Origin: an uncultured Ectothiorhodospiraceae bacterium
GTDB lineage: Bacteria; Pseudomonadota; Gammaproteobacteria; S012-40
Assembly (NCBI GenBank): GCA_945787125.1
Contig: CALZHW010000004.1
Location: forward strand, 3,139 to 63,451
DNA length: 60,313 bases
Reading direction: 5' to 3'
Shown piece after piece: positions 1-60,313 of this stretch (its first letter is position 1; each line of letters starts with the position of its first letter). Made by a program: the position numbers and the translations under genes. Under the pieces are notes generated by a model. The model was not told where the DNA came from. It saw nothing but the letters and a program-made list of their open reading frames with translations, and ran no database searches.

Positions 1-867
1 AATCGAGGTGAAGTACTGGGCTTTCTGGGTCCTAATGGTGCCGGCAAGTCGACTACGATGAAAATGATCGCAGGTTTTCTTGCGCCTTCGGCTGGGACTA
101 TTCAGGTTTGTGGCGCGGATGTAATTAAAGCACCTATTACGGTGAAAAAAAGTATTGGTTATTTGCCAGAAGGTGCACCAGCGTATGGCGATATGACCGT
201 GAAAAGTTTTCTGTCATTTATCGCTGATATTCGTGGTTATCATGCAGCAGAAAAGGAATCGCGCATTCAATCAGCCATTGAGCGCGCTAATCTAGGCTCA
301 GTCGTTCATAAAACAATTGATACCCTGTCGAAAGGCTTTAAGCGCAGAGTGGGTTTGGCGCAAGCGATTTTGCATGATCCTCCAGTGTTAATTATGGATG
401 AGCCGACAGATGGCCTCGATCCTAATCAAAAACACGAAGTCCGATTGTTGATAAAAGAAATGGCTAAGGATAAAGCGATTATTATATCAACACACATACT
501 GGAAGAAGTTGATGCGATTTGTGATCAGGCGATCATCATTGCAAATGGCCGTTTAAAATTTGATGGTACACCACAAACTTTGGTAGAAATGTCGGAGTTG
601 CACAATAGTGTGTTGTTGTCATTAGATGGTTATCCGTCAGTTAATGCGGAAAAGTTGTTGGGCGAGTTGCCAGGTGTTGAGCGAGTTGCGCTGGAAGAAT
701 CCGCAGACGAAAAAACGACTTATCGGCTTTACGCAGATAAAGGAGTGAATATTATCAATCAGGTCAGCCATCTGGTGCGCCAGCAAGAATGGATCGTTGA
801 TGCGTTGAGCATTGAAAAGGGCCGGTTAGATACGGTTTTTCGTCAATTAACGCAAGGCGCTGAATAG
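1..867 (+). CDS. ABC transporter ATP-binding protein (GldA-like, ABC-2 exporter type); 5' end cut by window edge
   Basis: Frame 1 is open from base 1 and reads ...LGFLGPNGAGKSTTMKMIAG (Walker A). Later come LSKGFKRRVGLAQAIL (signature region) and VLIMDEPTDGLD (Walker B). The listed ORF 58..867 starts at an internal Met. Confidence 0.9.
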   Translation, partial: NRGEVLGFLGPNGAGKSTTMKMIAGFLAPSAGTIQVCGADVIKAPITVKKSIGYLPEGAPAYGDMTVKSFLSFIADIRGYHAAEKESRIQSAIERANLGSVVHKTIDTLSKGFKRRVGLAQAILHDPPVLIMDEPTDGLDPNQKHEVRLLIKEMAKDKAIIISTHILEEVDAICDQAIIIANGRLKFDGTPQTLVEMSELHNSVLLSLDGYPSVNAEKLLGELPGVERVALEESADEKTTYRLYADKGVNIINQVSHLVRQQEWIVDALSIEKGRLDTVFRQLTQGAE

Positions 868-882
868 CTTGAGGGATAAACA

Positions 883-1617
883 ATGAGTAATGTGTTGGCT
901 ATTTATAAAAGAGAGTTGGGCAGTTATTTTGCAACGCCTGTGGCTTATGTCTTTATCGTAATATTTCTGATGTTAGCGGGTATTTTTACTTTTTATCTGG
1001 GTGGCTTATATGAGCGCGGTCAAGCTGATTTGCAGCCATTTTTTTCGTATCTACCTTGGCTCTATTTGTTTTTGATTCCAGCCTTGTCAATGCGGCTTTG
1101 GGCAGAGGAAAGACGTTCTGGTTCAATCGAGCTGTTAATGACTTTACCCATATCGGTGACTCAAGCCGTGCTCGGAAAGTTTTTTGCGGCCTGGTTATTT
1201 ACGGGTATTGCGTTATCTCTGACTTTTCCGCTTTGGCTTACGGTGAATTATTTAGGTGAGCCTGATAATTTGGTGATTCTGTCGGGCTACATTGGTGCAT
1301 TTTTAATGGCCGGTGCTTACCTTGCGATTGGTTCATGTATTTCTGCGATGACTAAAAATCAAGTGATTGCCTTTGTTGTTGCCGTGGTGGTGAGTTTCTT
1401 TTTCATTTTGAGTGGATTTCCGTTAGTACTCGATTTTTTTAAAGATTGGGCACCGCAAATAGTTATTAATGCAGTGAGTTCGTTGAGTTTTTTGACGCAC
1501 TTTAATTCGATCACAAAGGGTGTGATTGATGTTAGGGATGTCGTTTATTTTGCCTCTTTTATGGGTTGTTGGTTGGCGGCAAATGTTATTGTCATTGAGA
1601 TGAAGAAATCGGATTAA
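883..1617 (+). CDS. ABC-2 family transporter permease (GldF-like)
   Basis: 244-aa polytopic hydrophobic protein. Starts 16 nt after the ATPase stop. Confidence 0.75.
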   Translation: MSNVLAIYKRELGSYFATPVAYVFIVIFLMLAGIFTFYLGGLYERGQADLQPFFSYLPWLYLFLIPALSMRLWAEERRSGSIELLMTLPISVTQAVLGKFFAAWLFTGIALSLTFPLWLTVNYLGEPDNLVILSGYIGAFLMAGAYLAIGSCISAMTKNQVIAFVVAVVVSFFFILSGFPLVLDFFKDWAPQIVINAVSSLSFLTHFNSITKGVIDVRDVVYFASFMGCWLAANVIVIEMKKSD

Positions 1618-1621
1618 GATC

Positions 1622-3502
1622 ATGAGTAAATATTTATCGACAACAGGGTTGGTTTTTTTGGCTGTTTTATTGTTAGTCATTAATTTGTTTGCTGGGATAT
1701 TTTTTAAATCATCCCGCTTAGATTTGACGGATAACCAGCTTTATACATTATCGCCGGGCACAGAAAATATTTTGTCAGAGTTGCAAGAGCCAATCACTTT
1801 ACGGCTTTATTTTTCTGAAAAATATTTTACCGGAATTCCTGCTATTACGACCTATGGTCAACGAGTGAAAGATTTGCTGGATGAATATGTCAGTTTGTCC
1901 AAGGGTAACTTGAAGCTGATCATTGCTGATCCTGAGCCTTTCTCTGATACTGAAGACCAAGCTGTGCAATATGGATTGCAAGGAGTGCCGATTGATGCTT
2001 CCGGTAGCCAGGCATATTTTGGCTTGGTCGGTAGTAACAGTACCGATGATGAAGAAGTCATCGCTTTTTTGCAGCCTGATAAAGAAGAATCTCTAGAGTA
2101 TGACATCACCCGCATGGTTTATCAGTTATCAAATCCTAAACGAGGGATTGTTGGGATTATTAGTGGTTTGCCAATGGCTACGGGTGCATCGAATCCCATG
2201 GTTGCGCCTGGCTCCAGTCAGGATTGGTTTATGCTAACCCAACTTAAAGAAAATTACGATGTTCGCACATTGGAAACCAGCATAGAAAAAATCCCCGAAG
2301 ATATTGATGTGCTGATGCTGATTCACCCTAAGAGTTTGACGGACAATGCGTTGTTTGCGATTGATCAGTATGTTTTGAGCGGTGGTCGATTACTGGCATT
2401 TATTGATCCGTTTTCAGAGGCGGATCAACCCATGACAGATCCCACCAATCCAATGGCTGCGATGCAGCAGTCACGTAGTTCGGAGTTAAGTAAATTGTTG
2501 TCTGCCTGGGGTATTGAGTTTGCGTCAGATAAAGTGGTTGGTGATCGTTTGAATGCACAACGTGTGCAAGCTCAATCTGGTGGCCGAGTGCAAGCAGTAG
2601 ATTATGTGGCATGGCTGTCATTAAATAATGACAACTTTAGTGCTGATGATTTTGTTGCCCGTGACCTTCAGCAAATTGGTATGGCGACCACAGGCTTTTT
2701 TAGTAAAAAAGCAGACAGTAATATTGATTTTGTCCCATTGATCGAAACCAGCGCGGAAGCTATGGCATACAATAGTATGCAGTTTCAGTTTGGTGCGAAC
2801 CCGGCTGCTTTATTGCGTAGCTATCAATCTGGTGGTCAAAAATTAACGCTGGCAGCCCGTATTTCTGGTGAGCTTGATTCTGCTTTTCCTGAAGGGCTGG
2901 AATCTGCGACAGCAATAGAAAATCCGCTGGCTAAGTCGGTTGATCGAGCGAACATCATTGTGGTTGCTGATACCGATATGCTGGAAGATAAACACTGGGT
3001 GACGTTGCAAAATTTCTTTGGTAATCGGATTGCTGTACCACGTGCTAATAATGATGTTTTTGTTATGAATGCGATTGAAAACTTAAGTGGTAGCAATGAT
3101 TTGATCAGCTTGCGTAGCCGTAGTAAATCAGCACGGCCTTTCACCAAAGTTGCTGCGCTAAAACAAGCAGCGGAGCAACGTTTTAGAGATAAGGAAAAAG
3201 CATTGCAGTCGGAATTGCAGCAGACCGAAAATAAATTAGCTGAATTGCAACGTAATCGTGATGGGGTCAGTAACATGATTCTGTCTGCTGAACAAAAACA
3301 AGAAATTCTTAAATTTCGCGAGCAGCAAGTGGAAACACGCAAGGAGTTGCGAAATGTGCAGCATGAGTTAATCAAAAGTGTAGAGAGCCTGGGAACCACA
3401 CTGAAGGTTCTTAATATTATATTGCTGCCGCTGCTAGTTATTTTAGCGGCTATTCTGGTTTCGGTGATCCGAGCCAGACGATTAAAACATGCTGTGTCAT
3501 AA
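1622..3502 (+). CDS. GldG-family ABC transporter auxiliary protein
   Basis: 626 aa with N- and C-terminal TM anchors flanking a large soluble region and a C-terminal coiled coil (EKALQSELQQTENKLAELQ). Starts 5 nt after the permease stop, the position typical of GldG-type components. Confidence 0.65.
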   Translation: MSKYLSTTGLVFLAVLLLVINLFAGIFFKSSRLDLTDNQLYTLSPGTENILSELQEPITLRLYFSEKYFTGIPAITTYGQRVKDLLDEYVSLSKGNLKLIIADPEPFSDTEDQAVQYGLQGVPIDASGSQAYFGLVGSNSTDDEEVIAFLQPDKEESLEYDITRMVYQLSNPKRGIVGIISGLPMATGASNPMVAPGSSQDWFMLTQLKENYDVRTLETSIEKIPEDIDVLMLIHPKSLTDNALFAIDQYVLSGGRLLAFIDPFSEADQPMTDPTNPMAAMQQSRSSELSKLLSAWGIEFASDKVVGDRLNAQRVQAQSGGRVQAVDYVAWLSLNNDNFSADDFVARDLQQIGMATTGFFSKKADSNIDFVPLIETSAEAMAYNSMQFQFGANPAALLRSYQSGGQKLTLAARISGELDSAFPEGLESATAIENPLAKSVDRANIIVVADTDMLEDKHWVTLQNFFGNRIAVPRANNDVFVMNAIENLSGSNDLISLRSRSKSARPFTKVAALKQAAEQRFRDKEKALQSELQQTENKLAELQRNRDGVSNMILSAEQKQEILKFREQQVETRKELRNVQHELIKSVESLGTTLKVLNIILLPLLVILAAILVSVIRARRLKHAVS

Positions 3503-3514
3503 AGAGGTATAACA

Positions 3515-4771
3515 ATGAAGTTTGATAAATTTGTTATTGTCGCGTTATTAATTTTGATTTTTGGTGGTGGCGCTTTTTTATATTCGCAACAAGAATCGGA
3601 GAAACATGCTGATCAGCAGGCTGGTCATGTTTTCTCAAACGCATTAGTGCAGCGTATCAATGAAGTTGCGGCACTCAAAATTGCTAGCAAAGAAACTGAG
3701 GTCAATCTGATTTTTGTGGGTGATCAATGGGTGTTACAGGAAAAAGCAAATTATCCTGCCGATTTCAGTAAAGTCAAAAAGCTTATTGTTGGCATCAGTG
3801 ATTTTAAAACAATAGAAGCTAAAACCACAGAGCCGGAAAAATATGGTCGCTTGGGTGTGCAAGATGTCGGTGAAAGTGGAGATATTGATTCAAGTCGCAT
3901 AGACTTTATGAGTAAAGCAGGCAATATCATTGAGTCTGTTTTAATTGGCAAAAACAAAGAAGCGCGCGTTGCGGGGGCTAGTTCGGCACTCTATGTTCGA
4001 AAAGCCGCTGAAGCAAAAAGTTGGCTGGTTTCTGGTGATGTGCATTTGCCAAGCAATGTCTTGGATTGGTTGGATAATTCAATTGTTGATATCAAGCCGG
4101 CTGAAATTCAAGCGGTGACCATTAAGAACTCTGACGATACACAGTTGTCTATTAAGAAAGCGACAGCAGAAGATGAGCACTTTGTTGTTTTAGATTTACC
4201 TGAAGGGGAAACGCTGAAATCCGAATCAATCGCTGATGGCTTGGCGAATAGCTTGCAGTCGTTGTCATTCATTGATGTTATGTCCCGCGATGCGGCAAAT
4301 ATTGTTGATGTTACGCCCACGGTTGCTGAATTTTCAACATTCGACGGCTTACAGATCAGCGCAAAACTTTATGAAATAGAGGCTAAACATTTCCTATTGC
4401 TCAATGCACATGCTATGTTAGACGAGCAAGCGGCGAAAGACAAAGCCAGCAAGTTTGATGCACGACTAGCGCCATGGGCTTTTGAGATTGCAGCGGCAAA
4501 AACCAGTGCCATGAAAAAATCATTGGCAGATTTTATTGAGCCTAAACCAGAGCCGACGGTGCTAGAGCCAGAAGCAATGGAGCCAGAATCTATGCTACCG
4601 GCGCCAGAGCCAGAGTCGATGGAACCAGCGTCAGAGTTGGTGGTGCCAGAGCTAGAATCAGAGCAAGTACCGGAACTCGAGTTGGTGCCAGAGCTAGATT
4701 CAGAGCAAGCACTGGAGCCCGAATCGGAACCCAAGTCGGCACCAGAGCAGGTACAGGTAGAAGAAAACTAA
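3515..4771 (+). CDS. DUF4340-like membrane-anchored protein with acidic Pro/Glu-rich C-terminal tail
   Basis: 418 aa with an N-terminal TM anchor. Fourth gene of the ABC/ABC-2/GldG set. The last ~80 aa are low complexity (EPEAMEPESMLPAPEPESMEPASELVVPELESEQVPELELVPELDSEQALEPESEPK). Confidence 0.55.
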   Translation: MKFDKFVIVALLILIFGGGAFLYSQQESEKHADQQAGHVFSNALVQRINEVAALKIASKETEVNLIFVGDQWVLQEKANYPADFSKVKKLIVGISDFKTIEAKTTEPEKYGRLGVQDVGESGDIDSSRIDFMSKAGNIIESVLIGKNKEARVAGASSALYVRKAAEAKSWLVSGDVHLPSNVLDWLDNSIVDIKPAEIQAVTIKNSDDTQLSIKKATAEDEHFVVLDLPEGETLKSESIADGLANSLQSLSFIDVMSRDAANIVDVTPTVAEFSTFDGLQISAKLYEIEAKHFLLLNAHAMLDEQAAKDKASKFDARLAPWAFEIAAAKTSAMKKSLADFIEPKPEPTVLEPEAMEPESMLPAPEPESMEPASELVVPELESEQVPELELVPELDSEQALEPESEPKSAPEQVQVEEN

Positions 4772-4782
4772 ACGGAGCATTC

Positions 4783-4953
4783 GTGTCACGAGTTGTTATT
4801 ATATGTTTAATTGTCATCACAGCATTGTTATGGTTTGGCATTAAAGCCAGGCAGCAAAAGCAACAAATGCTTTCGGCGGCGTTATTCACCGCCGCCGTCG
4901 TATTTTCTATCATAATGTCACTGAGTTTTGCTGGGTTAATCAGCGGTTCCTGA
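4783..4953 (+). CDS. small two-TM membrane protein (56 aa), not in the ORF track
   Basis: GTG start 6 nt after ACGGAG. Translation: VSRVVIICLIVITALLWFGIKARQQKQQMLSAALFTAAVVFSIIMSLSFAGLISGS. Overlaps the convergent SRPBCC gene end by 18 nt. Confidence 0.35.
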   Translation: MSRVVIICLIVITALLWFGIKARQQKQQMLSAALFTAAVVFSIIMSLSFAGLISGS

Positions 4954-5478
4954 TCCTTCATTTTCTTCGACAAGTTTTTTCAATTTGCCCAAGCCTTGTT
5001 CAAGCATGGGGCCTGCGGTACCGTCCATTGCCATTGCAATATAGGGACTTATGATGGGCAGTGTAAATTTACCTTTGGTCGACCAATTGACCTGGGTTGT
5101 ATCACCTTGGTTTTGATAAGTCACTTTGCCTTCAGTATTTAAACTTTCCGCTTTCATGTCTAGAAAGTAATCAATCCCGTAATCTGTGGATGATTTTGTA
5201 ATTTCTAATATACCGGTACCTTTATTGCCTGCCCATTGTTGACTTGCGCCTAGCCCTTTGTGGATTTCTCCTGGTGTTATTTTAACCTTGGAGTCCGCGT
5301 TATGCCAGGGTGTCCATTTTGGCCATTGTTGTAAATCTTCCACAAATGGGTGAATAGCTTCAGGTTTGGCATTAATCACAATCGTGCGCTCGACGTTGTA
5401 TTCGCTCGGTAGGATGATTCCCATTATGACGATGAGTAGAAAAAAGACGCCAATGGTTATCGAGAATTTTTTTAACAT
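4936..5478 (-). CDS. SRPBCC (polyketide cyclase/dehydrase-like) family protein with N-terminal anchor
   Basis: 180 aa. N-terminal hydrophobic anchor, then VERTIVINAKPEAIHPFVEDLQQWPKWTPW, typical of SRPBCC-fold proteins. Confidence 0.65.
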   Translation of the reverse strand: MLKKFSITIGVFFLLIVIMGIILPSEYNVERTIVINAKPEAIHPFVEDLQQWPKWTPWHNADSKVKITPGEIHKGLGASQQWAGNKGTGILEITKSSTDYGIDYFLDMKAESLNTEGKVTYQNQGDTTQVNWSTKGKFTLPIISPYIAMAMDGTAGPMLEQGLGKLKKLVEENEGSGTAD

Positions 5479-5545
5479 AATTAACTCGGATATAGTGAAT
5501 GGGAGATAATTGTATCAAGTGTTATGTTTGCTTGCTATGTATTAA

Positions 5546-5704
5546 CCTAGATTCCGCAGTTGAGTAGCCTGTATTGCACGCCCTTTTGCACTGCCTTGCT
5601 ATATGAAACATTTCCGAAAGGGAACAACCATTTGGGAAATGTTTCATTACGCAATTCAGCACAAAATGACGCACACTACAGGCTGCTCAACTGCGGATTC
5701 TAGG
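5546..5704. mobile_element. MITE-like palindromic repeat, family 1, copy 1
   Basis: 28-bp terminal inverted repeats: CCTAGATTCCGCAGTTGAGTAGCCTGTA ... TACAGGCTGCTCAACTGCGGATTCTAGG. Perfect internal 13-bp hairpin at 5603-5647. No coding capacity. A second copy lies at 11415-11652 and a right-end fragment at 35044-35076. Confidence 0.75.
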
Positions 5705-5714
5705 TTTAACCAAG

Positions 5715-6398
5715 TTAACCTGGCTGATCAGGGATCAAATCCTTAAATGATCTGAGCATGATAAAGTCGCTTTCTGTTTTCGCGGGTCGTTGACTTGAGG
5801 GTTTTTCAATGTCCAAAAGATAGCGAATCCCAAATTTTTGTGCTGATTTTAATACCGGGGTGCTGTCGTCAATGAAAAGTGTGTGCTCTGGCGCAAAATA
5901 ATGTTTATCCACCAGGCGATGCCAGAATTCAGTATTTTCTTTCGGTAAGCCAAATTCATGTGAGCTAATAATTTGATCAAAAAGATTTTCAAGTTGCGAG
6001 TGCTGCATTTTGAGGCGTAAGACTTTAGGGTGAGCATTGGTGACCAGGAGTATTGATTTGCCCCATTTACGTGCTGCGTTTAAAAACTCTATCACGCCAT
6101 CATGGATAGCAATTAAGTGTGCTACTTGAGTCTTTAGTTCTGGTATATCCAGCTGCAATTCTTTGCTCCAATAGTCCAGGCAATACCATTCAAGTTTACC
6201 AGCCATGGCATTAAATCGCGGGGTTAGTTCCGCTTTGGCTTGTGCCACGGTGAGACCATTAAGTTTGGCGTATTCGGCAGGTAAATGCTGTTGCCAAAAT
6301 TGATCATCATAATGCAGGTCGAGTAAAGTGCCATCCATATCGAGCAATACTGTGTTTATTTGCGCCCAATCGATCATTTTTAATACATTATTTTGCAT
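5715..6398 (-). CDS. HAD-superfamily hydrolase (GMP/IMP nucleotidase YrfG-like)
   Basis: The DMDGTLLD motif I sits near the N-terminus. LVTNAHP and FIDDS motifs follow. 227 aa. Confidence 0.75.
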   Translation of the reverse strand: MQNNVLKMIDWAQINTVLLDMDGTLLDLHYDDQFWQQHLPAEYAKLNGLTVAQAKAELTPRFNAMAGKLEWYCLDYWSKELQLDIPELKTQVAHLIAIHDGVIEFLNAARKWGKSILLVTNAHPKVLRLKMQHSQLENLFDQIISSHEFGLPKENTEFWHRLVDKHYFAPEHTLFIDDSTPVLKSAQKFGIRYLLDIEKPSSQRPAKTESDFIMLRSFKDLIPDQPG

Positions 6399-6487
6399 AG
6401 TTTTCTGACTTGGTCATTCCGCTTAAGATTGCGTTGGTGATTCTGTACAATTTGTTACAATAACACTTTCAGGATTATTATAGGGAC

Positions 6488-7309
6488 ATGCATTTGAAAG
6501 ACAATCCCAGTTTGCCAGTCGTGCTTGTTTTTGCCGGAAATGATCCTACAGGTGGTGCAGGTATTCAGGCGGATATCGAGTCAATTGCCAGTATGGGCGC
6601 ACATGCCGCGCCGGTCATTACGTCGATCACCGTGCAAGATACGCAAGATGTTAAAAGTTATTTTCCGTTAGGCTTGACCGGTATTATTGAGCAAGCGCGC
6701 GCGGTTTTGGAAGATATGCCGATTGCGGCTATAAAAATAGGCATGTTAGGCAGCCTCGAAGCTATTGAAGCGATCAGTAGCATCTTAGTCGATTATCCCG
6801 ACATCCCGGTGGTATTGGATCCAGTGATTTCGGCCGGTGGTGGCGCGACGTTAATGGATGATGAGATGCTTGCGGCTATTTGTAATTTATTAATTCCAAA
6901 AACGACTGTGTTAGTGCCTAATTCCGAAGAAGCCCGTTTGCTGGCGCGGGAAGCGGATGTCATGGAAGCCTGCGCCCAGGAGTTGATGGATATGGGCGCG
7001 GAGTATGTTTTGATCACCGGCAGCCATGAAAAAACGGTGGAGGTGATCAACCTGTTTTTTGGTAATAGTCGCTTGATTGATACCTTTTCCTGGGAGCGAT
7101 TGCCACACACCTATCATGGTTCAGGTTGTACCTTAGCGGCCTGCATTGCAGGATTGTTGGCGCATCGCATTGATCCCTTGTCGGCGGTGCATGAGGCGCA
7201 AGAATTTACCTGGAAAAGTCTGCAGGCAGGATATCGCCTGGGTATGGGGCAGCTTATTCCGAACCGATTTTTTTGGGCCGTTGAAGATGAGAGTGCAGAA
7301 GACATTTGA
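6488..7309 (+). CDS. thiD: hydroxymethylpyrimidine/phosphomethylpyrimidine kinase
   Basis: VVLVFAGNDPTGGAGIQADIE, IKIGMLGS and HGSGCTLAACIA motifs. 273 aa. Directly coupled to thiE. Confidence 0.9.
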   Translation: MHLKDNPSLPVVLVFAGNDPTGGAGIQADIESIASMGAHAAPVITSITVQDTQDVKSYFPLGLTGIIEQARAVLEDMPIAAIKIGMLGSLEAIEAISSILVDYPDIPVVLDPVISAGGGATLMDDEMLAAICNLLIPKTTVLVPNSEEARLLAREADVMEACAQELMDMGAEYVLITGSHEKTVEVINLFFGNSRLIDTFSWERLPHTYHGSGCTLAACIAGLLAHRIDPLSAVHEAQEFTWKSLQAGYRLGMGQLIPNRFFWAVEDESAEDI

Positions 7310-7914
7310 GTAAAGTAATTTGTGGTTTGTATGGCGTGACGGTCGATGGCGCCGAAGATCTTATCGAAGATGTTGAGCAAGCGTTAATCGGTGGTGCGAA
7401 GGTTATTCAATATCGAGATAAATCGAATCTTACGGCGCAGCGTTTTACGGATGCGCTGGCACTGCGCCAGCTTTGCGCAGACTATTCGGCCTGCTTTATT
7501 GTTAATGATGATTTAGACTTGGCGCTGGCGGTTGATGCAGATGGATTACACATCGGTAAAGATGCTGGCAAGGTCGCAGACATCAGACGGCAACTGCGTG
7601 ACAAGCTGTTAGGTATATCTTGCTACAATAAACTAGAAAATGCGCAAGAAGCCGCGCTGGCAGGCGCTGATTATGTTGCATTCGGGCGGTTTTTTTCCTC
7701 TAAAACCAAGCCTGATGCGGTGCCTGCAGAACTGCAAATAATTCAACAAGCAAAGTCGTACCTGGATCTGCCGGTGGTAGCCATCGGCGGCATTACCACT
7801 GAAAATGCCAAGCTATTGATCAGTGCCGGGGTGGACGCGGTGGCCGTGATTGATGGTTTATTTAATCAAGCAGATATTCAGCAAACAGCAGAAAAATTTG
7901 TTCAGTTATTCTGA
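7306..7914 (+). CDS. thiE: thiamine-phosphate synthase
   Basis: 202 aa. GLYGVT... start region, IQYRDK, GLHIG, ISCYN and AIGGI motifs. Overlaps the thiD stop by 4 nt. The non-ATG start is as listed, so the exact start is uncertain. Confidence 0.85.
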   Translation: MSKVICGLYGVTVDGAEDLIEDVEQALIGGAKVIQYRDKSNLTAQRFTDALALRQLCADYSACFIVNDDLDLALAVDADGLHIGKDAGKVADIRRQLRDKLLGISCYNKLENAQEAALAGADYVAFGRFFSSKTKPDAVPAELQIIQQAKSYLDLPVVAIGGITTENAKLLISAGVDAVAVIDGLFNQADIQQTAEKFVQLF

Positions 7915-8016
7915 ACGGGGTTTGAGCGGGTTTTGATCCGGAGTTAATCTGGATAGTGCAGCAAGCAAGTCTGCAATATTATTGAAATAACGATAAGTGA
8001 TAAAGAAGGAAATAAA

Positions 8017-9297
8017 ATGACAAATTCACAAGATTTATTTGTTGCAGCAAAAAAGCATATCCCAGGTGGCGTCAATTCTCCAGTGCGTGCCTTTGCCGGA
8101 GTCGGTGGGGATCCGGTATTTTTTGCTAAAGGGGCGGGAGCTTACTTGTGGGATGAAGACAACAACAAATATATTGATTATGTCGCTTCGTGGGGGCCGA
8201 TGATTGCTGGGCATGCCCATCCAGAAGTTATTGCCGCCGTTCAAAAAACGGTTGCTAACAGCTTAGGTTTTGGTGCGCCAACGCAAATTGAAACGACTAT
8301 GGCAGACAAAGTTTGCGAAATTATCCCGTCGATTGAAATGGTCCGTATGGTAAGTTCAGGTACTGAAGCAACGATGACCGCGATTCGTCTCGCACGTGGA
8401 TATACCGACAGAGATAAAATTGTAAAATTTGAAGGTTGTTATCATGGGCATTCGGATTCACTATTAGTTAAAGCGGGTTCGGGTGCATTAACGTTGGGCG
8501 TTCCTACCTCCCCTGGCGTTCCTGCTGCTTTGGCGGAGCATACGATTACCTTAACTTTCAATGATATTGATAATGTCAAACAAGCATTCGCCGATGTAGG
8601 TGATCAAATTGCCTGTATTATTGTTGAGCCAGTTGCAGGCAATATGAATTGTATTCCGCCCGAATCAGGATTCCTTGAAGGTCTGCGTAAAATTTGTGAT
8701 GAATATGGCGCGGTACTTATTTTTGATGAAGTCATGACGGGTTTTCGGGTTTCCGCAAGCGGTGCTCAAGGGTATTATGGGGTCAAGCCAGATCTTACGA
8801 CTTTGGGAAAAGTCATCGGTGGCGGAATGCCTGTTGGTGCTTTTGGTGGAAAAAAAGAAATCATGGAGAAAATCGCGCCATTGGGTCCGGTTTATCAGGC
8901 AGGTACTTTGTCCGGTAATCCAGTCTCCATGGCCGCAGGTTTAGCAACATTGGCTTTGACGCAAGCGCCGGGCTTTCATGACAACCTGGATGCCAAGGCA
9001 AAAAAACTGTGCGCTGGATTTGAGGCAGCAGCAAAAGCCAACAATATCTCTTTGACAACGAATCAAGTGGGTGGCATGTTTGGTTTCTTCTTTACCGATG
9101 CAGTAAAGGTATCACGTTTTCAGCAAGTCACAGAATGTGATATCGAGCGTTTTAAAAAATTCTATCACGGAATGTTAGCTAAAGGCGTGTATTTTGCGCC
9201 GTCAGCCTATGAAGCCGGTTTTGTTTCCTCAGCTCATACTGATGCCGATATCGAAAATACCATTAGTGCAGCAAGTGATGTTTTCGCGACACTCTAA
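8017..9297 (+). CDS. hemL: glutamate-1-semialdehyde 2,1-aminomutase
   Basis: 426 aa. [12 protein letters not shown], class-III aminotransferase core, and [20 protein letters not shown] (PLP-lysine region). Confidence 0.95.
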
Positions 9298-9386
9298 CGA
9301 ATGAATAATTAAGTCTCAAGTTTCGGAGTTTATCATCATTATTAATAGCAGTCGCTCGCGGTGGCAGTGTCTTGGCAAAAGTAATG

Positions 9387-9412
9387 ACGGCACTGACATT
9401 GCCGTTTTTTTT
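9387..9412 (+). terminator. rho-independent terminator after hemL
   Basis: ACGGCA-ctgacat-TGCCGT followed by an 8-T run. The stem is short (6 bp). Confidence 0.55.
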
Positions 9413-9433
9413 CTCCGAAACTTGCGTTAAATT

Positions 9434-11413
9434 ATGGGTTGGGAATCCATTCAGCCACTTTTCAACTGGTTGGCAGAGCACACTGTCTTGGCCGCCGTCT
9501 TTATTTTTCTGATTGCATTTGCAGAGTCATTGTTGATTGTTGGCTTGCTGGTTCCGGGTACTATTCTAATGTTTGGTGTTGGAACATTGGTGGGTGCTGG
9601 CGCGCTGCAATTTTGGGATACTATTATCATTGCCTTTTTTGGCGCAGTCTGCGGTGACGCAGTGAGCTTTCTCATTGGCAAGCATTATCATCATCATGTT
9701 GTGAAGCTGTGGCCGTTCAAAGATAATCCTGATTATCTTCAAAAGGGTGAAAAATTTTTTCATAAACACGGTGGCAAAAGCATTTTGTTTGGCCGTTTTG
9801 TTGGCCCGGTGCGACCGATAATTCCTGCGGTTGCGGGCATGATGGATATGTCTCAGTCTTATTTCTTTTTTGTCAATGTTTTGTCTGCTGCAGGCTGGGC
9901 GCCATTTTATTTGATACCGGGAATAGTTTTTGGGTCTTCGTTGGAGTTGGCGGCTGAGATAGGCGCACGGCTGGTAATATTATTATTGCTGTCTATTGTC
10001 ATTGTTTTGGTAATTTCGTGGATATTTAAAAAAATGTACTTAGCGATGCTGCCGTGGTTTCAACGGCAATGTATGGCATGGTATCAAAATACTGCAATAT
10101 CTCGATCGTTATTGGATCTACTGCTCGATGAAAACGCTGTCATCAAACGCGGTGCTTTTTTGCTTTCAAGTTCTTGTATTTTACTGTTCATTTTTTCTCT
10201 AGCGAGTATTGTCAATCTGAGAATAGCGGGTGAAGGCATGGTAGATTTGGTGATTGCGCGAACCTATATGCTGGTTCAGTCTTTCCCTATTAGTGAATTT
10301 TATGCATTTTTACTACTGAGTATTGGCTGGTCAAGTTTAGTATTTCTACTATTGAACTTTACTTTATTGTCACTGTATTTCAAGCAGCGCCTTTTGACGT
10401 TACGTTTTATCGCTATAATTCTTATATCAAGTGGCGCCTTATTTTTAATTAGTGTGCTGAAGGTTATCGTTGGAATAGAAACGCTGATTTTTTCTCATGA
10501 ATTGAGCAGCCAAATAAAAGTATCGGTTATTTGTGTTAGTGTTTTGCTGGTGATCAAACTTGCTGACATATTTTTCATGAATGCAAGAAAGTTATTCATT
10601 ACCGGTGTTGCTTTAGTGAGTGTTGCTATTCTTTTAAACGGCTTCTTGTACTTTCAGGTATTAACTTTTTCTGGGCTGATATTGTCAGTCAGTTTTACAG
10701 CTTTGATTGCTATCATCGTTCTCTGGGGAGTTGAGAGTGAAGTGCAAAAACCTTTCGCCAAAATCCTGGCTACTAGTAGCTTGGTTTTGTTGGGTTTGTT
10801 TTCTACGTTAAGTATTGATGAGCGCGGATTAAAGTCTGACTCAGTCAGCATGATAACTGAGCTGGATCAAGCTGTGTGGTTAGCAGATGCATGGCAAACA
10901 CGAGATGTTAAGCGAATAGGTATTTTAGGTGAGAGTAGAGAAAGATTTGATATTCAATGGCTGGGTTCTGCAGATGAGATAGAAAAAGCCTTGATGGATG
11001 ATAATTGGATCAGAGTCCCAGATTTAGATTTAAGAAGTGTGTTGATGTGGATAAATACGAGTGCCAGCTTGTCTAGTTTAGGCAATTTGCCCTCCAGCCA
11101 CCGTGGAAAAAGTGAAACATTTTCCTTACAAAAATATTATTCTGATTTGCCTGAGTCGCGACTCTTGCTCAAATTTTATAAACAAGACGATGTTACTGTT
11201 AGTGGCAAGTCATTATGGCTGGTGAGTTTAAGTTTACGCTCATTGGCTGAGCCAGATTTGTTGACAGCGAAAACTCATCTTGAACAAAATGATAAGTTAA
11301 TCACTGATTTTTTTATGCAGCAACGTTCAAATTGGCAGGGAAATTTTGTTACTTTTGATGATTTTCGCTTGGGGGGCAGTCGTAAAGTCTTGCTATTTCG
11401 TGCACGTTCTTAA
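9434..11413 (+). CDS. DedA/VTT-domain polytopic membrane protein with C-terminal LssY_C-like soluble domain
   Basis: 659 aa. The N-terminal ~200 aa look like DedA (GRFVGPVRPIIPAVAGM). Many further TM spans follow, then a ~200-aa hydrophilic C-terminus. Confidence 0.6.
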   Translation: MGWESIQPLFNWLAEHTVLAAVFIFLIAFAESLLIVGLLVPGTILMFGVGTLVGAGALQFWDTIIIAFFGAVCGDAVSFLIGKHYHHHVVKLWPFKDNPDYLQKGEKFFHKHGGKSILFGRFVGPVRPIIPAVAGMMDMSQSYFFFVNVLSAAGWAPFYLIPGIVFGSSLELAAEIGARLVILLLLSIVIVLVISWIFKKMYLAMLPWFQRQCMAWYQNTAISRSLLDLLLDENAVIKRGAFLLSSSCILLFIFSLASIVNLRIAGEGMVDLVIARTYMLVQSFPISEFYAFLLLSIGWSSLVFLLLNFTLLSLYFKQRLLTLRFIAIILISSGALFLISVLKVIVGIETLIFSHELSSQIKVSVICVSVLLVIKLADIFFMNARKLFITGVALVSVAILLNGFLYFQVLTFSGLILSVSFTALIAIIVLWGVESEVQKPFAKILATSSLVLLGLFSTLSIDERGLKSDSVSMITELDQAVWLADAWQTRDVKRIGILGESRERFDIQWLGSADEIEKALMDDNWIRVPDLDLRSVLMWINTSASLSSLGNLPSSHRGKSETFSLQKYYSDLPESRLLLKFYKQDDVTVSGKSLWLVSLSLRSLAEPDLLTAKTHLEQNDKLITDFFMQQRSNWQGNFVTFDDFRLGGSRKVLLFRARS

Positions 11414-11414
11414 A

Positions 11415-11652
11415 CCTAGATTCCGCAATTGAACGTTTACAGGTCAATATAGCATTATGAATTTATTAAATATATCAACTGCACCGAAGTTCATTCTTTC
11501 GGTGACTCACTGCAACCTGTATTGCACGCCCTTTTGTACTGCTTTGCTATATGATCCATTTCCCAAAGGGAGCAATCATATGGGAAATGGATCATTACGC
11601 AATTCAGCACAAAATGACGCACACTACAGGCTACTCAACTGCGGATTCTAGG
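11415..11652. mobile_element. MITE-like palindromic repeat, family 1, copy 2 (longer variant)
   Basis: Same termini and core as 5546-5704, plus ~80 extra bp after the left end. The internal hairpin (11551-11595) carries compensatory substitutions relative to copy 1. Fills the whole intergenic space before dgkA. Confidence 0.75.
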
Positions 11653-11665
11653 TTAAAGGAAGCTT

Positions 11666-12019
11666 ATGAAAAATAAATCACTCCGTTTTAGATTGCAGTT
11701 TGCCGTTAACGGAATATGCCTGGCATTCAGCACCGAAAAAAGTCTTCGTTTTCAGGCTGCCGTAGCAATAATCGTAGTGAGCGTGCTGGGCATTGTGCAG
11801 CCCCCTTTAGTTTGGTGGGCTATAATTGTTCTCATGATTGCTTTGGTATTGTTTGCTGAGTTGGTTAATACCGCGCTCGAAGTTATGTGTGATTTTATTC
11901 AGCCAGATTACAGTGAGCAAATCAAGCAGATTAAAGATATCGCCGCTGGTGCAGTATTGATTTTAAGTCTTTGCTCGTTAATTATTGCTGCATTATTTTT
12001 AATGGCGAGTCTAATTTAG
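11666..12019 (+). CDS. dgkA: diacylglycerol kinase
   Basis: 117 aa with three TM spans. AELVNTALEVMCD matches the DgkA E(I/L)xN(S/T)A(I/L)E motif. Also KDIAAGAVL. Confidence 0.85.
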   Translation: MKNKSLRFRLQFAVNGICLAFSTEKSLRFQAAVAIIVVSVLGIVQPPLVWWAIIVLMIALVLFAELVNTALEVMCDFIQPDYSEQIKQIKDIAAGAVLILSLCSLIIAALFLMASLI

Positions 12020-12052
12020 GATAAATAGCCGTAGCGTTTAGGATTTCGCGCT

Positions 12053-12120
12053 CAGGCTTTTTTAAGGCTTAGCTTTTTCAGGCTTAGCTTTTTCAGGCTT
12101 AGCTTTTCCCAGGTTTAGCC
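12053..12120. repeat. 15-bp tandem repeat (AGGCTTAGCTTTTTC, about 3 full plus 2 partial units)
   Basis: Read directly: caggctttttta AGGCTTAGCTTTTTC AGGCTTAGCTTTTTC AGGCTTAGCTTTTCC caggtttagcc. Abuts and overlaps the bactofilin stop codon. Confidence 0.8.
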
Positions 12121-12570
12121 TAGATGCCGTGAATCTTGTGGGAAATCCAGGCTAGGTATTGCTAAAGGCCGATTGTTGCGTCGATCTTCCAGATCAATGG
12201 GTTGTTTATTGTTGTCCATAAAGATTTCGCAATTTAACTTAGCGCTTTTTGCAATTAATATTGAAGGTGCAGTGATTGAGCCGATGATTTGCGCGCTGGG
12301 CTCTATTTGAATTTTCTTGCGTGCAATGATGCTGCCTTCGACAAAACCTTCAACAATGACTGTGTCAGCAACTGCTTTGCCAATCCAGACGCAATCTTTG
12401 CCAATGACTAGCAAGCCTTTGATATCACTTTCACCTTCTACGCGGCACATAACTTCGATGCTGCCATCGCAACGAATTTCACCGGCGATATTGATGTTTT
12501 GTGGTATTTGAATCAAATTATTTCCCCCCGCGCACGAAGTGCTTATTATTTCTTCGTCATATAGTAGCAT
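12115..12570 (-). CDS. bactofilin-family polymer-forming cytoskeletal protein
   Basis: 151 aa. Repetitive beta-helix-type sequence (IAGEIRCDGSIEVMCRVEGESDIKGLLVIGKDCVWIGKAVADTVIVEGFVEGSIIARKKIQIEPSAQIIGSITAPSILI) typical of the bactofilin/DUF583 domain. Confidence 0.75.
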   Translation of the reverse strand: MLLYDEEIISTSCAGGNNLIQIPQNINIAGEIRCDGSIEVMCRVEGESDIKGLLVIGKDCVWIGKAVADTVIVEGFVEGSIIARKKIQIEPSAQIIGSITAPSILIAKSAKLNCEIFMDNNKQPIDLEDRRNNRPLAIPSLDFPQDSRHLG

Positions 12571-12682
12571 AGACGATTTACCAGAAATACTAATTCTTGC
12601 ATGTTAGGTAGGCCTTATTGCTGGCGTAGTATGGTTGAAAAAATGACATTTCTGCGCGATATTGTTTGCTATTGCACGCGAG

Positions 12683-13453
12683 TTAGTGGAAATCAAGGTG
12701 CAGCAATCGGCCTCCAGTCCGGTTTGCTATTGTTTGATATTCCTGGGTAGTTGCAGGGTCGGAGCGCCCTAGAGGTAAAGTAAAAACTGGGCTGGGAATA
12801 GCTGAATAAAGAATTTCATCGTCAGATGGCTCGTCGCCGACTAATATGTAAGCGCCGGGTTTGGGTGCATTGCGAGCCGCTACCCGAAACGCTTTGCCGA
12901 TAGTTTCCAGGTTGCCGCTAAATGGTGCGCCAGATAGCAAACTATCAAAAATCGAACCTAATGTGCCGGTATAGGTTTCTGCTTCAAAATCAGAATACCA
13001 GGTGAGAGCCGATAAGGTTTTGCCAGAGCGCACGACAATCGTTCTGAGCACGGGAACCAGGAAGGATGTTAGGCCATGCATTGAGCCGGAGGCATCAATT
13101 ATTAAATGCAGATCTTTGCCGGGTAGATTTTTTAGTCCTTCGATAAAGACGTCGAAATCTTTCCTACCGAAAGTTGCAGATTCAATGATGCGCTGCATGG
13201 GGCTGGACTCGGCGCTTAATGACATTTCTTCCATGTTTTTTGTTAATCGTTGACTGTCCATTTCAGATGTGGCCAGTTGATTTTCAAGTTCTACGATTTT
13301 TTGCTTAAGTCGAGGGACTTCAAATTCCTGCGCCATTCGAGAGGTAATTAATATGGTGACCATCAAAAATATAAAGGTCGCCAACATTAATAACGTTACA
13401 TCAGAAAAACTTTCGTAGATGTTGCTGTAGCTTGCTTTCTTCTTTCGTGTCAT
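12683..13453 (-). CDS. MotB-like stator TM segment fused to a periplasmic vWA domain
   Basis: 256 aa. N-terminal single TM with a conserved acidic residue (ESFSDVTLLMLATFIFLMV; compare the MotB/ExbD-type YADxMTxLLxFF). A coiled coil follows, then a vWA domain with the MIDAS motif DASGSM (HLIIDASGSMHG). No OmpA/PG-binding motif. The start overlaps the upstream gene stop (ATGA). Confidence 0.6.
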   Translation of the reverse strand: MTRKKKASYSNIYESFSDVTLLMLATFIFLMVTILITSRMAQEFEVPRLKQKIVELENQLATSEMDSQRLTKNMEEMSLSAESSPMQRIIESATFGRKDFDVFIEGLKNLPGKDLHLIIDASGSMHGLTSFLVPVLRTIVVRSGKTLSALTWYSDFEAETYTGTLGSIFDSLLSGAPFSGNLETIGKAFRVAARNAPKPGAYILVGDEPSDDEILYSAIPSPVFTLPLGRSDPATTQEYQTIANRTGGRLLHLDFH

Positions 13454-14457
13454 GATTCGTCAGTTTTCTTGTTCAAGTGATTGCGAAACGATGCCCACCA
13501 GCCGCGGTTGAGATTGTTCATCAACGTTAACTCTTGACGGATTAATACGCGGTAATATTTTTGCATGCGCAGCGTTTCGCGAAGCGTGTATACGCCCTCT
13601 TCGTCGCCTACTGTATTGGTATTCAGCTTTTTAATCGAATCATGAAAATCATTAATCGATTCTTTTGAGTCACGAAATGCGCCGCGTAAGGCTTGTACTT
13701 TTTCCCCTAGTGCGTCAATTTCAACGTTTAAGAAACGAACGTCGCGCTCTATAGTAGGTTTGAAGTCTGATGACAAGTGCACCATGCATATTTTGGTGAT
13801 GTAATCTTGCAGGCCGCCTATGCCATTATCGGTGATCAGGGCGAAAATTCTGAGTAGTACGCCCCCCAGCACAGCGCCAAGCAGTGTGGTGTAAAAGGCG
13901 GTGCCCATGCCGCTCATGGCTTTTCGTAAACCTTCCAATAATAAATCCTGATCTTGCCCGAGCGCATCGAGTGAGGCTGTAAGACCGGTCAACGTCAGCG
14001 TCAAGCCCATTACGGTACCGATCAAGCCCAGAGTGATCAGCAGGTTGCCTAAGACCTCAATGGCATGGCATCGACGAGTGAGTGTTGAATATTCCATGTC
14101 GAGTAATATTTCAATTTGCGGCGATTCGTTACTCATGGCGACGATTTTCAATGATTCGAAAAAACGGTTGACGGTTCTAGGCTTCTTGTTAGTTGCTTCT
14201 AGTCCCATTAGGCCTTGGTCTTTGGCGATTTCTTCTTGGTTTGTGGCTTCGATGTATTCAGAGGTTATTGATATCGTGAGAAGAAAACTACCGAGAACGC
14301 CCACCATAAAGAGAAAGATTATTATCCAAGTGATTTTACTTTCATCGTGGCTTAGGAAATCCAGGATGTCAGTGTCGAGGTACAAGCTGAGATAAATTGT
14401 AGTTGCGGCTGATGCCCATAAAAGCCACATGACAAATGTGCGATAAGCACTATTCAT
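13450..14457 (-). CDS. MotA/TolQ/ExbB-family proton-channel protein with C-terminal coiled-coil tail
   Basis: 335 aa. Two N-terminal TMs and a cytoplasmic loop, then the family core LGNLLITLGLIGTVMGLTLTL ... MGTAFYTTLLGAVLGGVLLRI. The last ~120 aa are a hydrophilic helical tail (VEIDALGEKVQALRGAFRDSKESINDFHDSIKKL...). Confidence 0.65.
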   Translation of the reverse strand: MNSAYRTFVMWLLWASAATTIYLSLYLDTDILDFLSHDESKITWIIIFLFMVGVLGSFLLTISITSEYIEATNQEEIAKDQGLMGLEATNKKPRTVNRFFESLKIVAMSNESPQIEILLDMEYSTLTRRCHAIEVLGNLLITLGLIGTVMGLTLTLTGLTASLDALGQDQDLLLEGLRKAMSGMGTAFYTTLLGAVLGGVLLRIFALITDNGIGGLQDYITKICMVHLSSDFKPTIERDVRFLNVEIDALGEKVQALRGAFRDSKESINDFHDSIKKLNTNTVGDEEGVYTLRETLRMQKYYRVLIRQELTLMNNLNRGWWASFRNHLNKKTDES

Positions 14458-14602
14458 AGGTCTTGTCCCTATTGGTTGATGTAATTAGCGCAATTAGCAA
14501 TTAATTAAATAGCAGGGTTCAAGAATTATTTCGGTGCTTTTTGACCGGCAATAGCGCACAGCATAACTCTCGATGGCGGTTTTTGCTACCAGCGTAAGCC
14601 AA

Positions 14603-14762
14603 CCCGGATAATTCATGAATTACACGATTTCTCGCTTGATCTTTGATTCTACAGAATATTATCTTCAATCGACCGTACTCACGGGTACGGGGTTCAATTA
14701 GATAATTTTCTGTAAAATCTAATCTCTTTGCGATAATCTCGTGAATTCATGAAATATCCCGG
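14603..14762. mobile_element. MITE-like palindromic repeat, family 2, copy A
   Basis: Terminal inverted repeats CCCGGATAATTCATGAATTACACGA ... TCGTGAATTCATGAAATATCCCGG. An inverted-orientation copy lies at 48656-48864. Confidence 0.7.
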
Positions 14763-14873
14763 CTAAGATATCTGCGATCGAAACTTGATGGGCACAATAC
14801 CTTCAATGTGTATTGTTGTGCCCTCCTCCCTTTAACTTTAATAAACTATCTGTTCGTTCGGGATTCGTCAAGT

Positions 14874-16370
14874 TTATTGCATGCTGCGTTCATCGGGAGT
14901 TGCTGTTTCTAGAGGTTTCTCGCTTTCTCGATTGGCTTTTTCGTCTTGAGCCAGTCGTTGCTGAGTGGATAAACCGACATTTGAGTTTCGCACTTTTACA
15001 ATAACTCCAGCTTTAAATAACCCCAGTGTTTCTGTTTCACCCGTTAAATTGGCCAATGAATCCGCTAATGGTTTGTTTTTTGGGTCTCTTGGGTCAAACG
15101 TAAGGTGGGTCAGGCTTTTAAGCGCTTCCGACATTTTCTCCTGGTCGTCCATTGCTGGTGGTAAGGGGAATACATCGCGCTTGGTGGCGAGCATAGTGCG
15201 CGCTGGCCATTGGCTGGCGGCGCGAAAAGGCACGTCGGGGTTAGAGGCTTCCGCAATCATGCTCTGTATTAATTCATCCACTGGATCGAGAATGGCGTGA
15301 CGAATAGTAAGGACATGATTTTTATCTTGCATCATAAAGTGTGTGCTTATTATTAGTACGGCTATCAGTACAAATCCTCTTTGACCAAGTAGCCCGGTTT
15401 TTTGTCGGGATTGGTTGAAGCTGATAAGGTAATGTGTTCCGCGATAAAGCAGTAGCGTAATTGCGACGAGTGCCCAGCTACCATCTGGCATAACGAGGCC
15501 GAGAATTATGCACAGCGCGAGGATGGATCCAAGAAAGTCGGTTTTTAAAAATTTTGTATCAATTGCCATCAGCAGAATCAGAAAAAGGCTAGCGATGATG
15601 CCGGCAGCCCACTGTATATCTTCCGCGCTCCAGATTATTGAACCTTGAAGAGATATGGCTAGCTGTTCAACAGGGTTGCCAAAAAAATTCAGATTTTGCC
15701 AGCCACCAATAAGTAACAGTGAGAGCACGGCTGATATTAAAATTCCGATATACATGTGGCGCGAGGTCTTGAGCTCATGAGGGTTTTTAAACCAGCGCCA
15801 CGCTAGAGCAATGGGGTAAGCGAGTGCAATCGGATGGATTGTCGTCAATATTGCGATCCAGAGCATTTGAGAAAAATACCATCCACCAAAGTAATTTGGG
15901 TTCTTTCGGTAAGCATTATCAAGCCATACCCCTAAGACAAATCCCAGTAGAATGTAGGGGCCAGCGGCCATTGAATCTATCTGGGTGATCATACTTGGGG
16001 AGATTAATAATAACGCCGAAGCAATAATGGCTGTGTCGCCATGGGGGAACTTCTTTGCCCAATGGTACAGCATGGTAACCGCCAAAAAACCTAATACCAA
16101 AAGCAGTAATTTTGCTGCAAGTAAATTGCCGGGCCAGTAAGTGCCGATAGGTATATATAGTAGGGCGCGAAAGTCAGGTACACCAAATATGACTATTGGG
16201 TTGATTATATTGTCTGCGACTGTCCAGGTTAGTAACAAGCCTTTAGCGGCTTGTTCATCCAGCGCGAACGGGCTGAGACGGATAAGGTCGATGAAAATTG
16301 CTGCAGTAATCCAGATGCCAAGAGCAACAAGTCCCCAGTATTTTTCAAGGTATGTTTTTATAGTTTCCAT
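14874..16370 (-). CDS. polytopic membrane protein, possibly GT-C-fold (ArnT/PMT-like) glycosyltransferase
   Basis: 498 aa with about 11 TM spans. An acidic DE pair sits in the first extracytoplasmic loop (SPFALDEQAAKG). C-terminal ~130-aa soluble tail. Confidence 0.4.
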   Translation of the reverse strand: METIKTYLEKYWGLVALGIWITAAIFIDLIRLSPFALDEQAAKGLLLTWTVADNIINPIVIFGVPDFRALLYIPIGTYWPGNLLAAKLLLLVLGFLAVTMLYHWAKKFPHGDTAIIASALLLISPSMITQIDSMAAGPYILLGFVLGVWLDNAYRKNPNYFGGWYFSQMLWIAILTTIHPIALAYPIALAWRWFKNPHELKTSRHMYIGILISAVLSLLLIGGWQNLNFFGNPVEQLAISLQGSIIWSAEDIQWAAGIIASLFLILLMAIDTKFLKTDFLGSILALCIILGLVMPDGSWALVAITLLLYRGTHYLISFNQSRQKTGLLGQRGFVLIAVLIISTHFMMQDKNHVLTIRHAILDPVDELIQSMIAEASNPDVPFRAASQWPARTMLATKRDVFPLPPAMDDQEKMSEALKSLTHLTFDPRDPKNKPLADSLANLTGETETLGLFKAGVIVKVRNSNVGLSTQQRLAQDEKANRESEKPLETATPDERSMQ

Positions 16371-16939
16371 AAAAGTTAGATCGATTATTTTTCTCAGTGG
16401 TTGTTGTAAAAATACACGTGCTTTAGGTAGTGCAATAGATTGTCTATGCTGCGTTCATAAATAGCAAGTCTCCCAAGTTCGATTAGTCAGCCAGGAAAAA
16501 ATAAAGTTGCAGAAAGGCGCTGTAGCCAAGCTCTGGGTTTTTGCGGATTCGTTTTAATTTTTTTCGTTGAAACTGATGACAGCTTGCATTGCAGTAGGTA
16601 TTATTAATGCTCTGTGGGTCAGCTAATTGGAATTTCGGCAAGTTTTGTTGAAATGAAGTTGACAGCTTTTTGGTTTAGTGGTTGAATGCCACGTTAGTTG
16701 GTGTTTTATCACCGGTTAATTTTGGTATTAATAACATATAAGAGGGAGATGGGCCGTGTTAGATACACAATCAATCGCACTAATTTATGTAATTTGGTTT
16801 GTTGGCGCTTTTGTCTTATCGTGGACTATGCTTAAGCTAAATTCTTAATCAGTACAAGTACGAAGGGCTCCTGGTCGATAAGTATCGCTATGGAGTAGGG
16901 TTAATTCTGGGAGGCTATTAATTGGGAGGGCTTCTTGAT

Positions 16940-17698
16940 ATGAGACGTTATGTAAAAGCAATGTCGACAGCAGTAGTTGTAGCTGGCTTAGTTGTGCCAG
17001 CAATTGCGGTGTCGTCACCGATGTATCCGAAAGGCAAGGGCAATATTGCCGCTGGGAAACAAATTTTCGAAAATGGTAAGGGGACTGTCCCCGCCTGTAC
17101 TGCTTGTCATTCAGAAGATGGCATGGGCAATGATGACATGGGTACGCCGCGCATCGCAGGTCAATATGCAGTATTTTTGAGAAAACAACTTGAAGATTTT
17201 GCGACTGACAAGCGTAAAGATAATACCATGGGTGTAATGAATGATAATGCGAAAGGTTTAAGTCCGCAGGATCGTACCGATGTCTCTACCTATCTAGAAT
17301 CGATTGATCCAGGCGCCAAAGGCGAGATGTTTTTCAATGGTTCCAACCTGGAAGAGCTTACCGCAAATGGTGTTGAAGTTGGAGCAACTCATAAAGGCAA
17401 AAGCCTGGTTGAGTGGGGTCAAGGCAATCGCCAAAAACCCGTTGCAGCTTGCAGATCTTGTCATGGCTTTAACGGCCGTGGTGCACCACCGATCTATCCT
17501 CGCATAGGCGGTCAGCGTTACGTTTATTTAGTTAATCAATTGAAAGCATGGAGAGATGGCACTCGCAATAATGATCCAATGGGTCAGATGCAAGCTATCG
17601 CTCGCAATATGTCAGATGAAGACATCAAAAATGCTGCAGCTTACTTAACTAAAGCATCAGACTATACGAAAGGTAATTTTTACACACCTTACGATTAA
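16940..17698 (+). CDS. diheme cytochrome c4
   Basis: Signal peptide, then two class-I heme motifs (CTACH and CRSCH), each with a downstream Met region (DDMGTPRIAGQ / PIYPRIGGQ). ATG at 16940 lies 9 nt after GGGAGGG. The listed ORF starts at an upstream TTG. Confidence 0.85.
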   Translation: MRRYVKAMSTAVVVAGLVVPAIAVSSPMYPKGKGNIAAGKQIFENGKGTVPACTACHSEDGMGNDDMGTPRIAGQYAVFLRKQLEDFATDKRKDNTMGVMNDNAKGLSPQDRTDVSTYLESIDPGAKGEMFFNGSNLEELTANGVEVGATHKGKSLVEWGQGNRQKPVAACRSCHGFNGRGAPPIYPRIGGQRYVYLVNQLKAWRDGTRNNDPMGQMQAIARNMSDEDIKNAAAYLTKASDYTKGNFYTPYD

Positions 17699-17720
17699 TG
17701 CCTGCTGTAAAAGATAAAAA

Positions 17721-17747
17721 AGGCGGGAACTTTCCCGCCTTTTTTTA
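17721..17747 (+). terminator. rho-independent terminator after cytochrome c4
   Basis: AGGCGGGA-actt-TCCCGCCT followed by TTTTTTT. Confidence 0.85.
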
Positions 17748-17827
17748 TTCTAGTTAATATTACTTTAGCGTGCGATCCTCATACGCAGGATTGCGTCTCC
17801 GGTTAACAGAAACAGCGGCAGCATTAT

Positions 17828-18457
17828 ATGAAAAAAAAATCTCAACCTTTAAAGTCAGGTGAAAAAATACTATTCATAGTTTTCGGCGTATTTTTTGTTC
17901 TCGCAACGATTGCTTATGTTGGGCTCGAAACAGTTCGATTGAATTCCGATGAGCCTATGTTTGAGCAAACAACATTTTTTGATTTTTCTGAAGAAGGGAA
18001 GAAAGGATCGGAATTGTATCGCAAGGCACGATGTAATTCTTGTCACCGCGCCTTAAGGTCGGGTACCAGCATGGGGTTGATATTGGACGGAATTGGCTCA
18101 AAGCGCTCCGTCGAGTGGCTGGAGGCATTTATTTTAAATCCTGAAGCAACCTATGGTCATGAAACGCTGGATCATGGACCGTCACCGAAAGAAGCGGCCT
18201 ACGCGATGAAGATGCCGCGAGAAGATATTACGCGGATAGCAATATTTTTATCAGAACTCAAGGCCGATCCAGGATCCTCCGTATCCAAAATGCCACCACC
18301 AGAGCACTCAGTGTTTATTGATAGCATGGTTAAAATGTGGGCACCTGCAGAGTGGAAAGAAAAATACACTGATATTCGAGATAGAAAGCCTGAAGAAGAG
18401 GCAGTAAATGTTGAACAAGAGCAAATAAAATCAGAAGGGGATCTGGTCAATGAGTGA
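17828..18457 (+). CDS. membrane-anchored monoheme cytochrome c, FixO/CcoO-like
   Basis: 209 aa with an N-terminal TM and one CNSCH. GSELYRKARCNSCH ... GLILDGIGSKRSVEWLEAFILNPE parallels the CcoO pattern G..(I/L)Y..(E/A).C..CH ... GPDL..(V/I)G.(R/K).S.EW....L.NP. Confidence 0.65.
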   Translation: MKKKSQPLKSGEKILFIVFGVFFVLATIAYVGLETVRLNSDEPMFEQTTFFDFSEEGKKGSELYRKARCNSCHRALRSGTSMGLILDGIGSKRSVEWLEAFILNPEATYGHETLDHGPSPKEAAYAMKMPREDITRIAIFLSELKADPGSSVSKMPPPEHSVFIDSMVKMWAPAEWKEKYTDIRDRKPEEEAVNVEQEQIKSEGDLVNE

Positions 18458-18992
18458 TGTAGTTGTGCCGGCATGGCGTCATGAAAAAGAATTGATATAT
18501 AAGAAATATACTTTGTGGTTTATTTATGCGTGCATAATTTACAGTCTTATCGGATTTTCTTGGGGCGCGATTATGGGCGGAATTACCGAACTCCGTCATT
18601 TTGTTGATCATCGCTTGCATGGAGACTTAATTGTAAGGGGTCATACCCACATTAACCTTCTAGGTTGGGTGGAAATGGCAATATTCGGCGCAGTTTATTA
18701 TATTATTCCTCGCTTGGTAAACCGGCCTATCTATAGTCTAAAGCTAGTTATTGTGCACTTCTGGATTCATAATATTGGTTTGATTGGAATGGTCGTGTTC
18801 TTTGTCATGGCCGGCACAATGGGTGGTATGGCTAGTGTTAACTCATCTCCACAGGATGTGGAGAGCATAGTGCAGCCCTTGCTCGCTACGATGGGGATAT
18901 TCGGCACCATGGTATTGCTAGCTAATTGCATTTGGGCGTACAATCTCTTTAAAACGTGTGCGAATTGGGAGAAAAATTATGCGACTAACTAA
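18450..18992 (+). CDS. four-TM mini heme-copper-oxidase subunit-I-like protein (CcoN helix VI-VII-like fragment)
   Basis: 180 aa. RGHTHINLLGWVEMAIFGAVYYIIPRLVNRPIYSLKLVIVHFWIHNIG aligns residue for residue with FWFAHNVLGLWITPVAAAIAYYTIPKLTGNPLYSHRIGHLHFWSII of the full-length CcoN-like gene at 20918. Overlaps the preceding cytochrome gene by 8 nt. Confidence 0.6.
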   Translation: MSDVVVPAWRHEKELIYKKYTLWFIYACIIYSLIGFSWGAIMGGITELRHFVDHRLHGDLIVRGHTHINLLGWVEMAIFGAVYYIIPRLVNRPIYSLKLVIVHFWIHNIGLIGMVVFFVMAGTMGGMASVNSSPQDVESIVQPLLATMGIFGTMVLLANCIWAYNLFKTCANWEKNYATN

Positions 18993-19485
18993 GTTGCTAA
19001 TTCTAGCGGCGTTCAGTTTGACTACAGTAAGCATCAGTGGTTGTTTTGCCCCCGAAGGTGTGCTTAAGATTGGTGCTGTTGCACCACCCATAAAAACCCG
19101 TTCATTGCGAGATGTCGGTGGTGATATGTCGCGCCTAACAAGTTATCGTTATCCTGATGAAAGAATGTACCGTTACTCTATAGACGAAGCGGTAACTATG
19201 GGGAAGACAGTTTTACTGGAATTCGCGACGCCTGGGCATTGCACGGTATGTGATAAGCAGTTGCAAATGCTAAAAGCCATGGTGACCAAGTACTCGGGTG
19301 ATGTGCTATTTTTACATATGGATCAATATATGAACCCGCAGGCGTTTAAGGCGTTTCGTGTAAAGGGGGATCCCTGGACATTTATCATCGATAAAGATGG
19401 GATCGTGCAATTCAAACAAGCTGGTCGAATTTTGTATGGCGAATTGGATCATCATTTAGCGAAAGTAATAAATGCAAAAAGTTAA
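18979..19485 (+). CDS. TlpA/ResA-like thioredoxin-fold lipoprotein (thiol-disulfide oxidoreductase)
   Basis: Lipobox SISGC. Thioredoxin-type LLEFATPGHCTVCDKQ (CxxC). ATG 7 nt after GGGAG. The listed ORF begins at an upstream alternative start. Confidence 0.65.
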   Translation: MRLTKLLILAAFSLTTVSISGCFAPEGVLKIGAVAPPIKTRSLRDVGGDMSRLTSYRYPDERMYRYSIDEAVTMGKTVLLEFATPGHCTVCDKQLQMLKAMVTKYSGDVLFLHMDQYMNPQAFKAFRVKGDPWTFIIDKDGIVQFKQAGRILYGELDHHLAKVINAKS

Positions 19486-19487
19486 TT

Positions 19488-19943
19488 ATGGCAAAAGAAT
19501 TCGAATACATACTTCATAAAGATAAAAAAGGCACGATGTGGGATTTGCTTTTGTATATTCCGACAACAATTGCACTTGCCGTCGTTGCTTCAAAGATGTG
19601 GTACGCTGGCAACGAGGGGCTGAGTTATCTTCTAGTGTTTTTAACCACGTTTATTGTGCTGATCGCTTTTAACCGAATTGCCAAGACCCGGCTAATGCTT
19701 ATTCCTAGTTCGCCGGTAAGTCTAAATGTCTCTAAGCAGGGCGTGGCATTAACATTGAGAAGCGGTAATGTGATCGAGTTGGTGAAGGATATAAGGTTTT
19801 TTACTGACTTTGCAGGGCGAAGTTACGGCTTGTCGGGTTTTGACTTGTCAGGCAGCAAGCAGCAGTTTGTTTTCCATAAGGGGCAGTTTGCCTCGGATAC
19901 AGAGTTTGATGGTTCTAAAGCGCAATTAAGAGTGTTTAAGTAA
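19488..19943 (+). CDS. two-TM membrane protein with C-terminal soluble (bPH-like?) domain
   Basis: 151 aa. Starts 2 nt after the previous stop. Hydrophobic hairpin at residues ~20-65. No recognisable catalytic motif. Confidence 0.45.
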   Translation: MAKEFEYILHKDKKGTMWDLLLYIPTTIALAVVASKMWYAGNEGLSYLLVFLTTFIVLIAFNRIAKTRLMLIPSSPVSLNVSKQGVALTLRSGNVIELVKDIRFFTDFAGRSYGLSGFDLSGSKQQFVFHKGQFASDTEFDGSKAQLRVFK

Positions 19944-19949
19944 TGCAAT

Positions 19950-19983
19950 AAAGGAAGGGTTATTTTAGTCCCTTCCTTTTTTT
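19950..19983. terminator. bidirectional rho-independent terminator
   Basis: AAAGGAAGGG-ttattttagt-CCCTTCCTTT followed by TTTT. Lies between convergent genes and overlaps the last codons of the minus-strand gene. Confidence 0.7.
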
Positions 19984-20157
19984 AACGATATCCAAACCTA
20001 GAAAAAACAAACCTATGGCCCAGGCTATAGTTACCCCAACTTGAATTTTAAATTTCAAGTCATCTTCTATGAGTCCGTCAAGAAACATATGTGGCGTATA
20101 AGATATCATCAACAATGATGATACTGCTATTAACAAATAAACAAGTGTTTCTTTCAT
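19960..20157 (-). CDS. small two-TM membrane protein (65 aa)
   Basis: ATG at 20157 preceded by GCAGGGGGA. Translation: MKETLVYLLIAVSSLLMISYTPHMFLDG...VGVTIAWAIGLFFLGLDIVKKRKGLK. Confidence 0.45.
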   Translation of the reverse strand: MKETLVYLLIAVSSLLMISYTPHMFLDGLIEDDLKFKIQVGVTIAWAIGLFFLGLDIVKKRKGLK

Positions 20158-20457
20158 GTTTCCCCCTGCATTGTATTTTATCTTTTTCAATTCTAACAAT
20201 TTAGTTTACTAAAATAACAGTAGATTAATACCAAATTGTTTTTAAAGCTCTTCGAAATACAGCTAAATAATTCTTGATTTAGAAAAATACTCAGGCGCTA
20301 GAAAAGTTTTTTTACTTTAGTCTTGACGACAACTCATGTGTGTGTCAGGATTTCCCAGTTTCTATGACATTTCCTTTAAGGCAAACGCTTTAATTAGGTG
20401 AATATTTGAAGAAACTTTTTTTTGGGATGTGGGTATAAACTCACTTTGGAGGGAAAA

Positions 20458-20748
20458 ATGAAAAATAAGCTAACGCTTGGGAAAACTTTTTGGGTTCTTC
20501 TAATTGCCGCATTTACCACAGGTATGGGTAATGGTAGTGTATTTGGTGCCGCAGTAATGTGTGCAGTAGGTCGCGGACCATACGAAAGCTGGGGTGGATG
20601 GGGAATGGAGTCATATGACCCAACAACTTTTTCTGGTTTTGTAGATTGGATGATGTTTGTGTTTGGTCTTGCTTTCGCTATCATCACAGGTTTGGCTATG
20701 GGCAAACATGGTGAGCTCGAAGCACGTGGCGATAACACAACCTGGTAG
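20458..20748 (+). CDS. two-TM membrane protein (96 aa), first gene of the ccoN-like operon
   Basis: ATG preceded by TGGAGGG. Translation: MKNKLTLGKTFWVLLIAAFTTGMGNGSVFGAAVM...FVDWMMFVFGLAFAIITGLAMG. Confidence 0.55.
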   Translation: MKNKLTLGKTFWVLLIAAFTTGMGNGSVFGAAVMCAVGRGPYESWGGWGMESYDPTTFSGFVDWMMFVFGLAFAIITGLAMGKHGELEARGDNTTW

Positions 20749-20773
20749 ACATTATGAAAGAGGGGGATAATTT

Positions 20774-20866
20774 ATGTTGGCTACAATTGCAGGAACATTC
20801 GGAATTATCTTGGCATTCTCAAGTATGTGGATGTCTTGGTATCTATTGAATAAGATGAACGAATGA
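20774..20866 (+). CDS. 30-aa single-TM peptide, not in the ORF track
   Basis: AGAGGGGG lies 7 nt upstream of the ATG. Translation: MLATIAGTFGIILAFSSMWMSWYLLNKMNE. Sits immediately before the ccoN-like gene. Confidence 0.4.
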   Translation: MLATIAGTFGIILAFSSMWMSWYLLNKMNE

Positions 20867-20917
20867 TTTGTAATCTTATATTTTCTGGGGTTAAATTTAA
20901 CTGGGAGGTGAAGTTTC

Positions 20918-22327
20918 ATGTTGATGAAATATCTCTTCGCCAAGAATGAAGAAATTCCTGCTGGATCGGCAACGATCTTTTTTGGTTTTTCATCCATTTT
21001 TTGGTTTGTAGTAGGGACTGGTTTAGGTTCTTTTAATGCGGCAAAGCTTGCTTTTCCTGACTGGGTAACCGGTACTGAGCTTTTCGCTTTTGGTCACATG
21101 CGTCAAGTGCATGTTTTGGCAGTTATTCTGGGCTGGATTTCAATGGCATTTGGTATGACCATGATGTACATGACTCCCGCCTTAGGTAACACTAAGTTAT
21201 GGTCCGAGAAATTGGGTCTTTGGACAGTGTTCATGTGGAACGTTGGTCTTAGCTTGGGTCTAACACTATTATGGATGGGTATCACATCTGGTCGTGAGTA
21301 TAGCGATCTTATCTGGCCAATCGATTTAGTCGTTATATTCGGCGTATTGTTACCTTTGGGTATCAACGTATGGATGACCATTTCGCATCGTAAAACTCAA
21401 GGTATATACATCACCAACTGGTTCTTTGGTGCTTGTATCTTCATGCTCATGATCGTTTTCTTTGTCGGTAATTCACCAGAATTATTTAATCTGACCGGTC
21501 TGACTGAGGCGTATCTAACGTTTTGGTTTGCTCATAACGTATTGGGATTGTGGATAACGCCAGTTGCAGCAGCAATTGCTTACTACACGATTCCAAAACT
21601 GACGGGTAACCCACTATACTCTCACCGTATTGGACATCTGCATTTCTGGTCTATCATCGCTTTCTATTCAACTCCTGCTTCGCATCACTTAATGTCTGCG
21701 CCATTGCCTGAGTGGTTGAAGTCTTTTGCTTCAGTAGAAGGTGTTTTGATCTTGATCCCAGCAGTGGCATTCGTTGCTAACATTTTGTTAACAATGAAAG
21801 GCAAGTGGAGCTTGTTTGTAGAGAATATTGAAACTAAATTCTCTATTACCGGTGTTCTACTCGCAATTCCATTGAATATGCAAGGTGGATTCCAGCAAAC
21901 ACGTGCGATTAACTGGTATGTTCATGGAACAGGCTGGATAGTTGCTCACGCTCACTTGGCACTGTTAGGAATGTCTAGCTTCTTGGAAGCCGCAGCCGTT
22001 TACTTTGGTTTGCAGCAAATGTTGAGAAGAAAGCTTTATTCTTTAACCTTAGCTAACTTGCATTACTGGTTCTTTATAATCGGTTTCTGCACATACTGGA
22101 TTTCAATGACAATTGCCGGCCTTATGCAGGGTGCAGGTAAAATCTATGAAGTACCTTATATCGACGTAGTTGTAGCAGAGCATCCATACATGATCGCTCG
22201 CTGGGCCGGCGGTACAATGGTATTCACTGGTAATGTGATCTGGTTATACAACATGTGGATGACAGCTCGCGAAGGAACTATTGTTCCATCTGGCCGTTAC
22301 GCACACGAGTTGGCTTACGAGCGTTAA
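20918..22327 (+). CDS. ccoN: C-family (cbb3-type) heme-copper oxidase subunit I, divergent CcoN
   Basis: 469 aa, ~12 TM, collinear with CcoN. Motifs: MRQVHVLAV (helix II heme His), REYSDLIWPID, GIYITNWFFG, FWFAHNVLG (helix VI CuB His), YYTIPKLTGNPLYSHRIGHLHFW, FYSTPASHHLMSAPLPEW (Tyr six residues before the HH CuB pair) and IVAHAHLALLG (HxH heme ligands). GGGAGGTG lies 7 nt upstream. Confidence 0.85.
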   Translation: MLMKYLFAKNEEIPAGSATIFFGFSSIFWFVVGTGLGSFNAAKLAFPDWVTGTELFAFGHMRQVHVLAVILGWISMAFGMTMMYMTPALGNTKLWSEKLGLWTVFMWNVGLSLGLTLLWMGITSGREYSDLIWPIDLVVIFGVLLPLGINVWMTISHRKTQGIYITNWFFGACIFMLMIVFFVGNSPELFNLTGLTEAYLTFWFAHNVLGLWITPVAAAIAYYTIPKLTGNPLYSHRIGHLHFWSIIAFYSTPASHHLMSAPLPEWLKSFASVEGVLILIPAVAFVANILLTMKGKWSLFVENIETKFSITGVLLAIPLNMQGGFQQTRAINWYVHGTGWIVAHAHLALLGMSSFLEAAAVYFGLQQMLRRKLYSLTLANLHYWFFIIGFCTYWISMTIAGLMQGAGKIYEVPYIDVVVAEHPYMIARWAGGTMVFTGNVIWLYNMWMTAREGTIVPSGRYAHELAYER

Positions 22328-22420
22328 GATAAACGTTTTGTAAAACAATATAGTAATTAACTTCTTCTTATCTTCGGGAGTTGTCCCGGAGATAAGAAGG
22401 TTAGGGAGGAGGAATTACAA

Positions 22421-23377
22421 ATGGCCTTTCAAAGATATAAATTCGGTGCAGCAGGCATCGGTTTAATGTTTGGCTTTTCAATGTCAATTACACTTTTTGG
22501 CCCAGCCAATGACTTCCGCTCAGGAGTGTCAACTTGGGTAGGTTTGGATAAGCAATTGTCATTGGGTCGAGTAATCGGATTTTCTTATGAGGATCCTTTG
22601 GTTATAGGTGATGGCAAACCCATTGTCGTTATTTTAGATAAAGATCCAAAGACTGGCGCAGCGATTGATCCACCACAGCGTGCCTATGTCTATTCGGCAG
22701 GAATCAAGTTCTCTCCAGGTGTTAATCACCCAGAGTTGCTTGGTCCAGGTGTGCGGGATTTGAGTGAAGGCAAAGGTCAAATTGCACAAGCAAATATGGC
22801 TACTGGCGCAGTATTCACTATTGGTAAAGACGAGTTCAATGGTGAAGAGCTCGACTATATAGTAAATGCGACGGCAGTTAGTGGTTGGACTCCAGCAGAA
22901 GTCTTATCAGCAGCAGGCGATGAAAATATGCGCTATGTTGGTAAGGGCAAGACAATCTACATTACTGAAGGTTGCTGGTGGTGTCACACGTTATTGCCAG
23001 AGCAAACGCAAGATTGGCAGTTTTTTGGCGCACCCCCGTTCTTAGGTGATATGAATGGTGAGATGCCAACAGCTTTCGGTTCAGACCGAAAAGCACCTGA
23101 CTTGTTGCATGTAGCTTCTCGCAATTCTTCTCGTGAATGGATGACCATGCACTTCTTTAATCCACGCTTGGTGCAGCCAAATTCAATCATGCCACGCTTT
23201 GATTATCTTTGGGGTAAAAAAGACGCTAGTGGGAATACCATTGATTTTAAAAAATGGCGTGCCGATTACACAGCGTACGTAAATGGCAAAACCATTTACC
23301 CACCTGAAGTTCCAGAGCCAGCGCGCACAGCTGAAGTTCGTGCGTTGATTGACTGGGTATTAACATCACTACGATAG
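22421..23377 (+). CDS. ccoO: CcoO/FixO-like monoheme cytochrome c subunit with ~110-aa insertion
   Basis: 318 aa with an N-terminal TM anchor and a single CWWCH. GKTIYITEGCWWCH ... GSDRKAPDLLHVASRNSSREWMTMHFFNPRLVQPNSIMPRF is collinear with CcoO. About 175 residues precede the heme motif, against ~65 in canonical CcoO. Confidence 0.8.
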   Translation: MAFQRYKFGAAGIGLMFGFSMSITLFGPANDFRSGVSTWVGLDKQLSLGRVIGFSYEDPLVIGDGKPIVVILDKDPKTGAAIDPPQRAYVYSAGIKFSPGVNHPELLGPGVRDLSEGKGQIAQANMATGAVFTIGKDEFNGEELDYIVNATAVSGWTPAEVLSAAGDENMRYVGKGKTIYITEGCWWCHTLLPEQTQDWQFFGAPPFLGDMNGEMPTAFGSDRKAPDLLHVASRNSSREWMTMHFFNPRLVQPNSIMPRFDYLWGKKDASGNTIDFKKWRADYTAYVNGKTIYPPEVPEPARTAEVRALIDWVLTSLR

Positions 23378-23389
23378 GGGATTAGTATA

Positions 23390-24028
23390 ATGGGATGGAA
23401 ATTTGATCAACCTCTCTATTGCCTCTCTGATGAGCAAGAGCAAAAAGAGACACTCGAGTTGTGGGAAAAACAAAAGTTTGGTGGATTATCGTCAGGCAAT
23501 AATCGCTTGCCTTTCCCTCTAACCTTTTTGATTGCATTAATTGTAATGACAGCGTTCCTTGTAACTATGCCTATTTGGGGTCAACGCCCTAATGCGCAAA
23601 TTTACACGAGTTTCGTTGCAGCAATGGATGATCCTCAAGTGCAGCAGCTTGCTACACCTGAAGAGAAGATTGCCTATGTTACTCAGCAAGCAATGGCTCA
23701 GGCTGATGGTGTTCTTCAAGGTGCAATTGAAAGACACCCATTGGCGTGGGATGATCTTTTGAATATTGCGCCGCAAATCAAAGAGCTACAAGCTAGCGGT
23801 AGTAAGTATTCTTTGGATAACTACAATGTGGTGGGTGATCGTATTGCGCTTGCCAATTTTGAAGGAAACTTTGTTGAAGGTGGTCATAGAGAGCGTAAAC
23901 AGCCTTGGTGGGATAAAGGTTACACCATTGACGTTTTTTATGTAGCTTACTTCATGATAGCCATAGTATTAATCACTAAGCAGCTTCCACATTTTTCACG
24001 GAAGCCTGACATGTCTAATGCTAAATAA
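23390..24028 (+). CDS. heme-less FixP-N-terminal-like membrane protein (two TM)
   Basis: 212 aa. NRLPFPLTFLIALIVMTAFLVTMPIWGQRP resembles the CcoP N-terminal motif (LPxWWxxxFxxTIxFxxxYxxxYP). No CxxCH. Second TM near the C-terminus. Confidence 0.5.
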   Translation: MGWKFDQPLYCLSDEQEQKETLELWEKQKFGGLSSGNNRLPFPLTFLIALIVMTAFLVTMPIWGQRPNAQIYTSFVAAMDDPQVQQLATPEEKIAYVTQQAMAQADGVLQGAIERHPLAWDDLLNIAPQIKELQASGSKYSLDNYNVVGDRIALANFEGNFVEGGHRERKQPWWDKGYTIDVFYVAYFMIAIVLITKQLPHFSRKPDMSNAK

Positions 24029-24042
24029 TTGGGAGATATCGA

Positions 24043-24189
24043 ATGATTGATTTAGATTACGGCCCTGGTGTGTTCGCTTTGTGGATTGCGGTAACAATAA
24101 TTTGCCCTGCAATATATGGCATCTTTTTTGTTGATGCAAACTGGGAAAAGCACAAAGATGAAGACTCTTCTGAAGACGTTTTTAACTAA
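24043..24189 (+). CDS. 48-aa single-TM peptide (CcoQ-position), not in the ORF track
   Basis: GGGAG lies 7 nt upstream. Translation: MIDLDYGPGVFALWIAVTIICPAIYGIFFVDANWEKHKDEDSSEDVFN. Last ORF before the terminator. Confidence 0.45.
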   Translation: MIDLDYGPGVFALWIAVTIICPAIYGIFFVDANWEKHKDEDSSEDVFN

Positions 24190-24211
24190 TCATTAGTTTC
24201 ATCGAGTAAGG

Positions 24212-24240
24212 AAAGCCGCTCTTTTTAGAGCGGCTTTTTT
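24212..24240 (+). terminator. rho-independent terminator closing the ccoN-like operon
   Basis: GCCGCTCT-tttt-AGAGCGGC followed by TTTTTT. Confidence 0.85.
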
Positions 24241-24296
24241 GATTAATTTATAGTAGACTATTTGTCTGTAATTTGAGTCAGAGTTTATTGAACAAA

Positions 24297-24623
24297 ATGT
24301 TAGATATAATATCCAATGTGATTGAGCTTATCTTTTCAAATGCACTCGGCTACATACCGCAGCTATTGGCAGAAGGTAATAAATATGTATTTGGGCTTGA
24401 CATGAGTATTGATAGTCTCAGGTCAAGGGAATTTAGTGTATATATCTTTATATTTTTAATATTGTCGCTTATTTTATTTTGCTACATTATTTACTTGTAC
24501 TTACCCAAAAAACTATCTTCGTTGAAAACCGGAGAAAAAGTTATGTTTGGTGCACTGATATTTGGTGTTATAGCAGCTGTGATCATGGGATACATACAAT
24601 TGATTGAAGGCTATCTAATTTAG
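24297..24623 (+). CDS. membrane protein (about 108 aa, two C-terminal TMs)
   Basis: ORF 24273..24623, with the first ATG at 24297. Contains FSVYIFIFLILSLILFCYIIYLYL and MFGALIFGVIAAVIMGYIQLI. The start is uncertain. Confidence 0.4.
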   Translation: MLDIISNVIELIFSNALGYIPQLLAEGNKYVFGLDMSIDSLRSREFSVYIFIFLILSLILFCYIIYLYLPKKLSSLKTGEKVMFGALIFGVIAAVIMGYIQLIEGYLI

Positions 24624-24643
24624 ATTTAGGTTGAGGAGTTACA

Positions 24644-24925
24644 ATGATCGAGTGGATTGAGAGTTTACCAGATGGATGGACGATATATTTGTGGCTGGTT
24701 GTAGCAGCTATGATTTTAGTTGGCGCCGGTTTTATGCTTCGCTGGGCAGCCAAAAACGACCAATTTGACGAAGATATCAAATACGTGATATTTGACGCCG
24801 ATGATAAAGATAAAATGGAGCCCGAAGAATACGCGAAGTATGAGGAAGTCATGAAAGATCAAACGAGTGCGCGTAAAAAATTCTTGTCAGAGAAAGCTGC
24901 AGAAACTAAAGCAAATAAAAAATAA
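24644..24925 (+). CDS. ccoS: CcoS/FixS-like cbb3 oxidase maturation protein with extended acidic/basic tail
   Basis: Single TM followed by LRWAAKNDQFDEDIKYVIFDADDKD, matching the FixS signature W.(A/L).(K/R)(S/N)(G/D)Q(F/Y)D(D/E) ... I(L/F).DD. 93 aa, longer than typical. Confidence 0.65.
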   Translation: MIEWIESLPDGWTIYLWLVVAAMILVGAGFMLRWAAKNDQFDEDIKYVIFDADDKDKMEPEEYAKYEEVMKDQTSARKKFLSEKAAETKANKK

Positions 24926-24927
24926 AT

Positions 24928-25419
24928 ATGCGAAAAGGCGAAAAAATCATAGTTGTTGCGATGCTGGCATCGGTTGGGTTACTGGCCTGGATGAAAGAAA
25001 AAAAATCATCAATTGATGATGACAATCTAGACGTACCATTTTATTCAACAGCGACCAAGGAGGTAACTGATCGGGCAGCAAAGACAATGCATGATATAGG
25101 CTGTCGAAAATGTCATAGCTTATGGGGTGTGCGTGATTTATCACAAGCGGTTCCTGCGCCGGCATTAGACGGAATGGGCATGTTTCGAGATGAGGAATGG
25201 CTTTATACCTATTTTTCAGCCGAAAATCCGCAAGAAATTTTACCTTCGCGATTGAAACCTGAATATCGCATGCCCTCTTTAGCCTCATTAAGTGAGGAAG
25301 AAAGACGAAATCTAGCAAATTACATGGCTAACTTAAAACTGCATGACTGGTTTTTTCAAGAAGCCAAAGAGGCAAGATACGAAAAGTTAACCGGCAAGGA
25401 CTACCAGCCTGATGATTAA
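24928..25419 (+). CDS. membrane-anchored monoheme cytochrome c, FixO-like
   Basis: 163 aa with an N-terminal TM and one CRKCH. PAPALDGMGMFRDEEWLYTYFSAENPQEILPS...YRMPS parallels the CcoO C-terminal pattern. Confidence 0.65.
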   Translation: MRKGEKIIVVAMLASVGLLAWMKEKKSSIDDDNLDVPFYSTATKEVTDRAAKTMHDIGCRKCHSLWGVRDLSQAVPAPALDGMGMFRDEEWLYTYFSAENPQEILPSRLKPEYRMPSLASLSEEERRNLANYMANLKLHDWFFQEAKEARYEKLTGKDYQPDD

Positions 25420-25885
25420 TTTTGGTGGGATAAAGCTTATAGATGTCGCTTGGATGATTATGGCGATAGCCGTTGGGATAACTATCATCTATGTTGGGGA
25501 GAGAGTTTTAAATGTCCGATTAGCTGTATTTTACGGAATTGAAACATTTAATCCTCGGTGGGTCTTGGCGCTAATCGTTGTGCCACTATTTGCAGGCATG
25601 GTTATTTCATTTATATATGGTCTTGGTGGTAAAATGCTGGCTCATTTTGCACCAATACCTATTCAAATTTATCACTATATGCACCTGGATAGTATGATAT
25701 TGCCGGAGGGTGTTACGATGTTACCCGTTGGTTATTGGATTTTAATTTTAATTGTTGCAGTAGAGGCCGCAGCGGTTGGTGGTTTTATTGGTGAAGTCGT
25801 AATAAAAAGAACATATGGCCGACGCCCCAAGCATTTGGTGCATAAGCGTTATCGAACAAAAGAGATGAAAGAGTCAGAAAGCTAA
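25412..25885 (+). CDS. four-TM membrane protein
   Basis: 157 aa. Overlaps the previous gene by 8 nt. The loop contains IYHYMHLDSM (His/Met-rich). Basic C-terminus. Confidence 0.5.
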   Translation: MINFGGIKLIDVAWMIMAIAVGITIIYVGERVLNVRLAVFYGIETFNPRWVLALIVVPLFAGMVISFIYGLGGKMLAHFAPIPIQIYHYMHLDSMILPEGVTMLPVGYWILILIVAVEAAAVGGFIGEVVIKRTYGRRPKHLVHKRYRTKEMKESES

Positions 25886-25886
25886 T

Positions 25887-26954
25887 ATGAAATTTAAATC
25901 ACAACACGCCAAGCGCATATTAACACCAGATGAAATAGCGATCCGTAAGCGGTATATTGGAGCAACATTTGTAAGCTGCATCGTCTTGGCATTAATTGCT
26001 GGAACTATACATGTCTTGGAATTAGGCGCCAATCGGATGCAGGAATTACGTGATAAAGCCGGGTATGATCTGGAAGATGAGCATACCCGCATACGTGCAG
26101 CCGGTGAAGATCTCTTCAGAAACGTATTGCATGAGCGCGGGGTAACTCATACGGTCACTTATAACTCAGAAGAAGCTAGTGGGTTGTTGCCGGTTAACGA
26201 GTGGTTGCGACTGGAAACCATGGCCTTAGTACCTGCTGGTGAGTTTACTATGGGTACCGATAGTATTAAAACGGATGCGCAAAACCGTCCTGCACATATT
26301 GTCAACCTACCTGCTTATGAAATAGATAAATATACAGTTACCAACGCACAATATGCACGTTATGTTGCCGCAACAGGTTATCGAGTACCGCTTAACTGGA
26401 GCAAGGGGCGGTTCAAACCAGCGTTGGCAGTACATCCGGTCACCATGGTTTCATGGTTTGATGCAAAAGCCTACTGCGAATGGAACAACAAAAGAATGCC
26501 GACCGAAGCCGAATGGGAAAAAGCAGCGCGCGGAACCGATAGTCGCCGTTGGCCCTGGGGTAATGTAATGGATGTGAAAAAACTAAATACTTACTATAGT
26601 GTCGGCGCTACTTCGCCAGTACATGCATACCCGGAAGGCGCTAGTCCGTATGGTGTTGTGGACATGGCGGGTAATGTCATTGAGTGGGTTGCTGATAATT
26701 TTGAACCCTATCGTGATACTGAGGCACCAAAAATGATTTTTGTCGCAAAAAAACAAATTGTTTCAGATGATAAAGACGATCGTAACAAAAAGATTGCTAA
26801 GATTGTAGAAACAGACGAAAAGTACAAGTCTATGCGTGGCGGCTCCTGGAAAGGAGATCCATTTTCCACCTCTTCATTTCACAGGGGGTATTCATGGCCC
26901 AATTTAACATCTGACTTTTATGGGTTCAGATGTGCGAGAGATGCAGGCTCCTAG
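25887..26954 (+). CDS. membrane-anchored FGE-sulfatase/SUMF1-domain protein (lacks the FGE catalytic Cys pair)
   Basis: 355 aa with an N-terminal TM. Motifs: VPAGEFTMGTD, PAHIVNLPAYEIDKYTVTNAQYARYVAATGY, HPVTMVSWFDAKAYCEWNNKRMPTEAEWEKAARG, GNVIEWVAD, RGGSW and GFRCARD. The segment between RGGSW and GFRC has no Cys. Confidence 0.8.
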   Translation: MKFKSQHAKRILTPDEIAIRKRYIGATFVSCIVLALIAGTIHVLELGANRMQELRDKAGYDLEDEHTRIRAAGEDLFRNVLHERGVTHTVTYNSEEASGLLPVNEWLRLETMALVPAGEFTMGTDSIKTDAQNRPAHIVNLPAYEIDKYTVTNAQYARYVAATGYRVPLNWSKGRFKPALAVHPVTMVSWFDAKAYCEWNNKRMPTEAEWEKAARGTDSRRWPWGNVMDVKKLNTYYSVGATSPVHAYPEGASPYGVVDMAGNVIEWVADNFEPYRDTEAPKMIFVAKKQIVSDDKDDRNKKIAKIVETDEKYKSMRGGSWKGDPFSTSSFHRGYSWPNLTSDFYGFRCARDAGS

Positions 26955-27005
26955 TGCTTGGGTGAAAATAGAGTATCGTCGGTTCATTATATTGGGAGAG
27001 ACTGG

Positions 27006-27245
27006 ATGAAAAAGATTTATTTATTAATTTTAAGTATGGCAACGTTTTTGTTGTTACCTTTGAGTGCCAGTGCCGCTACTGACAGTTATCGTTGGCTGCA
27101 CGTTACGATTGATACGCCCTGGGCGATTTTTGTTTTCTTATTGCCAATGGTTCTATTCCCCGCTATTTTAATGGCAATTCTTTATTGGAGGTTTTCAGGT
27201 AAGAAAACCCCGACGAATAATTTAAAAATCAAAGAAGAAAAATAG
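27006..27245 (+). CDS. small secreted/anchored membrane protein (79 aa)
   Basis: GGGAGAG lies upstream of the ATG. Signal peptide MKKIYLLILSMATFLLLPLSASA, then one TM (WAIFVFLLPMVLFPAILMAILYW). Confidence 0.45.
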   Translation: MKKIYLLILSMATFLLLPLSASAATDSYRWLHVTIDTPWAIFVFLLPMVLFPAILMAILYWRFSGKKTPTNNLKIKEEK

Positions 27246-27257
27246 CTGGGGGTTAAA

Positions 27258-27611
27258 GTGCGGAGTTTTTTTCAGTATTCCAGAGTCATCTTGTTGTTCA
27301 TGTTACCATTTGTTGTTTTCTTTTCTCAGCCTGCTTTTTCGAATGAGCGGGCTGATGTCCTGAAGTCTTTTCATGGCTCACAACGTGGTGAGATGATCGA
27401 ATCTTATGACGAACAGCAGTTTCAACATAAAGTTATGTTTGTTATGGGTATAACTTTGTTAGTATTCATTTTACTCACCGCTGGCTTTGGTATATCAATG
27501 GCCATGCTGGGTAAAGACGTCTTTGTTCCTCATATGATCTGTGCAGGTATATCAGTATTTTTAAGCATAGGGCATGCAATAGTAGGTATTGTTTGGTTTT
27601 TTCCTTTTTGA
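27258..27611 (+). CDS. membrane protein with signal peptide and two His-containing TMs
   Basis: 117 aa, GTG start as listed. Contains QFQHKVMFVMGITLLVFILL and VPHMICAGISVFLSIGHAIVGIVWFF. Confidence 0.45.
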   Translation: MRSFFQYSRVILLFMLPFVVFFSQPAFSNERADVLKSFHGSQRGEMIESYDEQQFQHKVMFVMGITLLVFILLTAGFGISMAMLGKDVFVPHMICAGISVFLSIGHAIVGIVWFFPF

Positions 27612-27623
27612 TGAGCTGAATTC

Positions 27624-30236
27624 ATGAGTGTTAAACCAGCTCAAAGTAATGCCCTGCTTTTCTGGCTGGTGTGCATTATTTATTTTTTCACCGGTCTGAC
27701 TGCGTTAGGTTATGAAGTGCTGTGGGCTCGCATTTTATCAACCTTATTCGGCGTCAGTATTTTTGGCGTAGTTGTTACTATAAGCGCGTTCCTTGCGGGT
27801 CTGGGGGTCGGTAGCATAGTCGGTACGCGATTTTTAAAATTGATCCAGTCACCTTTGCGGCTATTTGCTGTATTAGAGATACTCGTCGCCCTATTTGCTT
27901 TCAACCTCTCTACAATTTTGACAGCACTTGATGTCAGTTTATCATCGTTTTCAGCAGAAAATTATTCGCAATGGCTGTTTGTTCAGGCGGTGGCGACTTT
28001 CGGTTTGATGTTCATTCCTGCTTTTGCTTTAGGTGTGGGTTTTCCTTTAATTCTTGCAACTCTTAAAAATAGCAAAATCAATGTAGGCACCATATATGCG
28101 CTGAACACACTCGGCGGTGTGGTAGGCGCTTTGTTGCCGCTCGTTTTATTGCCATTAGCGGGCTGGACTGTTTCCGTAAGGTTGCTTGCAATTTTTGCAA
28201 TTTTCATGGGTCTGTGTGCTTTTGCTATTAGTTTCATGTTGCCGAAGAAGTTACGCGCAGCATCAATTGTCACTCACCAGCCTTTGCCCAAACCGGGCTA
28301 CTCGGTTTTATTAATTTATGCCTGTGTTGGCGCTGGTGCAATCATGTTGCAAATAGCCTGGGCCAGATTATATGGCATGATATTGCTGCGAACCGAATAC
28401 GTGATGGCTATCATTTTAGCGACATTTTTAGTAGGAATCGGACTGGGAAGTTTATTGGCTGCGCGCGTTAAAAATGTAAAGTGGTTGGTATTATTGCCAA
28501 TGCTGGTTTGTGTTAGCGGCTTTTTAAGCTTGTACACCTTGCCATTAATGTCTGAGTGGGTGGAAGCCATAGAATATATATCGATAAGTCAGGCGATGTT
28601 AATTCAAGGTGGGTTGGTTGCCTTATTAACGTTGCCTGCAACCTTGGCTTTTGGTGCGTGGTTTCCGATGTTGGTATCTGTTTTTGGTGAAAAAGAAACA
28701 TCGAGTTCTTCACTCTACGGATTTAATGCAGTGGGCGCGGCATTGGGTGGACTGTTGGCAGGTTTTGTCATTTTGCCGTCACTTGGAACCGCACCTTTAA
28801 TTCTAATATCAATGGCGCTGATTTTGTTTGTCAGTCTTTATTGGATAAAGCAGAGCTATTATAAAGTAATGGTACTTGCCATGCTGGTGCTCGGGATCCC
28901 GGTGTTGCAACTACCCACGATTGAAAAATTATTGCCTGCAACTCATCAAGATGCGAAAAATCTATTTTTCTTTGAGGATGCAATGTCCTTAACCCATGTA
29001 GTCGAAAAAGCGAGTGGAGAGAGAATTTTGCTCGCTGATTTGCAGCGGATGGATGCGTCTACTGATCCTACTGCGGTTAGGGTTCAGAAAAATCAAGCGC
29101 GCTTACCTTTGTTGTTACATCCTAAACCAGAGAAAGTTTTGTTTCTTGGTTTGGGTACGGGAATAACAGCAGCTGGATCATTAGCGATTGAAAACCTAGA
29201 GCGAACATCGGTTGAGCTTTCCAAGGGGTCAATATGGGCAGCTGAAAATTATTTTCAACGTGTGAACGGCGATATTGGCCAAACTATGAAAATCATTCGC
29301 GATGATGCAAGACGATTTTTAAAAGCGGGGGACGAAAAATTTGACATTATTGTGGGAGATTTATTTCATCCGGATTTGATTGGTCGAAGTGAACTTCTGT
29401 CTTTACAGCAATTTGAACGCGCAAAAAACCGATTGGCGGTAGATGGCGTGTTTGTGCAATGGTTAGCGCTTAATCAGTTTGATTTAGAGACATTGAAAGT
29501 TGTGCTTGCTACTTTTCAGCAGGTGTTTCCAGATGCAGTTTTATTTATGGATGGCTTTCGTTTGGGTATGCTCGGTGTTAACGGCGAATTTTATGGCATT
29601 GAGGCGATTAATTCCCAACTAAAGTCACTTTCACCCGCCTTAGCTGGCGAACTAACCGGTGGCGAAGGCCTTTGGAGCTGGGCGGCACGTTACTGGGGTC
29701 CTATAAGAAATGTAGAGAATGCTCAAATTCAGGATGAATGGGCGCCAGTGATTGAATTCCAATTGCCAAAAGCTAAATTTAATCGACAGAATCATTTGCA
29801 TGTTTTGCTTGATTTTCTGTTAGTTAATCGTGACTCAATAACTCAAGCGAAAGAAATTATGCGAGTTACCGACGGGCAGGCTCCATACTTTGAGCAAGCA
29901 AGAATGGCGAGCGAAATGTATTATCAGAGTTGGATGGCTGCATTTTCCGGCAAAGACTCTGATAGTCAACAATTGTTAACCATGGCCTATGCAAATAATC
30001 CAGATGATCAATGGGTAAGTTTTGGGCTCGCAGATGGGATGTTTGTCAGTCTGGATCAGGCAATGAGCCAAGGTATTGAAAAAAAAGCGGCGCTATTGCG
30101 TATTTTAGAGGTGCGGCCTGACCATATTGAGGCTTTGAAGGCTTTACGCCTGCTCTATCTTGCGCAAGGTGAAAAGTCTGAAGCAGACAGAATATCCAGT
30201 GATATTATGAGCTTATCACCATTGGAGATATTTTAG
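27624..30236 (+). CDS. fused MFS-like membrane domain / spermidine-synthase-like (class I SAM-fold) / TPR protein
   Basis: 870 aa. About 12-14 TM spans in the first ~440 aa. Then VLFLGLGTGITAAGS (GxGxG nucleotide loop) and FDIIVGDLFHPD (compare spermidine synthase D(V/I)IIxD). TPR-like C-terminus (RPDHIEALKALRLLYLAQGEKSEA). Confidence 0.75.
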   Translation: MSVKPAQSNALLFWLVCIIYFFTGLTALGYEVLWARILSTLFGVSIFGVVVTISAFLAGLGVGSIVGTRFLKLIQSPLRLFAVLEILVALFAFNLSTILTALDVSLSSFSAENYSQWLFVQAVATFGLMFIPAFALGVGFPLILATLKNSKINVGTIYALNTLGGVVGALLPLVLLPLAGWTVSVRLLAIFAIFMGLCAFAISFMLPKKLRAASIVTHQPLPKPGYSVLLIYACVGAGAIMLQIAWARLYGMILLRTEYVMAIILATFLVGIGLGSLLAARVKNVKWLVLLPMLVCVSGFLSLYTLPLMSEWVEAIEYISISQAMLIQGGLVALLTLPATLAFGAWFPMLVSVFGEKETSSSSLYGFNAVGAALGGLLAGFVILPSLGTAPLILISMALILFVSLYWIKQSYYKVMVLAMLVLGIPVLQLPTIEKLLPATHQDAKNLFFFEDAMSLTHVVEKASGERILLADLQRMDASTDPTAVRVQKNQARLPLLLHPKPEKVLFLGLGTGITAAGSLAIENLERTSVELSKGSIWAAENYFQRVNGDIGQTMKIIRDDARRFLKAGDEKFDIIVGDLFHPDLIGRSELLSLQQFERAKNRLAVDGVFVQWLALNQFDLETLKVVLATFQQVFPDAVLFMDGFRLGMLGVNGEFYGIEAINSQLKSLSPALAGELTGGEGLWSWAARYWGPIRNVENAQIQDEWAPVIEFQLPKAKFNRQNHLHVLLDFLLVNRDSITQAKEIMRVTDGQAPYFEQARMASEMYYQSWMAAFSGKDSDSQQLLTMAYANNPDDQWVSFGLADGMFVSLDQAMSQGIEKKAALLRILEVRPDHIEALKALRLLYLAQGEKSEADRISSDIMSLSPLEIF

Positions 30237-30292
30237 CGGGTGTTTCTTGACGTTATTAAGCCGCTTTAACTAATTTAGTTTTATTCAGGCAT

Positions 30293-30321
30293 AAAAAAAC
30301 CCGACTAAGTCGGGTTTTTTT
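30293..30321. terminator. bidirectional rho-independent terminator
   Basis: AAAAAAACCCGAC-taa-GTCGGGTTTTTTT, with A-run and T-run flanks. Serves the + operon and the small minus-strand ORF. Confidence 0.9.
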
Positions 30322-30336
30322 GAAGCTATCCAGCAA

Positions 30337-30465
30337 TTAATCGCTTTTGTTTCTGCGCTCAATTACGTCTTGGAAAGCCCAATTAGCCATCATGTATGCA
30401 CCTACGATGATAATGCTAAAAGTAATTATTGGTACTAACATATTGATACCGAGTTCTGTAACCAT
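30337..30465 (-). CDS. 42-aa single-TM peptide, not in the ORF track
   Basis: On the minus strand, GAGGGGG lies 8 nt before the ATG. Translation: MVTELGINMLVPIITFSIIIVGAYMMANWAFQDVIERRNKSD. Ends at the bidirectional terminator. The listed + ORF 30347..30553 is its mirror artefact. Confidence 0.5.
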   Translation of the reverse strand: MVTELGINMLVPIITFSIIIVGAYMMANWAFQDVIERRNKSD

Positions 30466-30566
30466 CTTTAAATCCCCCTCAATAAAGTTGCTTGATACGC
30501 TTGATATTCTTTACAATAAGGAATACCGAAAATTCTTCTCCCAGAAAGCGTAATAGTGAATATAAC

Positions 30567-30606
30567 GAAACGGCACTGAAAAGACAAGCCTTTTCAGTGC
30601 CGTTTC
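30567..30606 (+). promoter_or_regulatory. perfect 17-bp stem hairpin immediately upstream of the ccoG-like ORF
   Basis: GAAACGGCACTGAAAAG-acaagc-CTTTTCAGTGCCGTTTC. No T-run follows. The listed GTG start is the next base. Confidence 0.5.
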
Positions 30607-31953
30607 GTGAATGCCTGTGGTAGTATAAATCCTATGAAAGCTAACGAATCACTCTCTAAAATACCGGTTTATACGGCGGGCAAGATCGGTCGCGCAGATA
30701 AATTAATATGGCTAAGAAAATCCAGTAAATCGATTGCTATATTAGTTATTATTTTGTTGCCTATTCTGGGTATATTTCGTATTGATGTGTCATCAGGATT
30801 TGTAGTGCTCGATCGGCAAATCTGGTTTTCGGATTTCAATCTGGTATTTGGTCTCTGGTTAGCGCTGGCATGTACGTTTATCCTGTTTTATTCCACCGTT
30901 GGCACTGCTTTTTGTGGATGGGTTTGCCCACAAAACACATTCTCAAATATTATGGACTCGATTACCAAGCGTTTATTAGGTAAAAGAGCGGCGATCGATT
31001 GGGAAGAAAAAAGCTCAAAAGTAGCTGCGAAAAAAAATACGGCACTTAATTGGGCTCAGCTAAGTATCGAAACATTGCTGCTATCGATGCTGGTTTCAAT
31101 TATACCTATAATCTATTTTATTCCGCCCGCTGCGATTTGGTCTTTTGTTACGCTGCAACCACATCCCATGATATCTGGATCAATTTATTGGATATATGCG
31201 GTGTTTGTGTTTATTTCCATTGTTAACCTCGCGGTTGTAAGGCATTATTTTTGTCGTTATATGTGCGTTTATCGAATGTGGCAGTTTCTTTTTAGAACGA
31301 CTGATTCACTCCATCTGGATTACGATGAAACGCGAAAAGCGGATTGCGAGAAATGCAATTATTGCGTGACATCTTGTATGGTAGATATCGATCCACGCGA
31401 TACATCAACCTTTGATAGTTGTACTAACTGCGGTGCATGTATCAGCGCATGTGACTCCATCCACACTAAAGAGGATGAAAAAGGTGGCGCTGGAAGAGGT
31501 CTGTTAAGTTTTCGTTTCGGCAAACGACGCAAGAAAGAAAATCTGGCGCAGCGCTCGATTGCCACTCTGAAAAATCGTGTTGGATGGGTGTTGCCTGTCT
31601 GGGCACTGGGTATGGCTTTATTTGTTTGGGGTCTGGTTGATTATAATCCCTATCACTTAGCGGTATATAAGTCAGAAAAAGACCAAGGTGAACAAATTGA
31701 CGAATATCGTGTCCATCTTGCTAATAAAGTATACGAAGAAGGTTTTCTTAAGATATCAGTTTCAGGACTGGCAGCCAATGAATATACGTTGACTGACTCT
31801 TCTGTCACATTAGCTGAAGCAGGACGTTATGATGCTTATATTAATATAAGTAATCAATTGAAACCTGGCCTCTACAGTTTTGTTGTCATTGCTGAATCAA
31901 GAGATGGCTGGAAAAGTGAAGCACGTATACAGCACTTTGTTAATAATGGATAA
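30607..31953 (+). CDS. ccoG: CcoG/FixG-like 4Fe-4S membrane protein (cbb3 oxidase accessory, cupric reductase family)
   Basis: 448 aa. Motifs: FCGWVCPQ, CRYMCVYR, and two ferredoxin motifs (CEKCNYCVTSC and CTNCGACISAC). C-terminal beta-rich domain. The start could be GTG 30607 or ATG 30634. Confidence 0.75.
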   Translation: MNACGSINPMKANESLSKIPVYTAGKIGRADKLIWLRKSSKSIAILVIILLPILGIFRIDVSSGFVVLDRQIWFSDFNLVFGLWLALACTFILFYSTVGTAFCGWVCPQNTFSNIMDSITKRLLGKRAAIDWEEKSSKVAAKKNTALNWAQLSIETLLLSMLVSIIPIIYFIPPAAIWSFVTLQPHPMISGSIYWIYAVFVFISIVNLAVVRHYFCRYMCVYRMWQFLFRTTDSLHLDYDETRKADCEKCNYCVTSCMVDIDPRDTSTFDSCTNCGACISACDSIHTKEDEKGGAGRGLLSFRFGKRRKKENLAQRSIATLKNRVGWVLPVWALGMALFVWGLVDYNPYHLAVYKSEKDQGEQIDEYRVHLANKVYEEGFLKISVSGLAANEYTLTDSSVTLAEAGRYDAYINISNQLKPGLYSFVVIAESRDGWKSEARIQHFVNNG

Positions 31954-31957
31954 CGTT

Positions 31958-32407
31958 ATGAATCATGATATAAGTGACAAAAAGAGTATTAAAAAAGCCA
32001 ATAAAACGCCAGGCGCAGTAGATGATACTGAGTGGGGTGAAGTCTCAGATGATAATTACGGTTATCAGGATGACCAGGAACGGCGTGATAAACGCGGGCT
32101 GGAAGATTGGGAAATGGTCACTAGTATGAGTGAATCGCAAGTCTCAATTCCCTATTGGTTTATTGCCATTTTTATAGTCTTGCTCATCGTGGCAATTGGT
32201 CTGACTTTCCCATTTTGGGGTAATCGACCGGGGTTTGAGCGGCCGTTTTTTGATTGGGGTATTCCGATGGGCGCTGCCTGGGTCATTGTTATGAGCTTTA
32301 TCATTTATTACTTTGTTGACTTAAGGTATGTGTTGCAGGACAAGAAAAAAAAGCAGCTTGAGGAGCAGAAAGGCAATCAGGCTGATAAAGATAGTGAGGC
32401 TTCATGA
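31958..32407 (+). CDS. heme-less FixP-N-terminal-like membrane protein
   Basis: 149 aa. The ATG is 4 nt after the ccoG-like stop. VSIPYWFIAIFIVLLIVAIGLTFPFWGNRPG resembles the CcoP N-terminal domain and the paralog at 23390. No CxxCH. Confidence 0.5.
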   Translation: MNHDISDKKSIKKANKTPGAVDDTEWGEVSDDNYGYQDDQERRDKRGLEDWEMVTSMSESQVSIPYWFIAIFIVLLIVAIGLTFPFWGNRPGFERPFFDWGIPMGAAWVIVMSFIIYYFVDLRYVLQDKKKKQLEEQKGNQADKDSEAS

Positions 32408-32715
32408 AAAAAATGACAGTATGTTTGATGGCTCTGGGTTTGCTTTTTGCGCTATCCGCCTGCGGTAACAATTCGTCGATATCAAGTATCAGTAGCAAGG
32501 CATTACCTGAAGAAAACTCTGCGGGCGCGAAATTACTGAAGGCTAACTGTAGTCAGTGCCACGGTGTGCCCAGTGCAACGGATCACGTTGCAGCGCATTG
32601 GCCAAACGTCATTGAGCGGATGCAAAGACATAGAATTAAAAATGCATACTACCCGGTAAAAGATCAAGACAAGCAAATAATAACAGCGTATTTGCAAAAA
32701 CATGCGGCAGAATAA
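32404..32715 (+). CDS. monoheme cytochrome c lipoprotein
   Basis: 103 aa. Lipobox LSAC, one CSQCH, and a downstream Met (VIERMQRH). Overlaps the previous stop by 4 nt. Confidence 0.7.
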   Translation: MKKMTVCLMALGLLFALSACGNNSSISSISSKALPEENSAGAKLLKANCSQCHGVPSATDHVAAHWPNVIERMQRHRIKNAYYPVKDQDKQIITAYLQKHAAE

Positions 32716-32716
32716 T

Positions 32717-33115
32717 ATGAAAACTGTTTTATTATCATTGATTTTAATGACTACTATTGCCTGTACAGGGAAAATTCCAACGACACCTCCGCAGACGTGG
32801 GGAGACTATACCTTCAGATTGGAGACCAGGCCGCCTGCGCCAATCAAAGGTATGAATGAGTTTCTCCTGATTGGCAATTTCGAAAAACGCAAAAGAGCCG
32901 TTGATTTGTTAGTGTTTTTTCGTGTTGGGCCAACCGGTAAATGGAGTCAGGCCATACAGGATGGTCATTCTGGTGTCTATCGTCGCGCGTTGAGAGTTAA
33001 TGATGTTGCGCAAGATGTTTTATATGTACATGTTAAGAAGGAAGAGGAAGAAAAGGTTTTTGAATTCCCGCTGAATTACGCTGAATTAGGCGAGTTTGTC
33101 CCCCTCGGGCAGTGA
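32717..33115 (+). CDS. FixH/YtkA-like lipoprotein
   Basis: 132 aa from the ATG 1 nt after the cytochrome stop. Lipobox TIAC. LETRPPAPIKGMNEFLLIGNF...GHSGVYRRAL resembles the FixH/YtkA beta-sandwich pattern. Confidence 0.45.
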   Translation: MKTVLLSLILMTTIACTGKIPTTPPQTWGDYTFRLETRPPAPIKGMNEFLLIGNFEKRKRAVDLLVFFRVGPTGKWSQAIQDGHSGVYRRALRVNDVAQDVLYVHVKKEEEEKVFEFPLNYAELGEFVPLGQ

Positions 33116-34363
33116 GGGCTCATAGTCCATTGTTGCGTATTGGCTGATACGATTGCGGCCTTTGTCTTTCGATCGATATAATGCTTCGTCTGCTGCTTTG
33201 ATTACCTTGCCAATGGTCAGCAGTTCTTTATTGCTATTTGCCACACCAATGCTGATAGTAACATGTACCTGCTGCCAAGGAACTTTACGCGGCTGGGCTA
33301 CTTCCGGTTTTTTCTCCGGGCGGTTGTCACTGCGTAATATTAAATTGGTGTTATCGATCGTTTCTCTAAGGTTAGATAAAAAAGGGAAGGCCGCTTTGCT
33401 GTCTTTGCCTGCAAATATAATCGCAAACTCTTCGCCACCATAACGAAATGCTTTTCCGCCCCCTTCAATTTGATTTATTTTACCGGCTACCATGCGCAAC
33501 ACCTGATCGCCTACATCGTGTCCATAGGTGTCATTAAATCGTTTGAAGAAATCAATATCCAGCATGGCTATGGTGTAAAGTCCGCGCAAGCGTGCTAATT
33601 CCTCATTCATCGCGCGCCTGCCAGGAAGTTCCGTCAATTCATCGAAATATGCGATGAGATATGAGTTTTGCATTAAGCCCCATAATAAAAGTAGACCGGC
33701 AAGAATGATATAGAATGCGTCGGTGGGCTTTATCAGCCCAGTATTGAAATATAAAAAGCTACTAATCAAACAGCCGAGAAAAGCCATCTCAAATAGTCCT
33801 TTGGACTTGATGACCTGGCCACACAATGCAATAAACGAAATAAAATACGCAACAATCAGTGGAGCTGATAAGACGGTTGTAAAATATGTATCCAGTGCAC
33901 CCCATTTGAAAAACAAAAAAGCGCTCAATGTCTCGCTATAATTTTGTGTTAGCCAATAACTCAGCATGAATTGCACGATGATGGCTGTTAAAGCACCGAA
34001 GCCTTGCATAGAGAGTACCTGCTGCTCTTTCATAGCTGCCAGTACGGCAATGTTTAAGGGTAGAAGAAAAGCGATTAATGCAAATGTCAGCGTCTCTGAG
34101 GGTGGGATTTCATTGTTTGTGACAGCGCTGTGTAATATAAAATAACTCAGTAATAGGCCGAATGAGAGTATTGCGATGCGATAACGTTTAAAAAAACTAC
34201 CGAGTACTGCAATGCCAAAAAAAATTAAATAAGGGGCAAGTGCTATATTTTCAATGATTTTACTAGATAGATGTTCAGTATAAGGCATACCGAGGTAAAC
34301 CATAATAATTCCCAGTAGAGGGATAGTAAATGATTGTAGTTTATTGCCGCTTGTCGAACGCAC
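33086..34363 (-). CDS. diguanylate cyclase with N-terminal polytopic membrane sensor domain
   Basis: 425 aa with ~8 TM spans. The GGDEF domain shows LDIDFFKRFNDTYGHDVGD and RYGGEEFAIIF. Confidence 0.85.
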   Translation of the reverse strand: MRSTSGNKLQSFTIPLLGIIMVYLGMPYTEHLSSKIIENIALAPYLIFFGIAVLGSFFKRYRIAILSFGLLLSYFILHSAVTNNEIPPSETLTFALIAFLLPLNIAVLAAMKEQQVLSMQGFGALTAIIVQFMLSYWLTQNYSETLSAFLFFKWGALDTYFTTVLSAPLIVAYFISFIALCGQVIKSKGLFEMAFLGCLISSFLYFNTGLIKPTDAFYIILAGLLLLWGLMQNSYLIAYFDELTELPGRRAMNEELARLRGLYTIAMLDIDFFKRFNDTYGHDVGDQVLRMVAGKINQIEGGGKAFRYGGEEFAIIFAGKDSKAAFPFLSNLRETIDNTNLILRSDNRPEKKPEVAQPRKVPWQQVHVTISIGVANSNKELLTIGKVIKAADEALYRSKDKGRNRISQYATMDYEPSLPEGDKLA

Positions 34364-34393
34364 TGTTATACAGCCCTATATGTTTGTTAGCTT

Positions 34394-34575
34394 AAGTTTC
34401 GGTGTCCAAAGTTGCATAAATGCCGCCTTTCAGCACCCATAGCGGCAAAACCTTACCGAGAGACGCCGTGAATACAGCCTTGTAGGCTTAACGGCAGCAT
34501 CTCTGCCCAACACTCTCGATAAGGTTTTACCATTACGAGTGCTGATGATGGGCAATAGTTTGAAATCTGAAACTT
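34394..34575. mobile_element. MITE-like long imperfect palindrome, family 4
   Basis: The arms AAGTTTCGGTGTCCAAA...CAGCACCCATAGCGGCAAAACCTTACCGAGAG and CTCTCGATAAGGTTTTACCATTACGAGTGCTG...TTTGAAATCTGAAACTT are inverted complements with a few mismatches. Confidence 0.55.
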
Positions 34576-34820
34576 GAGTATTAATATTCCTTCGAACAGG
34601 CCTCTGGCTAGCATGATTTTCATTTAACTGTTACCTAAGTCTGTGCTTATATATCGTGAAAATAAGGGTGCTACTTTAGTAAAAAATCATCCTACTGGAT
34701 AATGAGTGAGTATTTGTACAGGAAATAACGATTTTATAAACCTAGGCTACTTCAGTTAAGCCTCTGATATTATTGAGCTATCGTGCCTTTCCCGGCTTCT
34801 CCCATTAGGTGAGTACGCTC

Positions 34821-34940
34821 GGCAACTGCTCCTGCATTGCTCTCAACAATTGCTCCTGCATTGTTCTACCTTCGTCCATCCATGGACTCGTCGATAACTG
34901 CTCCTGCGTTATTCTACCTTCACCCATCCATGGGCTCGTA
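34821..34940. repeat. about 48-bp tandem duplication (2 full units plus a partial unit)
   Basis: CAACTGCTCCTGCATTGCTCT / CAATTGCTCCTGCATTGTTCTACCTTCGTCCATCCATGGACTCGTCGAT / AACTGCTCCTGCGTTATTCTACCTTCACCCATCCATGGGCTCGTA. The module is shared with the interior of the element at 37512-37744. Confidence 0.7.
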
Positions 34941-35043
34941 CCTCCTGCCTTCATGCAGTCGTAGGACGCATAGAGCGCGTTTTTTATCGCGACTGGCGTC
35001 GTTGCGAATCATGATCCTAGTGTTATGGCCAACTTAACTGACC

Positions 35044-35076
35044 CACACTACAGGCTACTCAACAGCGGATTCTTGG
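35044..35076. mobile_element. right-end fragment of MITE family 1
   Basis: CACACTACAGGCTACTCAACAGCGGATTCTTGG matches the right terminus of 5546-5704 and 11415-11652. Confidence 0.65.
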
Positions 35077-35257
35077 ATGATAAAAGACGCGCTCTACACA
35101 CTCTTCAACTGATGGTTTTGGGATAATATTATTCAGTTCGAGAAACTAATCTGTCGGTTGATGTGAGATTGGAATGCTTCTTGTCTCTTAATCCTCAAGA
35201 GCAATTTTTCATTACCTATATGTCAATAAAATGGCAGTTTATCAAGAGGGCTGTACT

Positions 35258-35956
35258 ATGCGAACCACATTGGTGCTAAATGCAAAAGGGGGGAGCGGGA
35301 AAACGACAATTGCGACCAATTTGGCAGGTTACTTTGCAGCCGCTGGCCAATCTGTTGTTTTACAAGACTATGATGCGCAAGGCTCAGCCATGGATTGGTT
35401 AGCGCAGCGTACTTTTCAAATGAGCCAGATTCATGGTCAAGAGCATTATAAAGCGGGTTCTCAATACATGACGCGTGCATGGCAGTTTCGGTTACCTGCG
35501 CATACTGATCATGTCATTATTGATACACCAGCAGCAGTTGAATTGCAAAAACACGTTACGATGATCCGTAGCGCAGACAGAATTCTAGTGCCGGTCTCAC
35601 CTTCAGCCATTGAGATTCGCGCAACATTAACTTTCATTGCAGAATTGCAGGACTTTATAAAACTTTACAACTGTCAAGCGGCGTTAGCCGTGGTGGCAAA
35701 TAAAGTCGATCTGAAATCGCAAGCCTATATTTTAATGCAACAAAAATTTCGTGCAGTGAACGTTGAATTTATTGCTAACCTATCAATGCATGAAAGTTAC
35801 TACGTGGCAGCAGAAACAGGCGTCAGTATTTTTGAAATCAATCATCCGCTGCTTGCCAGAGACCAGCATGAATGGGAGCCTTTGGTAAGCTGGATTGAGG
35901 GGAAGCAGATCGAAACTGACCTGCCCGCCTCGAAATTATACGCAGTGGCTGATTAA
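35258..35956 (+). CDS. orphan ParA/MinD-family ATPase
   Basis: MRTTLVLNAKGGSGKTTIATNLA (deviant Walker A), IIDTPAA, VVANKVD. ATG at 35258 lies 8 nt after AGAGGG. No parB-like partner adjacent. Confidence 0.8.
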   Translation: MRTTLVLNAKGGSGKTTIATNLAGYFAAAGQSVVLQDYDAQGSAMDWLAQRTFQMSQIHGQEHYKAGSQYMTRAWQFRLPAHTDHVIIDTPAAVELQKHVTMIRSADRILVPVSPSAIEIRATLTFIAELQDFIKLYNCQAALAVVANKVDLKSQAYILMQQKFRAVNVEFIANLSMHESYYVAAETGVSIFEINHPLLARDQHEWEPLVSWIEGKQIETDLPASKLYAVAD

Positions 35957-37474
35957 TTATTTGAGAAACAAATCATAGGCAGGATTTTCCGTTTCTGCCC
36001 AATAGGGATATTCGAGTTCTACTAAAAATGACTCAAATTCAGCAAATTCCTCTGGTGGGACCTGGATGCCAGCTAGGATCCTGCCATAGGCAGCGCCATG
36101 ATTACGGTAATGAAACATGCTAATATTCCATTGGTGGCCTAACCGTGTTAAAAATCGGTATAAGGCACCCGGTCGTTCCGGAAAAATAAAACGATAAAGT
36201 AATTCGTTTTGAGCATTATTCGCGTGGCCCCCTACCATATAACGTATATGTGATTTGGCCAGTTCATTGTCGCTCATATCTAACACTTCATAACCATGAT
36301 TGCCAATGCGCTCAATGAGTTTTTGTTTTTCGCCGTCAGACTCATTGAGTTTAATTCCTGCAAAAACCTGGGCATTGTTTTGATCTGAATATCGGTAGTT
36401 AAACTCAGTGATGCTTCGTTGCCCAATTGAATGGCAAAACTTATGAAAGCTGCCCGGCTGTTCCGGTATGCTGACCGCTAATAAGCACTCTGAATTTTCC
36501 CCCAGTTCTGAGCGTTCAGAGACATAACGCAGGCGGTCAAAATTCATATTGGCGCCGCTGTTAATGGCGATGAGCGTCTGATTTTCAACTCCATTATCAG
36601 TAATATACTTTTTCAAACCTGCGATTGCTAACGCCCCTGCTGGCTCTGTGATCGAGCGAGTATCATCAAAAATGTCTTTAATGGCTGCGCAAATTTCATC
36701 AGTGTCGGCTAAAATAACCTGGTCGACAGTGTTTTTCAAAAGACGAAAAGGCTCTTCACCAACTTGCCTAACGGCGACGCCATCAGCAAATATTCCTACT
36801 TGGTCAAGAATGACACGTTCACCGGCTTTTAAAGCAGCATGTAAACAAGCCGCATCGACGGGTTCCACACCGATGATTTTCGTTTCTGGGCGCATTTGTT
36901 TTACAAACGTTGCAATACCTGCGCATAAACCACCGCCGCCGACCGGGACAAATATGGCGTCTATATGGTCTGGGTGCTGTTTAAGAATTTCCATCGCTAC
37001 GGTTGCTTGCCCAGCAATGACATAGGGATCATCATAGGGGTGAATGAATATCATGCCATTTTTCTTCGCCAGTCCAAGCGCGTGTTCATATGCATCGTCA
37101 TACGCACTGCCGTGTAATATGACCTCACTGCCATAATCCTTGACGGATTTAACTTTGATTTGTGGGGTAGTTTTTGGCATAACAATGATAGCTGGAATAC
37201 CAAAGCTACTAGCCGTTAAGGCAACGCCCTGTGCGTGGTTGCCCGCCGATGCCGCAATGACACCTTTGCTGCGTTCGGCCTCGGTGAGATGTGATATTTT
37301 GTTATACGCGCCGCGTAATTTAAAAGAAAAAACGGATTGTAGATCTTCCCGCTTCATTAGCACTCGATTGTTGAGTCGTTTACTCAATGCACGGGCTTTT
37401 TCTAATGGCGTTTCGATGGCCACGTCATAGACGCGCGCGGTAATAATTTTTTCGAGATAGGGAAAATCCGACAT
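35957..37474 (-). CDS. ilvA: biosynthetic threonine ammonia-lyase
   Basis: 505 aa. SVFSFKLRGAYNK PLP-lysine motif, GGGGL loop, and two C-terminal ACT-like regulatory repeats. Confidence 0.92.
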   Translation of the reverse strand: MSDFPYLEKIITARVYDVAIETPLEKARALSKRLNNRVLMKREDLQSVFSFKLRGAYNKISHLTEAERSKGVIAASAGNHAQGVALTASSFGIPAIIVMPKTTPQIKVKSVKDYGSEVILHGSAYDDAYEHALGLAKKNGMIFIHPYDDPYVIAGQATVAMEILKQHPDHIDAIFVPVGGGGLCAGIATFVKQMRPETKIIGVEPVDAACLHAALKAGERVILDQVGIFADGVAVRQVGEEPFRLLKNTVDQVILADTDEICAAIKDIFDDTRSITEPAGALAIAGLKKYITDNGVENQTLIAINSGANMNFDRLRYVSERSELGENSECLLAVSIPEQPGSFHKFCHSIGQRSITEFNYRYSDQNNAQVFAGIKLNESDGEKQKLIERIGNHGYEVLDMSDNELAKSHIRYMVGGHANNAQNELLYRFIFPERPGALYRFLTRLGHQWNISMFHYRNHGAAYGRILAGIQVPPEEFAEFESFLVELEYPYWAETENPAYDLFLK

Positions 37475-37511
37475 GGCTACTCTGCAAGGTTTAATATTTA
37501 CGAAAAATTAG

Positions 37512-37744
37512 CTTAGGAACGTGCATGAAACAAATTGGACATCTGGCGCTCATATTTAGGCTGTCTTGGCACGTTCTCGGCAACCTGCTCCTGCGTTGCT
37601 CTACCTCCTGCGTCTATGCAGTCGTGAAATCACAAAAGTGCAGGAATAGTCGTTCTATTTCGAGCTTTTGTGATTGAATAACGTGCCAAGACAGGTTGAA
37701 GATGAGATGCAAGATGGGTAATTTATTTCATGCACGTTCCTTAG
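37512..37744. mobile_element. MITE-like palindromic repeat, family 3
   Basis: Termini CTTAGGAACGTGCATGAAA ... TTTCATGCACGTTCCTTAG. Nested inverted repeats: CTGTCTTGGCACGTT/AACGTGCCAAGACAG and GAAATCACAAAAG/CTTTTGTGATT. A solo terminus-like sequence lies at 38814-38832. Confidence 0.7.
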
Positions 37745-37888
37745 TACTTTATATATTGCGCTAGGCGCGTAATAATGAGATAAAATAACATTATTTAGTC
37801 ACAAATATGGTGTTTTTTTCATAATTGACTAAATTACTTCGTAGCAGGCATGATTTTGAGTTTGGGTGGTTGAACATAGGAGTTAAAA

Positions 37889-38545
37889 ATGTCGCAGAAT
37901 GACATGAAGAAAGCGGCGGGTGAAGCTGCATTGGATTATATCAAAGCCGGTGATGTTGTTGGTGTTGGCACTGGTTCCACGGTAAATTTTTTTATTGATG
38001 CGCTTGCCACGATTAAGCATAAAATTGAAGGCGCTGTCTCCAGCTCGGAAGTGTCCACCGAGCGATTAAAGTCCTATGGCATCACGGTGTTTGATCTTAA
38101 CAGTGTGAGCGAGTTAAATGTCTATGTGGATGGTGCTGATGAAGTCACTAAACATTTGTCCATGATAAAGGGCGGGGGCGGCGCGCTCACGCGTGAGAAA
38201 ATTGTCGCGGCCGTTGCAAAAGAATTTATCTGCATAGTGGATGATACCAAGTTGGTTGATATTATGGGTCGATTTCCGCTGCCAGTTGAAGTGATTCCTA
38301 TGGCACGCAGTTATGTGGCGCGTGAAATAGTAAAGATAGGTGGGCAGCCAATTTATCGTGATGGATTTGTTACGGACAACGGTAATATTATTTTGGATGT
38401 GCACGGACTGCAAATTATTGACCCAGCAACACTGGAAACGGATTTAAACCAAATCGTTGGCGTGGTCACAAACGGTTTGTTTGCGCATCGAGGTGCAAAT
38501 GTTGTATTGATGGGTACATCTGACGGTGTTAAGGTAATAAAGTAG
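37889..38545 (+). CDS. rpiA: ribose-5-phosphate isomerase A
   Basis: 218 aa. [14 protein letters not shown] and [11 protein letters not shown] motifs. Confidence 0.93.
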
Positions 38546-38551
38546 TACGCG

Positions 38552-38752
38552 GTGGCTAAAACGCTCATCATCATTGGCGTCATTTTTATTGTCATCGGAC
38601 TCTTATGGCCCTGGGTTCAAAAACTGAATCTGGGGCGTTTGCCTGGCGATATTTTTGTTCAGAAAGACAATGTGAGTTTTTATTTCCCCCTGGTCACATC
38701 TATTGTTGTTAGCTTGATTCTTACCTTGCTCTTCTGGTTTTTCCGCAAATAA
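38552..38752 (+). CDS. DUF2905-family small membrane protein
   Basis: 66 aa. IGLLWPW...LGRLPGDI...FYFPLVTSIVVSLILTLLFW is typical of DUF2905. Confidence 0.7.
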   Translation: MAKTLIIIGVIFIVIGLLWPWVQKLNLGRLPGDIFVQKDNVSFYFPLVTSIVVSLILTLLFWFFRK

Positions 38753-38864
38753 TGGCCTGCCTGTATACGCGTTGAATTTGAAGATGGCCGGTTTTCACAC
38801 CAACCAATTATGTTTAGGAACGTGCACGGAAATAGCCCCCCATTCCCGTCATAAGCATGTCGGT

Positions 38865-40325
38865 TTAGAACTTGACGATGACTTCTTTAGAAAATTCGGA
38901 CAGTAGGTCATCACTGCTCATTGCTTTCAGGGCAAAGAAATGCTCACCACTGGCGTCGACTTCGAAACTGAAAGATGAGACATTGCCAATCCAGGTCTCA
39001 TTGGTGTATTTTCCACTGCTATTTCCATGGTAGAGATAATAACCAATGACATTATCTGACTGGCTTGGCTCCCAGTTTGCTTCGACGGTAACTTTACAGT
39101 CTATTTTGCATTCATTGTCGATGCTGACTAAAACAGAGGCGACTGCTGATTCATTATCCCGGTCGGTGACTTTGTAAGTAAATGTGTCAGATGTCGCGGA
39201 ATTTTTGGACGGAGTGTAATTAATGGTTCCATCAAGGTTGATGCCTGCACTACCTTGGCTGGGTTGTGAGGCAATTTCAAGCATAAGTGTGCCGTCTGCT
39301 ATCTTGCCATCACCTAATCCGAGGTCATTTTGCAGAACCGGAATGATTTGCTTTATTCCTACTTCGGCCGTTGCATTGTCAGGTTTGGCAACAGGGGTAT
39401 CATTAATTGGCAATACATTAATGGAGACGATCGCTGAAGAGGTTAAGCCATTTTTATCGGTGATGCTAAGTTCTAGCGTATCTTTACCAAAATAGTCTTT
39501 GTTAGGCGTATAAACAACATTCAAAGCATTCGGGGCAGTGATTTTGATCGCGCCAAATCGTGGATTTCTTTTTACACCTAATGTAAGGGAGTCCAGGTCT
39601 GGATCAGTAGCGACCATCGAAAACACTTTTCTCACATCTTCTTGCGTTGAAAGATTAACCGGTTTAATAGTGGGTGCCCGATTAGTGTTCAGGACTTCAA
39701 TCGAAAAGGGCGCGAGCGAGGCGGTATTGCTACCATCTGATATTCGCAGGATTATATTGTTGTATTTGCCTGCGTCGTTATAAGCTGGGGTTCCGCTAAT
39801 TTTACCGGTTTGTGCATTAAGTGTGAGCCATCGTGGTAAATTGCTTGCACTGACTTTCACAGTTTTAAGGTCTTCATCTGTCAGCTTCGGGGTGAAGGTA
39901 TAGGGTTTGCCCTCCGCAATCATGGTCACTGGCGAGCCACTAATGGTGGGTGATTTATCGGTGGTTGCAGCTTCCACCACTTCGATGCTGAATAAAGGCA
40001 AAGAAACGCTGTTGGTACCATCAGAGACAGAGATTCTAATATTCTCGTGGCGCCCAACATCGGTATCGGCTGGAGTTCCCTGCAGATCGCCTTTTTTACC
40101 TTGAAAAACTAACCAGGCAGGTTTGTTCGCAATTGAAAAGCTCAAGCTAGCGCAATCAATGTCTTGCGCTGAAGGTTGAAACATATAATTTTTGCCAGCC
40201 TCAATGCGTGTATTTGGCTCCCCGCTAATGGAGGGCGGTATATTATTTGCTTGTGTTGTTGCGGGAACCAGAATCCAGCATACGAAGAATATAAGAATTG
40301 AATGTAATACGGCTGACTTTTTCAT
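38865..40325 (-). CDS. secreted multi-domain Ig/cadherin-like repeat protein with C-terminal FN3-like domain
   Basis: 486 aa with a signal peptide. Two ~95-aa repeats (P.ISG.P....EGK.Y.F.P...D......F.. .NLP.WL.......G.ISGTPA..D.G....I...SDG). Cadherin-like modules follow (NRAPT..., INDTPVA...). Confidence 0.7.
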   Translation of the reverse strand: MKKSAVLHSILIFFVCWILVPATTQANNIPPSISGEPNTRIEAGKNYMFQPSAQDIDCASLSFSIANKPAWLVFQGKKGDLQGTPADTDVGRHENIRISVSDGTNSVSLPLFSIEVVEAATTDKSPTISGSPVTMIAEGKPYTFTPKLTDEDLKTVKVSASNLPRWLTLNAQTGKISGTPAYNDAGKYNNIILRISDGSNTASLAPFSIEVLNTNRAPTIKPVNLSTQEDVRKVFSMVATDPDLDSLTLGVKRNPRFGAIKITAPNALNVVYTPNKDYFGKDTLELSITDKNGLTSSAIVSINVLPINDTPVAKPDNATAEVGIKQIIPVLQNDLGLGDGKIADGTLMLEIASQPSQGSAGINLDGTINYTPSKNSATSDTFTYKVTDRDNESAVASVLVSIDNECKIDCKVTVEANWEPSQSDNVIGYYLYHGNSSGKYTNETWIGNVSSFSFEVDASGEHFFALKAMSSDDLLSEFSKEVIVKF

Positions 40326-40632
40326 TATGTACCATCTGCTTGAGTTACTGATTTGTGTTTAGGCCTACTACAATCTGGTCGCCATAATAATATAGTGCAA
40401 TAAAAACAACGGTCTATCTCGTTATTATTGGTTTGAATGTGGTGATTAAGGCATTTATTGTCTTCTGCTGCTGGCTTTTAGTGACAAATGAGGTTTGTTT
40501 GCTTTTTAACGATAAAATTGGATCAAATCCAAATTGAGCAATCTTTGGGCTGCATCGAAATTAATGAAAAGTATAGCGGCTAACGGATCCAGCGATTGCC
40601 TTTGTCTCTGCAACTGAGAATCTAGGATATTG

Positions 40633-40648
40633 TGTGAATTAGTTCACA
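40633..40648. promoter_or_regulatory. perfect CRP-type palindrome TGTGA-N6-TCACA
   Basis: TGTGAATTAGTTCACA read directly. It lies in the divergent intergenic region, ~70 nt upstream of the small ORF at 40718. Confidence 0.4.
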
Positions 40649-40717
40649 GCTAGCAGGGCATGCTTGGGTTTATTCTTTAAGTAGTATTTACGTTAACGAA
40701 TGGCTAAGGAAGTCAGA

Positions 40718-40879
40718 ATGAGCAACACAACTTTTAATATTCTTTTAATTGCGACAATTTTGATGCTGGGATTGGCTTTATGCGTAATCCAAAGCACAGT
40801 CTTCGGCATTTTATTTATAGTCATCGCTTATTTTGTATTGCCTATGATTGTTGAATTAACGGAGCACAAAACCAACTGA
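40718..40879 (+). CDS. 53-aa two-TM membrane peptide, not in the ORF track
   Basis: AAGGAAG lies 7 nt upstream. Translation: MSNTTFNILLIATILMLGLALCVIQSTVFGILFIVIAYFVLPMIVELTEHKTN. Confidence 0.4.
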   Translation: MSNTTFNILLIATILMLGLALCVIQSTVFGILFIVIAYFVLPMIVELTEHKTN

Positions 40880-41059
40880 TACATGAGCTATAGCAAAGCA
40901 TTAATCGAGCGATGCCCGCACAGGAATACTGCAGCATTGCAGTCGCTGAACCCACAACCCAGAAACTTGAGACGTAAAACGGTTAGACTTAACTTGTTAT
41001 ACCCGACAAATTCTTAGGAGCCTATCCGAGAATGGAAGCCCTTGTGAAGGGCAACCGCT

Positions 41060-41863
41060 TTAGTCCAGCTTAAAGATCTTTTTTAACTCGGCGCCTGGGT
41101 CTTCCGCCCGCATAAACGCTTCACCGACTAAAAACGCATTAACCGCGTGGGATTGCATTAAACTTATATCGTCATTCTGATGAATTCCGCTTTCAGTGAC
41201 GACAATTCGATTCTCAGGAATCAGTTTCAATAAATCGATTGTGGTCTGAAGCGATATATCAAAAGTGCGTAAGTTGCGATTATTAATGCCTATCAGTTTA
41301 GTTTCTAGCGGCAGAGCCCGTACCAACTCTGCTTCATTATGCACTTCGATGAGCACATCCAGCCCTAATCGATACGCTAAATGGGTTAGTTCCGTGAGTT
41401 GTCTATCACTAAGCGCGGCGACGATTAACAGTATGCAGTCAGCTTCCATGACCTTGGCTTCGTAGACTTGATATGGGTCTACAATAAAATCTTTACGGAT
41501 TACCGGCAAGTCGCACGCAGCTCTAGCTTGTTTTAAATATTCATCGCTTCCCTGGAAAAAATGTATATCGGTTAATACGGATAAACAGGTTGCGCCGCCA
41601 GCGGCATAAGATTTAGCAATTTCGGCAGGTACGAAATTTTCTCTTAGTACTCCTTTACTGGGGGATGCCTTTTTAATTTCGGCAATGACGGCGGGTTTGT
41701 TGTGTTGGATTTTATTTGCGATGGCCCGCACAAAGCCGCGTGCAGCAGGTGTATTTTGTGCGCGGCTCTCCAGTGATTGCAGGCTAGTTTTATGCATCCG
41801 TTCAGCAATCTCTTCATGCTTACGTTGCAGAATTTTTTGTAGAATATCAGGTGTTTTGTTCAT
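41060..41863 (-). CDS. trpC: indole-3-glycerol-phosphate synthase
   Basis: 267 aa. [23 protein letters not shown] and INNRNL motifs. Confidence 0.93.
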
Positions 41864-41869
41864 TATTTT

Positions 41870-42886
41870 TTACACTTGTTGAGAATACTGGATTAATTGA
41901 CTAAATTTAGCTTTAGCTAGTCCGTTTTCGATAACGGCTTGGGCTGTTTTAATGCCCGCATGCAGGGTGCTAGCTAGGCCTGCTACATAAATTGCCGCGC
42001 CAGCATTAAGTACAACAATATCTTTAGCGGAGCCTTGCTCGTTTTGCAATACGCGATTTATTACCGCGAGACTTTCATCGGCACTATTAACCGATAAGCT
42101 GGATATGTCAGCGCTTTTCAGGCCAAATTGTTCCGGTGAGATGGAATATAGTGTAATTTCGCCATTTTTCAATTCGGCCACTTGTGTGTTTGAGCCGATA
42201 CTGATTTCATCTAACCCGTCATCGGCGTGCACCACCATTACATGTTCGCTGCCAAGGTTTTGTAGCACCTTCGCTAGGGGTTCCAGCCAGCGTGAGTCGA
42301 ATACGCCTATCACCTGATTTGGTGCGGAGGCGGGATTTGTTAACGGCCCGAGCACATTAAAAATCGTGCGCACGGCCATTTCGCGACGTGGGCCAATCGC
42401 GTGTTTCATGGCGCCATGATGTTTAGGCGCAAACATGAAGCCAAGTCCGATACTTTCTACCGAATTCGCCACCTGAATAGCATTAAGATCCAGGTTGACA
42501 CCTGCTGCTTCTAATACATCAGCGCTACCGGATTTACTGGAGATCGAACGGTTGCCATGTTTTGCTACTTTTGCGCCTGCCGCTGCGGTGACGATCGCTG
42601 CACAGGTGGAAACATTAAAGGTGTTGGCACCGTCGCCACCCGTACCACAGGTATCGACGAGATGGGGTCCGGATACCTGGACTTTTTCTGCGAGATAGCG
42701 CATCACTTTGGCAGCGGCGGTAATTTCTTCAACGGTTTCACCTTTCATGCGTAGGCCGATGAGGAAGCCGCCGATTTGCGCGGGTGTTGCTTCGCCGGTC
42801 ATAATCAACTGCATGACATCGGTCATTTCATTTTCAGAAAGGTCTTTTTTCTCAGTAATTGCGCGAATGGCTTGTGGTAAATTCAT
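41870..42886 (-). CDS. trpD: anthranilate phosphoribosyltransferase
   Basis: 338 aa. [18 protein letters not shown] and [19 protein letters not shown] motifs. Confidence 0.93.
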
Positions 42887-42898
42887 GCGGGCTTTCCT

Positions 42899-43480
42899 TT
42901 AGTTTGTGCGCAAAAAATTGTTCAGCAGGTCGAGTCCAAATTGGGAGAGAATTGACTCAGGATGGAATTGTACGCCTTCAATAGCCAGTGTTTTGTGCCT
43001 TATACCCATAATTTCGTCCATAGAGCCATCTGGTGTCTCTGTCCAGGCAATTATTTCAAGGCAATCAGGCAGGTTGTCTTTATTGATAACGAGTGAGTGA
43101 TAACGGGTTGCCTCAAATGGGCTCTGGATTCCAGAGAATACGCCCTTATTGTGGTGATGAATCATCGAGGTTTTACCATGCATGATTTCTTTGGCGTGAA
43201 TCACTTCTCCGCCAAATGCTTGGCCGATGCTTTGGTGCCCCAGGCACACGCCAAATAATGGAATCTTGCCCGCAAACGTTTTGATGGCATCAAGAGAAAT
43301 GCCCGCTTCATTCGGTGTGCAGGGACCCGGTGAAATCATAATGCGCTCTGGGTTTAGTGTACGAATCTCCTCAATGGAGATTTTATCATTGCGCTCAACC
43401 TTTACATCAGCACCCAGTTCGCCTAGGTATTGTACGAGGTTGTAGGTAAAAGAATCATAATTATCAATCATCAATAGCAT
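42899..43480 (-). CDS. trpG: anthranilate synthase component II (glutamine amidotransferase)
   Basis: 193 aa. [25 protein letters not shown] and FHPES triad motifs. Confidence 0.92.
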
Positions 43481-43606
43481 AAATTGTTCAGCTCCCGTTC
43501 AAGCCGCAAGTTTATCATTACAGGGATAAATTAACAGCGAATTGCTAAGCGTGCGCTTAAACTTAGGGCGTTGGCAGTAAAAAAGTTGCATTGGAGTATT
43601 GCAATA

Positions 43607-43625
43607 ATGAATGAGAATCATTATC
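43607..43625. promoter_or_regulatory. Fur box upstream of the Fe(3+) ABC transporter
   Basis: ATGAATGAGAATCATTATC compared with the consensus GATAATGATAATCATTATC. The 3' 16 nt differ at one position. Lies ~60 nt upstream of the ATG at 43684. Confidence 0.7.
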
Positions 43626-43683
43626 ATTTGGAAGTGTGTAATTTGTGTCTGATAGACAAAAATTCAAAATAATTGGAGATGTT

Positions 43684-44673
43684 ATGAAGCGAGCGATATT
43701 TTTTATTATATTAATGTTATTGCCAACGGCGGCCATATTGGCGGATGAGCTGGTTATCTATTCAGGGCGCAGTGACAAATTTGTTAAACCCGTGGTTGAG
43801 GAGTTTAGTCGACAAACCGGCATCAAGGTTATTTTACATTCAGCTGAATCTTCCGCGCTGGTTAATAAGTTAAAACTGGAAGGAGAGCGTACAGATGCTG
43901 ATTTGTTTATTAGTAATGATGCAGGGAATTTGCAAGCAGGCAGTGATTTAGCCTTGTTTGCCGAGCTGCCTGAGAATATTACTAATGCCATTCCAGCTAA
44001 TTTCAAGGCGGCAGATAGAACTTGGTTGGGTTTGTCTGCGCGTGCCAGAGTTTTAGTGGTTAATACCCAGAGTGACGCAGCCGGGCAGTTAGATTCGGTT
44101 TTTGATCTAGCGCGCGCAGATATGAAAGATAAGATTGCCATTACCAGCAGCGCAAACGGCAGCTTTATTGCGGGTGTTACAGTGTATATGGAGCAGGCAG
44201 GTAAGGAAAAAACCCTAAGCTGGCTGAAGGGGGTTGCTGATAATGCTGGACGAAACATTTTCAATAAACATAGCAAGGTGGTTAACGCTGTCGCCAAGGG
44301 TAAAGTGGCTGTCGGCTTGGTCAATCACTACTATATTTATCGTCATTTAGCGGCTGATCCAGCAGCGCCGATTAAAATTGTCTTACCTGACCAAGATGGT
44401 ATGGGCATCGCTTGGAACGTAGCAGGTGTGGCAGTTTCTAAATACAGCAAACGGAAGCCGGCTGCACTGAAGCTGGTGGCGTTTTTAGCCAGCCAGCAAG
44501 GGCAAAAAATCTTCGCTGAAGTGAATAAAGAATACCCAACCAGAGCCGATGTTGCGACGGATAAAGATATTCCTGCGCTGGCCAGTTTGAAAATCGCTGA
44601 CGTACCGATGAGCAAGCTGGGCACATTACGCAATGCCACGATAGATCTCATTGAAAAATCGGGTTTACCATAA
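43684..44673 (+). CDS. Fe(3+) ABC transporter periplasmic substrate-binding protein
   Basis: Signal peptide MKRAIFFIILMLLPTAAILA. LVIYSGRSDKFVKPVVEEF... is typical of FbpA/AfuA-type binding proteins. GGAGA lies upstream of the ATG. The listed ORF begins at an upstream GTG. Confidence 0.8.
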   Translation: MKRAIFFIILMLLPTAAILADELVIYSGRSDKFVKPVVEEFSRQTGIKVILHSAESSALVNKLKLEGERTDADLFISNDAGNLQAGSDLALFAELPENITNAIPANFKAADRTWLGLSARARVLVVNTQSDAAGQLDSVFDLARADMKDKIAITSSANGSFIAGVTVYMEQAGKEKTLSWLKGVADNAGRNIFNKHSKVVNAVAKGKVAVGLVNHYYIYRHLAADPAAPIKIVLPDQDGMGIAWNVAGVAVSKYSKRKPAALKLVAFLASQQGQKIFAEVNKEYPTRADVATDKDIPALASLKIADVPMSKLGTLRNATIDLIEKSGLP

Positions 44674-44707
44674 ACCTAAGTTTAACTAATAGTTGAGATT
44701 ATTTTTG

Positions 44708-46303
44708 ATGAGCCAAACCCTTACTCAGGTATTTCGACAATCGATACGTGTCGGCAAGCTAGGACTAATCGCTGGTGCGGTTGTCCTGTTTGTCGTTATG
44801 CCGCTGTTATATATCATTGATTTCGGCTTTAGTTTATCACTGGAAGAATGGTTGTTGTTGTGGGATAACCGTATCCCCTCATTGTTATGGAATACGCTTT
44901 TATTGGCCTTTTTGGTGGCGTTAATGAGCTTGCTTATTGGTGTTCCAACGGCCTGGATTATTGCTAGACGAGAGTTTGTCGGCCGGAAAATAGCGATTTG
45001 GTTAATGTTATTACCGTTAACCATTCCGACGTATGTATTTGCCCATATTTATACCGTGCTGATGGATGATGACGGCTGGCTCGGTCAGGTTTGGCGCTGG
45101 TTATTTGGTGAAGCATCGCCAATACCTGATATCAGCCATGTGTTTGGTGTCGCATTTGTTTTAACGCTTGCTGGGTTTTCGTACATATTTCTACTGGTAC
45201 GCGCATCTTTATCTCATTCAACGAAAGACCTGGAAGAAGCGGCGAGAATACAGGGCGCTTCACCTTCAATGGTTTTTTATTTGGTGAATTTGCCCTTGAT
45301 GCGCCCAGCGATTGCTGCCGGTTTAGCGGTCATTGTATTGCACGTATTATCTGATTTTGGCGCTGTGAGTATGTTGCGCTATCAAACATTTACCTTGAGT
45401 ATTTATTCTCAAATGACCGGTCGCCTAGACTACAGTGCGGCAGCGGCGTTAAGCTTTGTTTTGATTGCCTTGAGTTTAACTTTTTTAACGTTAGAGCGCT
45501 TTTTCCGCAAGCGTCAGCGTTTTTATTCCGGCGCGCAAACTAAGTTTATAACACGCCGCCCGACCTCCACAAAAGAGCATTTACTAATTTGGATATGGTT
45601 GGGTTCGATTGCATTTTTTGCGTTTATTTTGCCGTTATTATGGATGATTAGTTGGAGTTGGACAGCGCTACAAAAAGATTTACTGACCACTGATTTCTGG
45701 GGTTATGCGCTTAACTCTGGCGTTATCGCTTTTGCCGCCGCGACACTGACGCTGATCGCCGCGTTCCCAATTGCTTTTTATCATACCCGCGTGCATAGCC
45801 AGTTAAGTCAGACTTATTTAAATTTATCCAGCGTGGGTTTTGCATTGCCTGGGCCGGTCATTGCGCTCGGTGTTTTGACGTTTATTTTAGCGCAATTGCC
45901 CATTATATATGGAACAATGATTGCGCTATTAATTGCGATGGTGATTCGATTTTTACCGTTAGCGGTTCAGTCGCAAGAAGCGGCCTTGCAACAATTAACG
46001 CCATCGGTGGAAGAGGCCGGGCGTATGTTAGGTGCCGGGCCCATTGAAAACCTGCGGCGGGTGACTTTGCCGATTATTCGTGGCGGTATGGCCAGTGCGT
46101 GGGTATTGGTGTTTATTGATACTTTAAAAGAACTGCCGGCGACTTTAATATTACGCCCAACCGGGTTTGATACATTACCTGTGCGTATCTGGATTGAAGC
46201 CAGTGAAGAAATGCTGGAATTGGCGGCACCTGCAGCTTTAATGCTGGTTATTGGCACTTTGCCTGCGATTTGGCTTATGCGTAAAAGTGAGCGGCAAGAA
46301 TAA
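44708..46303 (+). CDS. iron ABC transporter permease (duplicated two-module type)
   Basis: About 530 aa with ~12 TM. Two EAA-loop-like regions (LEEAARIQGAS and VEEAGRMLGAG). No ATPase gene follows. Confidence 0.8.
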   Translation: MSQTLTQVFRQSIRVGKLGLIAGAVVLFVVMPLLYIIDFGFSLSLEEWLLLWDNRIPSLLWNTLLLAFLVALMSLLIGVPTAWIIARREFVGRKIAIWLMLLPLTIPTYVFAHIYTVLMDDDGWLGQVWRWLFGEASPIPDISHVFGVAFVLTLAGFSYIFLLVRASLSHSTKDLEEAARIQGASPSMVFYLVNLPLMRPAIAAGLAVIVLHVLSDFGAVSMLRYQTFTLSIYSQMTGRLDYSAAAALSFVLIALSLTFLTLERFFRKRQRFYSGAQTKFITRRPTSTKEHLLIWIWLGSIAFFAFILPLLWMISWSWTALQKDLLTTDFWGYALNSGVIAFAAATLTLIAAFPIAFYHTRVHSQLSQTYLNLSSVGFALPGPVIALGVLTFILAQLPIIYGTMIALLIAMVIRFLPLAVQSQEAALQQLTPSVEEAGRMLGAGPIENLRRVTLPIIRGGMASAWVLVFIDTLKELPATLILRPTGFDTLPVRIWIEASEEMLELAAPAALMLVIGTLPAIWLMRKSERQE

Positions 46304-46509
46304 ATTCCCTAAGTTAAGCGTTGAATTTAAAATCATCAGTTGATCACTTATAAACAGAGCTAAACCTTTGGCATTATTGTGTATCATGCTTTATCCCGTC
46401 TTTGTTCAAAAGGTGAGTGCACCACATGTAGTCAAACTGAATACTTTAGGTTGTACCCTGTGCTTTGCTTCAGTAAAATAACCTTCTTTTAACAATAGTT
46501 ATATCAAAA

Positions 46510-47235
46510 ATGAAAAATATATTATTAATATCAGTGCTTTGTCTTATTTTACTGGGTTGCACTGGTAATGCTTACAATGAATTGCAGCTTGCTTCAGCAC
46601 GCGGTCAAACCGATGTTATCGGTACGATGCTGGATAACGGTGCTGATGTCAATGCGCCTAACAAACATGGAAAGACGCCTTTAATGTTAGCCGCAGGCAA
46701 TGGTCGAGTGGACACGGTTAAATTATTGCTCAGCCGAAATGCAATAATTAGCGCGCGTGACATTGATGGTATGACCGCGTTGATGATGGCATCCTCAAGT
46801 GGTGAAGCAGCCGTGGCGGAGGTGCTTGTTGCGCACGGTGCGGATATTAATGTCACCAATAACTATAACGCTAGTGCCATAACCAACGCAGCATTTTTCA
46901 ACAAAGTAGCAACATTGGAAGCGTTGTTAAAAAGCGACATTAAGGTTGATCCTGAGATTGGTGAGAGCTCCTTACTAATTGCGGCAGGTTTGGGTAATGA
47001 CGAGGTGATAATCCGCTTACTGAATTATGGTATTAATGTAAACGCCACCGGCAAAAAAGGTCGTACCCCATTAATGGCAGCGGTGGAGTTTAATCATCCC
47101 TCTACCGTTAAATTGTTGCTTGAAAGTAAAGCTGACGCCAAAGTGCGTGATTCTGAGGGAAATTCGGTGATGCAGATTGCGGAAGACGAGGGTGACAATT
47201 CGATTATTCAGTTGTTAAAGGATTTCGGTGGTTAA
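46510..47235 (+). CDS. ankyrin-repeat lipoprotein
   Basis: Lipobox LLGC. About six ANK repeats (GKTPLMLAAGNGRVDTVKLLLSRNA..., GRTPLMAAVEFNHPSTVKLLLESKAD...). Confidence 0.8.
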   Translation: MKNILLISVLCLILLGCTGNAYNELQLASARGQTDVIGTMLDNGADVNAPNKHGKTPLMLAAGNGRVDTVKLLLSRNAIISARDIDGMTALMMASSSGEAAVAEVLVAHGADINVTNNYNASAITNAAFFNKVATLEALLKSDIKVDPEIGESSLLIAAGLGNDEVIIRLLNYGINVNATGKKGRTPLMAAVEFNHPSTVKLLLESKADAKVRDSEGNSVMQIAEDEGDNSIIQLLKDFGG

Positions 47236-47375
47236 CGATAGGAGTCTATTCGAGTAGATTTCTATTATTGCTCACAGTGGCAAGGTTTTATGAACCTGCC
47301 ACTACGAACGCTTATTATGGGAATAATTTGAATTCCAATTGTGAGTTAATATCTAGATCGTACAGGCGTAATATC

Positions 47376-48053
47376 TTACCTGGCTCCTTTGGGTTGTTTG
47401 GCTTTTTCTTGCTCGCTTGCGGGAAAAGGTTGATCTGTGTCGCGCCACCAAGCGGCTGGCGAGCCTTCATGGGGAACGCTATGACAGCGTTCACAGGTCC
47501 ACAATGGAAAGGCGACTTTATCATGGCAGCGGCCGCAATATTTTCCTGCGACAATGGCATCCATGCCAATCTCAGGGTTGCCACCTTTCTGGGGAATAAA
47601 AATTGCAGGATGACAGTTAGAGCAATCTAACCAGCGGGTGTGAGCCAAGTGCGGAAATCGTACCCAAGGCATTTGCCCAGTGTCTTGAAACACGATATCC
47701 ATGTCCATGATGTTCATTTGCTCTTCGCCAGCGCGGCTCATGCGCGGGCTGATGATGCCTTCATCAATAGCTTTGACCCAGTTTACCCCGCCGCGTCGAT
47801 CAGCGGGAAAGTCGTCCATTGACTCACTAGGTTCCTGTAGCGAATTTAATGCATCGTTATTTAAGTCGTGTAACCCGTCCTCGCGTAATGAGACGGTCGT
47901 CGGCTTGTTGACGAACACCCGACTGTCTTGCTCTTCGTAGACACTGGTGTTGCCAATTACCGTATATTCTGCTCCCTGGCGACTGCTACAAGACCATAAT
48001 ATGGTCAGTGCAAAGCAGGCGATGAGCAGGCTAAGCAATATTCGAAGTTTCAT
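47376..48053 (-). CDS. triheme c7/c3-type cytochrome lipoprotein
   Basis: ATG at 48053 preceded by AGGAGGG. Signal/lipobox LWSCSS. Three CxxCH motifs clustered in the C-terminal ~70 aa (CSNCH, CGRCH, CERCH). Confidence 0.75.
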   Translation of the reverse strand: MKLRILLSLLIACFALTILWSCSSRQGAEYTVIGNTSVYEEQDSRVFVNKPTTVSLREDGLHDLNNDALNSLQEPSESMDDFPADRRGGVNWVKAIDEGIISPRMSRAGEEQMNIMDMDIVFQDTGQMPWVRFPHLAHTRWLDCSNCHPAIFIPQKGGNPEIGMDAIVAGKYCGRCHDKVAFPLWTCERCHSVPHEGSPAAWWRDTDQPFPASEQEKAKQPKGAR

Positions 48054-48078
48054 TGCATCCCTCCTATGCGTTGAGTTG

Positions 48079-48624
48079 TTAGGGTCTGGCCCCTGCTTTC
48101 TGCAATAATAATAAAATATCATTGTTATTTTCAGTCACAGCAATCATAAAAGCATTTCTCCCATCTTCCGCTTTTATTGCCAAATCCGCATTACTTTCTA
48201 TTAATAATCTTGCGGTTTCGGTTTGTTCTTGTAGGGAAGCCCACATTAATGCTGACCAGCCTCTTTTGGTCGTTGCATTGATATCCGCATTTTGCTCCAG
48301 CAAATAAGCCAGCATCTCATTATTGCCTTTTTCGGCGGCACGTATTAGTGCTGTCCAGCCCGCGTTATCCGCTGCGTTAACGTCGGCGCCATTTTCGACA
48401 AGTAATTTTGCTGTTTCCAGCTGACCGTTGCGTGCTGCATGGATTAATGGAGTCCAGTTATAATTATTTCGTTCGTTTACATCAGCACCCGCATCAAGCA
48501 TTGTTTTGACTTTATCGGTATCCCCATCGATGCTGGCTTTCATCAAAGCGGTGTTTTCGTCACAGGCAATCAGTAAAAGTGCCAATGAAAGTATACATAT
48601 AGTGAAAGTGAAGGATTTTGTCAA
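48079..48624 (-). CDS. ankyrin-repeat lipoprotein
   Basis: 181 aa. Lipobox LLIAC. About four ANK repeats (NWTPLIHAARNGQLETAKLLVENGADVN, GWTALIRAAEKGNNEMLAYLLEQNADIN...). TTG start as listed. Confidence 0.7.
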   Translation of the reverse strand: MTKSFTFTICILSLALLLIACDENTALMKASIDGDTDKVKTMLDAGADVNERNNYNWTPLIHAARNGQLETAKLLVENGADVNAADNAGWTALIRAAEKGNNEMLAYLLEQNADINATTKRGWSALMWASLQEQTETARLLIESNADLAIKAEDGRNAFMIAVTENNNDILLLLQKAGARP

Positions 48625-48655
48625 AATTAGATCCGGTGATTAAGGTTGTTGTTAG

Positions 48656-48864
48656 CTCGGATATTTCATGAATTCACGAGATTATTGCAAAGAGATTTGA
48701 TTTTACAGAAGATTATCTGATTGAGCGCCGTCGTACCCGTGCGTACGGTCGATCGAAGATAATATTCTGTAGAATCAAAGCTACCGCGTCCTGCTTTCGC
48801 TTACTCCCATGTAAGCGAAGATCAAGCGAGAACGAGAAATAGTGTAATTCATGAATTATCCAGG
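48656..48864. mobile_element. MITE-like palindromic repeat, family 2, copy B (inverted relative to copy A, with ~38-bp insertion)
   Basis: The reverse complement of 14603-14762 aligns end to end, apart from the extra segment CTACCGCGTCCTGCTTTCGCTTACTCCCATGTAAGCGA and a 5-bp indel. Confidence 0.7.
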
Positions 48865-49012
48865 TTAGATTGGAATAGACTATAACATGCCGAAGGGGAT
48901 TCAATAAACATCCGCATTCCAGGGGGAATGAGTTATTGGTTTTGCGAGCTTGGGGGCAAGATCTGAGTTTGAGTGTAGTTAACCGTACTCAAACTCAGGT
49001 TTTTGGATGGGT

Positions 49013-50008
49013 TTATGGGTTGCGTAAGACCTCAAGTGTGTCCGTTGTTTCGACTCTTACAGCTTCAACTTTTACTGATGCTCCAATGTCGGTGAGCCCG
49101 CGTACATTGCGGAGAATCGACGCATCATTACTTGCTCCCATAATAACGAGTCCTGTATCGCCTTTAAGCTGATCGGCTTCTAACGATTTGGCATCGAAAG
49201 TCGCTACTCGGGTATCATAGTTTGCCTGTGCGCTGTCAATGGCCGCTTGATCGCCTGAGGCAATGGCGTTATTGAGTATGATTTGAGCAATTCTAACGGC
49301 TTCTTGAGCTTGCCCTACACCAATGGTGTCATAAAGCCAATTGTCCCGGCTTAGGCCGTGTTCTCCACCAAATGATAATTGGTCTAGCTCGTTGCCGAAA
49401 ACGAATAATATTCTAAAGTACGTATCATCCAGTACAAGCTGAATTTTAGATAACTCGGTGGCGTCAAAATTAAAGAAAGGTACTCGAAAGTCCTTAACGT
49501 TCTTTCTGACGGGAAAGTTGCTGCCAGGCGAGGCTTCTTGAACTTGTACAGAAAATTGGCCGGTGGCACTATAGGCAATAATGAAATGAGAGTAAGCCGT
49601 CCATATGCTGCCTTCGCCAGCGGTTACGCCGACTTTTGCCCATTGACTGGAGGGTCTGCTTCGCCCTTGGGGATGTAGGTCAAAACCTTCAAAGGTAAAG
49701 GTGAGTTCACGGTCAAAAAAATCAAAATCGTCAAACACAGGTGTTGCAACGCCACCGAATCGAGGTTCTTCTGTGAGAATATTGATTGCGCCATCGGTGA
49801 TTCCAGCGGTGGTTGGAACACCGCGCAGGGTAGAGAAACGTTTTACCCAGTCCGTACCTTCATTTGGGCGAGTGGAGAGTGAAGGTATTTCCACCTGATC
49901 AAATGAGTCTTCGTACACGGTTGCCGCATAGGCAGGAGTTGCAAGAAAACTGGCTGAGAAAACTGTCCCAACAATCCACTTAGTGAGAGTATTTTGGTTC
50001 ATGGTCAC
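49013..50008 (-). CDS. secreted protein of unknown function
   Basis: 331 aa. Signal peptide ending PAYA-AT. Beta-rich N-terminal two thirds and a helical, Ala/Gln-rich segment. No recognisable motif. Confidence 0.55.
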   Translation of the reverse strand: MTMNQNTLTKWIVGTVFSASFLATPAYAATVYEDSFDQVEIPSLSTRPNEGTDWVKRFSTLRGVPTTAGITDGAINILTEEPRFGGVATPVFDDFDFFDRELTFTFEGFDLHPQGRSRPSSQWAKVGVTAGEGSIWTAYSHFIIAYSATGQFSVQVQEASPGSNFPVRKNVKDFRVPFFNFDATELSKIQLVLDDTYFRILFVFGNELDQLSFGGEHGLSRDNWLYDTIGVGQAQEAVRIAQIILNNAIASGDQAAIDSAQANYDTRVATFDAKSLEADQLKGDTGLVIMGASNDASILRNVRGLTDIGASVKVEAVRVETTDTLEVLRNP

Positions 50009-50190
50009 CCCTTCCGTAAATTTAAAAGATACATTAAGTTTGAACAGAAATCAAGCGATTATACTGCTCAGTATGGTTTTAGGATGCTAATTATACACGA
50101 TTGTATGCAGTTTTCTCCTATCTACCGGTATATTCTTGGCGTGAAGAGTGCCGTGAAAGCCGATAATGTACTATAAAGACAATAATATCA

Positions 50191-51672
50191 CTAGCTTGAG
50201 TGAGCGTGTTTAATTTCCTCCATTATTTGCTGCCAACGATAAAAACGGCGTTTTAAGTCGATATTATCGGCTGGTAGAAAAATCCCCCCTGATTTACCGG
50301 GTTTTATCCCAGCTAAAGTATTTTCGGCTATATCCGACAATTGTACTAGGTTATACATTTCTAGCAAGCCTTGTGCCGTTGCTTCGGCAACAGTGTTACG
50401 TTCAATGGGCAATTGACTAAGATCACTTAATAGCTGGCAGATAGCATCGTTGTTTGCTAGGCCGCCAGAAATAATGATTTGGGTTATTTTGTTATGTTGT
50501 TGCATGAGCCCAATATTGATCTGCAGTAAAAAGATGATACTTTCTGTAACTGCCACAAATTTTTCCTCAACTGAGGCATCTGAGTTAAACACACTTTCGA
50601 TGTTTGCCAGCCAGTAGGGTGAGCCAACACCGGATATTCCATTTATAAATATCGGTGGTTCGTTGCAGTCCGCTATCCACGATTGCAGTTGTGACTCATA
50701 ATTTGTTACAAGGGTTTTATCCGCGAGCCATTGTAACGCTCTGCCAGCGCCATTGACGGTGCCTTCGATGGCGTATAGCGTTTTGTCTGCGCTCAATAAC
50801 AGTGGACTTTTCAATAGGTTGTTTTTTGAGTTGGCAGGTAAATGAGGCTGCGGATTTAAGGCGAAAGCCCCAGTCCCAAGATTGACATATATGACATCTT
50901 CTCGAGGTACACCGCGGTTAAATACGGCGGCGTTTTGATCGCCCGTGCAAACCATTAACGGGATGGGTTTTTCGTTAATGACTAGTTTCCCATATTCGCT
51001 GATAGTTGGCCGGATAGTCGGTAAGCTATCCTGTTTGATGGCAAATGTATTTAACAACCAGGGATCCCAGTTTATGCATTGCAAATTCATTAATAGGGTT
51101 CGGGATGCGTTGGCAGGGTCAATAAAAAAAGGTTTTTCAAGCAGAATATTGTTTAATATGTAAGTTGCTAGTGGCGCGAATTGTAAGTCATGATTTTTGT
51201 CAGCGCGTTTAATTTTTGCTAAGTGTTTTAAGCACCAGCGCATTTTGCTTGCCCCGAAGTGGGCATTTAAAACCAGTCCGGTGCGGGCATAAATTTCATC
51301 AGCGCAGGGTTTATATTCATCAAGTTCATTGTATGATCGCCGGTCTTGCCAAGATATTATGGGCGTTAATGCCTGGCCTGACTGTTTGCTGATGGCAATA
51401 AAACTGCTTCGTTGGGTTGCCAGGCCAGCCGCTTCAATGCACAACCCTTTGCGAGCAACAAAATTACCCACTGAGTTTATGACTTGACGAAAAGACGCTA
51501 GCATTTCTAGTGGATCATGTTCAATGATATTGCCCGGTTTTTCGAGCGTGGTAATTTTACTTTCAGTGTGGAAAATAACTTCTTGGGTTTGTGGAAGGGT
51601 TTGTGAAAAAAGTATCGCTCGTGTAGCATGGCCGCCTTGATCGAGCGCTAAAAAATAACGGTTATTAACCAC
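50191..51672 (-). CDS. FGGY-family carbohydrate kinase
   Basis: 493 aa. N-terminal YFLALDQGGHATRAILF (actin-fold phosphate-1 region), NLGTGAF, and GGLANNDAICQLLSD near the C-terminus. Confidence 0.7.
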   Translation of the reverse strand: MVNNRYFLALDQGGHATRAILFSQTLPQTQEVIFHTESKITTLEKPGNIIEHDPLEMLASFRQVINSVGNFVARKGLCIEAAGLATQRSSFIAISKQSGQALTPIISWQDRRSYNELDEYKPCADEIYARTGLVLNAHFGASKMRWCLKHLAKIKRADKNHDLQFAPLATYILNNILLEKPFFIDPANASRTLLMNLQCINWDPWLLNTFAIKQDSLPTIRPTISEYGKLVINEKPIPLMVCTGDQNAAVFNRGVPREDVIYVNLGTGAFALNPQPHLPANSKNNLLKSPLLLSADKTLYAIEGTVNGAGRALQWLADKTLVTNYESQLQSWIADCNEPPIFINGISGVGSPYWLANIESVFNSDASVEEKFVAVTESIIFLLQINIGLMQQHNKITQIIISGGLANNDAICQLLSDLSQLPIERNTVAEATAQGLLEMYNLVQLSDIAENTLAGIKPGKSGGIFLPADNIDLKRRFYRWQQIMEEIKHAHSS

Positions 51673-51700
51673 GGTAATCTCCCAGTTTTCAAAGGAAAAA

Positions 51701-52078
51701 ATGTTTAATACAATTTTACATGCTAGTGTAATTGTCCATGATTTACCAACCTCACTAAACTTTTATTGTGATACGCTGGGTTTTGAGACAGATATCAGTC
51801 GGCCCGCCTTGGGTTATCCCGGTGCCTGGTTATGGGTTGGTGAGCAGCAAATTCATCTGCTGCAAGTGCCTAATCCTGATCCCACTGAAAATCGTCCTGA
51901 GCATGGCGGTCGAGACAGGCATGTCGCAATTGGTGTCAATGATATAAAACAGTTGGAGGCGCGGTTAGTTTTGCACAGTATTAGATTTACCAAAAGCAAG
52001 TCGGGAAGAGCGGCGTTATTTATTCGTGACCCAGATGGCAATGCGCTTGAGTTTATTCAGCAAGTCGAAATTCTATAA
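51701..52078 (+). CDS. VOC (glyoxalase/bleomycin-resistance/dioxygenase) family protein
   Basis: 125 aa. ILHASVIVHDL...FYCDTLGFE and HVAIGVND...FIRDPDGNALEF are typical of the paired beta-alpha-beta-beta-beta fold. Confidence 0.75.
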   Translation: MFNTILHASVIVHDLPTSLNFYCDTLGFETDISRPALGYPGAWLWVGEQQIHLLQVPNPDPTENRPEHGGRDRHVAIGVNDIKQLEARLVLHSIRFTKSKSGRAALFIRDPDGNALEFIQQVEIL

Positions 52079-52119
52079 CGTTAAAATATCGTTGTTTAAA
52101 TTATTGACTCTAAAGATTT

Positions 52120-55100
52120 TCAACTGTCACTTAAACCAAGTAGTTTGGCATTTCCTCCTACTGCAGAGGTATTGATACTGACCGTTTTCTCAACACAGAA
52201 ACGCGGTAGGTAATGTGGGCCGCCGGCTTTAGGGCCTGTGCCTGAGAGCCCCTCTCCGCCAAAAGGCTGAGCTCCGACAACCGCGCCAATCATATTTCGA
52301 TTAACGTAGATATTTCCAATATTGACATTATTCGTAATTAAATTAATCGTTTCATCGATGCGACTATGGATGCCAAGTGTCAGGCCGTAACCCAGTGCGT
52401 TAATACCCTCAACGATGTCAGCGAGAGCCGATTGCTGGTAACTCAGTATGTGTAAAAAAGGCCCAAACTGCTCTGTTTCAAGTTCCGCTAGTTGGTTAAT
52501 TTTAAAAACACACGGGCTTACATAATGGCCGACAAGTGCTGGATCGATGGGTAGTTGGTAGATAAGTTTTTTGTTGGCGGTCATTTTTTGTTGATAGTCG
52601 ATTAATGTTTGTTTCGCGCTGGCATTAATCACCGGTGGCACATCGCTTTCAATATTATCTGGCGGTCCAACAATGAGCTGCTGCATGGCATTAATCAGTA
52701 AATCTATGATGTCTTTCTCTATATCTTGCTGGATAATCAATACCCGCAATGCCGAGCAACGTTGACCCGCGCTGTAAAAGGCTGAGGTGATAACATCTTT
52801 AACAACTTGTTGGGCTAGGGCTGAGCTGTCGACTATCATAACGTTTTGCCCACCCGTTTCCGCGATAAGCGGTGCGATGGCCGCGCGGCGGCTGGCTAAT
52901 GTTTGGTTGATTCGCCAGGCAACATTCACCGAGCCGGTAAAGGCGACACCAGCAATTCGCGGGTCTTTCAATATCACGGCTTCGAATAAAGATGATTTGC
53001 ACGGCAGGTAAAAGATATGTTTCTTACTTGCCCCGGCTTGCAGTAATAATTGTATTGTGAAATAACCTATCAAGCAGGTATTACTTGAAGGTTTTGCGAT
53101 AATGCTATTGCCACTGATAAAAGCGGCAACGATTTGCCCGGTGAAAATCGCCAATGGGAAATTCCATGGACTAATGCATGCAAAAATTCCCCGGCCATGT
53201 AACTGAAGTTGATTTTTTTCGCCAGTGGGTCCTGGCAATTGAACAGGCTTTTCGAACAAAGTCCTGGCCTGTTCGATGTAGTAATGGCAAAAATCAATAG
53301 CCTCTCTCAGTTCCGCAATGGCATCACTTAAGGTCTTGCCTGCTTCATAGATGCAGAGCGCATACAATTCTGTCGCGTGCTGTTGCAGTAATACAGAGAA
53401 ATTCTCAATGATCTCTATCCGTTGTTGAATTGCTGTATTCTTCCAGTAAACCATATTTTTTTCTGCCTCGCCCAGAACTTGCAATATATCTGCTTCCGCC
53501 GCAAATTGAATTTTTCCGATGAGTATCGCATTGAACGGGCTCATGACAGATTGCGTGAGATTCTGACATTCGTGTTTTCCAATTATTGGTTTAGCTTCCC
53601 AGATTTTAGGTGTGTGCTTTATTTCATCTGATAGCTTAGCAAGTTGTTGGTAGTCGCTGAGATTAATGCCATGAGAGTTTTTTCGAGTGGCGATAAATAA
53701 GTTTTTTGGCAATGGGACGTGTGGGTTCGTCATCTGATTTTGTCGCTGCAACTTTTCCACAGGATCTTCGATAATTTTATGCAGTGGAATTTTTTTATCT
53801 TCAATTCTATGAACGAATGATGTATTTGCACCATTCTCCAGTAGTCTGCGTACCAGATAAGGCAGCAGATCTTCGTAATTTCCAACCGGTGCATAAATAC
53901 GACAAGGGAAATCATTAATAATGTGCCTGTAAAGTGACTCACCCATGCCGTGCAAGCGCTGAAATTCATAGGCGGTAATGTTTTGGGTATTGGCTAATTC
54001 AATAATTGTTGCGATGGTGTAGGCGTTATGGGTGGCGAACTGTGGATAAAAATAGGCCGCATTTTGCAATAAATATTTTGCGCATGCCATGTAAGCGATG
54101 TCAGTGTTCACCTTGCGAGTAAATACAGGATAATCGCTCAGTCCTTTTTCTTGCGCCTGTTTGATTTCAGTATCCCAGTACGCGCCTTTCACTAACCTTA
54201 AAGGAATTTTAATGTGACATTCTTGTGCAAGCAGTTGTAGCCAGTTAAGTACATAATAGGCGCGTTTTTGGTAGGCTTGCACGGCAAGGCCAAAACCATT
54301 CCAGCCTACTAATTGCTTGTCAGTCAGAACTAACTCGAAGATATCCAAGGTCATATCAAGCCGTTCTGCTTCTTCAGCATCCACGGTAATTGCAACATCC
54401 AACGATTTAGCAAGCAAAGCCAGTTCTTTTACTTTCGGCAAAAGATTTTGTATCACGCTATCATATTGACTGACTTCAAAGCGTGGATGTAGCGCCGAAA
54501 GTTTGATAGACAAGCTGGGTGCCTGATAGATGTTATCATAGTCTTTTCGGCTATCACCAAGACGCTTGAGTGCATCGAAATAAGCCGCAAAATAACGTTC
54601 AGTATCACGTTTGCAAAGTGCTGCTTCGCCGAGCATGTCATACGAGAACCGATAGTTCTGGTGGAAATGTTTTTTGCTGCGTTCAATGGCTTTATTAATG
54701 TCAGTTTGCATCACAAACTGAGAGCCCATGATGCGCATGGCTTGTTTCAAAACGGTTCTGAAAATAGGCTCCCCCAGTTGATTGACAACTTTGCTGAGTA
54801 TTTCCCAGGGTTTTTTATCATCGGAATAATTTTGTAAAATTTTTCCGGACAGCATTAAACCCCAGGTTGAAGCATTAACAAACAACGATTGACTTCGGCC
54901 TAAATGCTGCCTCCACTTTGTTGTGGTGATTTTATCTTTGATTAGCTTGTCGGCTGTTTCAGCATCTGGGATGCGCAATAAAGCTTCAGCCAAGCACATT
55001 AGAACAGTACCTTCCTCTGATGTGAGGTCATATTGGTGCATAAATGCCTCAATCGTGCCTTGTTGTTTATGCGATGAGCGTACGGTCTCCACCAGGTCGC

Positions 55101-55248
55101 TAGCACGAAATTGAATCTCATAGACTACTGCGGAGGAATTTTCAGCGATTTCTGCCAACATGGAGACCACGCTAGCTTCATCCGCCAAGTAATTGGTATT
55201 AATTTTGTGTCTAGATTCAGAATTTAGGAAAGGTTTATGCTTTATCAT
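52120..55248 (-). CDS. putA: bifunctional proline dehydrogenase / L-glutamate-gamma-semialdehyde dehydrogenase
   Basis: 1042 aa. Proline dehydrogenase barrel (FSYDMLGEAA, RLVKGAYWD) and aldehyde dehydrogenase half (FTGS, IAETGGQNVMIVD, SAGQRCSALRVL). Confidence 0.92.
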   Translation of the reverse strand: MIKHKPFLNSESRHKINTNYLADEASVVSMLAEIAENSSAVVYEIQFRASDLVETVRSSHKQQGTIEAFMHQYDLTSEEGTVLMCLAEALLRIPDAETADKLIKDKITTTKWRQHLGRSQSLFVNASTWGLMLSGKILQNYSDDKKPWEILSKVVNQLGEPIFRTVLKQAMRIMGSQFVMQTDINKAIERSKKHFHQNYRFSYDMLGEAALCKRDTERYFAAYFDALKRLGDSRKDYDNIYQAPSLSIKLSALHPRFEVSQYDSVIQNLLPKVKELALLAKSLDVAITVDAEEAERLDMTLDIFELVLTDKQLVGWNGFGLAVQAYQKRAYYVLNWLQLLAQECHIKIPLRLVKGAYWDTEIKQAQEKGLSDYPVFTRKVNTDIAYMACAKYLLQNAAYFYPQFATHNAYTIATIIELANTQNITAYEFQRLHGMGESLYRHIINDFPCRIYAPVGNYEDLLPYLVRRLLENGANTSFVHRIEDKKIPLHKIIEDPVEKLQRQNQMTNPHVPLPKNLFIATRKNSHGINLSDYQQLAKLSDEIKHTPKIWEAKPIIGKHECQNLTQSVMSPFNAILIGKIQFAAEADILQVLGEAEKNMVYWKNTAIQQRIEIIENFSVLLQQHATELYALCIYEAGKTLSDAIAELREAIDFCHYYIEQARTLFEKPVQLPGPTGEKNQLQLHGRGIFACISPWNFPLAIFTGQIVAAFISGNSIIAKPSSNTCLIGYFTIQLLLQAGASKKHIFYLPCKSSLFEAVILKDPRIAGVAFTGSVNVAWRINQTLASRRAAIAPLIAETGGQNVMIVDSSALAQQVVKDVITSAFYSAGQRCSALRVLIIQQDIEKDIIDLLINAMQQLIVGPPDNIESDVPPVINASAKQTLIDYQQKMTANKKLIYQLPIDPALVGHYVSPCVFKINQLAELETEQFGPFLHILSYQQSALADIVEGINALGYGLTLGIHSRIDETINLITNNVNIGNIYVNRNMIGAVVGAQPFGGEGLSGTGPKAGGPHYLPRFCVEKTVSINTSAVGGNAKLLGLSDS

Positions 55249-55280
55249 TGCTGTTGAGCTCTACTTTATGATAACCAATT

Positions 55281-56201
55281 ATGCCAAAAACGATAGATTT
55301 AAAGAGTATTGATATTTATGGGGTAGCATCCTGCATCGGTGCGCAAAATGTTGGCTGCGATGCGGCACCACGTTTGTTGCAATCGTTAGATGTAACACAA
55401 GTGCTAGCACAACAAAACCTCAATGCTAAATGGGTTAAGACGATAGCGGTGGATCAGCCGGCGTTAGCATCAGTCGATAAATATAACATTATCGCTGAAG
55501 TTTGCACGCAGTTGGCCCAACAAGTGGCTTATTCGATAAAACAGTCACATTGGTTTTTGACGATTGGCGGTGATCATTCATGCGCGATTGGCACATGGAG
55601 TGGTGCCGCGACGGCTTTGGTGGCGCAAGGTGATATTGGTCTAGTATGGATTGATGCACACATGGACGCGCATACCGCTGAAACAAGTCCCAGTGGTGCC
55701 ATTCATGGAATGCCAGTGGCCAGTTTGCTGGGATATGGCGCCAGAGAATTGACGGGCATTGCATCAACTCATGTCAAAATCAAAGCAGAAAATATTTGTT
55801 TGATCGGTGTGCGCAGTTATGAACCTGCAGAGCTGGAGTTACTAAACCGACTTGGCGTCAAAGTATATATGATCGATGAAGTGAGGCAGCGTGGTTTGCA
55901 TGTTGTTTTCAACGAAGCGATTAATTTGGTCAAGCAGAACACATGTGCTTACGGTATATCTTTAGATATGGATGCTATCGACCCGCAAGATGCGCCAGGT
56001 GTGGGTTCGCCTGAAATTAACGGTATTAAAGCCAAAGAGTTACTCGCCGTTTTTGCCGCAATGAATCTAGATCACAGTTTTCTTGGTTTTGAGCTGACTG
56101 AATTAAATACGGTCGAAGATATCGATGCTAAAACGACAAACTTAGCGCTTGATATTATTCAGGCTGTTTTTACTAATGGACAATGTTATGGGAATTATTG
56201 A
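55281..56201 (+). CDS. rocF: arginase-family ureohydrolase (probable arginase)
   Basis: 306 aa. Mn-binding motifs IGGDHSCAIG, WIDAHMDAHT and ISLDMDAIDP. Translationally coupled to the ornithine aminotransferase gene. Confidence 0.75.
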   Translation: MPKTIDLKSIDIYGVASCIGAQNVGCDAAPRLLQSLDVTQVLAQQNLNAKWVKTIAVDQPALASVDKYNIIAEVCTQLAQQVAYSIKQSHWFLTIGGDHSCAIGTWSGAATALVAQGDIGLVWIDAHMDAHTAETSPSGAIHGMPVASLLGYGARELTGIASTHVKIKAENICLIGVRSYEPAELELLNRLGVKVYMIDEVRQRGLHVVFNEAINLVKQNTCAYGISLDMDAIDPQDAPGVGSPEINGIKAKELLAVFAAMNLDHSFLGFELTELNTVEDIDAKTTNLALDIIQAVFTNGQCYGNY

Positions 56202-57387
56202 ACAAGAAAATCGCTATTGCGCACAGAACTATAAACCCTTGCCGGTGGTATTAGTGCGTGGCCGTGGGGTTTATGTTTGGGATGAAGACGGCAAGCGCTA
56301 TTACGATATGATGAGTGCTTATTCGGCTGTTAGCCATGGTCATTTACATCCGCAATTGGTGGCTGCGTTAACGTCTCAGTTGAGTCGGCTATCTGTGGTT
56401 TCACGCGCATTTTATACCGATAATTTAGCGCCGTTTCTCGAAAAAGCCTGCACCTTGTCGGGCATGGATAAAGCATTGCCGATGAATACTGGAGCTGAGG
56501 CGGTGGAAACTGCTATTAAAGCTGCGCGTAAATGGGCGTACTCAGTTAAGGGGGTAGAAAAAGATAAAGCGGAAATCATTACCTGTGAAGGCAATTTTCA
56601 CGGCCGCACAATTTCTATTGTGGCATTCTCATCAGAGCAACAATACAAGGCAGGTTTTGGTCCCTTTCCAGCAGGTTTTAAAAATGTACCCTTCAATGAT
56701 GCGGCTGCACTAGAGGCGGCTATCACAGATAATACGGCGGCATTTCTGGTTGAGCCAATTCAAGGCGAAGGCGGCATTATTGTGCCTGATGACGGTTACT
56801 TAAAAGCGTGTGCAGAAATTTGTCGCAAACACAATGTGTTGCTTATTTGCGATGAAATCCAGACCGGATTAGGGCGCACAGGAAAACTCTTTGCTGTGGA
56901 TCATGACGCCGTAAAACCGGATGGATTGATTCTCGGTAAAGCGCTAGGTGGCGGTCTGTTACCGGTGTCTTTGTTTCTCAGTCGTAAAGATGTGATGGAT
57001 GTTTTTACCCCTGGCGATCATGGCAGCACGTTTGGTGGCAACCCGCTCGCCTGTGCGGTGGGACTGGAAGCACTAAGTTTGACCGTTGAGCAACAACTGC
57101 CGGAAGCGGCCGCGAAACTGGGTCTTTATTTTATGCAAGCACTGCAGAATATACAAAGCCCGATAATTAAAACGGTGCGTGGTAAAGGTTTACTAATTGG
57201 CGTAGAAGTAAATGCTGACCTTGCCAGTGCGCGCGAGATCTGTGAAGCACTCATGCAAAAAGGCATTTTAACCAAAGAAACCCACGAAACTGTTATTCGT
57301 TTCGCGCCGCCTCTTGTTATTAGCAAAGCAGAGTTGAATTCTGCCATCATTATTATCAAACAAGTGATTGAGGATTTTTCCGGGTAA
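56188..57387 (+). CDS. rocD: ornithine--oxo-acid aminotransferase
   Basis: YCAQNYKPLPVVLVRGRGVYVWDEDGKRYYDMMSAYSAVSHGH and CDEIQTGLGRTGK motifs. ATG 56188 (or 56176) overlaps the arginase stop. The listed ORF begins further upstream. Confidence 0.85.
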   Translation: MGIIEQENRYCAQNYKPLPVVLVRGRGVYVWDEDGKRYYDMMSAYSAVSHGHLHPQLVAALTSQLSRLSVVSRAFYTDNLAPFLEKACTLSGMDKALPMNTGAEAVETAIKAARKWAYSVKGVEKDKAEIITCEGNFHGRTISIVAFSSEQQYKAGFGPFPAGFKNVPFNDAAALEAAITDNTAAFLVEPIQGEGGIIVPDDGYLKACAEICRKHNVLLICDEIQTGLGRTGKLFAVDHDAVKPDGLILGKALGGGLLPVSLFLSRKDVMDVFTPGDHGSTFGGNPLACAVGLEALSLTVEQQLPEAAAKLGLYFMQALQNIQSPIIKTVRGKGLLIGVEVNADLASAREICEALMQKGILTKETHETVIRFAPPLVISKAELNSAIIIIKQVIEDFSG

Positions 57388-57721
57388 AAGAATTCAGGCT
57401 TGATTATCGCGTTATTGTATTTTGACAATGAGTTAAAAAATTTAAATGTCTGGGTTTTAATATGAAAATTTCTAATGGGTATTTACGACGGTTTTTCAGT
57501 TGGCTGCTATAATGGACAATAGCGTAAGAAAAAAACGAGAAGTTGTTGTATAAACAGATATAGTTTGTTTTTTTTGGAGTAAATGCAAATAGCGTTGAAC
57601 ATAATTTGTGTGTCAGGGTCTTAATTTAAATAAGAACTCACAATTATCACATCTTCTTTGGACGACTTTCTTGTCCATGTCAGTAGCAGTTTATCGCATT
57701 ATAAACTTCAGGAGGTGTTCC

Positions 57722-57979
57722 ATGAAAAACAAAGAATGCAGTAGTTGTGGATTTATAGGTCATCCAGTACATGATGAATACGCTAGCTTAGTGCTTGATG
57801 TAGGTATATGGACAGTGTCATTTGTTATTGCAGCAATTACCGGTATTATCTACCTAGCCGTTTTGGGTCCAGTATTTACGGTATGGCACGTGGTAACTTT
57901 CCGCTCTCATCGTTGCCCTAAATGTGGCAACTGGGAGATGCATGGGATTCATGATCACGACCATAATTTGTTGCACTAA
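57722..57979 (+). CDS. LITAF-like zinc-ribbon membrane protein
   Basis: 85 aa from the ATG 6 nt after AGGAGG. CSSC knuckle, ~45-aa hydrophobic hairpin, SHRCPKC knuckle, His-rich tail HGIHDHDHNLLH. Confidence 0.6.
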   Translation: MKNKECSSCGFIGHPVHDEYASLVLDVGIWTVSFVIAAITGIIYLAVLGPVFTVWHVVTFRSHRCPKCGNWEMHGIHDHDHNLLH

Positions 57980-58373
57980 ACTTTACCGTTAATTTCAGAG
58001 ATACCTGATGTTAATTTGCTTAGGCTTTTTGTGCGGCTTGAATGCCGAAAGTTTAGGCAGGGCTTTTCCATGCTCTCGTTGCAGCAGCATAGTATCTACT
58101 CCGCTGCAATTTTTGACGAATTGATACCTGCCTGGGTGAGCACGCCAATTAAAAGGGTTGCTGATAATGCGATTATATATGTTTTGGAATCACGTAACTC
58201 ACGTAACTCACGTAACTATAGTAGTCCTAAATTCATCAGTTGATTGATTAGGGTCATTAATAATTGTGCTTTTCCTGTCTTCACTCACAGGTTGAGCATC
58301 ATGATCTCCAATTGTGAGCTTTTTTAAAAAACCCCGTTTTATCAAGCGATAGGTAGAGTTTTTTTGTTGTTTT

Positions 58374-59693
58374 TTAGTGCGCAATTATTCCATAAAGATC
58401 ATGCTCATCGGAGTTGATGATGGTCACTTCAGCAAATTCACCACTTTGAAATATCTGATCAGTTTCTACCACGACAATTCCATCGATATCCGGTGCATCG
58501 GATTTGCTGCGTGCATTAAATCCGTATTCCGTGATTTCATCAATTAAGACAGTTTCTGTTTTGCCGATTCGGTCTTTTAATTTGTTGGTACTGATCTCCG
58601 CCTGGGTTTGCATAAACATTTCCAGTCGTTCTTGCTTGATGTGTTCTGGAATTTGTCCGGCCAATTCATTGGCTGCGGCTCCCTCAACGGCTGAATAAGC
58701 AAAACAGCCAACACGATCGAGTTGCGCATCCTTTAGAAAATCTAGTAGCAGCTCAAAATCTTGTTCGGTTTCTCCGGGATAACCAGCAATAAAAGTGCTG
58801 CGGATGGTTATGTCCGGGCAGAGGCTGCGCCATTTTTCTATGCGCTGTAAATTATTTTCAGTGCTTGCCGGGCGGCGCATAGATTTCAAAATGGTCGGAC
58901 TGGCATGTTGGAAGGGTATATCTAAATAAGGTAATAATCCGTTGTCCCCCATCAGTGCTACTGCCTCATCAACATGAGGATAAGGATACACATAATGTAA
59001 CCTCGTCCAGGCATTTAGCTGACCCAAGGCTTCGACTAGCTCATAAAAACGGGTCTTAATGGGTTTGCCATTCCAAAAATCCAATTTATATTTAGTGTCT
59101 ACGCCATACGCGGAGGTGTCTTGTGAGATGACGAGTAATTCCTTGACACCTGCATCAACCAATGTTTGCGCTTCAATTAAGACCTCGCCAATGGGGCGAC
59201 TGACTAAATCACCACGTAACGCGGGAATGATGCAAAAGCGACAGCGATGATTACAACCTTCGGAAATTTTAAGGTAAGCATAGTGCTTCGGTGTTAATTT
59301 AATACCTTGTGGCGGTATCAAGCTGGTATAAGGGTCATGTGCGGGCGGTAAATGCTGGTGTACCACATTCATCACGTCTTGTTTGGCATGTGGTCCGGTC
59401 ACGGCGAGTACTTTAGGGAATTTTGTTTTTACGATGTCGCCTTTTGCGCCAAGGCAACCAGTGACGATGACTTTACCATTTTCATCCAGCGCTTCGCCTA
59501 TCGCATCCAGGGATTCTTCGACCGCATCGTCAATAAAACCGCAGGTATTAACCACAACGATGTCAGCGCTTGCGTAATCAGGAACAATTTCATAGCCTTC
59601 TGCGCGCAATTGAGTAATAATTTGTTCAGAGTCTACTAATGCTTTAGGGCAACCGAGGCTGACAAAGCCAACTTTTCCAGGATCTGCTTTCAT
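58374..59693 (-). CDS. rimO: ribosomal protein S12 methylthiotransferase
   Basis: 439 aa. [17 protein letters not shown]-terminal cluster region, radical-SAM [12 protein letters not shown], and a C-terminal TRAM domain. Confidence 0.93.
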
Positions 59694-59831
59694 TTCAAGT
59701 CTTTATGCTTCACAAATAACCGTATTGTAACCGTTTATTGCTAGACTGCGTATGATTTTGTTAGATTACGCGTATTCAATAGGAATTAAGAATATGATTA
59801 AAATATACTCTACCATAGGCGGGGTTCGCTA

Positions 59832-60313
59832 GTGCGTCAAACGTTATACATAATCTGTCTTGTTCTCGGCAGTATCATTAGCGGTTGTGGTGGGCCCGGC
59901 GGTGGTGATGCCGTACCGGTTTCTGCCGCACAAGTTGCGGAGAGAATAGATGCACGTATCTCAACGGCCGATTCTGCGCTCGATAACCTGTCGAATGATT
60001 TGGACAAAGGCTTGGTGCGTAATGCACTCTTGCTTAAAGAATATGCACGCATATCCATAGAGCAAAATCCCGCACTCGCAAGTTTAGTGACTAACCTGGC
60101 AAAGGATGCCAGCGCCGAAGGTGCGCAATTCCAGAATTTACGCAATCGCCTCACGCAAGTAAAAAATAAGCCGGATTTTTTCGAAAGTCCGATAGCGCGT
60201 TATCAGGAAGTGAACGCCATTATTTCAGCCGCCACTCCGGAGAATTTTAATTACGCCTTGATTGATGTGGTGAATGTGTTGGCCGATATGTCTGCGGGCA
60301 AGCTACCACGCAT
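59832..60313 (+). CDS. lipoprotein of unknown function, 3' end cut by window edge
   Basis: GTG start 7 nt after AGGCGGGG. The frame is open to the window end. Translation: VRQTLYIICLVLGSIISGCGGPGGGD (lipobox ISGC), then a helical sequence. The listed minus-strand ORF 59837..60154 is its mirror. Confidence 0.6.
   Translation, partial: MRQTLYIICLVLGSIISGCGGPGGGDAVPVSAAQVAERIDARISTADSALDNLSNDLDKGLVRNALLLKEYARISIEQNPALASLVTNLAKDASAEGAQFQNLRNRLTQVKNKPDFFESPIARYQEVNAIISAATPENFNYALIDVVNVLADMSAGKLPR

What the first reader, a model, noticed from the sequence alone, without database searches (positions are those of the whole stretch)
24273..30236. Tightly coupled operon linking CcoS-like and FixO-like genes to an FGE/SUMF1-like protein and a fused MFS/spermidine-synthase/TPR protein
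Eight ORFs are packed with gaps of 52 nt or less or overlaps (24623/24644, 24925/24928, 25419/25412, 25885/25887, 26954/27006, 27245/27258, 27611/27624) and end at a strong terminator. The operon mixes a CcoS/FixS-like maturation factor and a FixO-like monoheme cytochrome with two unexpected proteins.

1. A membrane-anchored FGE-sulfatase-domain protein. It has the fold signature (HPVTMVSWFDAKAYCEW, RMPTEAEWEKAARG, GNVIEWV, RGGSW, GFRC). It lacks the Cys pair that true copper-dependent formylglycine-generating enzymes use, since there is no Cys between RGGSW and GFRC. It would therefore belong to the non-FGE branch, as for NirV/PvdO/EgtB-type proteins.
2. An 870-aa protein that fuses a 12-14-TM MFS-like domain, a spermidine-synthase-like SAM-fold domain (LGLGTG, DIIVGD) and TPR repeats. 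To my knowledge this widespread architecture has no established function.

Three further small membrane proteins carry His- or Met-rich segments (IYHYMHLDSM, VPHMICAG...IGHAIVG). The genetic coupling suggests these enzymes act on the oxidase or its cofactors, through copper or heme handling, a covalent modification, or a polyamine-type adduct.
Basis: partly seen in the sequence, partly recalled or inferred. Interest (0 to 1): 0.7.

Follow-up and report, generated by a model that had tools for sequence, protein, structure and literature searches.

The report
Accessory operon of a CcoP-less cbb3 oxidase
These eight genes are a real operon that always sits directly downstream of an unusual cbb3-type respiratory oxidase in iron-, sulfur- and nitrite-oxidising bacteria, and it includes two enzyme-like proteins (one shaped like a formylglycine-generating enzyme, one like a spermidine synthase) whose role with the oxidase has not been described.

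Summary
The eight ORFs, their tight spacing and both flanking terminators are confirmed. The operon is the second transcription unit of a conserved locus for a CcoP-less cbb3 (C-family) oxidase, probably the "distal" type. Upstream lie ccoN, a ccoO with a ~150-aa insertion, a haem-less CcoP-N-terminus-like protein and a ~45-aa subunit.

Linkage holds in both directions. Practically all 80 genomes found through the FGE-like protein (Beta- and Gammaproteobacteria) carry ccoN-ccoO plus the operon in the same order. In 80 metagenome contigs found through ccoN alone, 46/46 with enough downstream DNA carry the FGE-like gene and 39/39 the SpeE-like gene.

- Gene 2 is a genuine CcoS/FixS.
- Gene 3 is a membrane-anchored monohaem cytochrome c, not clearly FixO.
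- Gene 5 has the FGE fold, a conserved membrane anchor and no catalytic Cys pair.
- Gene 8 belongs to "fused MFS/spermidine synthase" (NF037959). It keeps the SpeE fold but lacks the dcSAM-specific Asp.
- Gene 4's His-rich segment is not conserved. Gene 7's histidines are.

Most likely reading: oxidase-dedicated biogenesis factors and/or auxiliary subunits. The chemistry of genes 5 and 8 is unresolved. I found no paper describing this gene set.

The parts
24297..24623 (+). Gene 1: small two-TM membrane protein (the longest ORF starts at TTG 24273). The conserved core is G-D-SIEGLRS ... LKTGEK-TM ... GYLF.
   Evidence: Weak, sub-threshold FixQ hit (15.8 bits). Orthologues in about 76 loci.
24644..24925 (+). 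Gene 2: CcoS/FixS homologue (single TM plus the RWAAKNEQFDEDIKYVVFD motif), with a C-terminal extension.
   Evidence: Pfam FixS 22.8 bits against a cut-off of 23.1. 14 of 15 family members match FixS. Conservation.
24928..25419 (+). Gene 3: membrane-anchored monohaem cytochrome c (CRKCH, Met ligand region YxMPS). It is a paralogue of the upstream cytochrome at 17828-18457.
   Evidence: Pfam Cytochrom_C 23.4 bits. Conservation. BLASTP to the 17828-18457 protein, E 0.003 with a shared (K/R)xGEK+TM motif.
25412..25885 (+). Gene 4: polytopic membrane protein with three to four hydrophobic segments and no family assignment. It is absent from about 10 related loci.
25887..26954 (+). Gene 5: type-II membrane-anchored FGE-sulfatase-fold protein. 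The domain is predicted to be periplasmic, the Cu-binding Cys pair is absent, and the TM anchor is highly conserved (R20, A26, T27, H42, V43, G47, R50 invariant).
   Evidence: Pfam 8.7e-54. 32-orthologue alignment. AF2 and Foldseek to FGE/ToxD/CalU17/PvdO/EgtB. Only one full-length representative at 50% clustering.
27006..27245 (+). Gene 6: small protein with a signal peptide or N-terminal TM, the conserved DSYRxLHVTIDTPW motif and a TM (the longest ORF starts at TTG 26958).
27258..27611 (+). Gene 7: small membrane protein with a signal-like N-terminus and two TMs. The TMs carry conserved His residues (KH; FVxHMIxAG; HAxVxIVWFFPF).
   Evidence: Weak cytochrome b561-like hits only.
27624..30236 (+). 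Gene 8: 870-aa protein. It has 12 long TM helices (2 x 6) plus an ambiguous 13th hydrophobic segment, a complete SpeE-like fold (about 445-700) and an all-helical repeat region (714-864).
   Evidence: NF037959 98.1 bits. AF2 pLDDT 86.6. Foldseek to aminopropyltransferases, TM-score 0.60-0.67 on the target. Residue comparison with T. maritima SpeE. Topology statistics.
30292..30322 (.). Bidirectional intrinsic terminator that closes the operon. A 42-aa minus-strand ORF converges on it.
24209..24240 (+). Intrinsic terminator or attenuator between the oxidase structural operon and this operon. Its position is conserved in related loci.
   Evidence: A hairpin plus T-tract lies at the equivalent place in 67 of 70 loci by a loose scan.
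20458..24190 (+). Upstream structural operon: p96 (20458-20748), a 30-aa ORF (20774-20866), ccoN-like (20918-22327), ccoO-like with a ~150-aa insertion (22421-23377), a haem-less CcoP-N-terminus-like protein (23390-24028) and a 48-aa subunit (24044-24190).
30607..33115 (+). Downstream module, usually nearby in relatives: CcoG-like 4Fe-4S protein (30607-31953), a membrane protein whose N-terminus is paralogous to that of the 23390-24028 protein (31880-32407), a small cytochrome c (32404-32715) and a lipoprotein (32702-33115).
16922..19943 (+). Upstream module, often conserved: a dihaem cytochrome c, a monohaem cytochrome c, a 180-aa CcoN C-terminal-like protein, a thioredoxin-like CxxC protein and a 151-aa membrane protein.

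Best explanation
The eight genes are the dedicated accessory operon of a CcoP-less, probably 'distal-type', cbb3 (C-family) haem-copper oxygen reductase. The locus has two transcription units.

Unit 1 encodes the core enzyme: p96, a 30-aa ORF, ccoN, ccoO, a haem-less CcoP-N-terminus-like protein and a ~45-aa subunit. A conserved intrinsic terminator follows it. Unit 2 (genes 1-8) is therefore probably expressed at a lower level, in the way ccoGHIS follows ccoNOQP in canonical systems.

Proposed roles in unit 2:
- Gene 2 (CcoS) mediates insertion of haem b/b3 and CuB into CcoN.
- Gene 3 is a membrane-tethered monohaem cytochrome c that passes electrons to CcoO, standing in for the missing CcoP haems.
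- Genes 1, 4, 6 and 7 are small membrane partners, either assembly chaperones or small subunits. Gene 7's intramembrane histidines may bind a metal or haem.
- Gene 5 docks in the membrane through its conserved anchor and presents a periplasmic FGE-fold domain. That domain cannot be a copper/Cys formylglycine-generating enzyme. It most likely works as a binding or maturation module for a periplasmic part of the enzyme.
- Gene 8 is a SpeE-derived enzyme or scaffold on a 12-13-TM domain. If it is catalytic, it more likely uses SAM than dcSAM, acting on an amine-bearing target.

Shown here: gene identities, folds, residue losses, two-way linkage and the conserved two-unit organisation. Inferred: every functional role, including that of CcoS (by homology), and the claim that genes 5 and 8 serve the oxidase.
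For: Forward linkage. Of 80 species genomes found through the FGE-like protein, practically every locus long enough has ccoN (76-97% identity), ccoO, the 212-aa protein and genes 1-8 in the same order and strand. They span Ectothiorhodospiraceae, Chromatiaceae, Thiotrichaceae, Ca. Tenderia, Gallionella, Sideroxydans, Ca. Nitrotoga and Ferrovaceae.

Reverse linkage. Of 80 metagenome contigs chosen by ccoN alone, 46/46 with at least 4.8 kb downstream carry gene 5, and 39/39 with at least 8 kb carry gene 8.

The gene 5 orthologous group is narrow. It has one full-length representative among 1.84 billion 50%-identity cluster representatives.

The upstream enzyme is a true C-family oxidase. It aligns end to end with P. 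stutzeri CcoN1 (E 4e-59), and the positions matching the haem ligands, the CuB ligands and the cross-linked Tyr are retained.

Gene 2 is FixS. A terminator is conserved in position between the two units. The TM anchor of gene 5 is invariant at seven positions, which argues for specific intramembrane contacts. A CcoG-like gene lies just downstream.

Distal ccoN/ccoO sit at about the 98th-99th expression percentile in most conditions in Sideroxydans ES-1, so the enzyme class is physiologically central (PMC8788666).
Against: - There is no functional, proteomic or transcript evidence for any of genes 1 and 3-8.
- Linkage was tested only within one tight ccoN clade (at least 76% identity). More distant relatives were not sampled.
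- One Gallionella locus (L055) lacks gene 8 next to gene 7. Gene 4 is missing from about 10 loci. So not all members are indispensable.
- Which side of the membrane carries gene 8's SpeE-like domain is unresolved, so no coherent joint chemistry with the periplasmic gene 5 domain can be stated.
- No recognisable CcoH or CcoI is present, so the analogy with ccoGHIS is incomplete.
Confidence: 0.55

Rival explanations
1. Most or all of the eight products are stoichiometric structural subunits of a larger oxidase complex or supercomplex. The FGE-fold domain and the SpeE-like/helical-repeat domain would be catalytically dead scaffolds, for example a periplasmic docking platform for electron donors. 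The small membrane proteins would fill the roles of CcoQ, CcoM or CcoP.
For: - Gene 5 is conserved about as well as ccoO (52-71% against 53-84%), and its TM anchor is highly conserved.
- Genes 1 and 3 and the upstream cytochrome share a (K/R)xGEK+TM anchor motif.
- FGE-fold domains are known to act as pure binding or structural modules, as in PorK/GldK (PDB hits) and the Tsi3 immunity proteins (bioRxiv 10.1101/2021.05.21.445229).
- The enzyme lacks CcoP and must take up electrons some other way.
Against: - A conserved strong terminator separates these genes from the core subunits.
- The operon contains CcoS, which in canonical systems is an assembly factor rather than a subunit (established knowledge).
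- The SAM-fold ligand positions in gene 8 are invariant (G509, G511, G513, E531, D579). That is unexpected for a dead scaffold.
- Gene 4, and in one locus gene 8, can be missing.
Confidence: 0.25
2. Genes 5-8 form an independent envelope or small-molecule module that is only co-located with the oxidase. For example, a SAM-derived amine compound could be made by gene 8, exported through its own membrane domain and processed in the periplasm by the FGE-fold protein. This would loosely resemble the pairing of an FGE-like sulfoxide synthase with a methyltransferase in ergothioneine and ovothiol synthesis.
For: - The best NCBIfam hits of gene 5 are EgtB, SenA and OvoA (sub-threshold, FGE-like domain only).
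- Gene 8 joins a transporter-like domain to a SAM-fold enzyme.
- Genes 6-8 follow a 51-nt gap after gene 5.
Against: - Linkage to ccoN is complete in both directions, while the outer flanks vary and rearrange.
- Gene 5 lacks the DinB domain of EgtB and OvoA, and its core sits between CcoS/cytochrome c genes and genes 6-8 with 1-nt and overlapping junctions.
- Its orthologous group is not seen outside this context in the loci examined.
Confidence: 0.12
3. The annotations are literally correct: gene 5 is a formylglycine-generating enzyme that activates a sulfatase, and gene 8 is a spermidine synthase.
For: Pfam FGE-sulfatase 8.7e-54 and Spermine_synth 3.5e-9. Public records name homologues in this way.
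Against: - No Cys lies in the RGGSW...GFRC loop in any of 32 orthologues. FGE needs two Cys there to hold Cu(I) (papers cited).
- No sulfatase gene is called in related loci or found among the window ORFs that were scanned.
- Gene 8 scores 40.8 bits against a cut-off of 249.55 for speE. Its GGGDGG motif is GLGTGI, and the second active-site Asp is an invariant His.
Confidence: 0.02

Closest known systems
ccoGHIS (fixGHIS) assembly cluster downstream of ccoNOQP in canonical cbb3 oxidases
   Same: It is a separate gene set immediately downstream of the structural genes. It contains a CcoS/FixS homologue (gene 2), and a CcoG-like polyferredoxin lies just beyond it (30607-31953).
   Different: No recognisable CcoH (FixH) or CcoI (Cu P-type ATPase) is present. 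Instead there are a monohaem cytochrome c, four small membrane proteins, an FGE-fold protein and a SpeE-like polytopic protein. The served enzyme lacks CcoP.
'Distal' cbb3 oxidases (Ducluzeau et al. 2008, as used for Sideroxydans and the Gallionellaceae in PMC8788666 and PMC10734462)
   Same: A ccoN-ccoO enzyme without ccoP, found in Gallionellaceae and Sideroxydans and highly expressed. The related loci retrieved here include Sideroxydans, Gallionella and Ca. Nitrotoga MAGs.
   Different: Identity with the 'distal' subtree is inferred, not tested against that phylogeny, because the paper was not available. The papers I could read discuss only ccoN and ccoO, not the accessory genes.
NirV (FGE-sulfatase-domain protein encoded next to the copper nitrite reductase gene nirK)
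   Same: It is a non-FGE member of the FGE fold that is genetically coupled to a copper-containing respiratory enzyme, and its role is unknown.
   Different: NirV occurs in only about 61% of nirK genomes and is not required for NirK maturation (PMC4770552). Gene 5 accompanies its oxidase in every informative locus here, and it has a conserved membrane anchor. Direct homology beyond the shared domain was not tested.
Formylglycine-generating enzyme (SUMF1/FGE)
   Same: The fold is the same (Foldseek TM-score on the target about 0.6, about 26% identity; Pfam match over the whole domain).
   Different: The two Cu(I)-binding Cys are absent. In their place is a subfamily-specific loop, SWK-x-DPFST...HR, modelled with low confidence. 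The protein also has an N-terminal TM anchor.
Polyamine aminopropyltransferases (SpeE) and NCBIfam NF037959 'fused MFS/spermidine synthase'
   Same: Gene 8 passes the NF037959 cut-off. Its soluble domain has the complete SpeE fold, including the N-terminal beta-domain. The ribose-binding Glu (E531) and the catalytic Asp (D579) are kept.
   Different: The acidic residue of GGG(D/E)G that binds the dcSAM amine is an invariant Thr. The second Asp is an invariant His. There is an extra C-terminal helical-repeat domain. The family itself has no experimentally known function that I could find.
CcoA (MFS copper importer needed for cbb3 biogenesis in Rhodobacter capsulatus, PMC3266609)
   Same: It is a 12-TM MFS-type protein that is genetically tied to cbb3 biogenesis.
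   Different: Gene 8's membrane domain has no conserved Met/His pairs. The invariant residues are Y30, W34, E85, R248, M252 and R256-T-E-Y259. No sequence relationship was detected. The comparison is an analogy only.

Membership tests
Formylglycine-generating enzyme (catalytic FGE) | FGE-sulfatase fold | tested here: met
   Pfam PF03781 8.7e-54 over 110-351. Foldseek hits to human, T. curvata and S. coelicolor FGE, E about 1e-13.
Formylglycine-generating enzyme (catalytic FGE) | Two active-site cysteines that coordinate Cu(I) | tested here: not met
   No Cys lies between RGGSW and GFRC in any of 32 orthologues. The requirement for the Cys pair is taken from the papers cited.
Formylglycine-generating enzyme (catalytic FGE) | A sulfatase substrate gene in the neighbourhood | tested here: not met
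   No sulfatase family is listed among the called genes of related loci or among the window ORFs that were scanned. The rest of the genome is unknown.
CcoS/FixS | Small single-TM protein that matches the FixS profile and signature | tested here: met
   The window protein scores 22.8 bits against a cut-off of 23.1, just below it. 14 of 15 family members match at E <= 0.01 (best 1.3e-5). The motif RWAAKNEQFDEDIKYVVFD is conserved.
CcoS/FixS | Required for cofactor insertion into CcoN | not testable with these tools
   This needs genetics and spectroscopy.
FixO/CcoO (claimed for gene 3) | Match to the FixO profile | tested here: not met
   There is no FixO hit at E <= 0.1 for the window protein, only Cytochrom_C at 23.4 bits. 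A 'faint' precomputed FixO hit exists in one orthologue. The clear FixO is the upstream gene at 22421-23377.
NCBIfam NF037959 fused MFS/spermidine synthase | Score above the curated cut-off | tested here: met
   98.1 bits against a cut-off of 40.
Spermidine synthase (SpeE, TIGR00417) | Score above the equivalog cut-off | tested here: not met
   40.8 bits against a cut-off of 249.55.
Spermidine synthase (SpeE, TIGR00417) | Acidic residue in GGG(D/E)G for the dcSAM amine, and both active-site Asp residues | tested here: not met
   GLGTGI aligns with GGGDGG. D579 is kept, but the second Asp is replaced by H582. T512 and H582 are invariant in 32 orthologues. The roles of these residues are recalled from the SpeE literature.
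TPR repeat proteins | Match to TPR profiles | tested here: inconclusive
   There is no Pfam TPR hit at E <= 0.1. AF2 gives paired helices at 714-864 with high confidence.
MFS transporters | 12 TM helices in two bundles of six, and an MFS profile match | tested here: inconclusive
   AF2 shows 12 long TM helices, and the two halves each hit the same membrane-SpeE models. A precomputed Pfam MFS_1 hit is listed for only 2 of 120 homologues. The top 50 Foldseek hits were all SpeE-type.
cbb3-type (C-family) oxidase, for the upstream enzyme | CcoN with the haem b/b3 and CuB ligands and the helix-VII Tyr, plus a CcoO subunit | tested here: met
   The alignment to 3mk7_A retains all ligand positions. 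The FixO domain is present in the next gene. The score is below the ccoN equivalog cut-off (221.8 against 583), so this is a divergent subfamily.
cbb3-type (C-family) oxidase, for the upstream enzyme | Dihaem CcoP subunit | tested here: not met
   The third gene has no CxxCH. Its orthologues give only sub-threshold hits to FixP_N, the Pfam domain for the CcoP N-terminal membrane anchor (15-19.5 bits against a cut-off of 24.9).
ccoGHIS assembly set | CcoG, CcoH, CcoI and CcoS all present | tested here: not met
   CcoS-like and CcoG-like genes are present. No FixH match and no P-type ATPase were found among the scanned ORFs of the window.

The most novel reading that the evidence does not exclude
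Genes 5 and 8 are active enzymes that carry out a previously unknown modification dedicated to this oxidase. Gene 8 would transfer a SAM-derived alkyl group, and the periplasmic FGE-fold protein would perform an O2-dependent step. The target would be a subunit, a cofactor or an annular lipid of the CcoP-less cbb3 enzyme. This would be a new class of haem-copper oxidase maturation chemistry, found in iron-, sulfur- and nitrite-oxidising autotrophs.
Probability: 0.12. Interest if true: 0.85.

Novelty: new variant of a known kind. Interest (0 to 1): 0.55.

Why it matters
This CcoP-less cbb3 oxidase appears to be the main, very highly expressed terminal oxidase of environmentally important chemolithoautotrophs, including Gallionella/Sideroxydans iron oxidisers, Ca. 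Nitrotoga nitrite oxidisers, sulfur-oxidising Gammaproteobacteria and the electroautotroph Ca. Tenderia. How it is assembled and how it receives electrons without CcoP is unknown.

The result gives a defined, universally linked set of eight candidate genes. It also gives a first functional context for two widespread orphan architectures: the non-FGE membrane-anchored FGE-fold proteins and the 'fused MFS/spermidine synthase' family. Their function now becomes testable against a simple phenotype, namely oxidase assembly and activity.

Tried and rejected
- An FNR/Anr box (TTGATNNNNATCAA, up to 1 mismatch) was not enriched and has no site near either operon.
- Rfam and tRNA scans of the window found nothing.
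- Seven literature searches (cbb3 with formylglycine, SUMF1, spermidine synthase, Tenderia, Zetaproteobacteria, nirV, distal cbb3) found nothing on these accessory genes. Reading of candidate papers also found nothing. Ducluzeau et al. 2008 was not available.
- A CcoA-like copper importer role for gene 8 is rejected as a homology claim. The membrane domain has no conserved Met/His motif.
- The all-against-all hhalign probabilities are inflated, because some family files contained cross-hits from paralogues. I rely on the direct BLASTP comparison instead.
- Pfam scans of 118 orthologues of the small proteins gave no assignment for genes 1, 4, 6 and 7 beyond noise.
- Foldseek did not place gene 5 in any particular FGE-fold branch. 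It gave no information on gene 8's membrane domain.
- The side of the membrane on which gene 8's soluble domain lies could not be settled. The positive-inside rule supports N-in with 12 TMs, but the 13th segment remains ambiguous.

Full report
**Observation**

Gaps range from 1 to 51 nt, and there is one 8-nt overlap.

A strong intrinsic terminator lies just upstream at 24209-24240. Another lies 56 nt after the last stop, at 30292-30322. Both fold far better than shuffled controls, with z-scores of -5.1 and -6.1 and 0 of 200 shuffles as good. The second hairpin has A and T tracts on both sides, and a 42-aa minus-strand ORF converges on it.

The TTG start of gene 1 is doubtful. The source assembly (GCA_945787865.1) calls 24297, and it also calls 27006 and 27300 for genes 6 and 7. 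Only the C-terminal ~75 residues of gene 1 are conserved.

**Surroundings**

The operon is not isolated. Upstream, after a ~1-kb gap, lies a second + strand operon:
- A conserved 96-aa membrane protein (20458-20748) and a 30-aa ORF.
- A 469-aa CcoN.
- A 318-aa CcoO with a ~150-aa insertion before its haem domain.
- A 212-aa protein without a haem motif.
- A 48-aa TM protein.

CcoN aligns end to end with P. stutzeri CcoN1 (3mk7_A, E 4e-59). The positions aligned with its haem-ligand motifs, CuB-ligand motifs and helix-VII Tyr are all retained (P. stutzeri numbering H60, H207, Y251, H257, H258, H345 and H347, from memory). It is therefore a C-family oxygen reductase, although it scores well below the ccoN equivalog cut-off.

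Orthologues of the 212-aa protein give sub-threshold hits to FixP_N, the Pfam domain for the membrane anchor of CcoP. There is no dihaem CcoP. The 48-aa ORF is conserved (MIDxDxxP-TM-YSFFVD) in about 60 loci.

Downstream of the finding lie a CcoG-like polyferredoxin and three small proteins. Further upstream lie a dihaem cytochrome c, a monohaem cytochrome c, a 180-aa protein homologous to the C-terminal third of CcoN, a thioredoxin-like CxxC protein and a 151-aa membrane protein.

**What each gene of the operon is**

- *Gene 2* is a CcoS/FixS homologue. The window protein scores 22.8 bits against a cut-off of 23.1. Of 15 family members, 14 match FixS, and the motif RWAAKNEQFDEDIKYVVFD is nearly invariant.
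- *Gene 3* is a membrane-anchored monohaem cytochrome c. It scores only as generic Cytochrom_C and is a distant paralogue of the cytochrome at 17828-18457. The label 'FixO-like' belongs to the upstream gene.
- *Gene 4* has no family assignment. Its His-rich segment is not conserved, and the gene is absent from about 10 loci, where gene 3 abuts gene 5.
- *Gene 6* has a conserved DSYRxLHVTIDTPW motif followed by a TM.
- *Gene 7* has conserved histidines in and near its two TM helices.
- *Gene 5* has a basic N-terminus, one TM helix and an FGE-sulfatase domain, which should therefore face the periplasm.
  - In 32 orthologues there is no Cys between RGGSW and GFRC. Instead there is a family-specific SWK-x-DPFST...HR loop, which AlphaFold2 models with pLDDT below 50.
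  - Foldseek confirms the fold but shows no preference among ToxD, CalU17, FGE, PvdO and EgtB/OvsA.
  - The TM anchor has seven invariant positions, including H42.
- *Gene 8* passes the NF037959 cut-off.
  - Its model (pLDDT 86.6) has 12 long TM helices, a short 13th hydrophobic helix, a complete SpeE fold and a helical-repeat tail.
  - Against T. maritima SpeE, the motif GGGDGG becomes GLGTGI. The ribose-binding Glu and the first catalytic Asp are kept, and the second Asp is an invariant His.
  - From what I recall of the SpeE and putrescine N-methyltransferase literature, loss of that acidic residue argues against dcSAM and for SAM, if the domain is catalytic at all.
  - The positive-inside rule strongly supports an N-in, 12-TM core (K+R 15.8 against 3.8). 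The 13th segment leaves the side of the soluble domain open.

**Linkage**

The FGE-like protein has many close relatives (at least 55% identity), all from Gamma- and Betaproteobacterial metagenome bins.

*Forward test.* A scan of one genome per species found relatives in 351 of 185,579 genomes. The best 80 include Ectothiorhodospiraceae, Chromatiaceae, Thiotrichaceae, Ca. Tenderia, Gallionella, Sideroxydans, Ca. Nitrotoga and Ferrovaceae. In practically every locus long enough, ccoN (76-97% identity), ccoO, the 212-aa protein and genes 1-8 occur in the same order and orientation. The outer modules are often present but sometimes inverted or absent.

*Reverse test.* I chose 80 metagenome contigs by ccoN alone (78-98% identity). 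All 46 with at least 4.8 kb downstream carry gene 5, and all 39 with at least 8 kb carry gene 8.

Against 1.84 billion 50%-identity cluster representatives, only one hit (P0243, 360 aa, 55% identical, covering residues 9-353) is a full-length counterpart of gene 5. The orthologous group is therefore narrow and, as far as sampled, confined to this context.

There are exceptions. One Gallionella locus has a 2754-aa ORF where gene 8 should be, and gene 4 is absent from a subset of loci.

**Organisation**

A hairpin followed by a T-tract lies 150-250 nt after the stop of the 212-aa gene in 67 of 70 loci by a loose scan, and most of these are long GC-rich stems. The split into a structural unit and an accessory unit is therefore itself conserved. 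It resembles ccoNOQP followed by ccoGHIS.

**Interpretation**

The best-supported reading is that this is the accessory operon of a CcoP-less cbb3 oxidase. The oxidase is very probably the 'distal' type distinguished in Sideroxydans and the Gallionellaceae. In Sideroxydans ES-1 its ccoN and ccoO are at about the 98th-99th expression percentile in most conditions (PMC8788666, PMC10734462). Assignment to that subtree is an inference.

By homology, CcoS points to cofactor insertion. By position and architecture, gene 3 is a candidate electron entry point. The conserved anchors of genes 1, 3 and 5 suggest contacts within a membrane complex. Whether the products are assembly factors, substoichiometric partners or true subunits cannot be decided from sequence.

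Gene 5 cannot be a Cys/Cu formylglycine-generating enzyme. The window and the related loci also show no sulfatase. Gene 8 is unlikely to be a spermidine synthase.

A joint chemistry of genes 5 and 8 on the oxidase remains possible but has no direct support. It would resemble the pairing of an FGE-like domain with a methyltransferase in thiohistidine synthesis.

**Comparison with what is known**

The closest systems are:
- ccoGHIS, which shares the position and the CcoS and CcoG homologues but has no counterpart here for CcoH or CcoI.
- NirV next to nirK, another non-FGE FGE-fold gene beside a copper enzyme. NirV is optional and present in about 61% of nirK genomes (PMC4770552).
- FGE and SpeE themselves, which share the fold, but the defining catalytic residues were tested here and are not met.
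- NF037959, of which gene 8 is a member and which has no known function.

In seven full-text searches and the papers I read, I found no description of this accessory gene set. I therefore rate it a new variant of a known kind: a cbb3 oxidase locus with an undescribed, universally linked accessory set. It is of moderate to good interest because it is directly testable.

Noticed in passing
window 18450-18992 (+): A 180-aa, 4-5-TM protein is homologous to the C-terminal third of CcoN (BLASTP E 5e-15 to residues 321-450) and has an H-x-H motif. It is conserved in most related loci next to a monohaem cytochrome c, a thioredoxin-like CxxC protein and a 151-aa membrane protein. Some relatives have a second copy on the opposite strand downstream (L001 16560-17075, L003 17823-18350). 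Its function is unknown.
   Followed up: partly
window 24209-24240 and the equivalent position in L001-L083: The terminator between the oxidase structural genes and the accessory operon is conserved in position across Beta- and Gammaproteobacteria. Its stem often contains a (A/G)TGCCGC(T/C)C ... G(A/G)GCGGCA(T/C) core, and the stems differ between loci. It could be a regulated attenuator rather than a simple terminator.
   Followed up: partly
window 20458-20748 and 20774-20866 (+): Two small ORFs lie directly upstream of ccoN. The 96-aa membrane protein is conserved in 70 of 84 and 74 of 80 related loci. The 30-aa TM peptide was seen as a called gene in relatives. They are probably the first genes of the oxidase operon.
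   Followed up: partly
window 24044-24190 (+): A 48-aa single-TM ORF after the 212-aa gene is conserved in about 60 loci (MIDxDxxP-TM-YSFFVD).
   Followed up: yes
window 23390-24028 and 31880-32407 (+): The 212-aa third gene of the oxidase operon and the 175-aa gene after the CcoG-like gene share an N-terminal motif plus a TM (BLASTP E 1e-5). Orthologues of the former give sub-threshold FixP_N hits. They look like haem-less relatives of the CcoP membrane anchor.
   Followed up: partly
window 30337-30465 (-): A 42-aa TM ORF converges on the operon's terminator. Similar peptides are encoded in 29 and 18 of the two sets of related loci.
   Followed up: partly
L055 11274-20742: In one Gallionella MAG, gene 7 is followed by a 2754-aa ORF instead of the SpeE-like gene 8. 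This is the only locus seen without gene 8 in place.
   Followed up: no
window 16922-17698 (+): A 258-aa c4-type dihaem cytochrome c is conserved near the cluster in about half of the relatives. It is a possible soluble electron donor to the CcoP-less oxidase.
   Followed up: no
window 22421-23377 (+), residues ~30-170: The CcoO homologue carries a well-conserved ~150-aa insertion between its TM anchor and its haem domain. The insertion has no family assignment and is a candidate interaction surface for the periplasmic accessory proteins.
   Followed up: no
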